This document shows, one piece after another, positions 1 through 64,000 of a stretch of 64,000 nucleotides of DNA. Where the stretch lies: NCBI GenBank assembly GCA_048213135.1, contig PS015010.1, positions 930,001 through 994,000 of the forward strand. The letters run 5' to 3'. Position 1 is the stretch's first letter. The number at the start of each line of letters is the position of its first letter. A program made the translations under genes and the position numbers. Origin of the DNA: Reclinomonas americana ATCC 50394 (taxonomy: Eukaryota). The notes beneath the pieces are model-generated. The model made no database searches. It was given only the letters and a program-made list of their open reading frames with translations, and was not told the origin of the DNA.

Positions 1-1
1 A

Positions 2-970
2 CTGAAGCAGTTTACCGATTCCCTGGAAGCACACCGGGAGGAAATGATGTACTGGGCCATTATAGCGCCGATTGCCGGTTCCTCCGCATTCGTGATCGGT
101 ACGGTATGCCAGATCGTTTGCGATTTTCTCAATACCATCGTATCGCTTCTCTCTTTCGCCTGGAAAGCGATGTCGTTTACAGGCAGGTATGTTTATAATG
201 CAGTGGCCGGTAAGGAGGAAGGGGTGAGCATAGACATATCTGTTATACGGGAACTGGTTCCTGATATTGACCTCGAGAAATTTTTCATGGAAGATATCCC
301 CGTATTCATCGACGAAGTGATGGCTTTTGGAGTAAGACTGGTGAACGACTATGCCGCGAATGCGGAAAAATGGGGAAAAGATACGGGAGACTACATACTT
401 GCCGTTGCAGGCAATTCCTTCAACACTGCGTTCTCACTGTTTTTCGAACCCATGAACCCCAACGATGACATCATTACAAAAGCCTGGTGGGCAGTGAAGC
501 AATGGTATTACATGGGTACGATGATTGGCCCTATGATCGTGGACATTGTACTGTTTTTTTGTTCGGGCTCGGTATCGGGTTATTTTTCAGCTGCCAATAA
601 GCTGGGCAAAGTCACCAAGATCGGGGAACTCTTCAAGGCTTTCGAATATTTTTCAGAACTGAAAAAGCTGTCCATTATCCGCGTGATCGCTTCCAAATGG
701 GAAGAGAGCAAGATACTCAGGGAACTGGTGGAAAAGATCTACAACGCGCTGATCAACCTGGCGCTGGGAGCGGGAGAGAAGCTCCGCACCCTGGTACAGG
801 ACGTTTATAAGATGGTGAGCAAGGCTGATGATATGCCCGAAGTGGAAGTGGTGATGGAAAAAATAGATGAACTCTACGATAAAGCCCAAAATCTCGATTT
901 CTTCCTGGGAACGGTCCTGCTGCTGGCAGGAGCAGAGTTTGACCAGGAGGGTGAACTGACATTAACATGA
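2..970 (+). CDS. Hypothetical membrane-associated protein, 3' part (5' end lies outside the window)
   Basis: Frame is open from position 2 through the 44..970 ORF; hydrophobic helices; stop overlaps next start (ATGA); no family recognised. Confidence 0.7.
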   Translation: MKQFTDSLEAHREEMMYWAIIAPIAGSSAFVIGTVCQIVCDFLNTIVSLLSFAWKAMSFTGRYVYNAVAGKEEGVSIDISVIRELVPDIDLEKFFMEDIPVFIDEVMAFGVRLVNDYAANAEKWGKDTGDYILAVAGNSFNTAFSLFFEPMNPNDDIITKAWWAVKQWYYMGTMIGPMIVDIVLFFCSGSVSGYFSAANKLGKVTKIGELFKAFEYFSELKKLSIIRVIASKWEESKILRELVEKIYNALINLALGAGEKLRTLVQDVYKMVSKADDMPEVEVVMEKIDELYDKAQNLDFFLGTVLLLAGAEFDQEGELTLT

Positions 971-2061
971 GCATAAAAGTAAAACTGGAAAAAATACTGG
1001 CAAGAACGCCCACGCTGAAGATCGTGCTGTCGCCGCATTGTATTGAAGTACTGGAAGGATATTCCCGTTTTGAGCATGTCATCGGCGAAGGATATATAAA
1101 ACTCGGACTCGACCCCGCGAGAAAATCGTGGCTGGAAAAAATATACCTCCAGGCGATAACGGGTTACGATAACCTGCAACCGCTGCAGGTTGTACAGCGG
1201 GATGTACTGGAATTATTGCCGCTACTGGATCTTGACAAGAAAGTGAATATCATCAGGAGCGGGGCGGGGCATGACCTGGTGTTTGATGAACGATCGGTGC
1301 TGATGCTGTATAAAAACCTGCATATCGGTTCGGGAAATACCCGGCACGAATTTGAAGTATTTCTGCGTTACGGGGCCAATGTACATCTTACCGCTTCGCT
1401 GGTGAATGATGCGGATACCATGATCGATAATATACTCCCTGCCGGATTTACCCTGGAAAAAAAGCTGAAGATCGAGTTCGCGCTGGAAGACATTGGGGCC
1501 AAGGGAGAAGTATCATCGATACCCGACCTGGCCATGTATGCCGATATAGACTGGATGAAACAATTGCCGGACCCCGATACTGGTGAGATGAAAAAAGTAT
1601 ACCTTTTTGCCGATGCGTCGAAAAGCCGTACACCAATAACGTTCGACAGTAAATTCGTAGAAAATGTATCAACGCTGCGTGACAGTAAGGTGATCAAGCA
1701 ACAGTTGTCGCAGTTTATTCACAACAGGGGTCTGCTTTTTCTCGACGCCTTCGATAACCTCAGTCACCTGCCAGAAATGGACAGGATGAAAATGGTGACG
1801 GATCATATACCGCAACTGATGCAACATTACGTAATGCTGCCTGCCAATTTCAACATGCAGGATGTAGACATTTCTCTCTTTGTAACCAACGCCAAAGAAC
1901 TTTCAAGATTGTCTTTTACACCCCAACTGGAAGCGATAGGCCTGAAGACAGATGACGAAGCCTTTCAGCTTTTCATGACCGCTATGGATTCGCATATAGA
2001 CAACCATTTCGGTGGCGGCAAATTCCTGTTTATGTCGGATATGGAGCATCCTAAATTATAA
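967..2061 (+). CDS. Hypothetical protein (364 aa)
   Basis: Long ORF translationally coupled to the upstream gene; no recognisable motif. Confidence 0.75.
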   Translation: MSIKVKLEKILARTPTLKIVLSPHCIEVLEGYSRFEHVIGEGYIKLGLDPARKSWLEKIYLQAITGYDNLQPLQVVQRDVLELLPLLDLDKKVNIIRSGAGHDLVFDERSVLMLYKNLHIGSGNTRHEFEVFLRYGANVHLTASLVNDADTMIDNILPAGFTLEKKLKIEFALEDIGAKGEVSSIPDLAMYADIDWMKQLPDPDTGEMKKVYLFADASKSRTPITFDSKFVENVSTLRDSKVIKQQLSQFIHNRGLLFLDAFDNLSHLPEMDRMKMVTDHIPQLMQHYVMLPANFNMQDVDISLFVTNAKELSRLSFTPQLEAIGLKTDDEAFQLFMTAMDSHIDNHFGGGKFLFMSDMEHPKL

Positions 2062-2172
2062 AGCCCCGTTCCGCACTATTTTCCAGTTCTCTTGCCTGCC
2101 TGTAAATACCCTCTGTACGGTATTCTCCTGTTTTGTATTTACCGCTAAGTTTACGGCCTAAACCAGCAACAC

Positions 2173-2640
2173 ATGAAACGTATAATAGTGTATCTTCTTT
2201 TTTTCTGCCTGGCAATACCGGCATCTTCCCAAGCGCAGGACTGCAGCGTACTCAGCCGTACGCAGCTGCGGGAAAAACTGGTGGAAATGGGTTATGAAGT
2301 GATTGACCTGGAAAAGGCGGAGGGCAAACAAAAGTACCAGGTGAACATGTCGGCCAACGGGCTGAATGTTCCCATAGGTTACGAGATCAGCCCCAGCAAT
2401 AATTTCATCTGGCTGACCGTAAACCTGGGCAACCCGCCGGAAGACGGCTCCGCAACCAGCAAAACCCTGCTGAAACAGAATGCCATTATTCAACCCGCCT
2501 TCTTTTATATTACTGAAAAAGGAAGACTGATGATGGGCCTGGCGGTGGAGAACAGGGGTATTACCAATGCCATCCTGAAACGGCACAGTGATTTCATTAG
2601 TAAAAGAGTGGGAGAGACGAAGTCGTACTGGCAACAGTAG
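2173..2640 (+). CDS. Secreted hypothetical protein (possibly YbjN/CesT-like fold)
   Basis: Signal peptide MKRIIVYLLFFCLAIPASSQA; fold guess is tentative. Confidence 0.7.
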   Translation: MKRIIVYLLFFCLAIPASSQAQDCSVLSRTQLREKLVEMGYEVIDLEKAEGKQKYQVNMSANGLNVPIGYEISPSNNFIWLTVNLGNPPEDGSATSKTLLKQNAIIQPAFFYITEKGRLMMGLAVENRGITNAILKRHSDFISKRVGETKSYWQQ

Positions 2641-2642
2641 GT

Positions 2643-2730
2643 CAATTACGAATTTTATCCTGAGCGGAGCGAAGGAACTCGTCTCACATTTCCAAATCCG
2701 CACATTCACACATCCTCACATCCTCACATT
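2643..2730 (+). repeat. REP-like intergenic element, copy 1 (CAATTACGAATTTTATCCTGAGCG..GCGAAGG plus CACAT-rich tail)
   Basis: Same motif at ~20150-20216 (-), ~32671-32830 and ~45006-45083. Confidence 0.7.
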
Positions 2731-3687
2731 GAGGACTCCTTCTTTCGTAATCACTACCGGTTTGATAAACCCCTTTTCATCAAAATACATGTGTTCAATG
2801 CAGGTTTCGCGGGAGTTACCGCTGGTTTCCGTTAAAGGACGGCGGTGATAGATGATGTACCACTCGTCTTTTCCGGGTATCCTGATCACGGAATGATGGC
2901 CGGCACCGTTAGCAATCTTCGTGTCCTGCTGCAGTATTTTGCCGATGCGGGTAAAGGGACCAAAAGGCGAATCGGCCATGGCATAGGCAACGCAGTAATC
3001 GGGGCCTGTCCAGCCGCCTTCCGACCACATAAAATAATATTTGTTGTTGCGGATGAACATAAAGGGGCCTTCCACGTAGCCTTTGGGCGTTATTTCTTTG
3101 AAGGTAGTTCCATCGGCAAAAGGAATGAATCCTGAAAAATCCTTGTTCAGCCGGGCGATATTGCAGTGCTGCCAGCCACCATAAATGAGGTAGTCCTTTC
3201 CATCAGCATCATGAAAAACGAACTGGTCAATGGGTTGTGCGCCATTGTGGAACTGCCCGATCAGCGGTTTGCCGAGATGGTCTTTAAAAGGTCCGCCGGG
3301 GTGTTTGGATACTGCCACGCCAATACCGCCGTATTCATTATCATTCTGAATGTCGTTGGCACCGAAGAAAAGGTAGTACTTCTTTTTTTTCCTGATGATG
3401 GATGGCGCCCACATGGCCCGTTTCGCCCATTTGATGGAGGCGGTATCCAGTATACGTTCGTGTTTGGTCCAGTGCACCAGGTCGGGTGATGAAAAGGCAT
3501 CCAGGAATACCTGTTTGCCGTAAGGCGCCGAATACGTAGGATAGATCCAGAATGTTTTGCCAAACACAACCCCCTCGGGATCTGCATACCAGCCCGGGAA
3601 AAGCGGGTTGCCCGAGTAAGTCTTGTTTTGCGCCGAAACGCTGCTTATCGAAAGGAAAAACAATAATACGAGTGTGGTTCTTTTCAT
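2716..3687 (-). CDS. Glycoside hydrolase family 43 protein
   Basis: Signal peptide; YADP, WAP, PID, VEGP and GHHS motifs of the GH43 five-bladed propeller. Confidence 0.92.
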   Translation of the reverse strand: MKRTTLVLLFFLSISSVSAQNKTYSGNPLFPGWYADPEGVVFGKTFWIYPTYSAPYGKQVFLDAFSSPDLVHWTKHERILDTASIKWAKRAMWAPSIIRKKKKYYLFFGANDIQNDNEYGGIGVAVSKHPGGPFKDHLGKPLIGQFHNGAQPIDQFVFHDADGKDYLIYGGWQHCNIARLNKDFSGFIPFADGTTFKEITPKGYVEGPFMFIRNNKYYFMWSEGGWTGPDYCVAYAMADSPFGPFTRIGKILQQDTKIANGAGHHSVIRIPGKDEWYIIYHRRPLTETSGNSRETCIEHMYFDEKGFIKPVVITKEGVLNVRM

Positions 3688-3790
3688 ACTATCAAAATTA
3701 AAGATTACCGATATTACCTGTTGCCTGGTGGGCTTACATCAGCCCATCTTCAAATCCGCACATTTGCCATATTCGCACATCTTCACATTT

Positions 3791-5638
3791 TCAAATTGTC
3801 ATATCAAACTCCCACACTGTCCTGTAGGCCCCATGTTGTTCCACATAGGTAAGAAACGCATTGTAAAAAGAGTCGGCGCCAATAGTAGCACTGTCTCCAA
3901 TCACAAAGAGCTGTTCTTTGGCACGGGTGATGGCTACATTCATGCGGCGGTAGTCTTTCAGAAAACCGATATCGCCGTCGTCATTGCTGCGCACCAGTGA
4001 AACGATAATGGTATCCTGCTCCTGTCCCTGGAAACTGTCGATGGTACTGATGCGGAGCCCCGCGGGCAGGATGTCTTTAGCAGCAGCCACCTGTCCGGCA
4101 TATGGTGAAATGAAAGCTGTACGGTCAATACCGGATGATGTTTCTTCCAGCAATTGTTTTACAATACGCAGTTCGCCTTCATTCTGCAGGCTGGTGCCAT
4201 CACTTCCGTGTTCTTCATTATAACCCGACCCCGCCGTGTCGATGAAGGTGATGTGTGTACCGGTGTCGTGCAGGTGTTCTGCGCTGCGCAACAGGTGCTG
4301 GTAGAAATAGCCGCCTGAAAACCCGGCGATGGACCGGCGCATGCGGTACTGTGTATCCAGCAGGAAAACGGTACTTACTTTCCCGATCGCTACTTCCAGT
4401 ATAGAACGGTTAAAGCCACGCGACGCGGCCTCATGGCTGAGCACGGTTGGTGGCAGTTGCAGGTGATCACCCGCCAGCACGATCTTTTCCGCCAGCGGGA
4501 ATATGCACCAGGCCAGCGGTTCAATGCATTGCCCCGCCTCATCAATGACGAGGGTGGAAAAATGAAGATGATCCACGCCTGAATCGTACAAGCCTACAGG
4601 TGTACCCAGTATCACCTGCGCTTCGGTAAACAGTTTTTCCTCGTTATAGGCCTGCAGTTGTTTGATCTCGTTGCGTATGCTTTTTACTTCTTTGAACAGC
4701 AGGTTGCGTTGTTCTCTTTCAGCCTTGCCAAAACTGCGTTTGTATTTCAGCGCCATCTTACGGAACTCTTCCGCCCTTATTTTCAGTTGCTTGATCTCTT
4801 TTTGTTCTTTACTGCCGGCCAGTTTGCCTTCCGGCGTATGACTGAACAGCGCCGCATCGGCCTTGCTGGTATTACCTACTCTCAGCAGGCGTACACCGCC
4901 CGGGATAAGACCTTTGGCAATATTGTCAACCGCCGTATTGCTGGGGGCTGACACCAGTACTTTCTCACCCTTTTTAACCAGTTGGGTAATGGCTTCCACA
5001 AGGGTGGTGGTTTTACCGGTACCGGGTGGTCCGTGAACGATCACGATGTCTTCATTGTGCAATACAGCTTGCACGGCATTCTGCTGACTTTCATTCAAAT
5101 TCAGGTTGTAAAAAGAAAGCGGCGTTGTTGTAACAGGGCGGGAAGATATAACAGGTGATGAATCGTCACCGGCGTGCAACTGTTCAAATAAGCGGAAAAC
5201 ATCGCGGTGCTTTTCCAGTTCGTTCAGTGCTTTTTTCATAATGCCCGTCGTCCTGGTATCCGGGGCCAGTTTAATGCCCACATTATCATCCTCTATCCAG
5301 TCGGGAAAATCGGGCGCAAACAAACGGAACTCGCCAGACCTGCCATCGATATTCAGCAATACACCTTTCACGGGTTCTTCCCCGGTGCGGAAACATTCAA
5401 TAGCGGCACCATCCCGGAACAGGCTGACTTCCGGCGGAAAACTGAGTTTGAAACTGATCTCGGGATAATCGGCATAGCCGAAATTCTTACGGGTGATAAT
5501 AAGAGGATGCAGCGCCAAACCCTCTGTCTTAAGCGTTTTGAGCGTATGTTGCTGATCGAGACTGTACCGTTTTACCTGCTCTTTCTCTTCAAGATCGATG
5601 CATTGAAGGAGGAGACTGGCCTGGGAGTGGAGGGGCAA
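3791..5638 (-). CDS. SF1 helicase, DNA2/NAM7 (IGHMBP2/Upf1-like) AAA_11/AAA_12 family
   Basis: HGPPGTGKTT, SAPSNTAVDN, IDEAGQ, GDHLQLPP, QYRM, TIDSFQGQE, RRMNVAITRAK. Confidence 0.92.
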   Translation of the reverse strand: MPLHSQASLLLQCIDLEEKEQVKRYSLDQQHTLKTLKTEGLALHPLIITRKNFGYADYPEISFKLSFPPEVSLFRDGAAIECFRTGEEPVKGVLLNIDGRSGEFRLFAPDFPDWIEDDNVGIKLAPDTRTTGIMKKALNELEKHRDVFRLFEQLHAGDDSSPVISSRPVTTTPLSFYNLNLNESQQNAVQAVLHNEDIVIVHGPPGTGKTTTLVEAITQLVKKGEKVLVSAPSNTAVDNIAKGLIPGGVRLLRVGNTSKADAALFSHTPEGKLAGSKEQKEIKQLKIRAEEFRKMALKYKRSFGKAEREQRNLLFKEVKSIRNEIKQLQAYNEEKLFTEAQVILGTPVGLYDSGVDHLHFSTLVIDEAGQCIEPLAWCIFPLAEKIVLAGDHLQLPPTVLSHEAASRGFNRSILEVAIGKVSTVFLLDTQYRMRRSIAGFSGGYFYQHLLRSAEHLHDTGTHITFIDTAGSGYNEEHGSDGTSLQNEGELRIVKQLLEETSSGIDRTAFISPYAGQVAAAKDILPAGLRISTIDSFQGQEQDTIIVSLVRSNDDGDIGFLKDYRRMNVAITRAKEQLFVIGDSATIGADSFYNAFLTYVEQHGAYRTVWEFDMTI

Positions 5639-5725
5639 AAAATAAAAATTTAAAAGTCAAAATTAAAAATGCAGGTACAAAAGTAGACCTATTGCAAATT
5701 TCGGCCTCCAACTTTTTATTCAGCC

Positions 5726-5962
5726 TTACTTTGCTGCTTTCTTTTTTGTCGCGATTTTCTTTTTAGCTGCGCTTTTTTTAGTCACTGCTTTTTTCCTGGG
5801 TACTTTGGCGCCTGCTTCCCTGGCTTCCGACAACCCAATGGCGATGGCCTGTTTGCGGCTGGTCACTTTTTTACCCGAGCGGCCGCTTCTCAGCGTTCCT
5901 TCTTTCATTTCATGCATCACCTTTTCAACCTTTTCCTGTGCTTTTTTTGAATACATTGCCAT
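5726..5962 (-). CDS. Small basic protein, DUF6496-like
   Basis: KVMHEMKEGTLRSG...KQAIAIGLSEAREAG core plus Lys/Ala tail. Confidence 0.8.
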   Translation of the reverse strand: MAMYSKKAQEKVEKVMHEMKEGTLRSGRSGKKVTSRKQAIAIGLSEAREAGAKVPRKKAVTKKSAAKKKIATKKKAAK

Positions 5963-5997
5963 AGATATTGATTTTTAGATGCGCTTACAGGAAAGGG

Positions 5998-6012
5998 TCA
6001 ATTATCCTGCCA
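5998..6012 (-). promoter_or_regulatory. Sigma54-like -24/-12 element
   Basis: Minus strand TGGCAGGATAATTGA (GG-N10-GA) about 35 bp upstream of the 5962 start. Confidence 0.4.
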
Positions 6013-6032
6013 GAAGTATTCAATTCTTTCCG

Positions 6033-6926
6033 TCATTTTTCATACACCCACATCGTATACTCATGCCGGCGATCGTTTTTACCGTTGTACCCGGAGTACT
6101 GGAGGTAAGTCCTGGCCGGTAAGGGATTGTTGCCTTCATAGCTGTATTCGGTAAAATCATCGTAGCCGGATGAGGTGGTGGTTTGCTTTTTAGTCAGCCT
6201 GCCCAGGGCGTCATAGGTATATTGTACGGTTTTCTGCACTTCCTTGCCATACAGCTGCTGGTAGGTAAGCAACTGTCCAGCGGCGTTGCGGGTAAGTTGT
6301 TCGGTAATGGTACCGGAAGAAGTAATGAACTGGTTCCTGGTGAGTTGTCCCTTGTTATCAAAAAAGAAAAGCCGGCTGCTGTTGAAGTTTTTGCCCATGC
6401 TGCTGGTAGTCGTGATCTTTTTAGGCTGGTTTTTGGCATCGTATTCAAAAACGTCTGCATGATCGGGTTGGCGTTCATAACCGGAGGTGGAGTAATGGTC
6501 CTGCCGTGCAGGCATGTCTTTACTGTTGAATTTTACCTGTGTCTCGTAAACGGGTTTGCGGTAAGGCCCTTCATAGCCCAGGTAAGTAACGAGCCGGCCG
6601 TTGTTGTTGTAGGCAAAAGAATCGGCCTTCAGCAGCTCTCTTTTACGGTTGCTCCAGTTGTATTTATACACGTATTGCGAAGTCAGTTGTCCGTCGGCAG
6701 CATAGTGGCGTATTTCATCCGGTCCTGTGGTATCGATAAGCCGCCCTCTTTCATCAACGCGGTACAGTCTTGCCTGCGTAATGTGCTGGCCTTTGCGGGC
6801 CTGTAAAAAAATGGCGTCCTCCTGGTCGGCCAGGTTCCAGAACTGCACCTGGGCAGCAATACGGTCAGCAGCGCTGAAAAATAAAATACAGCAACAAAAT
6901 AGCAGGCGGTAAAGGGAGGAGGGCAT
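6033..6926 (-). CDS. Secreted YD-repeat-like hypothetical protein
   Basis: Signal peptide; repeated YDxxG-type motifs (YNNNGRL, YDAKNQ, YDALGRL). Confidence 0.75.
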   Translation of the reverse strand: MPSSLYRLLFCCCILFFSAADRIAAQVQFWNLADQEDAIFLQARKGQHITQARLYRVDERGRLIDTTGPDEIRHYAADGQLTSQYVYKYNWSNRKRELLKADSFAYNNNGRLVTYLGYEGPYRKPVYETQVKFNSKDMPARQDHYSTSGYERQPDHADVFEYDAKNQPKKITTTSSMGKNFNSSRLFFFDNKGQLTRNQFITSSGTITEQLTRNAAGQLLTYQQLYGKEVQKTVQYTYDALGRLTKKQTTTSSGYDDFTEYSYEGNNPLPARTYLQYSGYNGKNDRRHEYTMWVYEK

Positions 6927-6985
6927 AATCGTCTTTTTCAGAAAAATAAGATTTTTTCCTAAAATAATGCTGCCCGGGTAATAGG

Positions 6986-7016
6986 AAAAGTGCCCTGTAA
7001 AGGAAGGGCACTTTTT
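6986..7016. terminator. Intrinsic terminator hairpin
   Basis: AAAAGTGCCCT-loop-AGGGCACTTTTT. Confidence 0.6.
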
Positions 7017-7105
7017 ACTACGTTATATGCATATCACTAGTACAGGTATAGTAATACCCATTTACATGTTGAAGGGATGGATGTTTCAACAGGCCTGGTA
7101 AGCCC

Positions 7106-7480
7106 TTAGTTCAGCAGTGCTTCAACGCTGCTGTATACCTGGTTCCTGGTAAATGGTTTTTCCAGGAACACATCAGCCCCGTTCCGGATGGCTTTCCTTG
7201 CGGCCGTGAGGAACCCGGATATCATCATAATACGGGTGCCGGGGTGGAACTGTTTGAGGTAAGCGATGAAATCGAGCCCGAGGCCATCGGGTAATTTATT
7301 GTCGAGAAGGATCAGGGCCGGGGTCTCTTTTTCCAGGTAGTCCATGGCAGCACCGATGCTGTTCACATGGTCGATATCTGTGTATTTGCCTGACAAGATG
7401 ATATTAAAGAGAAGGCAGATGTCGCCTTCATCCTCGATGATCAGTATTTTCTTAGCAGATGATTGTGTATTGGTATTCAT
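7106..7480 (-). CDS. Single-domain response regulator (receiver only)
   Basis: ILIIEDE, LLDNKLPDG and FLEKPF receiver motifs. Confidence 0.9.
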   Translation of the reverse strand: MNTNTQSSAKKILIIEDEGDICLLFNIILSGKYTDIDHVNSIGAAMDYLEKETPALILLDNKLPDGLGLDFIAYLKQFHPGTRIMMISGFLTAARKAIRNGADVFLEKPFTRNQVYSSVEALLN

Positions 7481-7734
7481 AATTCTTGGTTTTACCTCTT
7501 ATGATGCAATTTCTTTACCATTTACATTTTTGCGGGACCGGGGAGGGGTGTTGGGGAATTTTTTGCGGAAAAAGGGCCAACGTTCCACAAAATGGAATAG
7601 CCGGAAATCCGTTATATTGCATCAGCCCGCTCCTCTGCCGGGTAAAAGCCACAAATAGCAAATGATTATGCTTTACCGGATAATAATGCCCGGCATGGCT
7701 GCGTTTGTATCCCGGACAAAATAAATCTATACCG

Positions 7735-8637
7735 ATGATAAAGCAACTTCTTACCGTTTCCTGCATATTACTGACACAAGCGGGCATGGCGCAAACGAAG
7801 GGTATCCTGCCCCTTAACGGCATCCGCTACTCCAGCGAAGGTATATGGGCCAAAAATATCGCTGTTAAGATCGACGGACAACAACTGGTGAGTAACCGGG
7901 TACCGCTGACCAAGGAGATTGCCATATCGGTAGCGCAGCCCACTGGTTTTACTGAAAATGCGAAGGTCATCTATGCAGGCGCTGAATTGTCTGTACTCTC
8001 AGCGAGGGGTGAAGTGCTGATGAAAAATCCTAACATTTTCCTCAAAAATGAGGCTTCGGGTTTTGATACACGTACCGTGAAAGAGCTGGTGGTTAAATTC
8101 GGCATTACGCCGGAGATGCTCCGCGGCAGTAACAATTGTACTGTGGCAGTCCGGTTCTATGATATCAAAGGTAAGGGCCAGTTACGGCTCGATTTTCCTG
8201 TAGCCATTACCCGCCCGGGTGAAGCCCTGCAATTGACCAAAGCCGCTATGCCATTGAATACCAATGATCCTTCTTTTACGGCTATGGCCTGCGGACTTAC
8301 GACCAAAGGCGTGAAAGTTTCCGCTGACACGTCTATTTATGTAGCCCCGAAAATGGCCTATGCAGTACTGGATATTCCCGGTATCAGTGGTCCTAAGCCT
8401 GAAGATGTGCTCAATGGCACGGAAACCTTCTGGGTGTATGATGCCAACATGAATGAAGTGAAAGTAAAAGATATCCTGCTGAAGGAAGTGAAATGGGCAA
8501 TGGAAGGCAGTACCGTCGACTACAGCCTTAAAATACCCTATCGCCTGAAAACGGTTACTGATAAAGGCTATACCGTCCGGTTCCGCTGGGAAAGCGATGA
8601 CAGGAAAAAACTGATTGATGTGGTGGTGAAGAAGTAA
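7735..8637 (+). CDS. Secreted hypothetical protein
   Basis: Signal peptide from MIKQLLTV; beta-rich; no family recognised. Confidence 0.75.
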   Translation: MIKQLLTVSCILLTQAGMAQTKGILPLNGIRYSSEGIWAKNIAVKIDGQQLVSNRVPLTKEIAISVAQPTGFTENAKVIYAGAELSVLSARGEVLMKNPNIFLKNEASGFDTRTVKELVVKFGITPEMLRGSNNCTVAVRFYDIKGKGQLRLDFPVAITRPGEALQLTKAAMPLNTNDPSFTAMACGLTTKGVKVSADTSIYVAPKMAYAVLDIPGISGPKPEDVLNGTETFWVYDANMNEVKVKDILLKEVKWAMEGSTVDYSLKIPYRLKTVTDKGYTVRFRWESDDRKKLIDVVVKK

Positions 8638-8668
8638 ATTTAAAAAGGGAAAGCAAAAATTCAACATC

Positions 8669-8700
8669 AGCCTTGCAGTAATGCAGGGCTTTATTTTTTT
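8669..8700 (+). terminator. Intrinsic terminator
   Basis: AGCCTTGCA-loop-TGCAGGGCT followed by a T tract. Confidence 0.65.
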
Positions 8701-8725
8701 ACTTTTTAATTGTTTTACTGTTTTT

Positions 8726-8733
8726 TATATTTG
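8726..8733 (+). promoter_or_regulatory. Bacteroidota -7 promoter element of tRNA-Pro
   Basis: TATATTTG matches TAnnTTTG, 8 bp before the tRNA. Confidence 0.65.
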
Positions 8734-8741
8734 TCGACCCA

Positions 8742-8815
8742 CGGGATGTAGCGCAGCCCGGTAGCGCGCTTCGTTCGGGACGAAGAGGCCGCTGGTTCGA
8801 ATCCAGTCATCCCGA
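8742..8815 (+). tRNA. tRNA-Pro (anticodon CGG)
   Basis: Acceptor stem CGGGATG/CATCCCG, anticodon arm CTTCG-TTCGGGA-CGAAG, T-loop GGTTCGAATCC; CCA not encoded. Confidence 0.97.
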
Positions 8816-8955
8816 CTTAAATCAGCCTGCGGCTGATTTTTTTGTAACCGCGGAGAAACGAAGAACGCGGAGAAAAATAATAAGACTTCGCGTTAACGCT
8901 GCGCTCTTTTGTTCTTTGCGGTAAATTAATCAGCCACAGGCTGATTTCAATTTTC

Positions 8956-9501
8956 TCAGCTATCACAGTACTTTTCAACCAGTTCCTTTCGCATCGCTAC
9001 AGTACGTTTGCTGCGTGCCTTGCGCAACAGCAGGGGTGTGATGAGTCCAAAGAAACCGGGTACACGTGTATCAGACAGATCAAGCAGGATGGCCATATGT
9101 GCCAGTTTGTTCGGCCTGCCGGTTTTGTTGGTCAGTCCGTCGGCCGCCAGGCCATAAACAATGCCCAGGCTTTGCAGGAAATTGATATTCGAAGGGGCAA
9201 TCTTCACACGAAAGCGGATGATGCCGTCGCCCGGGTTGAAAAAGCAATGCATTTCTCCTTTTTCAATGGTGGCCGTGCTGCCCGGTTTCAGTTCCAGTTT
9301 TTGTTTTCCTTTCACTACTCCAAGTGTTCCTTCCACGGGAATGAAGGTTTCGCTGAAACTGGTGTGGTAATGTAAACTGTTACCGCCGGCCGGATCGAGC
9401 TCCACTTCCAGCAGGTCGTAGGCACCGCTGGTTTCCTTACCGGTTTCAAGAATGGTCACCCTGTCTTTAAAGCAGGGGTTGATCAAAATCTGTTTGTTCA
9501 T
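8956..9501 (-). CDS. Cupin domain protein
   Basis: HYH...E and GEMHCF cupin motifs; start taken at MNKQILINP. Confidence 0.85.
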   Translation of the reverse strand: MNKQILINPCFKDRVTILETGKETSGAYDLLEVELDPAGGNSLHYHTSFSETFIPVEGTLGVVKGKQKLELKPGSTATIEKGEMHCFFNPGDGIIRFRVKIAPSNINFLQSLGIVYGLAADGLTNKTGRPNKLAHMAILLDLSDTRVPGFFGLITPLLLRKARSKRTVAMRKELVEKYCDS

Positions 9502-9553
9502 GGCTTTTTTTTGCAAAACTGCACCCGGGGCGGAAGAGGAGTAAGCGGACTGG

Positions 9554-9588
9554 GTATGAGTTGCCGGATCGGCTGTATGAAATGCCTG
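9554..9588 (-). promoter_or_regulatory. Direct repeats, possibly a LytTR-type binding site upstream of the cupin gene
   Basis: GTATGAGTTGCC / GTATGAAATGCC with 21-bp period. Confidence 0.35.
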
Positions 9589-9711
9589 GCAAAGATCTTT
9601 CCGCCGTAAATTGCCGTAAGTATCAACAAAAAGCCTAAGGTTTTGTTGAATTGATGAACGATGCGGGCAACGGTATAATTATTGCGGTGCAGGCGTCAAA
9701 AACCAGTAAAT

Positions 9712-10623
9712 ATGAGATCAGTTTTCGCGATCTTTTTTTTGTTCCTCGCTTTACATGCCACCGCGGGTGACAGCACCCGGTATAGCCAGGCAGAGATTAT
9801 TTATGGCCGCAAGGATGGCATGGCCCTTACCATGACCAGGCTCGATCCGCTGAAACCCAAAGGCAAAGCCATTATACGGGTGGTGAGTGGTAACTGGAAA
9901 TCGGATTACACACGGCTGCAGCGCAGCATTGCCGAATCGGAACCCTTCCTCGAGAATGGTTACACCGTGTTTGCGGTACTGCCCAGCTCGCAACCCCGTT
10001 ATAATATGATCGATGAAGTGGCCGATATAAAACGAGCGGTTCGTTTTATCCGCTACAATGCGGCATCGTATGGTATTGATCCCGATCATATCGGTATTAC
10101 GGGATCTTCGTCGGGCGGACATTTATCACTGATGGTAGCCACGGCTGACGAAGTGCAGGAGAACAACGGCGACCCGGTGAACGCGGTTTCTGCCAGGGTG
10201 CAGGCTGTAGTCGCGTTTTTCCCGCCAACGGATTTTTCCAATTTTGGTTTGAAGAATATGGATTTTGCCATGACGCAGAAAATACTGGTAATGACCGGTG
10301 TGGCCGGGGCATTTGATTTTAAGGAATGGAGCGACAGCACGCAGACCTACGTATCCATCACGAATATGGAAAAGAAACAGGCACTATCAAAACAGGTATC
10401 GCCTATTAATTTTGTAACGCCCGACGATCCGCCAACGCTGCTGTTGCATGGCGACAAAGACAGGCTGGTTCCCCTGCAGCAATCGCAATCCATCCTGTCA
10501 AAATATAAGGCCGCCGGGGTACCCGCGGAACTGATCGTTCATGAAGGGGGCGGGCATGGCTGGAAGCCCGACGACAGCGAAGTGAAACGCATTAACGGCT
10601 GGTTTGACCAGTACCTGAAATAA
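9712..10623 (+). CDS. Secreted alpha/beta hydrolase (esterase/lipase)
   Basis: GSSSGG nucleophile, HGDKDRLVP, GGGHGW. Confidence 0.9.
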   Translation: MRSVFAIFFLFLALHATAGDSTRYSQAEIIYGRKDGMALTMTRLDPLKPKGKAIIRVVSGNWKSDYTRLQRSIAESEPFLENGYTVFAVLPSSQPRYNMIDEVADIKRAVRFIRYNAASYGIDPDHIGITGSSSGGHLSLMVATADEVQENNGDPVNAVSARVQAVVAFFPPTDFSNFGLKNMDFAMTQKILVMTGVAGAFDFKEWSDSTQTYVSITNMEKKQALSKQVSPINFVTPDDPPTLLLHGDKDRLVPLQQSQSILSKYKAAGVPAELIVHEGGGHGWKPDDSEVKRINGWFDQYLK

Positions 10624-10710
10624 CGGTTGCGTTCCCGGAAAGTTTATTCCCTTTATCGCAACTTTTTGTTTGAATAAACAGGATAATTTTACCGGATAAA
10701 ATACAATCAC

Positions 10711-11547
10711 ATGAGTAAAGTATGGTTCATTACAGGTTGTTCCACCGGCTTCGGAAGGGAACTGGCCAAACATGTGCTGGAACTCGGCAATAAGGTTGCT
10801 GTTACCGCACGCAGGACAGGAGATATAGAAGACATTGTATCGCAATACCCGGGTAATGCCGTGGCCATTGCGCTCGACGTAACACAACCCGCACAGGTGA
10901 AAGCGGCTGTGCAGGAAGCTGAATCGGCTTTCGGACGTATTGATGTACTGGTGAACAATGCCGGTATCGGTTATTTTGGCGCTGTGGAAGAAAGCGAAGA
11001 TGACGAAGTGCGCCGTATGTTCGAGATCAACTTCTTTGGCCTGGCAGAAGTTACCCGAGCCGTGCTGCCCATCATGCGTAAGCAGCGGAGCGGTCATATC
11101 GTAAATGTATCTTCCATCGGAGGCTTTGTGGCTTTCCCGGCGATCGGTTTCTATAATGCCACCAAGTTCGCGGTAATGGGTTATTCCGAAGCCCTGTCCA
11201 AAGAAGTGGCACACCTCGGCATCAAAGTAACGGTAGTGGCACCAAGTGGTTTCCGTACCGACTGGGCCGGCCGTTCAGCCAAGAACAGCAACATTGTTAT
11301 TGATGACTATGCACAGTCTGCGCACGCTAACCAGGGTAATATCCGCGGTTACAGCGGTAATCAGCCGGGTGATCCCGTACGGGCCGCCAAAGCCATCGTT
11401 ACAGCAGTTGAATCTGCCAACCCGCCACTGCGTTTATTACTGGGCGCAGCAGCGCTAAAAAATGCACGTCTCAAACTGGAAGAACTGAAACAGGAGTTTG
11501 ATACCTGGGCTGAAACAACAGAAGGCGCAGATTTCCCGAAAGCATAA
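10711..11547 (+). CDS. SDR family oxidoreductase
   Basis: TGCSTGFG, NNAG, YNATK. Confidence 0.93.
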   Translation: MSKVWFITGCSTGFGRELAKHVLELGNKVAVTARRTGDIEDIVSQYPGNAVAIALDVTQPAQVKAAVQEAESAFGRIDVLVNNAGIGYFGAVEESEDDEVRRMFEINFFGLAEVTRAVLPIMRKQRSGHIVNVSSIGGFVAFPAIGFYNATKFAVMGYSEALSKEVAHLGIKVTVVAPSGFRTDWAGRSAKNSNIVIDDYAQSAHANQGNIRGYSGNQPGDPVRAAKAIVTAVESANPPLRLLLGAAALKNARLKLEELKQEFDTWAETTEGADFPKA

Positions 11548-11564
11548 AGAACATTCGCAGTAAT

Positions 11565-11605
11565 AAAAAGAGAAGCCGGAACATTGCCCGGCTTCTCTTC
11601 TTTTT
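11565..11605. terminator. Bidirectional terminator between convergent genes
   Basis: AAAAAGAGAAGCCGG-loop-CCGGCTTCTCTTCTTTTT. Confidence 0.75.
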
Positions 11606-11634
11606 ATGCCAACTACCCTAAAGCTGTAAAATAC

Positions 11635-12084
11635 TTACTGGCCTTTCTTTGCTTTCTTTCTGTCGATCTCGTTACCTACGGCGTAACCGGCACCAGCGCC
11701 AATCAATCCGCCCAATACAGCGCCTGCTGCTTTATTTTTACTTACCACAGCACCCAGGATGGCACCTGAACCGGCACCGATAGCGGCACCTTTAGCCCGG
11801 TTACTCCAGCCTTTCTTTTTGGCGGTAGTGGAAGCGGTTGTTGTTGTGGAGCCTGAAGGCGCATCGCGGTATACCACTACGGTTTTTACCACAGGTTTTT
11901 TGGTCTCACCCATTTTAGCGAGTGCGGCAATATTACCCTGGCTGTGATCGGTAGTATAATCGTTGTTGTACATCGATTCGTAGCCGGTCATTACCGGTTG
12001 CGTGTCAATACCCTCAATAGTTTTGTTTTTGCACGATACCATTACAAATCCCGTTAATGATAAAGCGATGATTACCTTTTTCAT
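11635..12084 (-). CDS. Glycine-zipper lipoprotein (YMGG-like)
   Basis: Lipobox VSC; KKKGWS...GAAIGAGSGAILGA...GAVLGGLIGAGAG. Confidence 0.85.
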   Translation of the reverse strand: MKKVIIALSLTGFVMVSCKNKTIEGIDTQPVMTGYESMYNNDYTTDHSQGNIAALAKMGETKKPVVKTVVVYRDAPSGSTTTTASTTAKKKGWSNRAKGAAIGAGSGAILGAVVSKNKAAGAVLGGLIGAGAGYAVGNEIDRKKAKKGQ

Positions 12085-12402
12085 GATCGTTGATTTTAAT
12101 GTTAATTGTTTAATTGTTTACGATCCGTTCGGATCATTCCATTCATTAAATGTTTTAACATTGAATGGAGCCGTTTGTATGGCTTCACTATAAGAAGTTA
12201 CAAAACCGTGCCAGAAAAGTTATATATAGCAACGGGATGTAAACTGTGGAGGAAAAACCACAGAAATGAACTGGTTTACAGGGGAAAAGGCTGTGGAAAA
12301 GCTTTTCTTCCTGTTTCTTTAAATCGCTGTTTTTAGGGAAAAATTTTCATCTGGCAAACAGTTATGAATGCCTGTTTTTCTTAATGCGGGGAATAAAAAA
12401 GG

Positions 12403-12984
12403 TTACAATTTCCTGATCTTACTGATCACTATGGGTGCATCAAAATGTTCGCCTGAACTTCTCTCATTCTGAATCTTTCTTACAATATCCATGCCTTTGA
12501 ATACAGTGCCAAATGCGGCATAACCTTCCTGGTCTTCACCATCACCTTTACCATAATCAAACTGCAGCTGATCGCCGATACAGATAAAGAATTCCGTGTT
12601 GGCTGTGCCGGGGAGTGTACGTGCCAGGGATACCGTTCCGTCTTTGTGCGACAACCCGCTTTGACGGGTTGATTCATGAGGGATACCGGGAATATTGGGT
12701 TGTGCTTTACCATTTACCTGGAACATGCCACCCTGTATGATGCCGGTGTTGAAGGAGGAGGGGAGTTCATCTGCTTTCAGTACCCTGTAAAAAGAACCTT
12801 TATTGTAATAACCGGAATCGATGTAGGAAAGAAACGCGGCAACCGATTTGGGTGCTTTATCGGGGAAAAGTTCCAGTTCGATATCTCCCATAGTGGTATA
12901 GATCACCACATGCGGGTTTTTATATTTCGGGCTGCTGCATCCCAGTGCAAGAGCAGTAAGAAGCGTGAAGAGTGCAATGCGCAT
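12403..12984 (-). CDS. Cyclophilin-type peptidyl-prolyl isomerase (lipoprotein)
   Basis: FYRV, IIQGG, SLAR, EFFI, YAAFG. Confidence 0.9.
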   Translation of the reverse strand: MRIALFTLLTALALGCSSPKYKNPHVVIYTTMGDIELELFPDKAPKSVAAFLSYIDSGYYNKGSFYRVLKADELPSSFNTGIIQGGMFQVNGKAQPNIPGIPHESTRQSGLSHKDGTVSLARTLPGTANTEFFICIGDQLQFDYGKGDGEDQEGYAAFGTVFKGMDIVRKIQNERSSGEHFDAPIVISKIRKL

Positions 12985-13022
12985 GGCTGCAAATTAAATC
13001 ATTTCCCTGTCCCGGCTGCGGG

Positions 13023-13304
13023 TTATTTGCAATCGTTGGCGATCTTGAAGATCTCGGAAATGGAGATGCGTTTTACATCATCATAATTGTGGAACTTCTC
13101 TGCGATCACATCCACGGCGCAGTCACAGTATTTCTCTGCTTTTTCCTTGCTCAGGATGAGGGTGGCTTTGTCGGAGCAGTTGCCTACAAATTCTTTTACC
13201 TGGCGGTTGGTCCAGTATTTAAGGGCGGCGCGGGCAATGGTTTTACAGGAGATGGCAGTTACGAGGCCCACCAGGGCAAGGGAAATAATCAGTTTGGTCT
13301 TCAT
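13023..13304 (-). CDS. Small hypothetical lipoprotein
   Basis: Lipobox ISC; YCDC motif. Confidence 0.7.
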   Translation of the reverse strand: MKTKLIISLALVGLVTAISCKTIARAALKYWTNRQVKEFVGNCSDKATLILSKEKAEKYCDCAVDVIAEKFHNYDDVKRISISEIFKIANDCK

Positions 13305-13458
13305 GATCAGGTCATTTGATACAAGATAGAGATAAATTATGAATTACGGATTACGAATGAGAAATGTGAACAACATTGTGCCTGTACATGATGTTTTTAT
13401 TGTTCTTTCGACTTACTTCGCCTGTGATTCGTCATTCGTAATTCGTAATTTTTTTTCA

Positions 13459-13929
13459 TTGAAAAAGTTCTGCCTCTCCGTTTTCTTCTTTTTTGCAGCA
13501 TATGTTTCCATTGCCATGCCTGCAAACGACTCCCGGTACCCCATACACGCAGATACCATTCCGCAGTGGTGCAAGGGTAACTTCAGCGATGACTATGGCA
13601 TCCGCTACCAGGTGAATGATACCCTGTGGGTACAACTGCCCGATGTGAAATACCATATTATCCGCTGGAACACAGCCGAACAGTACATCATTGCCCGTAA
13701 TGATGACGCCAACCCGTCGGAGAAAGGATTATACACACGTATCGATTACATGCCCTTCAGCAACATGGAGCCTTACCGCTGGGGTTTTTGCCTGACAGTA
13801 TATGATGCGCCGGATGAAATGACCGCGGAACGAAAGGCAAAAGCCGACAGGCAGAATCCCAGGAAGGGCTGCAACGGCTTTCCTTTCTCCAGGATGAAAC
13901 CGGTTGCGGAAAATACTGTCCGTCAATAG
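13459..13929 (+). CDS. Secreted hypothetical protein
   Basis: TTG start before a signal peptide; DDYGI, TRIDY, GCNGFPFSRMK. Confidence 0.7.
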   Translation: MKKFCLSVFFFFAAYVSIAMPANDSRYPIHADTIPQWCKGNFSDDYGIRYQVNDTLWVQLPDVKYHIIRWNTAEQYIIARNDDANPSEKGLYTRIDYMPFSNMEPYRWGFCLTVYDAPDEMTAERKAKADRQNPRKGCNGFPFSRMKPVAENTVRQ

Positions 13930-14017
13930 ATAACGCTCATACCGCTTATCACAAAATTAAACGGCACGGATACAGCTTCTGGAATAAGTTACTTACTTTT
14001 GCGCAAAACAACCTCCA

Positions 14018-14401
14018 ATGAAAATTTTTGTAGCGGGCTTACCCTATGACCTTGACGACGCCGAACTCGAAGAGATATTTGAGAAATTCGGTACCGTTGC
14101 TTCAGCAAAAGTTTCAATCGATAAAGAAACCGGCAAAAGCCGTGGTTTTGGTTTTGTCGATATGCCCGATGCTACAGAAGCTAAAGATGCCATTGAAAGC
14201 CTGAATGATATTTCCCTCGGTAAAAAACCGCTCGTAGTAAAACAAGCAGAAGAACGCGGCGGTGGCGGCGGTGGGTATTCCCACGGCGGCGGCGGACGTG
14301 GCGGCTCTTCTTACGGAGGAGGCGGTGGCCGCAGTTCCGGTGGTGGTGGATATAAAGGTGGCGGTGGAGGATATCAGGGCGGTGGAGGCAATTATCGCTG
14401 A
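14018..14401 (+). CDS. RRM RNA-binding protein with Gly-rich tail
   Basis: RNP2 IFVAGL, RNP1 RGFGFVDM; TACTTTTG promoter element at 13994-14001. Confidence 0.95.
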   Translation: MKIFVAGLPYDLDDAELEEIFEKFGTVASAKVSIDKETGKSRGFGFVDMPDATEAKDAIESLNDISLGKKPLVVKQAEERGGGGGGYSHGGGGRGGSSYGGGGGRSSGGGGYKGGGGGYQGGGGNYR

Positions 14402-14425
14402 TCAATATGACTTTAATTATAGATG

Positions 14426-14459
14426 CAGTCCCGGTGTAATGCCGGGACTGTTTATTTTT
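14426..14459 (+). terminator. Intrinsic terminator
   Basis: CAGTCCCGG-loop-CCGGGACTG plus T tract. Confidence 0.7.
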
Positions 14460-14538
14460 CCGGAAAGTGTAAATCATTCTTCCCCTCCGGCAGGTGTAAT
14501 TGCTGTGCAACGCAGTAGCTTTGCAGCAAAAAAACAGC

Positions 14539-15120
14539 ATGGATATTTCTGCTTTCAATACCCTTGTCCGTAACCGGCGTTCCGTTTTTCCCAAACAATT
14601 CGTCCCCGGCCAGGTCATCGACCATTCTATTATTGAAGAAATACTGGTGAATGCCACCTGGGCACCCAATCACGGGCAGACCGAACCCTGGCATTTTTCC
14701 GTTTTCTCCGGCGCGGGGTTACAACGTTTCGCCGATTTTCAAAGCGGCTTGTACCGGCAAACAGCGGGTGACCAGTTTAAAGAAGATAAGTTTATCAAAC
14801 TGCAGCAAACACCCTTACTGGCATCGCATATCATTTCCATTGGAATGAAACGCAGCGCTAAAAAGAATATTCCCGAGATTGAAGACATAGAAGCTGTCGC
14901 CTGCGCTGTTCAGAACATTTATCTTTCTGTTAGCGCCTATGGTTTGGGCGGTTACTGGACAAGTGGCGGCGTTACCTATCTCGAAGAAGCCAAATCCTTT
15001 TTTGGTTTGGGAGAGGAGGACAAACTGCTCGGCTTTTTCTACATCGGCCATGTGGCAGTGCCATCGCCTTCGGCAAAACGCAGCCCGCTTGAGCAGAAGG
15101 TAACCTGGATCAACAGTTAG
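14539..15120 (+). CDS. Nitroreductase family protein
   Basis: RRSV, APNHGQTEPW, CAVQNIYL, GLGGYW. Confidence 0.9.
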   Translation: MDISAFNTLVRNRRSVFPKQFVPGQVIDHSIIEEILVNATWAPNHGQTEPWHFSVFSGAGLQRFADFQSGLYRQTAGDQFKEDKFIKLQQTPLLASHIISIGMKRSAKKNIPEIEDIEAVACAVQNIYLSVSAYGLGGYWTSGGVTYLEEAKSFFGLGEEDKLLGFFYIGHVAVPSPSAKRSPLEQKVTWINS

Positions 15121-15188
15121 CGGCGGCGGATGAAACCGGCAGTCAATAATTTACCTGATAATTGCGAATGATGGCTTAATTTCCCATC

Positions 15189-17465
15189 ATGAAAAATCTT
15201 CTCCTTACCTGCACCGCGCTGCTGGCTGTTGCATGCGCACAGGCGCAATTCGTCAACACGGTTAGCGATCCTGTTGAGTACATCAACCCGCTGATGGGTA
15301 CTGACTCTAAAGTTGAACTCAGCAATGGTAATACGTATCCCGCCATCGGCCTGCCATGGGGTATGAATATGTGGACGCCGCAAACCAACCTCATGGGCAA
15401 TGGATGGCAGTACCAGTACGGGGCAGATAAGATCCGCGGATTTAAACAAACACACCAGCCATCGCCATGGATGAACGATTACGGCCAGTTTGCCATTATG
15501 CCGGTAACGGGTAAACGCTTTTCCCAGGAAGACAGGGCCAGCTGGTTCTCCCATAAATCCGAAGTCGCCAAACCTTATTATTACAGTGTTTACCTGGCTG
15601 ACCACGACATTACCGCGGAGATAGCACCTACGGAAAGAGCCGCCAGTTTTCGTTTCCGTTACCCGCAATCCGACAGCTCCTTTGTAGTGGTAGACGCCTT
15701 TAACCGCGGCTCTTATATAAAAATAATACCCGCCGAAAGAAAGATCACCGGCTACAGCACCCGCTACAGCAGGGGAAAGATGCCGGGATTCAAAAATTAT
15801 TTTGTGATCACTTTTGATAAGGCCTTTACCATGTCGGATACCTGGCATGGTATCCAACTGGCAAAAGACACGCTGGAATATACCGGCGATCACTCCGGCG
15901 CCATTGTTGGTTTCAGAACGGCGAAAGGTGAAACCGTTAATGTTCGTGTGGCCTCTTCCTTCATCAGTTTTGAACAGGCCGAACTCAACCTGAAAGAGAT
16001 CGGCAACGCGGATTTTGAGACCGTAAAAGCAAGGGCCAAAGCGGTGTGGAATAAAACCCTCAGCCGGATTGAACCACAGGGCGGCACCGTAGATCAGATG
16101 CGTACTTTTTATTCCTGTCTTTACCGCACTTTATTCTTCCCCAACAGGCTGTATGAAAAAGATGCAGCGGGAAACATTGTTCATTACAGTCCCTACAACG
16201 GCAAAGTGCTGCCGGGTTATATGTTTGGCGGAACGGGTTTCTGGGATACGTTCCGGGCCTTATATCCTTTCCTGAATCTCCTCTATCCCGAGATCAATAA
16301 AGAGATGCAGGAAGGGCTGATCAACGATTACAAGGAAGGAGGGTGGTTGCCCGAATGGAGCAGCCCGGGTTATGCCGATATTATGATCGGTAATAATTCC
16401 GCTTCCGTTGTGGCTGATGCTTATGTCAAAGGCCTGAGGGGTTATGATATCAATACACTCTATGAAGCGTTGCTGCATGGCGCCAACAATGAGGGCCCGG
16501 TGAGTGCCGTTGGTCGTAAAGGAGTAGAGTACTATAACAAGCTGGGCTATGTTCCTTATGATGTAAAGATCAATGAGAATGCCGCCCGTACGTTGGAATA
16601 TGCTTATGACGATTTCGCCATCTGGCAACTGGCCAAAGCGCTGAAACGCCCGGCAGCGGAAATTCAGTTGTATGCCAAACGCTGCCAGAACTACCGTAAC
16701 CTGTTTGACCCGTCTACCAAACTGATGCGTGGGAAAAATGAAGACGGCAGTTTTCAGTCGCCGTTCAATCCGTTTAAGTGGGGCGATGCTTTTACAGAAG
16801 GCAATAGCTGGCACTACAGCTGGAGCGTGTTTCACGATGTGCAGGGACTTATAGGCCTGATGGGCGGAAAAGATATGTTTGTGAAAATGCTGGATTCTGT
16901 TTTTCACCTGCCACCTGTTTTTGACGACAGTTATTATGGCGGTGTTATTCACGAGATCAGGGAAATGCAGATCGCCAATATGGGACAGTATGCGCATGGC
17001 AACCAGCCTATACAGCATATGATCTATCTCTACAATTATGCAGGACAGCCCTGGAAAACACAATACTGGGCCAGGGAAACCATGGACCGCATGTACAAAG
17101 CCACGCCTGACGGATATTGTGGTGATGAGGATAATGGTCAAACATCGGCCTGGTACGTATTTGGTGCGCTTGGATTTTATCCTGTCTGCCCGGCTACTGA
17201 CCAGTATGTGCTGGGAACGCCTTTATTTAAAAAGATCACTTTGCGGCTGGCGAACGGCAAACAATTCGTGATCAATGCACCGGCCAACAGTGCAGAGAAT
17301 AAATACATTCAGTCTGCGCAACTCAACGGGCAGACCTGGGACCGGAACTGGCTGAATCATTTCGATCTGCAGAAAGGTGGCACTTTTAACCTGGTGATGG
17401 GAGCGAAGCCCAATACCAACCGCGGAAACACTACCGCATCGGCTCCTTACTCTTTCAGCAACTAA
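15189..17465 (+). CDS. GH92 alpha-1,2-mannosidase
   Basis: GNTYP, HQPSPW, FWDTFR, TEGNSW, HGNQP, GDEDNGQ. Confidence 0.95.
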   Translation: MKNLLLTCTALLAVACAQAQFVNTVSDPVEYINPLMGTDSKVELSNGNTYPAIGLPWGMNMWTPQTNLMGNGWQYQYGADKIRGFKQTHQPSPWMNDYGQFAIMPVTGKRFSQEDRASWFSHKSEVAKPYYYSVYLADHDITAEIAPTERAASFRFRYPQSDSSFVVVDAFNRGSYIKIIPAERKITGYSTRYSRGKMPGFKNYFVITFDKAFTMSDTWHGIQLAKDTLEYTGDHSGAIVGFRTAKGETVNVRVASSFISFEQAELNLKEIGNADFETVKARAKAVWNKTLSRIEPQGGTVDQMRTFYSCLYRTLFFPNRLYEKDAAGNIVHYSPYNGKVLPGYMFGGTGFWDTFRALYPFLNLLYPEINKEMQEGLINDYKEGGWLPEWSSPGYADIMIGNNSASVVADAYVKGLRGYDINTLYEALLHGANNEGPVSAVGRKGVEYYNKLGYVPYDVKINENAARTLEYAYDDFAIWQLAKALKRPAAEIQLYAKRCQNYRNLFDPSTKLMRGKNEDGSFQSPFNPFKWGDAFTEGNSWHYSWSVFHDVQGLIGLMGGKDMFVKMLDSVFHLPPVFDDSYYGGVIHEIREMQIANMGQYAHGNQPIQHMIYLYNYAGQPWKTQYWARETMDRMYKATPDGYCGDEDNGQTSAWYVFGALGFYPVCPATDQYVLGTPLFKKITLRLANGKQFVINAPANSAENKYIQSAQLNGQTWDRNWLNHFDLQKGGTFNLVMGAKPNTNRGNTTASAPYSFSN

Positions 17466-17487
17466 AATAATAGTACCTGTTTTATAT

Positions 17488-17518
17488 ATCCCTGTCGTGA
17501 TGCGGCAGGGATTTTTTT
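17488..17518 (+). terminator. Intrinsic terminator
   Basis: ATCCCTGTCG-loop-CGGCAGGGAT plus T tract. Confidence 0.7.
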
Positions 17519-17555
17519 ATTTAACAGAAAAAGATTTGGTGGACTGAACTTTTAT

Positions 17556-17569
17556 TCTACATTTGTAGA
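17556..17569. promoter_or_regulatory. BlaI/MecI/CopY operator overlapping the -7 promoter element
   Basis: Palindrome TCTACATTTGTAGA contains TACA-N2-TGTA and TACATTTG; TTTG -33 element at 17535-17538. Confidence 0.75.
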
Positions 17570-17589
17570 GATAAATAACAAAACGTAGA

Positions 17590-17964
17590 ATGACGCCATT
17601 GTCCAAAACAGAAGAACAACTAATGGAGCTGATCTGGCAGCAGGAAAAAGTTTTCCTGAAAGACCTGGTAGAAGCGTATCCTGACCCCAAGCCGGCATCC
17701 ACCACCATTGCCACCCTGTTGAAACGTATGCAGGATAAGGGTTTTGTAGGGTACGAGGTATTTGGTAATTCCCGGCAGTATTACCCTTTGGTGAAAAAGG
17801 CCGATTATTTTTCCAAACATGTAAAAGGGATGATCCGCAATTATTTCGGTGACTCGGCTTTGCAGTTCGCTTCTTTCTTTACCACCAGCAGCGATCTTAG
17901 CCGGGCGGAACTGGAAGACCTTAAAAAAATAATTGACCAGGAAATAAAAAAGAAAAAGAAATGA
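17590..17964 (+). CDS. blaI: BlaI/MecI/CopY family repressor
   Basis: EEQLMELIW, TTIATLLKRM, YYPLV; adjacent M56 gene. Confidence 0.9.
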   Translation: MTPLSKTEEQLMELIWQQEKVFLKDLVEAYPDPKPASTTIATLLKRMQDKGFVGYEVFGNSRQYYPLVKKADYFSKHVKGMIRNYFGDSALQFASFFTTSSDLSRAELEDLKKIIDQEIKKKKK

Positions 17965-19391
17965 TCGCCTGCCTGACCAGATCGGTACTATGCTCCGGTT
18001 TATTATTGCTGGCGTACTTTCTTTTCCTGGAAAAGGAAAAGATGCACCGCTTTAACCGGCTCTGGCTTTTATTCAGCCTGGTATTTTCAATGGTGGTACC
18101 GTTCCTGGTAACCCGTGTATCCCTGCCGGAAATGCCGGAGATCATAACAGGTATAACACCCGAAACATCCACCGGGCAGTCTTTACAACCTGTTGTGCGC
18201 AACACGGGAACTGCTTTTAACTGGTTGTCTTTACTGCCTTACCTGTACGCTGCGGTATCCGGCTTCTTCCTGTTGCGCTTTGCGAGGAATCTGTGGCATA
18301 TCTATCGTAAAACAGCGGATGCTGCTTCAGTAAGCCTGCCGGGAGCCCGGCTGGTGCTGACAAGTGATGATGTGCAACCCTGCAGTTTCGGGCATTTCAT
18401 ATTTGTCAACCGCGACATCTATAACAGCGGGCAACTGGAAGAAGAAGTGCTCATTCACGAGCAGGCACACGTAAAACAGAAACATACCCTCGATATCATA
18501 CTGGTGGAACTGCTGCAGGTCATCGCCTGGTGGAACCCTTTTCTTTTCCTGTACAGGCGGGCCATACGGCTTAACCACGAGTTTTTGGCCGATGATGAAG
18601 TATTGCGATCCGCCGACCTGCGCCATTACCAGCACCTGCTGGTGGCGGCCTCGCACCCGGTCATGAAAACCTTACTCGCTACACCATTTAATTATTCCAT
18701 AACTAAAAAAAGATTGATCATGATGACACGGCACACCAGCCATTTTATGGCAGCAGGCAAAGCGTTGTTGCTATCCCCCTTGTTTGTATTCTGTTTTTTC
18801 GCATTCAGTTCTACCGCGACGGCGCAACAGGCCGGCAGCAGTAAAAATCTTCCGCGAATAGAAGCCGCCGCCTCCGATGCGCCCAAAATGATTACGGATG
18901 AATATGCTGAGATCATCAATAAATACAAATCCAATGTACCAGGTGCAAAAGCAGGCGGGCGCTCTTTTCATGAAAGCGTAACTGCAGAGGATAAGGCCAG
19001 GCTGGAAACCCTGTACAAAAAAATGAGCCGGGAACAGCAGGACCAGCAGACGGTGGGATTTATGCCTTCACCACCGCCCTTTACCCGGGCAGTGCCGAGC
19101 GAATCGCAGTTCAGGGATTTTAAAAACCCGGCGTTGTATGGTGTATGGCTTAATGATAAAAGGATAAGCAATGCAGAACTGGACAAATACCAGCGTACCG
19201 ATATGGGGCATTTCTTCATCAGCCGCCTCTACGGCGCTGCCAAAAAAGGAAGAAGTTATGTATACCAGGTCAACCTGATGACCAGCGATTATTACCAGGC
19301 CTATTACAATGATGCCATGTCCAGGAAGCAGGAGAACATCATGTTCACCAAAGTGGGTTTCAAAAAAGGCGATACGCCGGTAGTGAAGTAG
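17961..19391 (+). CDS. M56 family (BlaR1-like) metallopeptidase
   Basis: FNRLWLL, HEQAH, WWNP, HEFLADD, KKRLIMM. Confidence 0.92.
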   Translation: MIACLTRSVLCSGLLLLAYFLFLEKEKMHRFNRLWLLFSLVFSMVVPFLVTRVSLPEMPEIITGITPETSTGQSLQPVVRNTGTAFNWLSLLPYLYAAVSGFFLLRFARNLWHIYRKTADAASVSLPGARLVLTSDDVQPCSFGHFIFVNRDIYNSGQLEEEVLIHEQAHVKQKHTLDIILVELLQVIAWWNPFLFLYRRAIRLNHEFLADDEVLRSADLRHYQHLLVAASHPVMKTLLATPFNYSITKKRLIMMTRHTSHFMAAGKALLLSPLFVFCFFAFSSTATAQQAGSSKNLPRIEAAASDAPKMITDEYAEIINKYKSNVPGAKAGGRSFHESVTAEDKARLETLYKKMSREQQDQQTVGFMPSPPPFTRAVPSESQFRDFKNPALYGVWLNDKRISNAELDKYQRTDMGHFFISRLYGAAKKGRSYVYQVNLMTSDYYQAYYNDAMSRKQENIMFTKVGFKKGDTPVVK

Positions 19392-19402
19392 CGGGACAGC
19401 AG

Positions 19403-19530
19403 GGCAGTGTATCAGTTTGAAAATACAACGCTTCCCACAAAGCCGCTAAGGCCGCAAAGTACAGGCAGTAAGGCTGGATACTTTGCGCTCTTTGTGCCTT
19501 TGGGGGAGATATCCAAATTGATACATTATC
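19403..19530 (+). mobile_element. MITE-like palindromic element, copy 1
   Basis: Terminal IRs GGCAGTGTATCAGTTTG / CAAATTGATACATTATC; inverted homologue at 43541-43667. Confidence 0.6.
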
Positions 19531-19601
19531 GAGAAAAGGCATACTGGTATTTATTCCTGAAATGTTCTAATTTCGGTGCTCATTAAAAACCGGCCACAGG
19601 A

Positions 19602-20132
19602 ATGATCACCCTTGCTTATTTCGGGAGAGAAGATTTTCAGCAACTTATTCAATGGATCAATAACGAAGAACTGCTCACCAACTGGGCGGGCAGTATGTTT
19701 CGTTTCCCGCTTACGGTGGAAAGCCTGGAGTGGTATATTGAAGATACCAACGTACTGCCCAATTCAGAAGCCTACATCTATAAAGCGATTGACGGGAATG
19801 GTAAAACAGTAGGACACATCTCCCTGGGCGGGTTCAGTGACAAGAATCGTTCAGCCCGCATCAGCCGTGTATTTGTCGACCCGTCAGAATCAGGCAAAGG
19901 CTACTGCCGGCAAATGGTTACCGCCGTACTGAAAGTGGCTTTTGAAGAACTGAAACTGCATCGCGTGAGCCTGGGCGCTTACCAGGACAATGTGGCCGCT
20001 ATTAAATGTTACCAGTCAGCCGGTTTTTCCATAGAAGGCGTACACAGGGATATACTGTTGTACAATAATCAATACTGGAGCCTGGTGGAAATGTCGATGC
20101 TGGAAAGTGAGTGGGGGAATGTGGGGATGTGA
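19602..20132 (+). CDS. GNAT (RimJ/RimL-like) acetyltransferase
   Basis: SGKGY motif A, LKLHRVSL, AIKCYQSAGF. Confidence 0.9.
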   Translation: MITLAYFGREDFQQLIQWINNEELLTNWAGSMFRFPLTVESLEWYIEDTNVLPNSEAYIYKAIDGNGKTVGHISLGGFSDKNRSARISRVFVDPSESGKGYCRQMVTAVLKVAFEELKLHRVSLGAYQDNVAAIKCYQSAGFSIEGVHRDILLYNNQYWSLVEMSMLESEWGNVGM

Positions 20133-20149
20133 GAATGTGCGAATAAGAA

Positions 20150-20216
20150 AATATGCAAATGTGAAGATTTGAAAATGCAAAACAAGTCCCTTCGCTCAGG
20201 ATAAAATTCGTAATTG
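20150..20216 (-). repeat. REP-like intergenic element, copy 2
   Basis: Minus strand CAATTACGAATTTTATCCTGAGCGAAGGGACTTGTTTTGCATTTTCAAA, near-identical to the copy at 45006. Confidence 0.7.
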
Positions 20217-20231
20217 ATTGCACATTCGTAA

Positions 20232-20351
20232 TTAATTACACTGTCCCAGCAGGAAATAGATCAGTATAAACAGCAGTATCGTACTTAAACATCCACCGCC
20301 CAGTCGTTTGGCGCCATAAGCTGCAATCAGTCCCCTTACCAGTTTATTCAT
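20232..20351 (-). CDS. Small membrane protein (39 aa), below the ORF-track cut-off
   Basis: MNKLVRGLIAAYGAKRLGGGCLSTILLFILIYFLLGQCN*; fills the intergenic gap; one TM helix. Confidence 0.7.
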   Translation of the reverse strand: MNKLVRGLIAAYGAKRLGGGCLSTILLFILIYFLLGQCN

Positions 20352-20427
20352 CTTTCTTTTTTTAAGAATCAATAAAAAATCGTGCCACCCTAATAATCCT
20401 TAATTTTGCGGGCAAGAATATTTAACT

Positions 20428-20880
20428 ATGAGCGATATACAATTGACCAAAGGAGAGATCCATACCAATAAAGGCGTAATGACATTTGAATTATATGACG
20501 ATGATGCGCCCATTGCTGCTGCCAACTTCAAAAAACTGGCAAACGAAGGCTTTTATAACGGCCTTAGTTTTCACCGTGTGATACCCGACTTCATGATACA
20601 GGGCGGTTGCCCTGACGGAAGGGGTACCGGCGGACCAGGTTATACCATTCCCTGCGAACTGACCGGCAGCAAACAGGTACACGACAGGGGTATTATGTCG
20701 ATGGCCCACCGCGGACGCAACACCGGCGGCTCGCAGTTCTTCATCTGTCACAACCGCAGCAATACCAAACACCTCGATGGCGTTCATACCTGTTTTGGAA
20801 AGATCACCGGCGGACTGGACGTGATCGACGATATCAGGGCAGGGGATACCATGGATAAGGTCATCATCCTGGCGGATTAA
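20428..20880 (+). CDS. Cyclophilin-type peptidyl-prolyl isomerase (cytoplasmic)
   Basis: [33 protein letters not shown]. Confidence 0.95.
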
Positions 20881-20960
20881 GCACATTTTTTTCACACCTG
20901 TCAGTAAAGGGGCAACGCCTTCTTTATATTATAGTACTTTTAAATAGTAAAATTACTGAC

Positions 20961-22097
20961 ATGGTTCGTGTTTCTCCGAAGCGGGTTTTACTATTTGGTT
21001 ACCTCTTGCTGCTGTTCACCGGTGCCCGGGCTCAGCCCAATATCACGCCGGCATTGGCTCCGCAGGTATTTGCCGGTATTGAAGTAGGCTCCAAAGGCGT
21101 GAAAATGACGATAGTGGAATCCGGCAGGAGCGGAAGTGGCATCACCACGGTAAAAGACACATCTGTCAACACCGATTTCATTTCCTTTACCCAACCCGCT
21201 TACCAGTCGACCCTGGCGGGGCTCAGCAAACTGTATGAAGAGGCCAGGACCGGGTATAATATTCCCTCCGATCATATTTTCACGGCCATCAGCAGCGGGG
21301 TTAAAATACAGGCCGATAAGGAAAGCCGCAACAACTGGATCGATCAGCTGATCAGCGCTTTCAAAAACAATATCCGCGAACCCGACCGTAAAGTGACCGT
21401 TGTGGATGTAGTGGAAGAAGCCCGCCTGTCGCACCTCGGCATCATTCCCGACCAGCGCCGTTATAATACTTTCCTTATCGACATCGGCAGCGGTAATACC
21501 AAAGGCGGTTATTTTCCAAAGAACAATACCAAAGACCTTAAACTGTTCCAGCTCACCTGGGGTACCAAAAGTACGGGCAACGCTACGGAAAAGAGATGCA
21601 TTGATGATAAGGGCATTCCCAATTATTACAAGCAACTGCAGCGGGTATTGCTGGGTGCAGAAGATGACGAGATCAGTTATGCTGTAAATGCCAGCGGCGC
21701 TTACCCGCTGAGCGATAATGTGGCATTCAGCGGCGGTATTGCCTGGTCGCTGGCTACACTGATGTATCCTGAACTGATTGATCAGGCCGTAGTGCCCGTG
21801 AGTTACGACGATATGATCAAGTTCAATGACAGGATACTGAATGCTTATACCACTTTGTCGGATTACTATATCACACATACGATAGTGGAGAACACTGCCG
21901 ACACAGCTATTGTAGCCAAAGAAGTGAAACGCGTGAACCAGGTCTTTGATCAGAAAGCATTGCTGGCGGGTACCGGGCTTATGCTGAAGATCATGCGGCA
22001 GTTCGTTAGTATTTATGAGCGCAAACAATTTTTCCTGGTGAAGAACGGCCAGGTAGGATGGATATCGGCTTTTGTAAATGAACGTATCAAAAAATAA
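20961..22097 (+). CDS. Exported ASKHA-fold protein, Ppx/GppA-like
   Basis: GIEVGSKGVK, EEARL, IDIGSGNTKGG, FSGG; N-terminal signal peptide. Confidence 0.7.
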   Translation: MVRVSPKRVLLFGYLLLLFTGARAQPNITPALAPQVFAGIEVGSKGVKMTIVESGRSGSGITTVKDTSVNTDFISFTQPAYQSTLAGLSKLYEEARTGYNIPSDHIFTAISSGVKIQADKESRNNWIDQLISAFKNNIREPDRKVTVVDVVEEARLSHLGIIPDQRRYNTFLIDIGSGNTKGGYFPKNNTKDLKLFQLTWGTKSTGNATEKRCIDDKGIPNYYKQLQRVLLGAEDDEISYAVNASGAYPLSDNVAFSGGIAWSLATLMYPELIDQAVVPVSYDDMIKFNDRILNAYTTLSDYYITHTIVENTADTAIVAKEVKRVNQVFDQKALLAGTGLMLKIMRQFVSIYERKQFFLVKNGQVGWISAFVNERIKK

Positions 22098-22113
22098 AGA
22101 GGGGTAAGGGATT

Positions 22114-23049
22114 ATGAAAAGTTCGAACTCATTGATGTTACTGCTGGTGTCGCTGCTGCTGGTGATCGTATCAGGTATATTGCTATGGACATGGGGATAC
22201 CGCGTCTATAATAAAAACGACAATGGCACTGTGAAAACGCAACCCGCCGATTCCGCTGCCATCGCCCGGGTGGTAAGGGATTCCCTTCAGCAACAATACA
22301 CCGCCACTTTACAGGAGCTCAATACACAGATCGATTCTACTTTATATGGTTCCGATTCTCTCCGCGGTCAGCTCAGCGCCAAACTGGAAGAGTTCTTTCG
22401 CCTGCGTGACGAGATCAATGAATTGCTGAAAGATAAAAGCGGGAGTTTTAAACAGGACCTTGCCAAACAAAAGATCATTGAACTGCAGATCAAAGTGCAG
22501 GAACTGCGTAACCGCAATGCTGATGTAGAGCAGGAGAATAAAAAACTGAATGCTTTACTGGCACAACTTAAAGACCTGGAAAAGAATAACCCCGGACAGG
22601 ATAATGCCCGGCGTGTATCCTACGACAACAGGTCTGCGGAAAACAATATTCCTGTATCGGCGGTATTCACGGCGAGTGACCTGAGGCTTTCCGCGGTGAT
22701 GACCGACAATGACCGGGAAACAGAAACCTCATCTGCCCAGCAAACAGAAAAACTGGTGGGCTCTTTCGTGGTACGCAATGCAGGCGCCGTCAACAACAGC
22801 GAGATCATGGTAGTGGTGGTGCAGCCAGATGGCCGTGTGCTGAAAGGTTCCGCGTGGGAATCGGGCATCTTCAGTACGCCGGAAGGGAAGAAGATCTACT
22901 CCTATAAACTCAGTTTCGATTATTCAAGAGGGGAGTCCAAAAAACTACTGTTCTCGCTCAGCGCCGATAAATACCAGAAAGGCAATTACATCATGCAGGT
23001 ATATCACAACGGATCACTTATCGGTAAACTGTCCAAATCATTATCCTGA
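22114..23049 (+). CDS. Membrane-anchored coiled-coil hypothetical protein
   Basis: N-terminal TM, long heptad region, beta-rich C-terminal domain. Confidence 0.75.
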   Translation: MKSSNSLMLLLVSLLLVIVSGILLWTWGYRVYNKNDNGTVKTQPADSAAIARVVRDSLQQQYTATLQELNTQIDSTLYGSDSLRGQLSAKLEEFFRLRDEINELLKDKSGSFKQDLAKQKIIELQIKVQELRNRNADVEQENKKLNALLAQLKDLEKNNPGQDNARRVSYDNRSAENNIPVSAVFTASDLRLSAVMTDNDRETETSSAQQTEKLVGSFVVRNAGAVNNSEIMVVVVQPDGRVLKGSAWESGIFSTPEGKKIYSYKLSFDYSRGESKKLLFSLSADKYQKGNYIMQVYHNGSLIGKLSKSLS

Positions 23050-23304
23050 CCAGGTATTTGCCTGTAGAATAAGTACTACAAAAGAATTGTGCTATCGCTA
23101 CAAAAGGATTTGAATTTTGTGTGCAATTTTGCATTACAATAATTCAATATCCGATCAGGAACCCCAATGTTCAAGCATGGGAAACTTACTGAACCTTCAG
23201 CGATGAAGGTTTCTTTATTTTATACCCATAAAAAAGCGGCAGCTACCGAAAAGGCTGTTTAAGCCTGGTGATAACTACCGCTACCTGATGATATCTTTTA
23301 CTGC

Positions 23305-24585
23305 TTAGTTGCCTCTTCTTCCGAAACCACCGCCGCCATTACCGCGGTTGGGTCTTTCCATATTACTGTTGGCATTACCTCCGCCGCGGGGTTGTCCGCG
23401 ATCGAAGGAAGGTTCTCTGCGTTCCATCTGCCGCTGGGGTGTGGAAGGCATTTGCCGGGGCTGTTCTGCCGGGCGTTGCTGTTCCATTCTTCTTTCCGGC
23501 TGACGTTGTGGTTGCTGAGGCTGCTGGAATACAGGCTGCTCCTGTCTTGGCTGCCGCGGCGTTTGTACATCCGGCTGGCGTTGCGGGCTGTTGTTATCAT
23601 TCCTTCTCTCGAACTGGCGGCGTGGCTGATCCTGCGAAGGCGTGGTGCCGGGATTCGCATTGTTATCGGGCCTGCGCCAGTCGCGGTTGTTGCCATTATT
23701 GTTTCCGTTGTTACCGGGACCGTTGTTATCCGGGCGCCTTCTGTCGAAACGGCCACCGCCATTATTATTGTTGCCGTTGTTATTGTTGTCATCGCGGCGT
23801 TCAAAACGGCGCTGCGCATTATCGTCACGCCTGTCGTTATTCCGCCCGTTATTATCATTGTTATTGTCAAAACGGTTATTGTCTCTCCTGCGGTTGCCGT
23901 CGTTCATGGCCAGGCGTTCGGGCCTTCCGCGTTCCATCCTTCTTTCCTCTACACGGGTACGGGTGTAACGTTCCACCTCACGTCTTTCCGGACCGCGTGC
24001 AAAACGGTCACGGCGACCATCACCCCCATAATAGTTATTGATCACTACCGCGTTGCGGAAATTATTGTTCCTGCCGCCGGAGATATAGTAACGGTTGATG
24101 TAGGGATCACATATCCTTGCCCTGGGAACAAAGGTCCACCGGTTATAAGGTATGCTTCCGAAGGAAACATTGACGTTAAGACCAAAACCCAGCGGGGCCC
24201 ACCCGTAGTAATCGTCATAGCTGCTCCAGCTCACCCATGCGGGTGCCCATTCATAACCGGGTATCCACATCCATCCGCCATAGAGGGGATCGAATTCCCA
24301 CCGGCCATAGTGGAACGGCGCCCAGCCCCAGTCATAATCCGATACCCAGCCCCAGCCTTCGTCGGTATACTCCCAGCGGCCGTTGCTGCTGTAGGGTTGG
24401 AAGCCGGCTTCGGGATATACCCATACCTGGCCGTAACGCGGTGTGTGCACCCATCGTCCGTAGGGACTGAGGTCATTGTAAAAAAGGGAGAAACTGACAT
24501 TAACCGACTGGGCCTTTGTTTCCGTACTTACAGAAAGACCAAGTGCTAACGCCAGTGCAATCATTAAAAGTTTTATGTGTTTCAT
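23305..24585 (-). CDS. DUF6600-like secreted protein with long disordered tail
   Basis: LSPYGRW, WGWAPFHYGRW, WAPAWVSW, GWAPL; N/R/Q-rich tail. Confidence 0.85.
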   Translation of the reverse strand: MKHIKLLMIALALALGLSVSTETKAQSVNVSFSLFYNDLSPYGRWVHTPRYGQVWVYPEAGFQPYSSNGRWEYTDEGWGWVSDYDWGWAPFHYGRWEFDPLYGGWMWIPGYEWAPAWVSWSSYDDYYGWAPLGFGLNVNVSFGSIPYNRWTFVPRARICDPYINRYYISGGRNNNFRNAVVINNYYGGDGRRDRFARGPERREVERYTRTRVEERRMERGRPERLAMNDGNRRRDNNRFDNNNDNNGRNNDRRDDNAQRRFERRDDNNNNGNNNNGGGRFDRRRPDNNGPGNNGNNNGNNRDWRRPDNNANPGTTPSQDQPRRQFERRNDNNSPQRQPDVQTPRQPRQEQPVFQQPQQPQRQPERRMEQQRPAEQPRQMPSTPQRQMERREPSFDRGQPRGGGNANSNMERPNRGNGGGGFGRRGN

Positions 24586-24651
24586 CGTACTTGTGTTTGA
24601 TGATTAAATACAAAATGTATGCTATGTCTGCCAGCACTTGTTAAAGAAAGA

Positions 24652-24666
24652 TCAATACTTATGCCA
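24652..24666 (-). promoter_or_regulatory. Sigma54-like -24/-12 element
   Basis: Minus strand TGGCATAAGTATTGA (GG-N10-GA) upstream of 24585. Confidence 0.4.
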
Positions 24667-24799
24667 TTAACAACCGATTCACTATAGTGATCATTTTCAA
24701 AATGTTAAAGTGGAATGATTTTGGCACGTATAGTAAAGAGAATGACGTTTGCTGTTAAACAGTACATCATTATCCCGGTCAAATTAAAAATGAACGAAT

Positions 24800-25279
24800 A
24801 TGAAATACTTATTAAAAATATACAGGTCATTGATCCTTGTACTGATCATGATTTCCGGTGGATTAAACGTTGCTGCCCAGGCAGATAAAATCGGCAATAT
24901 GTTAGAGGAAAAACGCTTTGTTTTTAAAGCCGAAACCGCCATACCTATGAGCCTGCCCTCACGTAATCTTTCTTACGGATACGACCTGCAGCTCAATGGC
25001 GCTAATGTAGTGGCTTACCTGCCGTATTTCGGAACATCTTATTCCGCGCCGGTCAATCCTGCCGATAATACCCTGCAGTTTACTTCGGTACAGTACGGCT
25101 ACAAGATCAGCAGCCGTAAAGGACGCTGGGAAGTGACCATCACACCATCCGACGCCACCGATGTACGGGACATGCAGCTGACGGTATTTACCAACGGGCG
25201 GGCCACCCTGCAGGTGAACAGTACCCGCCGGTCGCCGATCAGCTTCAACGGGTATATTGATGCTTATGGAAGTAAGTAA
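24800..25279 (+). CDS. DUF4251-like secreted protein
   Basis: FVFKA, AYLPYFG, NGRATLQV, ISFNGYI. Confidence 0.8.
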   Translation: MKYLLKIYRSLILVLIMISGGLNVAAQADKIGNMLEEKRFVFKAETAIPMSLPSRNLSYGYDLQLNGANVVAYLPYFGTSYSAPVNPADNTLQFTSVQYGYKISSRKGRWEVTITPSDATDVRDMQLTVFTNGRATLQVNSTRRSPISFNGYIDAYGSK

Positions 25280-25362
25280 CAGGGTAGTAGTTAGTCTTTA
25301 GTAATTGGTCATTAGTAATTAGACATTACTTACCCTATCTTTATTGCTGTAAAACTTTCTTC

Positions 25363-26919
25363 ATGAAAAAAACAGCATTCCTGTTAGCCATAAGCGTACT
25401 GCTTTTGGGTAATTCACTTTTTTCGCAACCCATCAGCCCGGCGCAGATCGACAGCCTTACGGAAAAAGTACGAACTGCATTTGATGTGCCCGGTATCGCG
25501 GTAGCCGTTATCAAAGACGGTAAAATATTGCATGCCAAAGGTTATGGCGTTCGTACCCTCGGCAAACCGGAACGCGTGGATGCGAATACCTTATTCGGCA
25601 TCGCTTCCAACAGTAAAGCGTTTACCGCCGCGGCGCTCGGTATGCTGGTAGATGAAGGCAAACTGAAATGGAACGATAAAGTCACCGATTATATTCCCGG
25701 GTTTAAAATGTTTGACCCGTTCGTTACGGCAGAATTCAATATCAGGGACCTGCTCACACACAGGAGCGGGCTGGGCCTGGGTGCAGGCGACCTGATGATG
25801 TTTCCCGACTCCAGCAATTTTACCCGAAACGACATCATTCATAACCTGCGTTACCTGAAACCGGTATCCTCCTTCCGTACACAATTTGATTACGACAATA
25901 ACCTGTACATCGTTGCCGGTGAGGTAGTCGCCAAAGCATCGGGCATGAGCTGGGAAGAATTTATAGAGAAACGCATCATGCAGCCGCTGGGTATGACACA
26001 GAGCGCCGCTTCCATCTACCGTTTAAAGAACAAGAGCAACATCATCAGCGCCCATGCACCGGTGAATGGTAAGGTAGAACCCATCCGTATGGACTGGAGC
26101 GAGACCGCCGATGCCGCAGGAGGTATCTACAGCAACCTCACGGACCTGTCTAAATGGGTGATCATGCAAATGGACCATGGCAAATACGGCGAAGGTAAAA
26201 CCCTGTTCAGTGATGATGTGCATGAAGATATGTGGGCGCCGCAAACCATTATCGACGTCCGTGGCCCATCGCCTTATAATACACACTTCGCCAGTTACGG
26301 GCTGGGCTGGTTCCTCAGCGATGTAAAAGGATACAAACAGGTAAGCCATACCGGCGGACTGGCGGGTATTGTAACGCAGGTAACGCTTATCCCCGAACTG
26401 AAACTCGGCATCATCGTACTCACGAACCAGCAGTCAGGCGCCGCCTTCACAGCTATTACCAATACCATTAAAGACGCTTATTTAGGTGTTACCGGTATTG
26501 ACCGCGTAAAACAGCAACGCGACAGGGTAACAGCCAATGAAGCTAACGCGAAAAAGATCACCGACAGCATCTGGCGGGTGATTGATATGCAGATGAAAGT
26601 GACAGCGGGCAGGCCCGACATCAACAATTACCTGGGCGTTTATACCGATAATTGGTTTGGAGACATCATGGTATCGATGAAAAATGGCAAACTTCGTTTT
26701 GATTCAAAAAGATCGCCGCGGCTTACCGGTGAAATGTTATACTATAAGGCCAACACCTTTGTTGTAAAATGGGACGACCGCAGTATGGATGCTGATGCCT
26801 GGATGGAATTTGAACTCGACAGGGAAGGGAAGGCCACCGGTTTAAAGATGAGCGCCATATCGCCACTGACCGATTTCAGCTTCGATTTCCATGACCTCGA
26901 TCTTAAAAGAAAAAAATAA
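25363..26919 (+). CDS. Serine hydrolase (beta-lactamase/AmpC-like) with DUF3471-like C-terminus
   Basis: SNSK, LLTHRSG, YDN, HTGG. Confidence 0.92.
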   Translation: MKKTAFLLAISVLLLGNSLFSQPISPAQIDSLTEKVRTAFDVPGIAVAVIKDGKILHAKGYGVRTLGKPERVDANTLFGIASNSKAFTAAALGMLVDEGKLKWNDKVTDYIPGFKMFDPFVTAEFNIRDLLTHRSGLGLGAGDLMMFPDSSNFTRNDIIHNLRYLKPVSSFRTQFDYDNNLYIVAGEVVAKASGMSWEEFIEKRIMQPLGMTQSAASIYRLKNKSNIISAHAPVNGKVEPIRMDWSETADAAGGIYSNLTDLSKWVIMQMDHGKYGEGKTLFSDDVHEDMWAPQTIIDVRGPSPYNTHFASYGLGWFLSDVKGYKQVSHTGGLAGIVTQVTLIPELKLGIIVLTNQQSGAAFTAITNTIKDAYLGVTGIDRVKQQRDRVTANEANAKKITDSIWRVIDMQMKVTAGRPDINNYLGVYTDNWFGDIMVSMKNGKLRFDSKRSPRLTGEMLYYKANTFVVKWDDRSMDADAWMEFELDREGKATGLKMSAISPLTDFSFDFHDLDLKRKK

Positions 26920-27398
26920 TGAAGGCCGCCACCGTACACGAGTTAAAAGCGGAACTGTCGGCCCTGCCGGCCAAACAACTGGTGGAACTCTGTTCAAGAC
27001 TGGCCCGTTTCAAAACAGAAAATAAAGAACTGCTCACTTACCTGTTGTTTGAAGCACATGATGAGCCCGGCTTTGTAAAAGGTGTTAAGGCGGAGATCGA
27101 CGAACTGTTTGCCGGTATCAATAGTTCGCAACTGTATTTTGCCAAGAAAAGTTTACGAAAGATCGCCCGCGTCATCAGTAAATACTGCCGTTACAGCGCC
27201 AATAAGGAAACTGAACTGCAACTGCGCATCTACTTCTGCCAGTGCCTGAAAGACTCGGATATACCGGTGAAAAAAAATACCGTCATTCACAATCTTTACC
27301 TGGCACAGTTGAAAAAGACCGGCACATTGATTGCTGCCCTTCACGAGGACCTTCAATATGAATACCAGCGGGAGTTGAACGCGTTAGGTAACATTTAA
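26919..27398 (+). CDS. Conserved hypothetical protein
   Basis: ENKELLTYLLFEA, KKSLRK, LHEDLQY; coupled to the upstream gene. Confidence 0.8.
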   Translation: MKAATVHELKAELSALPAKQLVELCSRLARFKTENKELLTYLLFEAHDEPGFVKGVKAEIDELFAGINSSQLYFAKKSLRKIARVISKYCRYSANKETELQLRIYFCQCLKDSDIPVKKNTVIHNLYLAQLKKTGTLIAALHEDLQYEYQRELNALGNI

Positions 27399-27428
27399 CC
27401 GCATTGATACGTATATAAAAGAAAAGCC

Positions 27429-29294
27429 ATGATCCGACTACTTCTTTCCTGCGCTGCTTTCACTTTTTGCAGCAGCGCTTTTGCACAATTGTATATGCCC
27501 CGCGATGTTAAACAGGCATTTGCCAACGGTACCCGTTCAGCCGACGGCCGGCCCGGGAAAAAATACTGGCAGAATCACGGACGTTATGATATCAGCATCA
27601 CCGCAGCGCCGCCATCGCGTACCGTGAAGGGGACAGAGTCGATCACCTATTTCAACGAAAGCCCGGATACACTGTCCTCACTCGTATTCCGCATCATCCA
27701 GAACATACACAAACCCGGCGCCGTACGGAATGGCATGGCATCGGAAGCTTACCTTACACCCGGCGTGACCATCGACGGCTTTACCGTTAACGGCGTCAAA
27801 GTGCGGTGGGGTAATGGTTCGGGTACAGCGCAACGGGTAAACCTGCCACAGGCACTGCTTCCCAAATCCTCCGTGCAAATGACTGTCGACTGGCATTTTG
27901 ATGCTTCCCTCGAAAGCGGCAGGGAAGGTATGATCGATTCCACCACTTTCTTCCTCGCTTACTTTTACCCGAGGGTATCGGTATATGATGATTACAGCGG
28001 CTGGGACAGGATGGACTTTACCGACCAGCAGGAGTTTTATAACGACTTCAACGATTACCAGCTTACGGTGAATGTGCCAAAGAACTATATTGTATGGGCT
28101 ACCGGCGACCTGCAGAATGCCGGGGAAGTATTACAACCCGAATATGCCAAACGGTTCGAAACATCGCTCACCAGCGACGCCGTAATACATGTAGCTACCG
28201 CTGCCGACCTGGTGGGTAAAAAAGTGACCGCACAAAAAGAAATGAACGCCTGGAAATGGTCGTACAATAATATTTCAGATGTGGCCCTGGCCTTCAGCGA
28301 TCATTTTGTATGGGACGCCGGCAGTACCATTGTAGATGCCGCCACCCGCCGCCGTGCTTCGGTACAGGCCGCTTATAATGATACCGCTGCTGATTTCCGC
28401 GAAATGGTTACTTATGGCAAACATGCGCTCAGCTGGTTATCCGCCAAATGGCCGGGAGTGCCTTACCCGTTCCCCAAAACAACCGTTGTGCAGGGATATG
28501 CCGGTATGGAATATCCCATGATGGCCAATGACGAAACCTACGGCGACCCGGTATTCTCCAGGTTTGTAGCCGAGCACGAGATCGCCCACAGCTGGTTCCC
28601 GTTCTATATGGGTATCAACGAATCGAGATATGCCTTTATGGATGAAGGATGGGCAACGGCTTTTGAATGGCTTATTGGTACGGAAGATCTTGGAAAAGAA
28701 ACCGCCAATGGGTTCTTTAAACAGTTTCGTGTAGATGGCTGGGTAAACAATCCATCCGCGGAAGGCGACCTGCCCATCATTACACCCGCCAACCTGCTGC
28801 GAAACAATGCTTATGGTAACAATGCCTATGGCAAACCGGCACTGGGTTACCTGGCACTGAAAGATATGCTGGGCGATGAGCTGTTCCGCAAGTGCCTGCA
28901 CGGGTATATGGACAGGTGGCATGGCAAACACCCCATACCCTGGGATTTTTTCAACAGTTTCAATTCCATCTCTGCGCAAAACCTCAACTGGTTCTGGAAC
29001 AGCTGGTTCTTCACTAATTATTACCCCGACCTGGCCGCCACGGAAATAAAAACTACCGGTAATGCTTATGCGCTGAAAGTGCGCAATATAGGCGGGTTGC
29101 CTGTTCCTTTTGATGTGGTGGTTACTTATAAAGACGGGACTTCCGCAACGCTGCACCAGTCTTCCATGATATGGAAAGCAAACGGGAAGGAAGCACTGGT
29201 AAAGATCAGTTCAGCCAAAAAAATAAGTAAACTGTATATTGATAACGGCATCTGGATGGATGCAGACGAAAGCAACAATACGCTGAAGCCTTAA
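27429..29294 (+). CDS. M1 family metallopeptidase
   Basis: GMEYPM, HEIAH...MDEG. Confidence 0.93.
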   Translation: MIRLLLSCAAFTFCSSAFAQLYMPRDVKQAFANGTRSADGRPGKKYWQNHGRYDISITAAPPSRTVKGTESITYFNESPDTLSSLVFRIIQNIHKPGAVRNGMASEAYLTPGVTIDGFTVNGVKVRWGNGSGTAQRVNLPQALLPKSSVQMTVDWHFDASLESGREGMIDSTTFFLAYFYPRVSVYDDYSGWDRMDFTDQQEFYNDFNDYQLTVNVPKNYIVWATGDLQNAGEVLQPEYAKRFETSLTSDAVIHVATAADLVGKKVTAQKEMNAWKWSYNNISDVALAFSDHFVWDAGSTIVDAATRRRASVQAAYNDTAADFREMVTYGKHALSWLSAKWPGVPYPFPKTTVVQGYAGMEYPMMANDETYGDPVFSRFVAEHEIAHSWFPFYMGINESRYAFMDEGWATAFEWLIGTEDLGKETANGFFKQFRVDGWVNNPSAEGDLPIITPANLLRNNAYGNNAYGKPALGYLALKDMLGDELFRKCLHGYMDRWHGKHPIPWDFFNSFNSISAQNLNWFWNSWFFTNYYPDLAATEIKTTGNAYALKVRNIGGLPVPFDVVVTYKDGTSATLHQSSMIWKANGKEALVKISSAKKISKLYIDNGIWMDADESNNTLKP

Positions 29295-29887
29295 TGACCG
29301 GGCGGTTGTTCCTGCTTCCTTTTTTCAATGCGCCTGTCGGGGATGAGCCACATGGCCGCAACAATGATGTAAAAGGCGAGACCGATCCTCGGATCAAGAA
29401 AAGCGAAGCCAATTCCTATAAGGTATAACACAACGGACAGGATGCCCTTGCGGTCTTTGCCCATCGCCAGGCCCAGCACAGAATTTTTGCCATGTATGGA
29501 AATAAGGCAACGGGCGAGAATATAGTAGGCCACACCTGCCATACAAAGCACAAAACCATAGATAACCACCGGCCACAGGGCAAAATGATTTTCCCCCATC
29601 CAGGCAGTAGCGAAAGGAACGAGCGACAGCCAGAACAGCAGGTGCGTATTGGCCCACAGTACAGCGCCATTCACTTCCGTTATGGTATGCAGCATATGGT
29701 GGTGATTGTTCCAGTAGATGCCGATGTAGATGAAACTGAGTACATAGCTCAGGAATACAGGCCAGATGGGTTTCAATGTGGCCAGGGTAGGCTCAATACC
29801 ATGTGGCACCTTCATCTCCAGTACCATGATTGTAATGATGATGGCCAGTACACCATCGCTGAAAGCTTCCAGTCTTCCTTTTCCCAT
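29291..29887 (-). CDS. TMEM175/DUF1211 family K+ channel-like protein
   Basis: RLEAFSDGVLAIIITIMVLE, WNNHH. Confidence 0.92.
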   Translation of the reverse strand: MGKGRLEAFSDGVLAIIITIMVLEMKVPHGIEPTLATLKPIWPVFLSYVLSFIYIGIYWNNHHHMLHTITEVNGAVLWANTHLLFWLSLVPFATAWMGENHFALWPVVIYGFVLCMAGVAYYILARCLISIHGKNSVLGLAMGKDRKGILSVVLYLIGIGFAFLDPRIGLAFYIIVAAMWLIPDRRIEKRKQEQPPGH

Positions 29888-30019
29888 ATGCGTTTTTTTG
29901 ATACCGCTAATGTAAGAAAATAAAACGCCGGCCCACGCCACTATTCTTTGTCTGCTGTATACACCGATGGGCTTTGTTGTCTATTTTTGTCCCGGTATAA
30001 AATACCAGGCCGGAACAAT

Positions 30020-31405
30020 ATGAGCAACAATACCATAACAGACATACGTTCAGTCAACCATATCTTCTTCATTGGCATTGCCGGAGTAGGCATGAGCGCC
30101 ATTGCGCAATACCTTGCCGGTACAGGAAAACAGGTGAGCGGTAGTGACCGGTATTTCAAACCCGGGGAATACAATGAAACCCGCACTAAACTGGAAACGG
30201 AGGGCATTCTCTGTTTTGAACAGAACGGCGAAGGCATCACCGGTGCAACAGAACTGGTGGTGGTATCCACCGCTATTGAAGATACTGTACCCGAAGTGCA
30301 GAAAGCCCGCCAGCTTAATATACCCATCCTGAAAAGAAGTGAAGTGCTGGCATTGATCGCGGCCACTAAAAAAACGATCGCCGTAGGAGGGACTTCCGGA
30401 AAGAGTACCACCAGCGCCATGCTGTTTGATATTCTGCAGCACGCGGGTCTGCAGCCCGGTATTATCAGCGGCGCAGGACTCACCAGCATCATCAGGGAAG
30501 GAAAGATCGGCAACGCGAAAGTAGGCAATGGTGACTGGCTGGTGATTGAGGCCGATGAAAGTGATGGCTCCATTGTTCAGTACCGCCCCGAAGTGGGACT
30601 GCTGCTGAATGTAGACAAGGATCACCAGGAGATAGATGAACTGATGAGTATATTCACAACGTTTAAAAATAACAGCCGTCATTTTATCGCTAACCAGTCC
30701 AACACTTTATCGGCACAATTATCTGCCGGTGCGGCGAATGATTTTTCAACTGATGAACATGAAGCATGTTGCAGGGCATCCGGTTTTGAGCAGGATGGTT
30801 TCCGCATCCGTTTTTTAGTGAATGATGTTCCGTTCCGGCTCAATGCCATCGGGCGCCACAGCATGGAGAACGCTACCGCCGCGGCTGCTGTCGCCTTGTA
30901 TGCTGGTGTGCCGCTTGCCGTTAGCGCGGAAGCATTATCAACTTATGAAGGTATTTACCGCCGTCACCAGGTACTCGGGCAAAAGAACGGTGTATGGCTG
31001 ATTGATGATTATGCCCACAACCCGGTAAAATGTGCCAAAAGTATTGAGGCCTGCCAGCCGGTAGCGGATAAAGTAGTGGCCTGGTTCCAGCCCCATGGTT
31101 ACGGGCCTACCCGTTTTTTGCGCAACGATTTTGTAAAAGAGATAGCGGCTGTATTAAGACCGCAGGACGAAATATGGATGAGCGAGATCTTCTATGCCGG
31201 TGGCACCGCGGTTAAAGACATTTCAGCCAACGACCTCATCAGCGATCTGAAGCAACTTGGTGTGCAGGCCTTTTTTGTTGCTGATAGGAACGAACTGGTC
31301 CATACCATAAAACCACACCTTACCCAAAACAGTGTACTGCTGCTGATGGGTGCACGCGACCCATCGCTGGAGCAGTTTGGCAAACAGGTATGGGAACAAT
31401 TATAA
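30020..31405 (+). CDS. Mur ligase, MurC/Mpl-like paralogue
   Basis: GIAGVGMS, GTSGKSTT, EADESDG, DDYAHNP, FQPH; not in a dcw cluster. Confidence 0.88.
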   Translation: MSNNTITDIRSVNHIFFIGIAGVGMSAIAQYLAGTGKQVSGSDRYFKPGEYNETRTKLETEGILCFEQNGEGITGATELVVVSTAIEDTVPEVQKARQLNIPILKRSEVLALIAATKKTIAVGGTSGKSTTSAMLFDILQHAGLQPGIISGAGLTSIIREGKIGNAKVGNGDWLVIEADESDGSIVQYRPEVGLLLNVDKDHQEIDELMSIFTTFKNNSRHFIANQSNTLSAQLSAGAANDFSTDEHEACCRASGFEQDGFRIRFLVNDVPFRLNAIGRHSMENATAAAAVALYAGVPLAVSAEALSTYEGIYRRHQVLGQKNGVWLIDDYAHNPVKCAKSIEACQPVADKVVAWFQPHGYGPTRFLRNDFVKEIAAVLRPQDEIWMSEIFYAGGTAVKDISANDLISDLKQLGVQAFFVADRNELVHTIKPHLTQNSVLLLMGARDPSLEQFGKQVWEQL

Positions 31406-31417
31406 ACAGGCAAAAAC

Positions 31418-32659
31418 ATGACGACACTTTTCATCAACATACAACAGCTTTACGGCACACGTGAAAATAACCAGTTACTTCGGGGTGAGGCATTATCCGT
31501 ATTGCCTTCTGTTACCGATGCCTTCCTGCTGGTGGAAGACGGTACCATCGCCGCATATGGGGCTATGTTTGAGCTGGAAGAACAGGTGCCGAAACTACCG
31601 CCGGTAGTGATTGATCTGCATGGTCAGTCCGTATTGCCCGCTTGGTGCGACAGTCATACGCATATCGTATTCGCTAAAAGCAGGGAAGAGGAATTCATTG
31701 ATAAGATCAAAGGCGCCAGTTATGCCGAAATTGCTGCCAAAGGCGGAGGTATACTGAATTCCGCCCGCAAACTTAATGCAGCCAGTGAAGACGAGCTTTT
31801 CAACGCCGCATGGCAACGGCTTCAGCGCCTGGCTAAAATGGGCACCGGCGCCATAGAGATAAAAAGTGGCTATGGGCTAACGACAGAAGGGGAGTTGAAA
31901 ATGCTGCGGGTGATCAAAAGACTGAAACAGCAATCTGATCTCGATATTAAAGCCACTTTCCTGGCGGCGCATACCTACCCGGAAGCCTTCCGGGATAACC
32001 ATGAAGGATACATCAGGCAGATCATTGATGAGATGCTTCCTGTTGTGGCTGCGGAACAACTGGCCGATTATATCGACGTGTTCTGCGAAACAGGTTTTTT
32101 CTCACCCGAAGAAATGGAGACCATCTGCAAAGCGGGTATGCGGTACGGACTTAAACCCAAACTGCATGTGAACCAGCTGAACAGTATTGGCGGTATCCGC
32201 AGTGCTGTCGGGCTTAACGCTTTATCGGTAGATCACCTGGAAACCATGCCCAGTGATGACCTGCAGCAGTTAGGTCAGTCCAATACCATCGGTACTTTAC
32301 TGCCCACCGCGGCATTCTTCCTGCGTATGGCTTACCAGCCCGCACGGCAACTGATCGAAAACAATTGCGCTATTGCTTTGGCTTCGGATTATAACCCCGG
32401 CTCATCGCCCAGTGGTAATATGAACCTGGTAGTGGCGCTGTCGTGTATACAAATGCGCATGCTTCCCGAAGAAGCCATCAACGCGGCCACTATCAATGGA
32501 GCTTATGCAATGGAATTGGAGAAAACACTGGGCAGTATTACTGTCGGTAAAAAAGCGAACCTCATCATTACACAGCCCATCCCATCGCTGGCCTACCTGC
32601 CATATGCTTTTGGCGATAACCTGATTGATAAGGTGATGATCAATGGTGTGATTATATAA
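31418..32659 (+). CDS. hutI: Imidazolonepropionase
   Basis: DSHTH, EIKSGYGL, DVFCE, SDYNPGSSP. Confidence 0.95.
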   Translation: MTTLFINIQQLYGTRENNQLLRGEALSVLPSVTDAFLLVEDGTIAAYGAMFELEEQVPKLPPVVIDLHGQSVLPAWCDSHTHIVFAKSREEEFIDKIKGASYAEIAAKGGGILNSARKLNAASEDELFNAAWQRLQRLAKMGTGAIEIKSGYGLTTEGELKMLRVIKRLKQQSDLDIKATFLAAHTYPEAFRDNHEGYIRQIIDEMLPVVAAEQLADYIDVFCETGFFSPEEMETICKAGMRYGLKPKLHVNQLNSIGGIRSAVGLNALSVDHLETMPSDDLQQLGQSNTIGTLLPTAAFFLRMAYQPARQLIENNCAIALASDYNPGSSPSGNMNLVVALSCIQMRMLPEEAINAATINGAYAMELEKTLGSITVGKKANLIITQPIPSLAYLPYAFGDNLIDKVMINGVII

Positions 32660-32670
32660 TTACGAATGAG

Positions 32671-32830
32671 CAATTACGTATTACGAATCTTATCCTGAGC
32701 GCAGCGAAGGGTCTCTCTGTGTATCCCGTATCCGCATATTCGCACCTCCACCCATTTGCATATCTGCACATTCTTCCAATTCGCACATCCGCATATCCGC
32801 ACATTTCCAAATCAACTCATCTTCAAATTG
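32671..32830 (+). repeat. REP-like intergenic element, copy 3
   Basis: CAATTACGTATTACGAATCTTATCCTGAGCGCAGCGAAGG plus CGCACAT-rich tail. Confidence 0.65.
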
Positions 32831-32866
32831 TCTTATACCTGCTATCTTTGCGCAAATTCACCGCAT

Positions 32867-34543
32867 ATGCAGCAACTCATCGAATGTGTTCCTAATTTTT
32901 CTGAAGGCAACGACATGGGGATCATCAACCAGATAACCGCCGAAATCGATAATACGGAAGGCGTGCGTTTATTGAATGTAGATCCGGGGAAAGCCACCAA
33001 TCGTACTGTAGTCACTTTTGTTGGTACGCCGGAAGCGGTTGTGGAAGCGGCTTTCAAAGCCATCAGGAAGGCGGGTGAATTGATAGACATGAGTAAGCAC
33101 AAAGGCGAACACCCCAGGATGGGCGCTACCGATGTATGCCCGCTGATACCCATTGCCAACATCAGCATGGAAGAAACAGCCCGCTATGCACAGCAACTTG
33201 CGAAAAGGGTGGGAGAAGAATTATCAGTACCCGTTTACCTGTATGAAGAAGCGCAACCCGATAAGGAAAGGAGTAATCTCTCCGTGATCAGGGCGGGGGA
33301 ATATGAAGGATTTTTTAAAAAGATACAGGAACCGCAATGGAAACCGGATTTTGGTCCCGCAGTATTTGATGCCAAACGGGGCGGCACTGTTATCGGCGCC
33401 CGTGATTTTCTCGTGGCCTATAACGTCAACCTTAATACCACCAGTACCCGCAGGGCTAATGCCATCGCCTTTGATGTAAGGGAAGCGGGAAGGGTGAAAA
33501 AAGAGAACGGCAAACCCGTTAAAGATGCCGATGGCAACAATGTGGTTATCCCCGGCAGCCTGAAATATGTAAAAGCCATTGGCTGGTATATTGAAGAATA
33601 TGGTATTGCGCAGATATCCATCAACCTCACCAACATCGGCAAAACACCCGTTCATATTGCTTTTGATGAAGTATGCCGCAAGGCGGATGCCAGGGGCATA
33701 AGGGTAACAGGCAGTGAACTGGTGGGACTGATACCGCTCAAAGCCATGCTCGACGCGGGAGAATATTTCCTGCGCAAGCAGCAACGTTCCGTGGGTGTGT
33801 CGGAAGAAGAATTGATCCGCATTGCCATTAAATCAATGGGACTGGATGAACTGGGGCCTTTCAAACCGGAAGAACGCATCATCGAGTATATGCTGGCGAA
33901 TGCTGCTGACAGTGAACTGGTGCGTATGCAACTGGATGCGTTCGCCAATGAAACGGCAAGTGAAAGCCCGGCGCCCGGCGGAGGTTCCATCGCCGCTTAT
34001 GTAGGCGCACTGGGTGCTTCACTGGCAACCATGGTCGCCAATCTTTCTTCACATAAACCCGGCTGGGACGAACGCTGGGAAGAGTTCAGCGATTGGGCGG
34101 CCAAAGGGCAGCATTACAAAGCGGAGCTGGTGAAACTGGTGGATGCCGATACCCGTGCTTTCAATAAGATCATGGATGCATTTGGATTGCCAAAAACTAC
34201 TGACGAAGAAAAAGCCGCAAGAAGCAAGGCCATACAGGACGCAACGAAATACGCCATAGAAATACCTTTCAAAGTAATGGAAACGACCGCTGCCGCTATG
34301 GAGCTGGTAAAAGCAATGGCGGAAACTGGTAATCCCAATTCCGTGTCCGACGCCGGAGTAGGCGCTCTTTGCATACGCAGTGCGGTAATGGGCGCCTTTA
34401 TGAATGTACGCATCAACGCGGCGTCTTACAGCGACAAAACATATGTTGCAGACATCGTTGCCAAAGGCAAGGCCATTGAAGACCGGGTGATCGCTGAAGA
34501 AGCGGCCATACTCGCTGTCGTTAATGAAAAGATTGGTTTATGA
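32867..34543 (+). CDS. ftcD: Glutamate formimidoyltransferase / cyclodeaminase (bifunctional)
   Basis: ECVPNFSEG, HPRMGATDV, APGGGS cyclodeaminase domain; TATCTTTG promoter element at 32843. Confidence 0.95.
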   Translation: MQQLIECVPNFSEGNDMGIINQITAEIDNTEGVRLLNVDPGKATNRTVVTFVGTPEAVVEAAFKAIRKAGELIDMSKHKGEHPRMGATDVCPLIPIANISMEETARYAQQLAKRVGEELSVPVYLYEEAQPDKERSNLSVIRAGEYEGFFKKIQEPQWKPDFGPAVFDAKRGGTVIGARDFLVAYNVNLNTTSTRRANAIAFDVREAGRVKKENGKPVKDADGNNVVIPGSLKYVKAIGWYIEEYGIAQISINLTNIGKTPVHIAFDEVCRKADARGIRVTGSELVGLIPLKAMLDAGEYFLRKQQRSVGVSEEELIRIAIKSMGLDELGPFKPEERIIEYMLANAADSELVRMQLDAFANETASESPAPGGGSIAAYVGALGASLATMVANLSSHKPGWDERWEEFSDWAAKGQHYKAELVKLVDADTRAFNKIMDAFGLPKTTDEEKAARSKAIQDATKYAIEIPFKVMETTAAAMELVKAMAETGNPNSVSDAGVGALCIRSAVMGAFMNVRINAASYSDKTYVADIVAKGKAIEDRVIAEEAAILAVVNEKIGL

Positions 34544-35569
34544 TCAATCCGGTTTATACTCGAAAATAAGCACAGCGTTCTCCGACAGGCTGGAACTGGC
34601 AAACAGTTCGTACCGCTTTTCACCGGCTGTAACAACAATGAGTGCTGTATTGGGTGGTATGCTGCCGAGGTTTTCCGCATACATGATCAACTCATGTTTC
34701 GTCCTGCTCTCATCCAGCTCAATGGTTAACTCAATGGGCAGAACGGATAAACCTTTCTTGTTGACCAATAATTTGCCATCGTAATAAATGCTCACGGTAT
34801 CACCGTCTACCGTAGCATTGTCGTATACTTTCAGGCTGATCGTTTTTGTATTGACCGTTAGCGTACGTATGGCTTTGTTGGTACGTTCCGTCACTTTCAA
34901 AGGTGGTTTTACAACGGCAACAGTATCCTTTTTTACAACAGGAGGGAGTACAACTGCAGGACTGTCTTTTTTTACAACCGGTGGTTTGACCACAACGGGG
35001 GCAGGTTTTTTAGCAGTATCCTTTACTATGGGCTCGGGTCTTGCCGGCTGAACGGGCGGTTTCTTATTGGGTGCAAGATCCCTTGGATCAGGAGCATTAT
35101 TGTTTTTTACCGGCTCTTCCTCCGGGCAGGGATCTTTACCATCGGGTAATTTGGTGGGCCGCGATGATACTTTTTTCAATGTAAGCGGCGTGCCCATTCC
35201 AAAGGAAAGGACATTGAGAAAGCCCTTGGGATACTGCATTCCCTGCAGTGTATTGTCTTCCATGTCATCACGCCACAGGCGTAAACGCATTAATATATGC
35301 GAGCCGCTGTTTTGTATAAATGCAGAACCTGCTATGCGCCATTCATCTTTTTCTTTATTATACTTACCGGTAAAATAAGCACGGCAGAAACTCTTTTTAT
35401 CGCCGAGTTCATAATCATACGTGTAGCCACAAAGATCATTACCCTTGTGAACGATATTCACCTGTATGAATTCGCTGCCCATAATGCCTTCCCAGGTGCC
35501 GGTAAGATTTTGAGAACGGGTACTGGAAAACAAAAGAAGATAAGATGCCAGCAGGTAGATACGTCGCAT
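34544..35569 (-). CDS. Secreted hypothetical protein with Pro/Val-rich linker
   Basis: Signal peptide; YDNATVDGDTVS, AENLGSIPPNTA. Confidence 0.8.
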   Translation of the reverse strand: MRRIYLLASYLLLFSSTRSQNLTGTWEGIMGSEFIQVNIVHKGNDLCGYTYDYELGDKKSFCRAYFTGKYNKEKDEWRIAGSAFIQNSGSHILMRLRLWRDDMEDNTLQGMQYPKGFLNVLSFGMGTPLTLKKVSSRPTKLPDGKDPCPEEEPVKNNNAPDPRDLAPNKKPPVQPARPEPIVKDTAKKPAPVVVKPPVVKKDSPAVVLPPVVKKDTVAVVKPPLKVTERTNKAIRTLTVNTKTISLKVYDNATVDGDTVSIYYDGKLLVNKKGLSVLPIELTIELDESRTKHELIMYAENLGSIPPNTALIVVTAGEKRYELFASSSLSENAVLIFEYKPD

Positions 35570-35854
35570 AATATCGAAGTTTAAGCTAATTTAATTGGTT
35601 TTTTGCCGCTTTACGAATCTATGTTCAGGGCAGACGGCATTTTAACAGCTCATTGGACAATTCTTTTAACACCGGGGAAGATTTTCCCATCAACCGGGGA
35701 AAAAAAGACGATGTTGATAACCTGTGCATAGCGGGTACGCTTGAAGCTGATTCAGCCGGCTGATTACCAATATGTTGAATTTTGGTTGTGCCGGTAACAT
35801 TAATTTAATATGCCCGGAATCATATTTGCTGTACTTTACTTCAAATGACTTTTT

Positions 35855-36055
35855 ATGAAGCAGGCCATGTTTACCGATGCCATTAACAGTTACGTAGATA
35901 CATTCGTTCTGATCGACGAAACCACCAAGGCAAAAATACGCCGCCACCTGAGTGATATCAACGATAAGATCACCGAAGAAGACCTGCAGAACATCCGCAC
36001 CAGTTTTCTGCCGCCTGCAGGCACAGTGCAGGAACAGGGTTATTCTCCCGCCTGA
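35855..36055 (+). CDS. Small hypothetical protein
   Basis: RRHLSDINDKITEEDLQNI; start uncertain. Confidence 0.55.
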   Translation: MKQAMFTDAINSYVDTFVLIDETTKAKIRRHLSDINDKITEEDLQNIRTSFLPPAGTVQEQGYSPA

Positions 36056-36146
36056 TCCTGTTTAAATTTCGCATATTCATTAACGTTAGTTTGTATTCCA
36101 CCCGGGAGAAAATCCGTATATTAGGATACTCAAATCATTTACCGGT

Positions 36147-36974
36147 ATGGAAGTTACATTGCTCACAAAAGAGCTGGCGGCCACGTTGATCAGGCACCGG
36201 CAACCGGAGAGTCATAAGGGTAACTACGGACACGCCCTGATCATCGCCGGAAATACAGGGCGGATGGGGGCCGCAGTGCTGGCGGCGATGTCTTGTGTCC
36301 GCACCGGCGCGGGGCTTACCTCCATTTATATTCCTTTTGACGAGCGTTCTATTCTTCAGACTGCTGTACCTGAGGCCATGCTGCTGTTCAGGGAAAGGGA
36401 ATGGCCTGAAGCAGGTTCGTTAACTGCTGCAGGCATTGGACCCGCACTGGGGCTGCAACCCGGGAATGAACAATTGCTGGAACAGGCATTGCAAACCTTT
36501 CGCTGCCCGCTGGTACTGGATGCGGATGCACTCACCCTGCTGTCGCGTCACCCATGGCTCCTGGAAAAAGTCCCTGCACAAACCATATTCACGCCACATC
36601 CTAAAGAATTTGACCGGCTTTTCGGGGAGTGCCGTTCTTCCGAACAACGAATGTCAAAAGCCATACAACTGGCCGCAGACCACAACTGGGTGATGGTACT
36701 GAAAGGCCATCAAACACTGGTGGCTTCCCGCGACGGTTGTACGCTGAATACCACGGGCAATGCCGGCCTGGCTAAGGGAGGTTCGGGAGATGTGCTTACG
36801 GGCATGATCACCGCGCTGCTTGCACAAGGATATTCATCTGTACACGCCGCGGCTGCAGGGGTTTACCTGCACGGGCTGGCAGCTGACCTGGCGCTGCAAT
36901 CACAATCGGAGGAAAGCCTGCTGGCAACAGATGTGATCGCCGCTATCGGCAGTGCGTATAAGGCGCTTCGTTAG
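36147..36974 (+). CDS. nnrD: ADP-dependent NAD(P)H-hydrate dehydratase
   Basis: HKGNYG, LDADAL, TPHPKEF, LAKGGSGDVL. Confidence 0.93.
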   Translation: MEVTLLTKELAATLIRHRQPESHKGNYGHALIIAGNTGRMGAAVLAAMSCVRTGAGLTSIYIPFDERSILQTAVPEAMLLFREREWPEAGSLTAAGIGPALGLQPGNEQLLEQALQTFRCPLVLDADALTLLSRHPWLLEKVPAQTIFTPHPKEFDRLFGECRSSEQRMSKAIQLAADHNWVMVLKGHQTLVASRDGCTLNTTGNAGLAKGGSGDVLTGMITALLAQGYSSVHAAAAGVYLHGLAADLALQSQSEESLLATDVIAAIGSAYKALR

Positions 36975-37006
36975 TGCCTGCCGTTTTACCAATTCTTTAC
37001 CGGCAT

Positions 37007-37043
37007 AAAAAATTTGGGGGGTAACAAATTCATGTTACCCCCC
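37007..37043 (-). terminator. Terminator of the 40307-37073 operon
   Basis: GGGGGGTAAC-loop-GTTACCCCCC with an A tract on the + strand. Confidence 0.6.
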
Positions 37044-37072
37044 TGGTTATTCTCTGCCTAGGAAAATACGGA

Positions 37073-37978
37073 TTACTGCCTGATCAGCCATTGTACGCCG
37101 CTGTTATTGTTCTTGTCAATAACAGTGAGCCTGTACGAACCACTGATGAGGTTCAGGTTAATCACCTGTGATGGTTTACTGATGATACCGGAAGCAAAGC
37201 GGGTTCTGCCAATAGCGTCAGTGAGGGTATATGTGGCCGGCAGTTTATCGCCCGGAACACTTACCTGTACTGTATTGGTGAAAACGGTTGGTGAAGCGGT
37301 GAAGAAGGTTTTAAGGCCTGTCAGTTTCACTGTTTTTTCGGCGCTCATTACGGTATTGCCTGATTTATCGGTAGCCAGAACACGGTAGGCAATTACAGGT
37401 TGGCTGGCATCGCCTTTTTCCCTGAAAGTATATCCCTGTGAACGGCCGCTGGCAGCTTCTGTTTCATAAACAGAAGTATAGCGGTTGTCGCCGGTACTTT
37501 TCTGCAGCGTAAAACGCCAGTCGCCATTCAGTGCGGAGGCATCCCAGGTAACGGTAATGTCATTGCCGATGGCAGCCACGTCGGGGCTTTTCAGTTCCAG
37601 GCTGGGAGCGGGGATCACCAGTATCTGTCCCTTACCTGCAACGCCTTTGGCATTCACACGATCGTGGTTAAGCGCGAAAGCAACCAGTGTTCCGCTTTTT
37701 ACGAGGAAATCGGCCCTGCCTTTTTCATCGGCTGTGGCATAAGCCACCACTTCGCCGCCTGCAGGTGTGCTGTAGAGTTCCACATCACTGAATGGAACAC
37801 AGTCACCAACGGTGTAGTGAACGCGGTTATCCAGGGAGTAATGGAGTACGGAAATAACAGGAGAGGGTTTCAGCCCGCAATCCGCACATCCCGGAACGGC
37901 TTTCTCCGACTGCGCCATGGCTGTAGCAGACCCAAGCAGGCCGGCTGATAGTATAAATAAACTGATTCTATTTTTCAT
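37073..37978 (-). CDS. Secreted protein with T9SS type A C-terminal sorting domain
   Basis: Signal peptide; Ig/fn3-like region; SPTVFTN...DAIGR...SGSYRLTV...LIRQ. Confidence 0.78.
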   Translation of the reverse strand: MKNRISLFILSAGLLGSATAMAQSEKAVPGCADCGLKPSPVISVLHYSLDNRVHYTVGDCVPFSDVELYSTPAGGEVVAYATADEKGRADFLVKSGTLVAFALNHDRVNAKGVAGKGQILVIPAPSLELKSPDVAAIGNDITVTWDASALNGDWRFTLQKSTGDNRYTSVYETEAASGRSQGYTFREKGDASQPVIAYRVLATDKSGNTVMSAEKTVKLTGLKTFFTASPTVFTNTVQVSVPGDKLPATYTLTDAIGRTRFASGIISKPSQVINLNLISGSYRLTVIDKNNNSGVQWLIRQ

Positions 37979-38000
37979 GATATAATAGTATTTAAGTGGA

Positions 38001-40307
38001 TTAATGCGCCATGTTTATAGGTTGGAAGAAAGCGATCTGTGCTATGCTCACTGAAATGAACGGAGAGCAGTTGGAGATCACCAGGTTGGAAAGATCCTGC
38101 GCCCTTCTTTGCAGGTCGTTAACACCATTTTTCCTCACTACGCCGGTACCAGGGTAGGTCCTGCCCGCAGCATCCCTTGCATAATAAAGTCCTGTAAGGG
38201 AAGCGTCGGTGGCATCTTCGGCAACAGAAACGGAATCATCGCCGAAAACGAAAGTGCTGCCTGTAAAGATCGCACCACGACCGGTAAGGAAAGGAGAGAT
38301 GTCGAACTTATGCTGTGAGCCACTCACCAGGATAGTTGGGGTTGCTGTCATAGCACTGTAGGGTGTGCCGATACCTTTATAATCCAGGTGGGTGAAATCG
38401 GTCTGAACATCCGCACTGTGACAACCTGTACAGGTGTTCAGTGAGAAGTTGAAACGGGCAACAGGATCGTTGATAAAGGTTGGGTTGCCAGCAACGCCTG
38501 AGCCGTTCCAGAAACCGGGAGCCACCAGTGGTGAAGTACTTTGATAGTTCACTTTGCCAGCCCTGAAGGCGATGGCGCCGATGCTCATAGGTACAGTACC
38601 CAATGTGTTCTGTGCAATGATATTAGCGGCATTGGTATTTACCCAGTTGGCCATTACGGTTACGTCAGCAGCCAGTCCGCCGTCGGCACCATTGAACTTA
38701 CCATTGGGTTCGTTGAAAGTGGTAGCGGGTTCCAGCAGTTTGGTAGTACCGTTGATGTGGAACTCCCTGAACTGCCAGCGGGGTGATTTGTCACCTGTTG
38801 TGGTAGTGGTATTGGTCAGGGCAATTTCATTGGTACGGAGCTGGTTCAGCGCATTCCTGTTGGGTTTGGCCGGAGCCCTGTTGGAGTCGGTTACCAGGTG
38901 GGTAAGGTTTTCAAGCGCTGTCAGGTAAGCGGCTGAGCCAAGTGTCATAGTGCTCAGGTTAACCCATTGCTGACCGAGGGCTTTTACCGCGTTACAATTG
39001 GTTTGTGTATTACCATATTCGAAGATCACGTTGAAACCATCGAAGCCACCGGAGCCGATAGAGTCGCGGCAGGCAGGAGCGCCGCTGATGGTATTCTGAA
39101 TTACGGAGAAGATAAAGCGGGTTTCACCAGCATTGCCGGTACCGCCGCCGTAACCAAAGTTACCACGCAGATCGAGCCTGTTCACGATAGCTTTCAATGT
39201 TAATGGCGCATAGCGCAGGATGCTGTCCTGGTGAGTGCCGTTCCACAATGCTTCCCAGTTGGCAGCTGTAACTACCAGGCCGGCATTGTGCTGGGCTTTC
39301 CTGAGCCAGCGGCTGATCACCATGCTCAGCATTTTACCCGCCCTGTTTTTGATCAGGTCGCCGTTAACGGTCTGGTCCACCATCCAGGTTTTTACCCATT
39401 GTTTGGTCAGTTCCTTAGCGGTCATACCGGTTACAGACTGGAAGGCGATGCCTTTCATTAAAGTACCGAATGTCCAGGCGCCGTTGGGGTTACCGCTGCC
39501 GAAAGTACCGTTGCAGGGGTTGAAAGTCCTGGCCGGGTCGTTCACCACCAGCGGGCTGATGATGAAGAGCGACCTGTTTTTGTCAATGAACGGGGGTGGA
39601 GGAGGTGGTGGCGGAGGACCATAACCCATGATGCGCCTTGCCATTTTACGCATTTCAATGAATGCGCCTTCACGGCCTGTAGGGTTGCCGGGTACGCTGG
39701 TACCACCATCATATTTGGGATCTTTTATTTCTTCTGTCTTTAAAGTAGCCCAGGTAGGATCTACATAAGGACGGAGATGGAAGATGTCCCTCGATAATTC
39801 AATCCTTTCAAATTTGTCGAAACGCTCACGGTCGAAGAGCGGGCGGTCTCTTTTAACCAGTTCACCAACCCTGCCTGTGAACACGTCGAGCATGTTCTCG
39901 TTCTTGCGCAGTGTTTCGTCAAATTCTGCCATTTGCTGAATAAACCCGGGAATGTCTTCTTTTACCAGTGCGCTGAAAATACCATCACCGGCTTTTTCGT
40001 CGCCGTGTTTTTCCACGTCGCCGTCGTCAAAGAATTCAGTTGGATTTTTTTCATCTGCAAAGAGGCGTACAGAGGTTTGCCTGATCGCATCCTGTGCATA
40101 ATGGATCTCGATGCCCATGTTTTCGCCGTTAGGGCCTTCTTTGTCAAGCTGACGGACCATAATGTCCTCAACTTTGGGAGGATCCTGCTCCCAGTTCTGT
40201 TCTTCTGGTGGCTGACCATCATCTCCAAACGACGTGAGGAAGATGATAAGTCCGGCAAGGGCACCTACCAGGATTAATTTTTTGTTTTTGTTGAAAAAAG
40301 TTTTCAT
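38001..40307 (-). CDS. Large exported protein with choice-of-anchor-X-like motif and a single CxxCH heme-binding motif
   Basis: N-terminal TM/signal; DDGDVEKHGDEKAGDGIFS; poly-Pro linker; CTGCH at 38418-38432. Confidence 0.75.
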   Translation of the reverse strand: MKTFFNKNKKLILVGALAGLIIFLTSFGDDGQPPEEQNWEQDPPKVEDIMVRQLDKEGPNGENMGIEIHYAQDAIRQTSVRLFADEKNPTEFFDDGDVEKHGDEKAGDGIFSALVKEDIPGFIQQMAEFDETLRKNENMLDVFTGRVGELVKRDRPLFDRERFDKFERIELSRDIFHLRPYVDPTWATLKTEEIKDPKYDGGTSVPGNPTGREGAFIEMRKMARRIMGYGPPPPPPPPPFIDKNRSLFIISPLVVNDPARTFNPCNGTFGSGNPNGAWTFGTLMKGIAFQSVTGMTAKELTKQWVKTWMVDQTVNGDLIKNRAGKMLSMVISRWLRKAQHNAGLVVTAANWEALWNGTHQDSILRYAPLTLKAIVNRLDLRGNFGYGGGTGNAGETRFIFSVIQNTISGAPACRDSIGSGGFDGFNVIFEYGNTQTNCNAVKALGQQWVNLSTMTLGSAAYLTALENLTHLVTDSNRAPAKPNRNALNQLRTNEIALTNTTTTTGDKSPRWQFREFHINGTTKLLEPATTFNEPNGKFNGADGGLAADVTVMANWVNTNAANIIAQNTLGTVPMSIGAIAFRAGKVNYQSTSPLVAPGFWNGSGVAGNPTFINDPVARFNFSLNTCTGCHSADVQTDFTHLDYKGIGTPYSAMTATPTILVSGSQHKFDISPFLTGRGAIFTGSTFVFGDDSVSVAEDATDASLTGLYYARDAAGRTYPGTGVVRKNGVNDLQRRAQDLSNLVISNCSPFISVSIAQIAFFQPINMAH

Positions 40308-40436
40308 ACCAGATTTTTATGGGGTTGACAATGTTTCGGTGAAGGTTGGGATATTTAAAAAAAAATGGCAAGCGTTCTTCACTCCCGATTGTCATGGTTT
40401 TATCACAGAGGTAAATAAAAAAAACACCATTTTCAC

Positions 40437-40575
40437 ACCGTTTTTTAACGGTATGGCGATGTTTTTCAACGGTAAGGCAATTATAAATTGGACATTTAAT
40501 TAAATGATTATCAATTTATTGTGTCGATTTGTCGAAAATGTTTATATCGAATAATCACTACCGTTTTTTAACGGC
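40437..40575. promoter_or_regulatory. Three ACCGTT-N4-AACGGT-type palindromic operators
   Basis: ACCGTTTTTTAACGGT 40437-40452, GATGTTTTTCAACGGT 40458-40473, ACCGTTTTTTAACGGC 40560-40575. Confidence 0.6.
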
Positions 40576-40645
40576 ACCAAACCCCTTACCCAGGAGGCTT
40601 TATTCTGATAGTTTTGCCCTATTCATCACTCTAAATCTTTATTAA

Positions 40646-41308
40646 ATGAAAAAGTTTATTTTACCCCTATCCATTTTTGTGAACCTGACCTTCGTTATCA
40701 TCGCCTGTTCTAAAATGGACGCAACAGCACCGGCCAATGGCCCATCTGCCCAGGCCGGGACCCCCGGAAATGAATCGGGCCGCGTTTCCTCTTTTACTGG
40801 TTCTGCCACCGAGTGTACCGGCGCTTACCAGGGTCTTTCCTACAACCAGGTAATAGGCATGATCAACAACTACCGCCTGAACCAGGCCGAGGCCATCCGC
40901 AGTCGTATGGGAATTGAAGATGCCCGCTCATGCTGGTTCTCACTGGCAGAGGTTAAGAATTTCGTTTGCCACCTGGAAGCCGCTGTAGCCAGTAACAATT
41001 GCGTGAACCCTACCAACCTGGGTATACGTTTCTATTATGGCGCTCATGGCAACCCGCCCACAATGGCAGGCATCCCGGCCAATTATGCCAAACTGCATAA
41101 CCTGATCCTTATACCTACTTATCGCGACGGCAAGGGTACCAACGTGGATTTTGATCCTTATTACATCAATGGCGAAACCTGTACACCATTGCCACTGGGA
41201 TTAATGGATCCGAACACAAGGATGAACGCTATACTTTTTGGCAGCAATGAAGCGGATGGTAATTCTTTCTCTATGGATCACGGCCAGTTATTCCCGCCCT
41301 ATCAATAG
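40646..41308 (+). CDS. Hypothetical lipoprotein heading a two-component operon
   Basis: Lipobox IIAC; WFSL, GIRFYYGAH, LILIPT, C-terminal DHGQLFPP. Confidence 0.8.
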   Translation: MKKFILPLSIFVNLTFVIIACSKMDATAPANGPSAQAGTPGNESGRVSSFTGSATECTGAYQGLSYNQVIGMINNYRLNQAEAIRSRMGIEDARSCWFSLAEVKNFVCHLEAAVASNNCVNPTNLGIRFYYGAHGNPPTMAGIPANYAKLHNLILIPTYRDGKGTNVDFDPYYINGETCTPLPLGLMDPNTRMNAILFGSNEADGNSFSMDHGQLFPPYQ

Positions 41309-41424
41309 CAGAAGTTTGTAGCGTATCAGTCATTATCAATATAAGAGCAGGCTGATATGCTACCGTTTTTTTACCTGGTCCGCTACTCCCTGAAAACATT
41401 ATTTTCGTATGCTAAAACAACAAT

Positions 41425-42084
41425 ATGCCTAAATCTGTCTTCGGGGAGAATTTTTTCTGGTTTGAAGTGCTGGCCCTGGCGGTATCGCTGGGCGTAGTGA
41501 TTTTTAAACGGGATATGAAGTCGCCTTTCAGAACGGTAGTGCTGTACATGGCCTTTATTGTTGCGTTTGAGATCATCGCCAATATGTACCGCAAAGACCG
41601 CATACTGGTGATCGATACCATCAACCGGGTAGTCATTCCCGTGGAATTCCTGTATATGATGTTCCTGGGCTACTTCCTGCTCAGGAGCCAGAAGCTCCGG
41701 AAATGGGTACTGGCAGCAGTCGCCATCTACCTCCTGCTGTTTGTGAAAGACCTCGCTTTTCCATCCGTAGGAAGGGCAAGATTGCTGGTGACCTCGTATA
41801 TTGCCGGTGTACTCGGGCTGACCCTTGTATGCGCCGTACTTTATTATGAACTGCTGAATTCACCCAGGCTGGAAGCGTTTTACAGGGAACCGGTATTCTG
41901 GTTCTTCACCGGTATGCTCATCTTTTACCTGGGAACCCTGCCCATGCACCTCTACTGGAACCTCGCTTCGTCAAGGGATGTACAGCTGCTGATCAAGTTG
42001 CAGGCGCTTTTCAACACATTGAAGTGTATCATGTATGTATTTTTCAGTGTATCTATGCTTAGTTTATTATGGAAGAAGGATTAA
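41425..42084 (+). CDS. Polytopic (~7 TM) membrane protein
   Basis: Consecutive hydrophobic helices; PVFWFFTGMLIFY; overlaps the kinase start. Confidence 0.85.
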   Translation: MPKSVFGENFFWFEVLALAVSLGVVIFKRDMKSPFRTVVLYMAFIVAFEIIANMYRKDRILVIDTINRVVIPVEFLYMMFLGYFLLRSQKLRKWVLAAVAIYLLLFVKDLAFPSVGRARLLVTSYIAGVLGLTLVCAVLYYELLNSPRLEAFYREPVFWFFTGMLIFYLGTLPMHLYWNLASSRDVQLLIKLQALFNTLKCIMYVFFSVSMLSLLWKKD

Positions 42085-42854
42085 AATATTTTATTGTTAC
42101 CCTTACCTGTATCATACTGGTGTTCATCTCCATCGGTGTGGCATTCATGCTGTTTTACCGCAACCGTAAACTGCGTTTTGTGGCCGAGAACCAGCAACTG
42201 GAAGAAAGAATGAAAACCGAACTGCTCAACATCAGGACGGAAGTACAGGAACAAACCCTGCACCATGTGTGCCAGGAACTGCACGATAACATCGGCCAGA
42301 AATTATCGGTGGTACGTATTTATATCAACCGCCTGGAAACGGTGAAGAAAGAACAGAGCGATAAGGCCGAACTGCAGGGCATCAGTGAAACCCTGGGTGA
42401 TACCATTGAAGAACTTCGCGGTATCGTTAATACACTCAATCCCGATGCGGTGAAGAAACGCCGGCTGGTGGAAGCACTGCGACTGGAGCAGGGGCGCATT
42501 AACCAGTCGAAAGTAGTTACCTGCGATGTGGAAGTGGAAGGCTCTCCTTCAGACCTGAACGATGAAAAAGAAGACCTGATCATTTACCGCATCTGCCAGG
42601 AGTTTATACAGAACAGCCTGAAACATTCGGGTTGCGACAAGATCAGCATACAGCTGAATTTTTCAGAAACGGAATTTCATTTGTCCATTGCGGATAACGG
42701 CAAAGGTTTTGCTTTCGATAATCCCGAAATGCAGCGGGGTGGCAACGGACTTACCAATATGCAAAACCGGGCAGGCATCATACATGCCCGGCTGCGTTTT
42801 GCGCAAAACACACCCAGCGGTTTTAAATTACTTTTATCATTACCTCTTCAATAA
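42069..42854 (+). CDS. Histidine kinase (HisKA_3), single TM, no sensor domain
   Basis: QELHDNIGQKL, QEFIQNSLKHS, DNGKGF, GNGLTNM. Confidence 0.93.
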   Translation: MEEGLKYFIVTLTCIILVFISIGVAFMLFYRNRKLRFVAENQQLEERMKTELLNIRTEVQEQTLHHVCQELHDNIGQKLSVVRIYINRLETVKKEQSDKAELQGISETLGDTIEELRGIVNTLNPDAVKKRRLVEALRLEQGRINQSKVVTCDVEVEGSPSDLNDEKEDLIIYRICQEFIQNSLKHSGCDKISIQLNFSETEFHLSIADNGKGFAFDNPEMQRGGNGLTNMQNRAGIIHARLRFAQNTPSGFKLLLSLPLQ

Positions 42855-42862
42855 AAATAATT

Positions 42863-43528
42863 ATGTCAAAGAAAACCGTTGTTATTGTCGATGATCATGT
42901 GCTGGTAGCGAATGCCATTGGCTCGCTCATCGCTGTAATGCCCAATTATGAAGTAATCCATGTGGCGGAGAACGGCATGGAACTCATCGAATGGCTGGGC
43001 AACCGGAAAAAAGATCCGGATATCATCCTGCTCGATATCAACATGCCCAAGCTTAACGGTTATGAAACAGCGGAATGGGTAAAAGCTAATCGTCCCGATA
43101 TCGCCATCATCGCACTTACCATGATCAACGATGAAAAATCGATCATCAAAATGATCAGGGCCGGCGCATCGGGTTACCTGCTGAAAGATATTCATCCCGT
43201 GGAACTGGAGAAAGCACTTGACCTGGTGCTGGAGAAAGGATATTATTATACCGATTCGGTAGCCAATAAACTGGTAAAATCCATTACCACGGATGAGAAT
43301 ACTAAAACCGAGCAGGTAAAACTGACAGAAAAGGAGATACTGTTCCTGAAATATTCCTGTACTGAACTTACTTACAAAGAGATTGCCCATTCCATGAAAC
43401 TGAGTACCCGTACTGTGGAAGGTTACCGCGATCACCTGTTCCTGAAGCTCAACATTAAAAGCAGGGTAGGGCTGGTACTGTACGCCATCCGGAATAATTT
43501 CTTCCAGTTGAATGAAATACTGAGCTGA
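42863..43528 (+). CDS. NarL/LuxR family response regulator
   Basis: VDDH, LLDINMP, GYLLK, LTYKEIA...RTVEGYR. Confidence 0.95.
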   Translation: MSKKTVVIVDDHVLVANAIGSLIAVMPNYEVIHVAENGMELIEWLGNRKKDPDIILLDINMPKLNGYETAEWVKANRPDIAIIALTMINDEKSIIKMIRAGASGYLLKDIHPVELEKALDLVLEKGYYYTDSVANKLVKSITTDENTKTEQVKLTEKEILFLKYSCTELTYKEIAHSMKLSTRTVEGYRDHLFLKLNIKSRVGLVLYAIRNNFFQLNEILS

Positions 43529-43540
43529 ATACGGTCCGGC

Positions 43541-43667
43541 GATAGTGTCTCAATTTGAATATATTTCCCACAAAAACACGAAGAACACGATATATTCAAC
43601 CTGGCAACTCTTTGTGGCCTTAGTGGCTTGGGGGAGGGCTTACCTGTTTTCAAACTGAGACACTACC
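43541..43667 (-). mobile_element. MITE-like palindromic element, copy 2
   Basis: IRs GATAGTGTCTCAATTTGAA / TTCAAACTGAGACACTACC (17/19); reverse complement aligns with 19403-19530. Confidence 0.6.
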
Positions 43668-43721
43668 CAGTTCCGCAGGCTGTTCCATGTATCTGGATTT
43701 TGATTTACATTTGCCCTCCAG

Positions 43722-44993
43722 ATGAAAAATATCAAAACCATTGCCATTATCGGCGGCGGCCCTTCGGGTTGTGCGCTGGCCACACTGCTGAAAAGAAAAG
43801 GATTTAAAGTAGCGGTATTCTACCTCGAGAACAGGCCCGAGATCATCGTAGGCGAATCGCTGGTTCCCGCTATCATTCCCATGCTTCGCGAGCTGGGTGT
43901 GGAAGACGAAGTAAAGACCTACAGTACCTATAAACCCGGTGCATCGGTATGGGTGAATAAGGATGAAGAAGCCACATCGCCATTCAGCTTTGGCGGCGGC
44001 AGCCTTCCGCCTTATGCCTACAATGTACCGCGGACGAAATTTGATAAAACCATTTTTGATAAGGCCGTAAGCGAAGGCGTTACTTTTTTCAATAAAGTGG
44101 CCAAACTGGAACGCGTATCCGAAAATGGCGATACGCTGAAACTGAGCGACGATACCATTGCCGCCATCGGGGATTTTTTTGAAGGACAGCCCGATCTTAT
44201 CGTAGACGCCAGCGGCCGTTCCCGCACCATTTCCCGCCTGCTCGACATTCCAACCAAAACGGGTTACCGTAAGGATATAGCCGTATTCTCACACTTGTCC
44301 GGCGCGGAAAAAATTGAACCATACAATATTCACCTGCACCGCCTCGAAAAAGGCTGGGCCTGGCGTATTCCGCTGCCCGACAGGATCTCGGTAGGCGTAG
44401 TGATCAATCCCGAATACCTGAAGGAATACGGTAAAACCAAGGAGGAGCAATACGATAACTACCTCAAAAGCGAAGAAACGCTCCGGAAATTCACCGGTAA
44501 TGCCAAAAGAGAAACAGGGGTGGTACAATACAGCAATTACCAGCTCATTTCACAAAAAATGTATGGCAGTAACTGGGTGCTGACCGGCGATGCAGGCGGC
44601 TTCCTGGATCCTATCTTTTCTTCTGGGCTTTTCCTGGCCATCAAAGGCGCTTTCCGCCTGGCTAAAGCCATAGAGGAAGGTACACCTGCCGCTTACAGCC
44701 GTTACCAGAAAGAACAGATGCGGGAATTGTATGTATGGCAAAAACTGGTGGATACCTGGTACAGCGGGCGCCTGTTCACACTCTTCAAAGTGGGGCAGGA
44801 CAGGATGGACACCGCATTGGGTAGGTTCATTGGACCGCATATGCAAAAGCACCTGACCCGTATATTCACCGGCGAAGCCGTATACCGTACTTACAGCCGT
44901 GGCTTCCTGAACTTTGTTACGGGCAATATGCTTAAGCTCATGAAAATTGGCGGGCTGAATAAAAGGAATGTAAAGGACCTGGAGATAAAATAA
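43722..44993 (+). CDS. Flavin-dependent halogenase-like oxidoreductase
   Basis: GGGPSG, VGESL, DASGR, WAWRIP, GDAGGFLDPIFSSG. Confidence 0.85.
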   Translation: MKNIKTIAIIGGGPSGCALATLLKRKGFKVAVFYLENRPEIIVGESLVPAIIPMLRELGVEDEVKTYSTYKPGASVWVNKDEEATSPFSFGGGSLPPYAYNVPRTKFDKTIFDKAVSEGVTFFNKVAKLERVSENGDTLKLSDDTIAAIGDFFEGQPDLIVDASGRSRTISRLLDIPTKTGYRKDIAVFSHLSGAEKIEPYNIHLHRLEKGWAWRIPLPDRISVGVVINPEYLKEYGKTKEEQYDNYLKSEETLRKFTGNAKRETGVVQYSNYQLISQKMYGSNWVLTGDAGGFLDPIFSSGLFLAIKGAFRLAKAIEEGTPAAYSRYQKEQMRELYVWQKLVDTWYSGRLFTLFKVGQDRMDTALGRFIGPHMQKHLTRIFTGEAVYRTYSRGFLNFVTGNMLKLMKIGGLNKRNVKDLEIK

Positions 44994-45005
44994 TTACGAA
45001 TCAGG

Positions 45006-45083
45006 AATTACGAATTTTATCCTGAGCGAAACGAAGGGACTTGTTTTACATTTTCAAACCTTCATATTCACACATCTGCACAT
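45006..45083 (+). repeat. REP-like intergenic element, copy 4
   Basis: AATTACGAATTTTATCCTGAGCGAAACGAAGGGACTTGTTTTACATTTTCAAA plus CACAT tail. Confidence 0.7.
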
Positions 45084-46231
45084 TAAACCGGCAGCCATAC
45101 TTTCAATATACTGCCTTCGCCTTCCGATTGCACCTGTTTCATTTTGCCTTTCAGCATATCGATACGGGTCTGGATATTCTGCAGGTATAATTTTCTTTCG
45201 CCGTCATTTTCTGCCGAAACAATACCATCATCAAAAAAAGTAAGACTGATGTTTTTTCCGGCCTTCAGGTTAACGGATACCTGGCGGGCGCTGATGTGCC
45301 GGGCCATTTTAAGATACAATTCTATAATGCGGAAAAGAGAAAGTCCGGCGTTACCTTTTAGCTGTACATCTGGTGTTTCGTACAGGTATTCCACCTTCAT
45401 TTCGTTATCGACACTGTACTGGATAGCATGGGTCTCTATCAGGTCGCTGTAATTGGCATTCTCAAACGTAGTGGGGGTAATGGTTTTAGACAGCAGCTTC
45501 ATTTCATCCATCAACTCTTTGATGAGTTTTTTGCTGGTGTCGATGTATTCGCCGTTGCCGTTTTTTTTGAGTCCCGCAAATTCAAGCTGCATCTTTACAG
45601 CAGCCAGTATTTGTGCGAAATTCTCATGCAATTCTGTAGCGATAAAAATATTTTCATCTTCGCGGCGCTGGAGATTAAACTGCGCCAGTTTTTTCTCAGC
45701 GGCAACCAGGGCGGTCGTCTTCTCCACGAGGTAACGGTTCTTCAGCCGGAGATCGAGCAGTTTGCCTACCTGCCCGGCAATTATGCGCATGGCTTCCACT
45801 TGCTGCGGCGGCAGGTCTTGTTTGGAACTCCGGTCCATAGCGCATACGGTACCCAGGCGGTAACCGGTAGGGCTGATGATGGGAGCGCCTGCATAGAACT
45901 GGATCTTCAGTCCGCCAACAACATCAGGATTGTCAAAAAAACGATTGTCTTTCAACGAATCGGCCACTACCATTACATCATGTTCCAGCATCGCGTGCCC
46001 GCAGAAAGAAACGGAGCGGGAGCCTTCGCTGGACGCAATATTCTTCCTGGCTTTGAACCATTGCCTGTCCTTATCGATAAAAGTGATGGAAGCCATACTG
46101 CAGTTGCATACCTGGGCGGCAAGATGGGCCAGGTCATCAAAATCCTGTTCGGCGGCAGAATCAAGAATGTCGTACAGGCCGAGGTCGGCCAGGCGCTGTT
46201 CTTCATTGGCAGGAATTGGAGCAGGTATCAT
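45083..46231 (-). CDS. GAF-domain histidine kinase (HisKA_3, degenerate ATPase domain)
   Basis: RQWFK, SFCGHA, FYAGAP, LGTVC GAF motifs; ELHENFAQ. Confidence 0.87.
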   Translation of the reverse strand: MIPAPIPANEEQRLADLGLYDILDSAAEQDFDDLAHLAAQVCNCSMASITFIDKDRQWFKARKNIASSEGSRSVSFCGHAMLEHDVMVVADSLKDNRFFDNPDVVGGLKIQFYAGAPIISPTGYRLGTVCAMDRSSKQDLPPQQVEAMRIIAGQVGKLLDLRLKNRYLVEKTTALVAAEKKLAQFNLQRREDENIFIATELHENFAQILAAVKMQLEFAGLKKNGNGEYIDTSKKLIKELMDEMKLLSKTITPTTFENANYSDLIETHAIQYSVDNEMKVEYLYETPDVQLKGNAGLSLFRIIELYLKMARHISARQVSVNLKAGKNISLTFFDDGIVSAENDGERKLYLQNIQTRIDMLKGKMKQVQSEGEGSILKVWLPV

Positions 46232-46437
46232 ATTGTTGTAAAGGTTTACGATACGATCAATCGACATATACGGATAAACCCGTTGAATAGTTTTCCCTGG
46301 TTTTACAACCATTGCATAACAAAAATAAGACCTGAATCGCTAATCAATCGTTAATATAAGAGCTTGATAATTAACGAGTGACAGTAAAAATACGGGGTAA
46401 TTCCGCAATAATACGCTCAACCATACGTTTGAATGCC

Positions 46438-46947
46438 ATGAAAAAGATTTTTACCCTTTCTGCAATGCCCTTCCTGCTTATAGCGATACTGTTTACAGCG
46501 GCCTGCAACCAGCCCGATCCGGGGCATGATCCTGAAATTCCGGCTCCTGCTATAACGCAACCGCAACCGGAAGATAGCGTGGTTACCCGCCTGCGCCCGG
46601 CCATTACCGCCATCGAGAGCAAAAACCTGCAGATGGGTGGCTACCAGCTCAAGTTCATCAAAATCGACAGCATCCGGTATGAAAAAATATCACTGAAAAC
46701 CTATTACGACAGGCGCAAGGCGGAAATGGAAAAGAACCTGCACCTGTCGACCGATAAAGAAAAAACGCAGAAAGTGATACAATACCTGGGCGACAGGGCG
46801 GCTAAAGCCTCATCAAAAACAGAACTGTATTATGTTGATTTTTTTATGAATGCGCAGGCTGGCGATACCCGCTACCAGGAACGGCATACGAATTACCTCA
46901 ACCCCGATCTTACCGAACTGCGTATGGATTTTCGTAATATTCAATAG
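46438..46947 (+). CDS. Hypothetical lipoprotein
   Basis: MKKIF signal peptide with TAAC lipobox. Confidence 0.78.
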   Translation: MKKIFTLSAMPFLLIAILFTAACNQPDPGHDPEIPAPAITQPQPEDSVVTRLRPAITAIESKNLQMGGYQLKFIKIDSIRYEKISLKTYYDRRKAEMEKNLHLSTDKEKTQKVIQYLGDRAAKASSKTELYYVDFFMNAQAGDTRYQERHTNYLNPDLTELRMDFRNIQ

Positions 46948-46969
46948 TATGATCGTAATCATAATAGTT

Positions 46970-46994
46970 AAGCCCACCATTGGTGGGCTTTTTT
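46970..46994 (+). terminator. Intrinsic terminator
   Basis: AAGCCCACCA-T-TGGTGGGCTT plus T tract. Confidence 0.75.
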
Positions 46995-47016
46995 GTGCCT
47001 TCTCAAACTAGGATAA

Positions 47017-47280
47017 ACCTAACCGGGATAGGTCAATAACCTAAGCAGGATAGGTCACCCAACCTAACCCGGATAGGTTCAGGACCTAACTAGGATACGT
47101 TACCCTACCTAACCCCGATAGATTATGTACCTATCTAGGATACGTTACCCAACCTAACCCGGATAGGTTCAGGACCTAACTAGGATACGTTACCCTACCT
47201 AACCCGGATAGGTTAGGGGCCTAACTAGGATACGTTACCCCACCTGATGAGGATAGGTTCTTAACCTATCGGGGATAGGG
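47017..47280. repeat. Tandem array of 12 palindromic units (ACCTAAC..GGATAGGT) with alternating 22/23-bp period
   Basis: Unit starts 47017, 47039, 47062, 47084, 47107, 47129, 47152, 47174, 47197, 47219, 47242, 47264. Confidence 0.9.
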
Positions 47281-47409
47281 GATAACAGCCGCAGCGGCGT
47301 CATCGCTTTGAGGTGGAGGCAAGAACAGCGGAGGAATTGTAAGTTGTACAGGGGCTTCAACAACTTTTACAATGCCTCCATTAACTTTTTTCACAGAGCG
47401 CACAGCGGC

Positions 47410-47660
47410 ACGAAGTACACAGAGACGCTCCGTGCCTCTTTGTGAAAACCCTCCGTGCCCTCTGTGAAAAATCCTCCGCTCCCTGCCACGTCCCCAACGG
47501 TTTAAATTCCACATATTTTACCGGGAAAACCAGAGGTACGAAGCACACAGAGACGCTCCGTGCATCTTTGTGAAAATCCTCCGTGCCCTCTGTGAAAAAT
47601 CCTCCGCTCCCTGCCACGTCCCCAACTGTTTAAATTACCCGTATTTTACCGGGAAAACCA
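47410..47660 (+). repeat. Tandem duplication with 128-bp period containing CTCCGTG..CTCTGTG REP-like motifs
   Basis: 47410-47532 aligns with 47538-47660. Confidence 0.85.
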
Positions 47661-47696
47661 CTAACTTCCAATCACTGAAAAAACTACATTTGCCTT

Positions 47697-48101
47697 ATGA
47701 CAACAAAGACAAACACCATACACCAGGGCCGCAATGTGAAACGATTCCGTGAAATGCTGGGCATAAAGCAAGACGCCCTTGCCGCCGACCTGGGAGATGA
47801 CTGGAATCAACAGAAGATTTCACTGCTGGAGCAAAAGGAAACCATCGACAACGGGCTGCTGCAACAACTGTCAGCGGCGCTGAAGATACCCGTGGAAGCG
47901 ATTGAGAATTTTGATGAGGAGCAGGCGGTGAATGTGATTGCTAATACCTTCTCCAGTCATGATAGTTCAACATTAAACGCAGTTAATCCCTACTGTACAT
48001 TCAATCCACTTGACAAAATGATCGAGCTGTATGAGCGTATGATTCAGCAGCAAAAGGAAATGATTGAGAAACTGGAGAGGTTGCTGGAAAAGGGAAAATG
48101 A
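47697..48101 (+). CDS. XRE family HTH transcriptional regulator
   Basis: HQGRNVKRFREMLGIKQDALA...QQKISLLEQKE; TACATTTG at 47685-47692 suggests a near-leaderless transcript. Confidence 0.92.
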   Translation: MTTKTNTIHQGRNVKRFREMLGIKQDALAADLGDDWNQQKISLLEQKETIDNGLLQQLSAALKIPVEAIENFDEEQAVNVIANTFSSHDSSTLNAVNPYCTFNPLDKMIELYERMIQQQKEMIEKLERLLEKGK

Positions 48102-48148
48102 CCCTTTTGATGTTTTGATAAAAACACAGTTTTTGCATTCTCACTGAA

Positions 48149-48256
48149 GTGTATTGTACTAACAACAATACAAAAAGTATAATGCCAAAAGACTGGTTAC
48201 CAGTATTCTTCTTTTTTATGTCTTTATTTTTAGTTGCATATATTTATGAGTTAGCT
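48149..48256 (+). other. attI-like array leader, copy 1
   Basis: ~100-bp sequence repeated at 55191-55291; identity ends at the G|TT of the first cassette core site. Confidence 0.65.
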
Positions 48257-48273
48257 GCCATTAAACAGACACA

Positions 48274-49476
48274 ATGATTAAACAAGTATTTATAACATAT
48301 TCGTGGGACACAGACGAACACAAAGAATGGGTTAGAAGTATTGCAGACTTTCTTATTTCGAGAGGCATTATGGTGTATCTAGACCAATATGACATCAAGC
48401 CTGGAGAAAGCTTTACTCATTTTATGGAAAGTTCAATTACAAAATCAGACAAGGTTCTCGTTGTATTGACGCCAAGTTACAAAGATAAATCGTTAGAGAG
48501 AAAAGGTGGTGTAGGATATGAACAGCAAATTATATCGGGCGAAATAATGTCAGGAATGGATAGAAAAAAAATTATTCCGCTGATAAGAAAAGGAAAATAT
48601 GAAGAAGGTATTGATTGTGCCTTACCTCCGCACTTTAAGGGAATTTCGACACTGGATTTCAGAACTTCGGAAAATGAACAAAACTCTTTAGATGAATTAC
48701 TAAGAGCTATATATGAAGAGCCAAAATTTGTAAAACCTACTTTAGGAAATAAACCAGACTTTGGTAAGCAAGTGTCTGACAAGTCGTTTGTAATAGAACT
48801 TGATGAGGATTTTAATTTCCTTCAATCAGAAATTTTCTTGACTGATTTATTCTTACAAATTTCGGACTTGAGAAAGGCAAATAGTAAGTACAATTTAAAT
48901 TTCAACATTCGTGGTATCTCTGATGAACTGGCAGAATATACACAATTAGTTTCCTTACAAAATCTTTCAGACAAAGACATTAAAAGGAAGTTAGAACTTA
49001 GAGCCTATTTGAATGAAAGATACTTTCTTCCAAACGGGACTATTTATGAATATCTTCAGTATTCAATCAACTCAATTATTGATTTTAGCTTTAATAAGTA
49101 CAACTACGTTTTTAATTATCAAGATTTATTCGTTGCTCTCACTAAATGTTTAAAGTTATTTTCAGATAAAAATAGCTGGCGAAGAGGCACCACAAAATTT
49201 GATATATTCCACAACAAGATTAAATGGGGATTTAGCATCTGGATTTCCGAGAGCGAAGTACAAAGTCTTCTTGCTAAAATGTCAACCAACGACAAAATGT
49301 TTCTTACAGCCATAGCTGGACTTGATACTTATGACCTTTCCCATTCTACTCTAATTGAAGAGGTAATTCCAAAACAATCCTATCAATTTACAATCGATTA
49401 TTTTTTGAAGAGAATAAATGAAGAAATAAAAGAAGAATGCTTTAGGACAGGTAATTGGAAAATAGGATTAGGATAA
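48274..49476 (+). CDS. TIR/SEFIR domain protein (cassette 1)
   Basis: VFITYSWD..EHKEWV, LDQYD..PG, TPSY, GGVGYE; unknown C-terminal domain. Confidence 0.88.
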   Translation: MIKQVFITYSWDTDEHKEWVRSIADFLISRGIMVYLDQYDIKPGESFTHFMESSITKSDKVLVVLTPSYKDKSLERKGGVGYEQQIISGEIMSGMDRKKIIPLIRKGKYEEGIDCALPPHFKGISTLDFRTSENEQNSLDELLRAIYEEPKFVKPTLGNKPDFGKQVSDKSFVIELDEDFNFLQSEIFLTDLFLQISDLRKANSKYNLNFNIRGISDELAEYTQLVSLQNLSDKDIKRKLELRAYLNERYFLPNGTIYEYLQYSINSIIDFSFNKYNYVFNYQDLFVALTKCLKLFSDKNSWRRGTTKFDIFHNKIKWGFSIWISESEVQSLLAKMSTNDKMFLTAIAGLDTYDLSHSTLIEEVIPKQSYQFTIDYFLKRINEEIKEECFRTGNWKIGLG

Positions 49477-49484
49477 ACAACGGC

Positions 49485-49683
49485 AGCTAACATTGGTATT
49501 GCCAATAGCGGGGCTTGACATTGAAGCAATCAGCAGCAGTAATTCTACTGTACTGCGGTTCGGGGCTCGACGAACAAAGCCTAGCTTTGGTTCTTAATAT
49601 TTAACTTTATCAAAAAGCCAAGCAGCGGTTCCGGGCGGACGAATATAAAATTTCCCACCATCGGCAATACCTGCTCGTTGTGT
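49485..49683 (+). repeat. attC-like site 1
   Basis: AGCTAAC ... GGTATTGCC/GGCAATACC inner IR ... GTTGTGT. Confidence 0.8.
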
Positions 49684-49707
49684 GCAATGCACAGACCACT
49701 ATAAAGG

Positions 49708-50391
49708 ATGACACATATCGATTTTTTTGAAGCTTATAGAAATGGCCAAAGGCACTTTTCAAATTTGGATTTTGAATATTTAAGTGGTTTTGCTAACAAT
49801 GACTTTTCGGATGTAATTTTTAAGAACTGCCTTCTTTATCTTGATTTTAGAAATTGCAACCTGACAAACAGCCATTTTATTGGATGTAATATAAAAGAGA
49901 TTGATCTAAGAAAGGCAAATTTGACAAATGCATTAATGACCCAATGTTTAGTTGAAAGTGCGATGTTTAAAGGAGCGATAGTCAAAGGTTTCAAGTTTGT
50001 CGACAACCACTATTATGGCGCAACTTTAAATCAAGAAGATTTCGATAAAGACCTGATAAACTCAGACGCTTTCATACTTAAGAAAGAAGTATCTAAAGTC
50101 GACTTCGTTAGTACACTTTCTCCAAAAATGACCGATGTGACAGAAATTGCTGAACCCAAGGTCGACATTTGGCCATTTGTTAATCAGTTGGTGTATGAGA
50201 GAATTGTTGACGATTATGTCGCAATTAACCATTTGGTTGAAAAGGTCTACAGGAATCAATTAAATTGGTGCGATCATATTCTATTGCCAACCAGTACTGA
50301 AAATACATTTGTCGTAATCCTTGTCGACGTTGAGAATAAGAAGATAATGGGATATTATCAGCTTAATTTAAATGCCGAATACGACTTATAA
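49708..50391 (+). CDS. Pentapeptide-repeat protein fused to an unknown C-terminal domain (cassette 2)
   Basis: DFRNCNLTNS, DLRKANLTNA, AMFKGA repeats in the N-terminal half. Confidence 0.8.
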   Translation: MTHIDFFEAYRNGQRHFSNLDFEYLSGFANNDFSDVIFKNCLLYLDFRNCNLTNSHFIGCNIKEIDLRKANLTNALMTQCLVESAMFKGAIVKGFKFVDNHYYGATLNQEDFDKDLINSDAFILKKEVSKVDFVSTLSPKMTDVTEIAEPKVDIWPFVNQLVYERIVDDYVAINHLVEKVYRNQLNWCDHILLPTSTENTFVVILVDVENKKIMGYYQLNLNAEYDL

Positions 50392-50404
50392 TCGGAAGCA
50401 CAGT

Positions 50405-50601
50405 ACACAACATGGGGTTTTCTGCTATGCTGGCTGAAGAATATATGCTGATCGTCCCATTCGCTTATCAGCTATAGTTCGGGCTGAACGGAGAAACCCC
50501 AGCAACAGAATATAACATCAACTGCATTAAATTTACTCAGCAACAGTTCGGGCTGACGAATCACAGAATATCAGCACAGCAGAAAGCCCTGACCGTTGTA
50601 C
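50405..50601 (+). repeat. attC-like site 2
   Basis: ACACAAC ... GGGTTTTCTGCTATGCTG / CAGCACAGCAGAAAGCCC ... GTTGTAC. Confidence 0.8.
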
Positions 50602-50634
50602 GCCATTCTATCGAAACATTATTAAATACAAACC

Positions 50635-51114
50635 TTGACAAACGTAAAACTTAAATTTTCGCAGTTCTCAGAAAGAGCAAATTCAGAAATAGGTTTTATT
50701 GCAGAAGACAACACTGATGTTGAAGTAACAACCCTTCAAATAAAAAATTGGGCGACCTTGCAACTCTACTATTGGTACCAGTACAAAGAATTACTTGGTG
50801 TAAAGACATTTTATAAAAGCAAGCCTATAAAAATTGAAGCTTTCGTAGACTCAAAAATTGTTGGCACATTTATGCAAGTGAGAGTAACAAAAGACACTGT
50901 AATTAGAAAAGATGATATCACATTCCCATTTCTAGAAAATTTATATATGCTTACTACCTATCTTGAAGCACCAATAAAGACAAAGAAAATAATTCACAAG
51001 AAAAAAGAAACTTTAAACCACAATATTGAAAAGTATTTAAATATAATCGAATATTCTGATCGGCAATTTTCAAAATTTGGCTCTCCCGTAATATTTACTG
51101 GTTGGACAAATTGA
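50635..51114 (+). CDS. Hypothetical protein (cassette 3)
   Basis: ORF fills the cassette between GTTGTACGCC and GGCGTACAAC; TTG start. Confidence 0.7.
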   Translation: MTNVKLKFSQFSERANSEIGFIAEDNTDVEVTTLQIKNWATLQLYYWYQYKELLGVKTFYKSKPIKIEAFVDSKIVGTFMQVRVTKDTVIRKDDITFPFLENLYMLTTYLEAPIKTKKIIHKKKETLNHNIEKYLNIIEYSDRQFSKFGSPVIFTGWTN

Positions 51115-51122
51115 GAAACGGC

Positions 51123-51317
51123 GTACAACATGGGGTTTTGTGCAAGTGGGGCTGGACAATCAAACTTCAGCTAAGTGCAAAGCCAGGCTGTGGTTCCGGC
51201 AGGACAAACTTTATTGAGCTTTTGTAATTAACTTCATCATTCGTAATTTTAATCAGCGGCGGTTGCGGACGGACACAACAACATCTCCCCACCTGCACAA
51301 AGCCCTGTTCGTTGGGC
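51123..51317 (+). repeat. attC-like site 3
   Basis: GTACAAC ... GGGTTTTGTGCAAGTGGGG / CCCCACCTGCACAAAGCCC ... GTTGGGC. Confidence 0.8.
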
Positions 51318-51326
51318 GTCATTACC

Positions 51327-52022
51327 ATGATAAATTCGAAAAACTATATAGTAATTATAATTCCCTATTTAACTCTATGTTGTGGAGTATATCAATTAAC
51401 TTATTGGACGCTTTTTAATCTAAACGCATTTAATTTTATATCATTTCAAGACATTATAAAGTCTTCAATTTTACCATTAATTTCATCATTTCTTACCTCA
51501 GCAATTGGGTTTTATATAGCATCTACACTATTTTCAAAAAAAAATGATCCAGAAAATCTAAAAACAAATAAGTCTCCTCAAAAAAAAGGCAATATTTTGA
51601 AGGAGATTATCGCTTTCCTCTTAATCATTATACTACTTGTTGTAGTTCTCATTTTTATTCCAGGAAAAAATTATAAGGGTTATGCGATGATACTTGGAAT
51701 GATATTTTATGTTTTTATAGATATTAACTTCATCTTCTCCAAAGATTTCAATCCAAAAATTGATAAAAGGTTTTTGATGATGATAATGATATACTTCCCA
51801 TTCATTGGCATCGCAAAAGCGTTAGAAGACGGAGATAAAATAATGGAAAATAAAGAGTACCAATATACCACTATCCCGAAAAATAATTCACAACTTGTTA
51901 CTTCATCCTTCGATACAATAAAACTCATAGGGATTACAGATGAAAAGTTCATTTTTACAAATTTGAAAAATGACAAAATATTTTTTTTAAAATCAGACAC
52001 AATGATACTATATCGAAAGTGA
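51327..52022 (+). CDS. Multi-TM hypothetical membrane protein (cassette 4)
   Basis: About 5 hydrophobic helices; very AT-rich. Confidence 0.78.
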   Translation: MINSKNYIVIIIPYLTLCCGVYQLTYWTLFNLNAFNFISFQDIIKSSILPLISSFLTSAIGFYIASTLFSKKNDPENLKTNKSPQKKGNILKEIIAFLLIIILLVVVLIFIPGKNYKGYAMILGMIFYVFIDINFIFSKDFNPKIDKRFLMMIMIYFPFIGIAKALEDGDKIMENKEYQYTTIPKNNSQLVTSSFDTIKLIGITDEKFIFTNLKNDKIFFLKSDTMILYRK

Positions 52023-52026
52023 CCTC

Positions 52027-52225
52027 GCCAAACATAAGGTTTGGCGCAATTGGGGCTTGACGGAAAAACTTTCAACATTTGTTCGCTATTCAACCTCAGC
52101 TATAGGGTTGGACCGTTAACGGATCCGTCGGCTGCCTTCCGTTGTCAGAATAATTTCGTTTCTTTAATATCATCCAGGCCGGGCATACGGAATACTAATT
52201 CCCATCTTGCATAAAATCCTGGACG
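52027..52225 (+). repeat. attC-like site 4 (degenerate, right core site missing)
   Basis: GCCAAAC start; family motifs present; ends ...ATCCTGGACG with no GTT. Confidence 0.6.
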
Positions 52226-52239
52226 ACCGATTACAAACA

Positions 52240-52773
52240 ATGACCTGCAACAATTTTGACATAAAGATATTAGACCTTCATTGGATTATGGACGTTGACG
52301 ACCCAACAGACCTTTGTGCACACGGGCACGTTTTTGTAAAAATCGGAGACGGAATTGTGGCAGACAAAGACAGTTTAGACGTAACAGTAAGTTCAACTGC
52401 TCTGTATTTAATGCGGACAATAAAGGGCAATTACAAAAAAGACGACTATGCAAGTCAACTGCTGCCTTGTTGCGGACACTTTTTTATGGCTGATGAAGAA
52501 AGTGACTACGTTTCTATTATGGGTTGCCCAAGCGGAATTGACTGGACAATTATTCACACAGGCGATGGCAAAATCAAACACATAACAGACAGCGGACAAG
52601 AAGCAACGGTTGACAAAAATGAATATATAAAGTTGGTTTTGAACTTTGCAGACCAGGTTGAGGATTTTTATAAAACGAGTTTGCCAAAGACAATACCAAC
52701 GGGCAACTTCGAAAAAAAAGGTTACTTGACATTTTGGAAAGAATGGCGACTCTTACGAGACGAATGGAAATAA
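52240..52773 (+). CDS. Hypothetical Cys/His-rich protein (cassette 5)
   Basis: DLCAHG, LLPCCGH, GCPSGIDW. Confidence 0.78.
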   Translation: MTCNNFDIKILDLHWIMDVDDPTDLCAHGHVFVKIGDGIVADKDSLDVTVSSTALYLMRTIKGNYKKDDYASQLLPCCGHFFMADEESDYVSIMGCPSGIDWTIIHTGDGKIKHITDSGQEATVDKNEYIKLVLNFADQVEDFYKTSLPKTIPTGNFEKKGYLTFWKEWRLLRDEWK

Positions 52774-52779
52774 AACAAC

Positions 52780-52973
52780 ACATAATATTGGGGTTTATAC
52801 AAGTTGGTCATCATCGGCAAACATCAGCAAATTGCAAATCCAGGCTGTGGTTTGGGCCGGATAAACAACTTTCAACTTTAGTTCTTAAATTCAGTATTAT
52901 ATTTTCAATAAGCAGCTGTTATGGGCAGACGGAACGGTAATTCCCAACCTGCATAAAGCCCTGCTCGTTGCCT
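52780..52973 (+). repeat. attC-like site 5
   Basis: ACATAAT (AAC>AAT) ... GGGTTTATACAAGTTGG / CCAACCTGCATAAAGCCC ... GTTGCCT; closely similar to site 6. Confidence 0.75.
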
Positions 52974-53007
52974 GCAAGCGTATTGTGACACAACTTGAAA
53001 TTTTAAA

Positions 53008-53673
53008 ATGGACTATAAGTTAGAAAAGCAAATTTGGACGGACGCAGACTTTGGTCAAATGGGTTGGCACGACTGCAACATTTATAAAATCCGTTTGACA
53101 GACGATTTAGAACTTGACATTGATTATATTCTTCAATGGAACAAGCCAGACTTAGAAGGGTTGCCATTTACATTTTGGGTTGCACCAGCGACACTTGTTT
53201 TTAAATCAGTTCAAAACTTGACTTTTGACTTTGATATCGGTTTTGAAAATGCTTTTGAAATTGAAGACATTGAAAAGGAAGGCGAAAATCGTTGGACAAT
53301 TATTACAAGACAAGGCGACATTCAACTTACTTCAAGAGGTTACGAGCAATACATAAGACAAGAACCTTTTTTTGAGTTTGGACAAACAATTTCATACAAT
53401 GAACGCAACGGTTATTCTCTTGACAGAACGACCAACCAAGAAAACCGAAATAGAAGCCGTGAAGACATTGTGCAGCAGCGTCAGAAAGATTTAGAAGATT
53501 ACGAAAATGTCAAAAAGCGACATCTTAAAAAACAAGAATTGGAAGAGCTTTCGAAAGCCAGAAAAAATAACGAGCTTGACACAAAACAATATCTCTTAAA
53601 GAAAAAGGAAATTAACGACCAGCTCTTTTCTTACGACTTTTTTCTAAAAGGAACAAAGTTTGAGAGTTGGTAA
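53008..53673 (+). CDS. Hypothetical protein (cassette 6)
   Basis: DFGQMGWHD, LDIDYILQW, FWVAPATLVF. Confidence 0.78.
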   Translation: MDYKLEKQIWTDADFGQMGWHDCNIYKIRLTDDLELDIDYILQWNKPDLEGLPFTFWVAPATLVFKSVQNLTFDFDIGFENAFEIEDIEKEGENRWTIITRQGDIQLTSRGYEQYIRQEPFFEFGQTISYNERNGYSLDRTTNQENRNRSREDIVQQRQKDLEDYENVKKRHLKKQELEELSKARKNNELDTKQYLLKKKEINDQLFSYDFFLKGTKFESW

Positions 53674-53701
53674 CAATTTTCGGTGGACAAGGAATACCTG
53701 C

Positions 53702-53895
53702 TGCCAACATTGGGTTTTATGCAAGTTGACCATGACCAGCAAACATCAATTAATTACAAAGCCAAGCTGTGGTTCGGGCTGGACAAACAACTTTCAACTT
53801 TAGTTCTTAAATTCAACTTTATATTTTAAATCAGCAGCGGTTGTAGGCAGACGGAATACTAATTCCCAGTCTGCATAAGGCCCTGTTCGTTACCT
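53702..53895 (+). repeat. attC-like site 6
   Basis: TGCCAAC ... GGGTTTTATGCA / TGCATAAGGCCC ... GTTACCT. Confidence 0.8.
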
Positions 53896-53921
53896 GCAAT
53901 ATTAAAACGAACCTTTTCGAA

Positions 53922-54464
53922 ATGAAATTCTTTGAAACAGCATTTCTTTGTTATGAGCTGACCCACGCAAAAAATATTGACTTCATCAAAGAAACCATTG
54001 ATCATTTGGAAAGTTTGGAAGAAGAGGAGATATATTCCTGGGAAATGATCCCTGGCTCGGAAAAGTATTTCAGATCTAGACCTATTGGTGGAGAAAGGCC
54101 ATTTCCAACATCAAGCTTAGCAATAGAAACCGGTAGCTTTATTAAAGAGTTATCTGGATTCAATTTCAGGCAAAACGATCAGGCAGAATTTATAACGGAT
54201 GTCGTTTTTAAAGACTATAGAAATATTATTAAAAACGCGGCATGTTTGAGTGATCTTAGTTATGCCATTTTTCTATACTCTAGAAACAAAAGGATTGAAT
54301 ATTTATGGTTTGACAAAGTTGAGGATGCTACAGACGAAAGTAAACACAATACTTCTAAAATGCTATATCATCTTGGAAATTCCTTTGAAATGGTGCTGGT
54401 TGATTGGTATGAAAAAGAGATAATAAATCTGAACTCGCTCGAAGAAATTGAGAAGTTTTTATAA
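53922..54464 (+). CDS. Hypothetical protein (cassette 7)
   Basis: ORF bounded by GTTACCTGCA / TGCAGGTAAC; LVDWY near the C-terminus. Confidence 0.75.
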   Translation: MKFFETAFLCYELTHAKNIDFIKETIDHLESLEEEEIYSWEMIPGSEKYFRSRPIGGERPFPTSSLAIETGSFIKELSGFNFRQNDQAEFITDVVFKDYRNIIKNAACLSDLSYAIFLYSRNKRIEYLWFDKVEDATDESKHNTSKMLYHLGNSFEMVLVDWYEKEIINLNSLEEIEKFL

Positions 54465-54472
54465 AATACTGC

Positions 54473-54666
54473 AGGTAACAATGCATTGGTGCAATGGTAG
54501 TTTGACGTCAATTCCTCATCTTCGTCTATCTATTTGGCTTCAGTCACCGGGTTGACTTTTTCTAACCACTTTTTCTTAGCTTCATGCTCAGCAACTATTC
54601 GGCATTAAGCCAATCGGTTGACGGAATTCTGTTACCACCACTGACGCCAATGCCTCGACGTTAGCG
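54473..54666 (+). repeat. attC-like site 7
   Basis: AGGTAAC ... GCATTGG / CCAATGC ... GTTAGCG. Confidence 0.75.
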
Positions 54667-54673
54667 GTCATTG

Positions 54674-55021
54674 CAGGACGTCCTTGCCGCCGACTTGGGC
54701 TGATCCCGATAGCTATCGGGAGAATCAACAAAAAAATCACTGCTGGAGCAAAAGGAAACAATTGACGATGGGGTGCTGTAGCAACTGTCTGCGGCGCAGA
54801 AGATACCCGTGGAAGCGATTGAGAATTTTGATGAGGAGCAGGCTGTGAATATTATTTCCAATACAGTTAACAATAATGACAGCACTACCGGAAATTCTTT
54901 ATTCAGCTACCAACCCACATTCAACCCTATAGACAAAATGATGGAACTGTATGAAAGGATGATCCAGCAGCAAAAGGAAATGATTGAGAAACTGGAGAGG
55001 TTGCTGGAAAAGGGGAAATAA
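54674..55021 (+). pseudogene. 5'-truncated XRE-HTH paralogue of 47697..48101
   Basis: Aligns to XRE copy 1 from QDALAADLG onward; palindrome insertion at 54704-54721; TAG at 54779-54781; same C-terminus ERMIQQQKEMIEKLERLLEKGK. Confidence 0.85.
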
Positions 55022-55190
55022 CCCTTTTTTGATATTGAGATAAAATATGAAGCCGCTGGATGTGGCTTTTTTTATTAATTATGCTATATTTATAATATAT
55101 AGCGTTACCCTAAATTCCGATACCCATTGTTTAATCTTCACAGAAAGTATATTTTTTGCAAAGAGGTAGAGTTTTATTATTCACGCTGAG

Positions 55191-55297
55191 GTGTATTGTA
55201 CTAACAACAATACAAAAAGTATAATGCCAAAAGACTGATTATCAGTGTTCTTCTTTTTATATTTTTATTTTTAGTTGCAAATGTTTATGAGTTGGCG
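55191..55297 (+). other. attI-like array leader, copy 2
   Basis: Near-identical to 48149-48250; ends at G|TTGGCGG. Confidence 0.65.
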
Positions 55298-55336
55298 GTA
55301 GGTTTATGAGACCCCCTATAAATAAAACCTTAGTCT

Positions 55337-55552
55337 ATGACAAAGACAATAACAATTGAAACAACTTCAGGAAAGCAATATTTTGAGATTGAAGAATATT
55401 CGAGTAAATTTTACGTCTACAAACTCGACTACAGCGGTTTTTGGAGTACTAAGAAAAGAAATAATATTGGCGAAGCCAAAAATCTTGACGACGCAATTAC
55501 AATAGCAAAATCCTCTGTCTCTGGCAGTATAAACAAAATTGACCTGAAATAA
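55337..55552 (+). CDS. Small hypothetical protein (cassette 8, gene 1)
   Basis: 71-aa ORF immediately after the core site. Confidence 0.7.
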   Translation: MTKTITIETTSGKQYFEIEEYSSKFYVYKLDYSGFWSTKKRNNIGEAKNLDDAITIAKSSVSGSINKIDLK

Positions 55553-55562
55553 AATTTCTAAC

Positions 55563-56758
55563 ATGGCTGAACAACCAATAACTAACTCACCGGAAGACAA
55601 TTTTTCGGAAGAAGTAAAACAAACGTATCACCAATACGGAGCTAAATGTGCAATTGATACAAGGTCTAACCCGGATGTATTACCCACTTCGCTTGCTAGT
55701 GTTTACAATAAATTCCTTTTTGACACTAAGCTCGACCCTGAAGCAATACAAGCAAGAATTTCTAAACTTGAAACCGAGGTTTTACAAAAGAAAAGCCAGA
55801 AAGACAGGACAATTGGCGAAATCAATACTCTTCAGAAAGTAAAAGAAACCAAAGAGAATAAAATAGAAGAATTGAGAATTGCGAAGATTAATTTGAAAGA
55901 AACTGACACTTCATTTACAGATTGGGTGCCTTTTGTTATTGGAACTTTTATTTTAATTATTCTTACTCTCTTTCTTTATGCCTTTTACTGCTCATTAATT
56001 TATTCGCTTTTCTTTGGAACTAGTGGAGATACTGTTAGTTTTTTAATCCAAATGTATTTTCCGATACTCGAAATAAGGGTGGGCTTGCGTCATGGGTTAT
56101 TTTCTGCTCGCCAATTATCGTTCTAAGTATCGGATATTTAATTCATACATTTTTATCGCAAAAGAAATATTTCAATCTAGTTTTACTTTTACTCCTAATG
56201 TTTATAATTGATAGTCTTATAAGCTATCAAATCGCTAGTGCAATACATGACAACAAATTCTCAGCAGGCTTAACTGATGAAAAATGGAAAGTTGGCATGG
56301 CGATTAATGACCCCCAATTTTGGACAATTATTTTATTGGGCTATGTAATGTATGTAGTTTGGGGAATAATTCTTCACAACGTTCTAAGAGAATACTCGAA
56401 GCTTCAGCCAGATAAAATTCTTCAATTAAAAGTCGAGAATATTGATAAGCATATCAATGAAAATGAAGCTAGTTTATTAGAAATAAATAATAAAATTAAT
56501 GAGCTTACGGCATTAATTGGGACACTCACGAATGAAATAGATTTAAAAGAAAATGACATCATTGGCTATCGAAATGGAATTATACCAATAAAGGTTTCTT
56601 CTTTAAGAGATTGTGTTAATCAATTCATGAATGGGTGGTATGCCCAAACTAATTTGCTAATTGCACAATCACAATCAAAGCAAATCGCAGATAAGGCTTC
56701 AAAAATTCAAAGTGAATGGCTTGAATTAAAAATTGAAAATTTAGATAGCGATCACTAA
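55563..56758 (+). pseudogene. Coiled-coil / multi-TM protein split by a 1-bp frameshift (cassette 8, gene 2)
   Basis: Adding one T to the run at 56039-56044 joins 55563.. to the open frame FNPNVFSD...GYLIH...MFIIDSL ending at 56758; may be a sequencing indel. Confidence 0.75.
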
Positions 56759-56773
56759 CCCAGTTTAATTATT

Positions 56774-57855
56774 ATGGAACAAGCCAAGCCACGCAAAAAG
56801 AACTATAAACCTATAATAGCCCTTATCATTTTCCTTGTAATATTTGGTCTATTTGCATTTTTCATAACAAGTCCTTCGACTTTAAGTAAAGCCAGAACGA
56901 GTATAGAAAGCTGTTATAATATTGAAGATGTAAAACAATGTTGGTATAAGTATAAGGAGGATTTGCACCAAAATCATGAATTTGTAGCATTAGTCAAACA
57001 AAAGCTTGCTTCTTTTGGCTTATCTGAAGCCGAAATAGAAGATTGTAAAAAATGGCTGCCAAAGTCAGACGAGAACTTAAATATTATTGTTATCCCCGAC
57101 CTTTCTAGGCGAATTATAGACACTTTAAATAACCCTGAACAAATTACTAACGATACTATTCTTTTATCACAAATTTGGAAATCATTTGAAAAGGCAGTTA
57201 AGTTAAAGAAAAACTCAAAGGACAGATTAATAGTGGATATAACAGATAATGACCAGGCACAGGGAAAATTTAGAACTATTGCTAACAAGTTAATTTTTGA
57301 CCTTTCTAGCCATAAGAACCAAAGCAATAGACTATACTTTGAAAAGATTGGTTCACAATTCAGCAACAACATCTCACAATTATATGCATTAGGAAAAGAA
57401 CAGCCCTTAGGTGCCGATTACTGGTATTATTTCAATCGAACAATAAGTAAACATATAAAACAATCAAACATTTCTGAGGACTATAGAAATATCATAATAT
57501 TAATAACAGATGGATATTTAGAAGCAGAAGACCAATTATATACTGGCAATTCTCAATTGCTTAAATCAGTATGTGCAGAAAATAAAAAGGAAAATCTTTA
57601 GATGAAATATTTAAGTCCAGAAATTTACAAATCCCACCTTGCACCATAAATTTATCTAATTCTGAGATTCTTGTTATCGAAGTTAATGAAAGGCGAAGTG
57701 GTTTAAAGTGCGACTATGATATTTTAAAAAAATATTGGACAAATTGGTTTGTCTCGATGAAAATCAAGAACGCTGATAAAAACTGCTTTATTGCAAGGGA
57801 AAATGCAATTGATTTGACTAAAGGAGCGATTGACGCAATAATTAATAAAAAATAA
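56774..57855 (+). pseudogene. Membrane-anchored vWA-like protein with a 1-bp frameshift (cassette 8, gene 3)
   Basis: IIVIPDLSRRI and ILITDGY motifs; adding one A near 57584-57588 extends the frame to TAA 57853-57855, overlapping the next ATG; may be a sequencing indel. Confidence 0.7.
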
Positions 57856-58340
57856 TGAGTATTTCATTTTGTAGATTCCTTACTGTCCTTTTTTTTGTCA
57901 TTGGTTGCACTTCAAACGAAGTCAAATTACCCAATATATTTTCAGGAAAAGTAGTTGCTGTTAAAGATGGAGACACCATTGAAGCACTATATAATGGTGA
58001 GGCTCAAACAATACGACTTGCTAACATAGATTGTCCCGAAAGGTCTCAACCCTTTGGAAAGGCTGCAAAGAAATTTGTATCAGACATGTGCTTTGGAAAA
58101 ATTGTAACTATTTCAAGCGACGGAAAAAGAGATAGATATAATAGGCTCATTGCAACAGTAATTATTGCTGACAATATAATTTTGAATAAAGAGCTATTGA
58201 AAGAAGGATTGGCGTGGCACTATAAAAAGTATTCTGACAAAAGCGACTATGCCGAACTCGAAACACAGGCGAGAAAAATACAAAAAGGGCTATGGGCTGA
58301 CAGTAATACAATCGCTCCGTGGGACTGGCGTAAGCAATAA
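57855..58340 (+). CDS. Thermonuclease (SNase-like) lipoprotein (cassette 8, gene 4)
   Basis: DGDT, IRLANIDCPE, DRYNR, GLAW, GLW..PWDWR. Confidence 0.93.
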   Translation: MSISFCRFLTVLFFVIGCTSNEVKLPNIFSGKVVAVKDGDTIEALYNGEAQTIRLANIDCPERSQPFGKAAKKFVSDMCFGKIVTISSDGKRDRYNRLIATVIIADNIILNKELLKEGLAWHYKKYSDKSDYAELETQARKIQKGLWADSNTIAPWDWRKQ

Positions 58341-58359
58341 AGACACGAAGAAAACCTAC

Positions 58360-58560
58360 CGCCAACATGGGTATTGCCAAAATGCAGGCTGACGGAAGCC
58401 GTGTTTCAACTGTTGTAATTCTGTTGGGCTGCATATCCAGCTTGGCTGTATCTATTTAGCTATGTGCATATCATCATCTTTTTTATCTTTACTCAGCAGC
58501 GGTCAGCCGGGGCAGACCGAATTCTATTTCCTACACTTTGGCAATACCTGTCCGTTGTAG
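58360..58560 (+). repeat. attC-like site 8
   Basis: CGCCAAC ... GGTATTGCCAAA / TTTGGCAATACC ... GTTGTAG. Confidence 0.8.
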
Positions 58561-58570
58561 GCAATCTTAA

Positions 58571-59163
58571 ATGAACCTCACAAAAGAAAATTTAAAATTA
58601 TTCATACCAGCCCTAGTTGAACTAGTGGACGGACAGGATTTCCCGTGGGACAAAATCGACAAATTATTTTCCGACAAAATAGCAGACCGAATTTCAAAAA
58701 GTAATGGTGAGGTTATTATAGTAGAGGCATCTATTTACGACATGATAGTAGCTGCAAAAAAGAAATATTCAAGTGCCGTCGGGCTATTACACTTTTTAAA
58801 TAAACTGTTTGAAGAGTTGACCGACATTCTTGATTCAAATGAAAAGTCATTAATCAAAAGTAACGTCAAGCAAATGTTGACATCGCTTGATAGCAAATAC
58901 TTAAATTTTTTAGGCGAAATAGCAACGCTAAATAATCTCATTAAATCAAAAGTAAAAAGGCGGGGCTGGACAGTGATTTTTCTTTTTATCTAATTCCTGT
59001 AATTTGGGGTGGCTGGAAAGATATAAAAATCTATAGTGACTTCTTTAAATTAAACCAATTGGATTTACCTAATGTTATTGAGCCTGTTTACTATTTAACT
59101 TATACTGACAATGCAGGTTATTACGGACATTATTTTAAAAGAATAAGTAACCTATTCAAGTGA
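58571..59163 (+). pseudogene. Disrupted hypothetical gene (cassette 9)
   Basis: 5' ORF shifts near 58950 into a second open frame (...FYLIPVIWGGW...ISNLFK*) ending at TGA 59161-59163. Confidence 0.6.
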
Positions 59164-59176
59164 CAGACAAGCCTGC

Positions 59177-59259
59177 CACCAATATTGGTATTGCCAATTG
59201 TGGGGCTTAACATTGAAGCAAGCAGCAGTAATTCTGCTGTACTGAGGTTCGGGGCTTAA
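59177..59259 (+). repeat. Truncated attC-like site 9 (left half only)
   Basis: Near-identical to the first ~80 bp of site 1, then host sequence resumes. Confidence 0.7.
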
Positions 59260-59328
59260 CCACTAACCCTTCCTGAATTCCCCGTAATTCATAATTCGTA
59301 ATTCGTAATTATGAATTATCTTCCCTTA

Positions 59329-60381
59329 ATGAAGCATTTTAAGTTCTATTCCAAACAGGATATCCTTTCACTGACCAAAGTCCGCCGTTTTGAAACGAAG
59401 CTGGGGGAGCGGGTGCAGTACCTGAAACCCGGGGGCGAATGGCCGGAAGTTTTGCAACAATCCAGCGCACGCTATGTATTGCTGGGCATACCCGAAGATT
59501 TTGGCGTAAGGGCCAATTATGGCATCGGTGGAACAGATACGGCCTGGCTTTCTTTCCTGGCTGCTTTCCTCAACATACAGAGCAATGATTTTATGAGTGG
59601 GGAGAACATCCTCATCCCCGGGCATTTTGATTTTGGCGATCTTAAATTCCTCATCGAGAACAACGCCTATAATCCAACCGAAAAAATAGATGCTTACCGG
59701 CATGCCATCAAACTTATTGATGAAGAAGTGGAACAAATGATCAAGCTGATCAGCTCCGCCGGAAAGATACCCATCGTAATTGGTGGCGGGCATAATAACG
59801 CGTATCCCATCATCAAAGGCGCAGCTAAAGGTCTGCATAAGAACGACCTGGTACCGCTGGCGCAGATCAATGCCATTAACCTTGATGCCCATGCCGATTA
59901 CAGCGCGGCGGAAGGAAGGCACAGCGGCAACGGCTTCCGTTATGCGGAAGAGGACGGCTACCTGGGTAAGTATTGTATTGTGGGACTGCATGAGAGTTAT
60001 GTATCGCAGAATGTGCTGATGGACCTGCATAACAATCCCTTCCTCGATTACATCAGTTATGAAGAAATATTCCTGCACGAAAGAAAGAACTTCATACAGG
60101 CGGTAGCGCATGCTACGGGTTTTACGGAAGACAGTTACACCGGTATTGAACTCGACCTCGACTGTGTGGAAAATGTACTGAGCAGCGCATCCACACCCAG
60201 CGGTATTTCCGCATTGCAGGCAAGGCAATACATAACATTTACGGCGCAGGATTGTAAAGTGGCTTACCTGCACATCAGCGAAGGCGCTACGCAACTGGTG
60301 GATGGAAGAAAAGATCCCGCTACAGGTAAACTGATCAGTTACCTGGTGAGTGATTTCATTAAGGCGAATGCGCCCGATTAA
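59329..60381 (+). CDS. hutG: Formimidoylglutamase (arginase family)
   Basis: GIPEDFGV, GGGHNNAY, NLDAHAD, HSGNGF, ELDLD. Confidence 0.88.
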   Translation: MKHFKFYSKQDILSLTKVRRFETKLGERVQYLKPGGEWPEVLQQSSARYVLLGIPEDFGVRANYGIGGTDTAWLSFLAAFLNIQSNDFMSGENILIPGHFDFGDLKFLIENNAYNPTEKIDAYRHAIKLIDEEVEQMIKLISSAGKIPIVIGGGHNNAYPIIKGAAKGLHKNDLVPLAQINAINLDAHADYSAAEGRHSGNGFRYAEEDGYLGKYCIVGLHESYVSQNVLMDLHNNPFLDYISYEEIFLHERKNFIQAVAHATGFTEDSYTGIELDLDCVENVLSSASTPSGISALQARQYITFTAQDCKVAYLHISEGATQLVDGRKDPATGKLISYLVSDFIKANAPD

Positions 60382-60404
60382 TAACGACGTACAAACACCC
60401 TGCT

Positions 60405-61052
60405 ATGAATAACCTGGCCAACCGCATCCCTAAACCTGTTCTCCTGCTGCTGTCGCTGGCGGGATGGTTTGCCCTTGTGGCCCAGCTGGTGCTGTTCCTG
60501 CAAAATTCAACCGTTTCTCCCGGTACGACCATTGTACGTTATTTCGTTTTTTTTACGATCCTTACCAACATCATCGCAGCTGCCTGTTCTTCTGTATTGC
60601 TGTTGTCGCCTGCCTCATCATGGGGCCAGTTTTTTGGCAAGGCTTCCACGCTCACGGCCATAACGGTATACATCGTAATTGTAGGGGCTACTTACAATCT
60701 TATTCTGCGGTCTTTATGGGCGCCGGAAGGGCTGCAAAGACTCGTAGATGAGCTCCTGCATTCCGTGGTCCCTTTACTGTTCCTTATCAGCTGGGTACTG
60801 TTCGTGAACAAACGGCAACTGAACTGGAAGATGATCCCTTCCTGGCTGATCTACCCCATCGTATATATACTGGTAGTGGTGATATACGGCGAAATAACCG
60901 GGTACTATCCTTATCCTTTTATAGATGTGGCCAAACTCGGCTATCCTGAAGCGCTTTCGAACGGAGGCATTATACTGCTGGCGTTTATTTTGCTTTCTTT
61001 ATTGCTGGCTTCCACGGGCAGGATAGGGAAGAAGAGCGACGATCAAAGCTAA
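60405..61052 (+). CDS. Pr6Pr/FAR-17a-like membrane protein
   Basis: FFTILTN, ELLHSVVP, YPYPFID. Confidence 0.85.
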   Translation: MNNLANRIPKPVLLLLSLAGWFALVAQLVLFLQNSTVSPGTTIVRYFVFFTILTNIIAAACSSVLLLSPASSWGQFFGKASTLTAITVYIVIVGATYNLILRSLWAPEGLQRLVDELLHSVVPLLFLISWVLFVNKRQLNWKMIPSWLIYPIVYILVVVIYGEITGYYPYPFIDVAKLGYPEALSNGGIILLAFILLSLLLASTGRIGKKSDDQS

Positions 61053-61067
61053 CCATCATATCTGCAC

Positions 61068-61856
61068 ATGAACAATAATTCCTTTTTGTACGATACGCCC
61101 GCCTGGCTTATTGCAATCGTGTTATTTGTCCTGATGCTGCTGGTGAATGTCGCGGGTTACTTCGTGAAGCAGCGCCACCAGCGCAATGACTTACATGAAG
61201 ACAACGGGCTTGGCCCCATAGAAGGCGCATTGCTGGGCCTGCTGGCGCTCCTGCTTTCTTTCACTTTTGGTATGTCGGCCGACCGGTATGAAGCCCGTAA
61301 ACAGGTGATTGTTGAGGAGGCCAACAATATCGGTACGGTCATTCTCCGGGCCGATCTTTATCCTGACAGTATCCGCAGCCGGTTGCGCAGCGATCTGAAG
61401 GATTATGTGGAAGCGAGGATCAGCTACTATGAGGCAGGCTTCGACGCTACACGTACGCAAAAAGCGGAGGAAGCCACTGCCGGTTGTTCGGGTAAGGTAT
61501 GGCATACCGTTGCCGCCTTTGCCGCGAACGGGAATAACCCGGCTGTGCCGTCGCAACAGATGGTGCCTGCACTCAACGCGATGATCGATATTGTAACCAC
61601 AGAAGATGCCACTACCAATGCCCGTGTACCGGACTCTATTCTCTGGCTGCTGTTCCTGCTTACACTTTGCGGAAGTTTCATCATTGGCTACAGTAACAAG
61701 GGCAAACGCACCAGCTATGTGATCGTCAGTGTATTTGCGCTGATGACGGCGATGGCCGTTTTTCTTATCATTGACCTTGACCGCCCCAGGAGAGGACTCA
61801 TCAGTACACACCATGCCCAGGAGAAGATTGTTGAATTGAGGAAAATGTTCCCATAA
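61068..61856 (+). CDS. DUF4239 / bestrophin-like membrane protein
   Basis: LLALLLSFTF, EEANNIGT, IIDLDRP. Confidence 0.8.
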   Translation: MNNNSFLYDTPAWLIAIVLFVLMLLVNVAGYFVKQRHQRNDLHEDNGLGPIEGALLGLLALLLSFTFGMSADRYEARKQVIVEEANNIGTVILRADLYPDSIRSRLRSDLKDYVEARISYYEAGFDATRTQKAEEATAGCSGKVWHTVAAFAANGNNPAVPSQQMVPALNAMIDIVTTEDATTNARVPDSILWLLFLLTLCGSFIIGYSNKGKRTSYVIVSVFALMTAMAVFLIIDLDRPRRGLISTHHAQEKIVELRKMFP

Positions 61857-61868
61857 TTTTACCTGCAT

Positions 61869-61910
61869 AAAAAAAGCCGCCTTCGCTTGCTGAAGACGGC
61901 TTCTTATTTT
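61869..61910. terminator. Bidirectional terminator
   Basis: AAAAAAAGCCGCCTTC-loop-GAAGACGGCTTCTTATTTT. Confidence 0.7.
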
Positions 61911-61920
61911 GTTGAGATGA

Positions 61921-62343
61921 TTAAGCTTCGGGAGTGAGGTATTGCGCATAAGCGTAACCTTCTTCACCGTCGTCGGTACGTACCAGCCACCACTGATCGT
62001 TGCTGCGGTTGATCAGCGTGATCACTTCGTTGTGAGCCGCTTTGCCAACGATTGGCTGATCGGTGCCCGGGCCTTTGCGGATGTTGAGGTTGCTGCTTTC
62101 CGTAGTCACTTTTACTTTGGTTACGGAAGCGTCAACGGCTACATTCACATTCAGCACCAGGTCGCCGCCCGTGAAATTGGGATCGAGTTTGCCGTAGATG
62201 TCCCACAACTGGTCTTTTACAGCACCGGTAGGCGCTGTACCGTCTACGTAAAGCACACCTTCCTGTTCCCTCACCTGGAGGTTGCTGACACCTGCCGCGG
62301 TTGCCGCGTCGGTGAGTTCTTTGTATTTATCTGCTACTGCCAT
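61921..62343 (-). CDS. Bacterial SH3 domain protein with BON-like N-terminus
   Basis: LNIRKGPGT...WW...EGY. Confidence 0.88.
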   Translation of the reverse strand: MAVADKYKELTDAATAAGVSNLQVREQEGVLYVDGTAPTGAVKDQLWDIYGKLDPNFTGGDLVLNVNVAVDASVTKVKVTTESSNLNIRKGPGTDQPIVGKAAHNEVITLINRSNDQWWLVRTDDGEEGYAYAQYLTPEA

Positions 62344-62361
62344 AATATGTTTCCTCCTCGT

Positions 62362-62850
62362 TTATTTTACGGTTAATTTGTTTTCAATTTTTTTAGGTTT
62401 CAGCGAGTTCAGCGCCATCATCAGTTTTGGCAGCGCGTCTTTTTTGATATCGCCCATCAGTGTGATCACGCCTTCTTTTACTTCTGCCTTAACGGTAGAG
62501 AAGTCTTTAATAGCGTCGTTCACACCTTTTGTCAGCGGATCATCAGCTGTGATAACAGGAGGCGGAGCTACTACAACAGGAGCAGCCACGGTGCAATTGT
62601 TAACTACAGATTTTACGCCTTTAACGTCTTTTACTGCGGCTTCGCACTTCGCTTTGCAGGCATCGTCCTTGCATTCACCGCTAATGGTGGCTGTGCCGTC
62701 TTTTACTTCCACTGTGGTACTGGCCATATCAGGGTCAGCTTTCAGTTTGGTTTCAATCGCCGTTTTAATGTCGGCATCTTTTGGTTTACAACCGGTGAAA
62801 CCGATCGCCAGGGCAACTGCCAGCGCCAGAGGGATTTTCATAAACTTCAT
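62362..62850 (-). CDS. BON domain lipoprotein
   Basis: Lipobox FTGC; DADIKTAI, VKDG..TISG, VKGVKSVVN. Confidence 0.88.
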   Translation of the reverse strand: MKFMKIPLALAVALAIGFTGCKPKDADIKTAIETKLKADPDMASTTVEVKDGTATISGECKDDACKAKCEAAVKDVKGVKSVVNNCTVAAPVVVAPPPVITADDPLTKGVNDAIKDFSTVKAEVKEGVITLMGDIKKDALPKLMMALNSLKPKKIENKLTVK

Positions 62851-62933
62851 TGTCAAAGTTGTTTGAGGTTAATTAAAAAAATTCGGCATAAACCTAAGGG
62901 TTTTATAGATATGATACAATGCCGTTAACAATT

Positions 62934-63719
62934 TTATAAACAACCTAATCTTCCGCCGTCCACGGGCAGGTTAATGCCGTTGATATAAGCGGCGGCGGGG
63001 CTGCACAAAAATGCTACCGCGGCGCCAAACTCTTCGGGCTGCCCCATACGTCCGGCGGGTATTTCAGCAATAAACTCCTGTAATACTTCAGCTTCTGTTT
63101 TGCCGGTTTTTGCGGCTTTGGTGCTTACTACATAATCGGCCCTTACGGTTTTGGTGAAGCCGGGCAACACATTATTAACCGTGATGCCCGAGGGGGCCAG
63201 TTCCGTGGCTAATGTTTTTGCCCAGCTGGCTACCGCCGCCCGGGTGGTATTGCTCACACCCAGCCCTTGAATGGGAACCTTTACGGATGTGGATATGATA
63301 TTGATGATACGGCCGAAACCCGCGGCTTTCATGCCGGGCACCACTGCCTGCACCAGGTTGTGGTTATTGATGAGGTGGTTATTGTAAGCCGAGAGGAATG
63401 CTTCCGGCGTGGCGTCGAGTATGGGCCCGCCCGCCGGTCCGCCGGTATTGTTCACCAGTATATGAACAGTATGGTTATCCGTATACTCATGAATTACTTC
63501 TTTTACCCGGGCGGTATCGTTGAAGTCGGCTACCAGGTAAGTATGTTGCTGGGCGCCTGACAAAGGGAGAGAAGCTACCGCTTTCCGGAGGCTTTCTTCA
63601 TTGCGGGCAAACAGTACCAGGTTACAACCCATGAGGGCCAATTCCACGGCGCTGGCATAACCCAGGCCTTGTGTACTTCCGCAAACGACTGCGGTTTTTC
63701 CGGAGAGATCTAGATTCAT
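62934..63719 (-). CDS. SDR family oxidoreductase
   Basis: GSTQGLG, NNTGGP, VNNVLPG, VDGG; start at MNLDLSGK. Confidence 0.92.
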   Translation of the reverse strand: MNLDLSGKTAVVCGSTQGLGYASAVELALMGCNLVLFARNEESLRKAVASLPLSGAQQHTYLVADFNDTARVKEVIHEYTDNHTVHILVNNTGGPAGGPILDATPEAFLSAYNNHLINNHNLVQAVVPGMKAAGFGRIINIISTSVKVPIQGLGVSNTTRAAVASWAKTLATELAPSGITVNNVLPGFTKTVRADYVVSTKAAKTGKTEAEVLQEFIAEIPAGRMGQPEEFGAAVAFLCSPAAAYINGINLPVDGGRLGCL

Positions 63720-63742
63720 ATGTGTTACTTTTTTATCTGGAA

Positions 63743-64000
63743 TTAATGATGGAACCCGGTTGCCATTTTCAGTTTTTCCACCACGTGAAAAATAATCGGG
63801 CAGGTGCCGTAATACATCATAGTGCCGAAAAGTCTGCCGGTAAACCCGGGCCTGTCGAGGTGCGGGAACTCCCGGCATCCCGAAAAACGATCTTCGTACA
63901 CAGTGCATTTATTGTCGTGAAGAAAAGCGCAGGGAATGCGGTTCATCAGCATGCGTCCGCTCTCACTTTCTTCAATATAGGCGGATTTGAACGCGGTAAG
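63743..64000 (-). CDS. YkgJ family cysteine-cluster protein, 3' part
   Basis: PCAFL..NKCTVYEDR..GCREFP..CPII; runs off the window. Confidence 0.8.
   Translation of the reverse strand, partial: LTAFKSAYIEESESGRMLMNRIPCAFLHDNKCTVYEDRFSGCREFPHLDRPGFTGRLFGTMMYYGTCPIIFHVVEKLKMATGFHH

Follow-up and report, generated by a model that had tools for sequence, protein, structure and literature searches.

Two tandem cassette arrays, at 48250-54673 and 55291-59267, lie in the window, by which is meant the whole 64-kb stretch of DNA that was analysed, and each of the two is headed by a conserved attI-like docking site. The original prediction had described a single array here; there are two, each with its own attI-like start. 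The features of the region are as follows, S1 to S9 being the attC-like sites.

47697-48101, + strand: XRE-type helix-turn-helix (HTH) gene, 134 aa (Pfam HTH_3, E 2.3e-4, under the curated cut-off)
48150-48252, + strand: attI-like docking site 1, following the HTH stop codon, putative crossover GTT at 48250-48252; box 1 is ATTGTACTAAC-AACAATAC-AAAAAGTATAA and box 2 is CATATATTTATGA-GTT
48251-49677, + strand: cassette 1, bSEFIR/TIR defence gene 48274-49476, site S1 49482-49686
49678-50595, + strand: cassette 2, pentapeptide-repeat protein 49708-50391 (Pentapeptide_4, 7e-12), site S2 50402-50604 (nhmmer 1.6e-38)
50596-51311, + strand: cassette 3, ORF 50635-51114, site S3 51120-51320 (nhmmer 7.4e-48)
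51312-52229, + strand: cassette 4, membrane-like ORF 51312-52022, site S4 52024-52234 (nhmmer 7.1e-35)
52230-52967, + strand: cassette 5, ORF 52240-52773, site S5 52777-52976 (nhmmer 4.9e-46)
52968-53889, + strand: cassette 6, ORF 53008-53673, site S6 53699-53898 (nhmmer 7.8e-50)
53890-54660, + strand: cassette 7, ORF 53922-54464, site S7 54470-54669 (nhmmer 9.5e-26)
54660-54673, + strand: end of array 1, GTTAGCGGTCATTG; AGCGGTCA(T/G) follows the attI GTT/GTA in L136 and L137
54674-55021, + strand: incomplete second HTH copy, covering residues 25-134 at 72% identity (tblastn); repeats D5 and D7, 85%
55190-55293, + strand: attI-like docking site 2, putative crossover GTT at 55291-55293
55292-58554, + strand: cassette 8, a 3.3-kb unit with five co-oriented ORFs (55337-55552, 55563-56126, 56198-56758, 56774-57601 and SNase 57855-58340, all + strand), site S8 58357-58563
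58555-59267, + strand: cassette 9, ORF 58571-58993, truncated half-site S9 59173-59267, end of array 2
59311-60381: chromosomal arginase-family gene (Pfam Arginase), abutting the end of array 2

An nhmmer search with a profile made from the sites themselves places nine attC-like sites of ~200 nt in the 64-kb window, all on the + strand, with matches at 49480, 50401, 51118, 52023, 52776, 53698, 54468 and 58356 and a truncated half-site at 59173; there is no tenth site, the rest of the profile search in the window lying at E >= 0.1 throughout. The half-site S9 covers profile positions 2-97 only and shares 90-94% identity with the first half of S1. The cassette genes were claimed to be co-oriented, AT-rich and mutually unrelated and they are all three: the GC content of the arrays is 31-41% and that of the flanks 45-52%, and the family assignments do not connect one gene to another. 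Of ten cassette proteins searched with PADLOC only two have matches, namely the cassette 1 protein (bSEFIR, E 2.9e-65; also Pfam TIR_2, 4.4e-20) and one from cassette 8 (PDLC01096, 3.4e-18); cassette 8 also has the Pfam SNase match (2.7e-26), and the cassette 3 ORF at 50635-51114 has no Pfam family. The Rfam scan of the spacers that had been suggested was run over 46000-60000 at E<=1 and yielded no Rfam family for the sites, the two mir-1296 rows being chance-level matches to a tandem repeat, with 28.9 bits where the gathering score is 100.

The ends of the cassettes were compared in a matrix of every R' (GTT and the next bases) against every R'' (the bases before AAC); if crossover takes place at G|TT, the bases after GTT would travel with the next cassette and match its own R''. 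Contiguous complementary runs between the two ends of one cassette reach 10 nt for attI1-S1, S2-S3 and S6-S7 and 15 nt for attI2-S8, and the run in cassette 2 (S1-S2) is 7 nt contiguous with 9/12 matching, as against a maximum of 6 nt among the wrong R'/R'' pairings in the window. The five pairs of ends quoted in the original prediction are all present where it placed them, and its more general claim of cassette-specific complementarity holds in part, since it stands for those five of the nine cassettes (7-15 nt; wrong pairs <=6 nt) and fails for the other four, S3-S4, S4-S5, S5-S6 and S8-S9, where the pairing has decayed to 0-4 nt, which fits a partly fossil array. The R' of cassette 4 has decayed to GATTAC, without GTT and with its complementarity gone, and the R'' of cassette 5 has AAT in place of AAC. 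In the 22 sequences scanned, namely 21 related loci and the window itself, 7 or more complementary nt occur in 42 of 61 consecutive site pairs compared with 24 of 443 non-consecutive ones. The matching in the window and in the related loci is that expected from crossover at G|TT, to which it points indirectly.

The span from AAC to GTT has a median of 189 nt (range 154-198, n=66), in keeping with the long sites first described, whereas classical attC sites measure about 57-141 bp overall. The R''-L''...L'-R' architecture with AAC...GTT is the same as in classical attC, but the sites are ~200 nt long, and where attC has a variable hairpin tip they have ~150 nt of conserved direct repeats at the centre; the variable terminal structure of known attC sites is put at 20-100 nt (Cury et al. 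2016). The positions of the AAC/GTT triplet are paired in 59/65, 63/65 and 64/65 sites, and beside it lies an asymmetric loop of 2 nt versus 5 nt. In the 19-bp stem adjoining AAC/GTT 85.4% of cells are paired (83.8% in a second count) against 63.5% in shuffles (0/500 as high), and pairing drops to 30-43% with the partner slid. Compensatory changes occur in 14 of the 19 stem pairs and the covariation score, from 65 sites of the window and 14 related loci, is 0.517 compared with 0.153 when shuffled (0/500 as high) and 0.04-0.11 when slid, which bears out the paired inner arms that had been noticed. An A.C mismatch is fixed in 61 of 65 sites, and among the non-Watson-Crick cells of the stem A.C (142) exceeds G.T (64), so that the bottom strand would be weakly favoured; the fold energies of top and bottom strands are similar, with no consistent strand preference, and no bulged (extrahelical) base is assignable in the sites. 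The direct GGGC.GGAC-like motifs, of which up to three per site had been reported, are recovered as three conserved alignment blocks of GGC.GAC-like type. RNAalifold finds no consensus structure in the ~160-column centre of 65 sites, and on a 12-site alignment the outer stem and two short helices, nothing more.

Cassette content turns over. None of 100 cassette ORFs is common to different genomes, contrary to the identical gene order in relatives that the original prediction had named as a sign against it, and the only relative of the window's cassette proteins in 151 loci is one of cassette 6 (65.6%) in Niabella L020, outside an array. Metagenome contigs diverge from the window after 48253, 49679, 52970 and 53900, show a joint of 51314 to 52966, carry cassette 1 alone (48248-49502) and match the window from 52966 on behind a different upstream site (cassette 6); these are assembled contigs with 90-99% likeness in repeat-rich DNA, where joins may be chimeric, and they bear on those parts of the window that have contig cover. 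The other cassettes found there behind the same GTT speak against an absence of shuffling, the second such sign. Six metagenome runs contain at most 9% of sampled words and none holds the full stretch.

The lack of a local integrase, also noted at the outset, is borne out: tblastn of 51 recombinase homologues finds no recombinase or remnant of one in the 64-kb window (best E 0.022), and the window has no SSB gene. The cognate tyrosine recombinase that it was proposed to look for is found in relatives. In related Chitinophagaceae a tyrosine recombinase of ~400 aa lies directly 5' of attI and the arrays, in the same orientation, and homologues at E<=1e-60 are present in 117 of the 301 genomes of the family; in L100, for example, a gene for a 410-aa recombinase is followed by attI and then by at least five sites. 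A same-strand site lies just downstream in 13 of 30 recombinase loci with 1.5-kb flanks, and 15 of 20 loci with up to 15 kb of downstream sequence have co-oriented sites, as many as ~19 of them, four of the five array-less loci being on contigs that end within 2.2 kb of the gene. This tight linkage contradicts the third sign, a repeat family with no recombinase tied to it. The related loci have conserved boxes in the stretch from the recombinase stop codon to the first GTT, and the same boxes stand before both arrays of the window. Docking sites 1 and 2 are ~90% identical to each other, and both leaders can be aligned, with 25 invariant columns, to what follows the recombinase stop codon in five related loci, a homology that became clear only once the recombinase loci were aligned; blastn of the leader against 80 HTH loci has L069 as its sole match. 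On this alignment the window appears to keep two intact attI sites with a putative docking function, and we infer that GTTAGCGGTCATTG at 54660-54673 may be the displaced right half of an empty attI.

Judged from its sequence, the array-linked recombinase is a Xer/IntI-like enzyme without the IntI-specific insertion. The 36 homologues all share the catalytic residues R, K, HxxR, H and Y, the nearest solved relatives are XerA and IntI4, and the catalytic core matches archaeal XerA (4a8e, E 1.3e-53; Foldseek 9.9e-15). Its match to TIGR02249 scores 174 bits against a cut-off of 265 and comes in two stretches with model positions 178-239 skipped, and when it is aligned to a true IntI from the same bacterial family 41 positions are gaps, almost all of them falling in the region of the additional domain. 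Xer profile scores are all under their cut-offs (XerA 204 vs 220, XerC 168 vs 335, XerD 163 vs 330). The N-terminal extension of ~125 residues is made up of a folded domain of ~85 residues and a linker; fold matches to the domain are middling (best Z 6.3), Foldseek on the N-terminal model has none at E<=0.001, and Pfam returns for the N-terminal 130 residues of four recombinases only a sub-threshold DUF5710 (E 0.0035-0.086). Taken on its own, the N-terminal domain occurs in 68 genomes out of 401 that sample the phylum. In a tree of 68 recombinases, where one XerC row is a mis-picked ORF with a very long branch and the IntI sample comes from one sub-clade, the array-linked recombinases form a cluster separate from the XerC and XerD proteins of their own genomes (SH-aLRT 94), and there is no resolved order among the array-linked family, IntI and XerC/D.

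Very probably, the window carries two tandem arrays that belong to an integron-like system for gene capture in Chitinophagaceae (Bacteroidota) and from which the recombinase gene has been lost, making them an analogue of a CALIN. The distinct integron-like cassette system that was first proposed finds support in the R'/R'' complementarity, the AAC...GTT sites with their covarying stem and the recombinase linkage in relatives, and the reading draws throughout on observed anatomy and covariation, on the observed succession of recombinase, attI and array in relatives and on cassette turnover. An array consists of an attI-like docking site and then promoter-less genes, once a gene set, each with a ~200-nt attC-like site. 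The site plan runs from the outer R''/R' around AAC...GTT through the small asymmetric loop to the 19-bp covarying stem with its fixed A.C mismatch, and the ~150-nt centre forms no conserved hairpin and has three direct GGCTGAC-type motifs. Cassettes would be excised as circles and inserted at G|TT, either in attI or in another site, by the ~400-aa Xer/IntI-like tyrosine recombinase, which by analogy with integrons may act on a folded single-stranded site. The enzyme has no counterpart of the IntI insertion by which extrahelical bases are read, and the sites could be recognised by its additional N-terminal domain, possibly in concert with the central repeats. Any action on the arrays of the window would come from a recombinase encoded elsewhere in the genome; arrays without a recombinase lie beside complete elements in genome G002.

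An alternative is that this is a classical CALIN with merely long attC sites, the cassettes of which are moved by a canonical IntI encoded at another place or by that of a donor genome. It is true that R''-L''...L'-R' with AAC/GTT is the architecture of attC and that canonical IntI exists in the family, yet it exceeds the TIGR02249 cut-off in just 2 of 301 genomes, compared with 117 of 301 for the Xer-like recombinase that stands directly 5' of arrays with a conserved attI, and in none of five genomes examined, three of which have such sites. Two long sites in L096 are ~10 kb from a degraded intI, but large ordinary genes lie between and the sites are on the wrong side of intI, and long sites are absent from L098 (2.9 kb), the other IntI contig. 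It would seem improbable that this accounts for the arrays. Slightly less probable still is mobility through other machinery, either host XerC/XerD or an IS91-type rolling-circle element with its own tyrosine recombinase. Xer enzymes are able to recombine folded single-stranded phage DNA, with which they exchange one strand pair (PMC3442271), and G002 has a multi-copy unit, encoding a 296-aa tyrosine recombinase and an IS91-like transposase, of which three or more copies adjoin the R'' end of a site at GTTC. That unit, however, occurs in one genome only and sits inside arrays like an invader, its recombinase is 32% identical to the array-linked enzyme, and each of five genomes has a separate bona fide XerD (338-355 bits, over the cut-off) and four of the five a XerC-like paralogue, neither of them linked to arrays. 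Scarcely credible is a third explanation, that the 200-nt elements are non-mobile intergenic repeats (REP/MITE-like, a structured terminator or a 3' UTR) and the genes not cassettes, for although the elements are intergenic, follow stop codons, are partly palindromic and abundant, and four of nine units show no end complementarity, a terminator or MITE leaves unexplained the unit-specific complementarity to a box ~1-3 kb downstream, the fact that all units behind the one recombinase gene and the one attI strictly face the same way, and the exchange of neighbouring genes precisely at GTT that other samples show, and no Rfam family matches.

Taken as an integron-like gene-capture system, the arrays resemble sedentary chromosomal integrons, of which the Vibrio cholerae superintegron is an example, and CALIN in having co-oriented, promoter-less, unrelated and AT-rich cassettes. 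As in integrons, the cassette ends form an imperfect inverted repeat with AAC...GTT, the start is complementary to its own R'', one attI adjoins the recombinase gene and defence genes are among the cargo (bSEFIR in cassette 1); defence systems are indeed reported from integron cassettes (10.1101/2024.07.02.601686). With nine sites and no tyrosine recombinase in 64 kb the window is like a CALIN as described by Cury et al. (2016), though only by analogy, its sites not being classical attC. Unlike the integrases of integrons, the linked recombinase has an N-terminal extension and is without the IntI-specific additional domain, which lies around patch III and is treated in the literature consulted as a defining trait of an integron integrase; the co-orientation of recombinase gene and array is a further difference from sedentary chromosomal integrons. 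The simple CB+CAT architecture with no IntI insertion is that of Xer (archaeal XerA, PDB 4a8e and 5hxy; XerC/XerD), but the enzyme is under all Xer cut-offs, forms its own group in the tree, has the extra N-terminal domain and heads cassette arrays instead of acting at dif. A recombinase gene co-oriented with the cassettes, and attI right after its end, are likenesses to 'inverted' integrons such as that of Treponema denticola, in which the integrase is co-oriented with the cassettes; the known integrases of this group are canonical IntI with the additional domain.

A bolder reading is offered tentatively, as possible though rather less than probable, in which these arrays belong to a second integron lineage in Bacteroidota, one without the IntI additional domain, with a Xer-like recombinase whose N-terminal domain, of the branched-DNA-binding XPB-DRD/UvsW/HARP type, together with three arm-like GGCTGAC repeats at the site centre would recognise and orient folded single-stranded attC-like sites of 200 nt, and in which the arrays would serve as anti-phage gene banks. 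Integron recombination is held, in the accounts consulted, to depend on the IntI-specific domain reading extrahelical bases; if the system works without this domain, integron logic could run on a different recognition device, and there would be a second, independent system in which to test the recognition of folded single-stranded sites. Detection tools, including their intI profile, are described as requiring the IntI additional domain, and the IntegronFinder surveys consulted report almost no integrons in Bacteroidota. If the reading is correct, the Bacteroidota of soil and freshwater would harbour a large stock of cassettes not yet surveyed, including the bSEFIR defence gene found here. No description of the system was found in the literature searched; the supplementary tables of integron surveys may list Bacteroidota CALINs. 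A detector of GTT...AAC chains was noisy when applied to eight loci of other families, with chains of 2-5 compared with 1-2 in the reversed-sequence control.

Finally, relatives of the HTH gene are present in 487 of 510 matched stretches of Bacteroidota genomes, and in the window this gene lies directly 5' of docking site 1, the place that the recombinase gene has in related genomes.

In the window, an AT-rich region of ~11 kb is bordered by an XRE-type helix-turn-helix (HTH) gene on one side and an arginase-family gene on the other. Its GC content is 31-41% vs 45-52% in its flanks, and its ORFs are co-oriented and belong to different families or to none, with TIR/SEFIR, pentapeptide-repeat and staphylococcal nuclease genes alongside several unknowns. 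A profile made from the aligned intergenic elements and used to scan all 64 kb returned nine copies, all on the + strand, with no further match below E 0.1 in the window, and the Rfam scan of these spacers suggested alongside the original prediction found no family that matches them. The features of the region, including the attC-like sites S1-S9, are as follows.

Features of the array region in the window
47697-48101, XRE-type HTH gene, left border of the AT-rich region
47820-48255, HTH 3' part plus leader, copy 1, ending in the GTT at 48250 that opens a first cassette
49480, + strand, S1, profile match
50401, + strand, S2, profile match
51118, + strand, S3, profile match
52023, + strand, S4, profile match
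52776, + strand, S5, profile match
53698, + strand, S6, profile match
54468, + strand, S7, profile match
54737-55296, HTH 3' part plus leader, copy 2, ending in the GTT at 55291 that opens a first cassette
58356, + strand, S8, profile match
59173, + strand, S9, truncated half-site, profile match
59311-60381, arginase-family gene, right border of the AT-rich region

The 3' part of the HTH gene with a leader of ~125 nt thus occurs twice, the copies being 85-90% identical (repeat comparison; tblastn), and of the cassette array originally proposed the cassettes stand, whereas the single array gives way to two, each headed by the duplicated HTH-leader block. Array 1 consists of seven cassettes and terminates in GTTAGCGGTCATTG, a sequence similar to that found behind the GTT of attI, the docking site heading an array, in two related loci (L136 and L137); at the far end of the array it would be the remnant expected of integron-type insertion at attI. 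Array 2 consists of a 3.3-kb five-gene cassette and one further cassette, with its last site halved against the chromosomal flank. Leader 2 has 159 nt inserted that leader 1 does not have (window 55019-55179); they are absent from contigs of the metagenome runs X1 and X2, which resemble leader 1 there. Tandem repeats are found upstream of the HTH gene at 47016-47259 (45-nt unit, 5.4 copies, with mir-1296 rows in Rfam at chance level) and at 47403-47660 (128-nt unit, 2 copies).

It had been claimed that the ends of each cassette are complementary to each other and to no other cassette, and this was scored in a matrix of every GTT with its next bases against every stretch of bases before AAC in the window. 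Five cassettes have contiguous complementary runs of 10, 7, 10, 10 and 15 nt between their own start and the box (R'') before AAC at their own end, no wrong pairing exceeds 6 nt, and the ends of cassettes 4, 5, 6 and 9 are decayed. Over 22 sequences, the window and 21 related loci, complementarity of at least 7 nt is present in 42 of 61 consecutive site pairs, typically of exactly 10 nt, and in 24 of 443 non-consecutive pairs. Such complementarity is the classical signature of cassettes that were formerly circles, opened at G|TT.

The sites are as long as had been proposed (~190-200 bp), with a median AAC-to-GTT span of 189 nt (range 154-198, n=66). An alignment was made of 65 full sites, taken from the window and from 14 related loci. 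The three positions of the AAC/GTT triplet are paired in 59, 63 and 64 of these sites, and are followed by a small asymmetric loop (5' side ~2 nt, 3' side 5 nt) and a 19-bp stem in which 83.8% of cells are paired, 14 of the 19 pairs have changes on both sides and one position is mismatched as A.C in 61 of the 65 sites. Taken as a whole, the structure has 85.4% of its cells paired vs 63.5% after shuffling (the observed level was reached in 0 of 500 shuffles), and the covariation score is 0.517 vs 0.153 when shuffled and 0.04-0.11 if the partner is displaced by 1-3 columns. The ~150-nt centre of the 65 sites showed no conserved fold; blocks of conserved sequence are present there, among them three GGCTGAC-like motifs, and CAGC..GTTCC precedes two of these motifs. 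Known attC sites are described as having a variable tip of 20-100 nt (Cury et al. 2016). In one related locus (L150, 6745-16106) some array sites are ~140 nt long, and profile positions 5-76 and 83-206 match there with overlap, as if a central module were missing.

As first reported, no tyrosine recombinase or remnant of one was detected in the 64-kb window. Relatives of the window HTH protein are present in 487 of 510 matched stretches of Bacteroidota genomes, with long sites in only three of the 80 HTH loci kept, all in metagenome-assembled genomes (MAGs): L006 (Ferruginibacter, a member of Chitinophagaceae), L069 (Hanamia) and L065 (Ginsengibacter). Integron integrases above the TIGR02249 cut-off were absent from all five genomes examined, long-site carriers among them, and were found in only 2 of 301 Chitinophagaceae genomes. 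One of these canonical integrases lies on a 2.9-kb contig (L098, G090:C202); the other (L096 16072-16797, G255:C24) is degraded, with one stop, and two long attC-like sites ~10 kb away point toward it.

The best sub-threshold integron-integrase matches led to a locus of a Hanamia MAG (L100), where an HTH homologue on the minus strand, a gene for a single-stranded-DNA-binding protein (SSB) and a 410-aa tyrosine recombinase precede the first cassette, in which GTTGGTAGCC matches GGCTACCAAC ~570 nt further on; downstream come at least five long sites, every one co-oriented. A probable cognate recombinase, the search for which had been urged with the original prediction, exists as a family directly upstream of such arrays in relatives. 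Of the 301 family genomes, 117 have homologues (E<=1e-60), usually a single one, and the contig often ends within 2 kb of it. A site lies just downstream on the gene's strand in 13 of the 30 best loci (1.5-kb flanks), and co-oriented sites lie downstream in 15 of 20 loci with up to 15 kb of downstream sequence, the most being ~19 in L147 and 11 in L135; four of these 20 contigs end 159-2177 nt past the gene. The 5 kb upstream are free of sites in 19 of the 20 loci, the exception being L142 with two sites on the opposite strand. The linkage of recombinase and array is therefore general. The SSB gene of L100 (14795-15142, 115 aa) had no match in 20 other recombinase loci (tblastn, E<=1e-8). Short tandem repeats lie beside both the SSB gene and the recombinase gene of L100, and in L146 they come after the recombinase.

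The region from the recombinase stop codon to the first GTT is conserved, with boxes ATTGTACTAAC.ACAATACAAAA.GTATAA and CATATATTTAYG.GTT, and both boxes are also found ahead of both window arrays; when three HTH-linked leaders are aligned with five recombinase-linked ones, 25 columns are invariant. The window leaders are, on sequence grounds, attI sites of the recombinase-linked system, and because the leaders have the same boxes the HTH gene stands in the place of the recombinase gene in the window and in L069. In L069 the 13 nt ahead of box 1 resemble the final codons of a recombinase gene, a weak hint of a deletion. The genome of L069 (G002) has a full 411-aa recombinase copy elsewhere, therefore recombinase-less arrays coexist with a recombinase, as is the case for integrons and CALINs (attC clusters without an integrase).

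The catalytic R, K (of KGKKDR), HxxR, H and Y are invariant in 36 homologues; the names given to the homologues by their sources are XerD or tyrosine-type recombinase/integrase. With NCBIfam models the recombinase scores 204 bits for XerA (cut-off 220), 174 for integron integrase (265), 168 for XerC (335) and 163 for XerD (330), and its integron-model match is split, omitting positions 178-239. Its alignment with a true IntI from the same bacterial family (397 bits) has gaps at 41 positions, and almost all of these fall on the IntI insertion, which is described as defining and necessary for integron integrases and is stated to be demanded by the intI call of IntegronFinder. The AlphaFold model (mean pLDDT 86.9) has XerA (4a8e) and IntI4 (2a3v) as its best structural matches, as does a sequence search. 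A quick tree of 68 sequences separates array-linked recombinases (36, SH-aLRT 94), IntI (20, 99) and XerC/XerD (94) into three groups and leaves their branching order undecided. A separate XerD above the cut-off is present in all five genomes examined, and an XerC-like paralogue in four of them.

Residues 9-89 form a confidently modelled beta-beta-alpha-beta-beta-alpha-beta-alpha domain with a conserved W-S-x-T-x-K-C-W-Y-x-P motif, for which Pfam gave only a sub-threshold DUF5710 and Foldseek no significant match. Structural comparison pointed to the N-terminal domains of XPB (2fz4, Z 6.3, rmsd 1.6 A, 56 aligned residues; 5tnu, Z 5.8, 2.0 A, 56 residues) and T4 UvsW (1rif, Z 5.8, 2.2 A, 63 residues) and to the HARP domain of SMARCAL1 (4o66, Z 3.1, 2.1 A, 48 residues), Z scores in a range where a mere common arrangement may be what is shared. 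Domains of the XPB, UvsW and HARP N-terminal type bind damaged or branched DNA, and one of this type would suit a folded site. By itself, the domain turned up in 68 of 401 genomes drawn from across the phylum, and most of the ORFs that contain it are 340-440 aa long. Eight loci of other Bacteroidota families (L172-L179) have self-complementary GTT...AAC chains behind such a recombinase gene, judged against a weak control, and with that control 8 of the 13 gaps between their units are 117-122 nt, shorter than Chitinophagaceae sites, so that the 200-nt site looks like an elaboration of Chitinophagaceae.

The system shares with integrons an attI, G|TT, cassette-specific R boxes, a covarying hairpin stem and arrays both with and without a recombinase. 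However, its recombinase lacks the IntI insertion and its sites, at ~200 nt, are longer than classical attC; insertion and site size both define integrons, and for these two reasons it is not filed as a classical integron. For Bacteroidetes the IntegronFinder 2.0 paper speaks of only In0 elements earlier and of a complete integron in Salinibacter, and a review names Bacteroidota among phyla with integrons, giving no detail where it does so. A full-text literature search, covering main texts, returned no description of this Chitinophagaceae system, which is integron-like and, as far as that search found, previously undescribed. The arrays of the window are recombinase-less and partly decayed members of it; the original finding is real, and its interpretation is supported and extended.

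When cassettes were compared between genomes, the 100 ORFs taken from array cassettes included none common to different genomes, and one that was duplicated within a single array. Small parts of the window were present in six metagenome runs of two studies, and contigs of four runs were compared. One contig has cassette 1 alone (48248-49502, 88 differences); others match from 52966 on (cassette 6) behind a different site, joining 51314 to 52966; others again match until 48253, 49679, 52970 or 53900 and continue into unrelated sequence, which we take to be different cassettes after the same GTT. A further contig joins both HTH copies (47947 to 54935) and corresponds to a form without array 1. 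As assembled contigs with 90-99% likeness in repeat-rich DNA, these support, and do not prove, cassette-precise mosaicism. Cassette 1, adjoining attI, encodes a near full-length bSEFIR protein (PADLOC E 2.9e-65), and the cassette 8 nuclease has a PADLOC match to a candidate defence model. A 65.6% identical homologue of cassette 6 is found in Niabella hirudinis (L020, 12908-13576), 2.5 kb downstream of the HTH gene, where the DNA is richer in GC and long sites are absent from the vicinity.

The HTH protein, 134 aa long, retains 59-78% identity among Chitinophagia, Flavobacteriia (Chryseobacterium, Flavobacterium, Elizabethkingia) and Cytophagia-type genomes (487 stretches; loci L001-L080). The DNA after the HTH gene varies by locus, and in 10 loci a conserved downstream gene set starts at varying distances, which suggests that the gene marks a variable-gene hotspot. 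Finally, G002 has a multi-copy unit that combines a tyrosine recombinase of 296 aa with an IS91-like transposase (L069 11584-13718; L081, L086, L091), and at least three copies adjoin a long attC-like site at its R'' end, at GTTC. The copies are 97-99% identical beyond this junction, and the unit looks like an insertion sequence targeting such sites.
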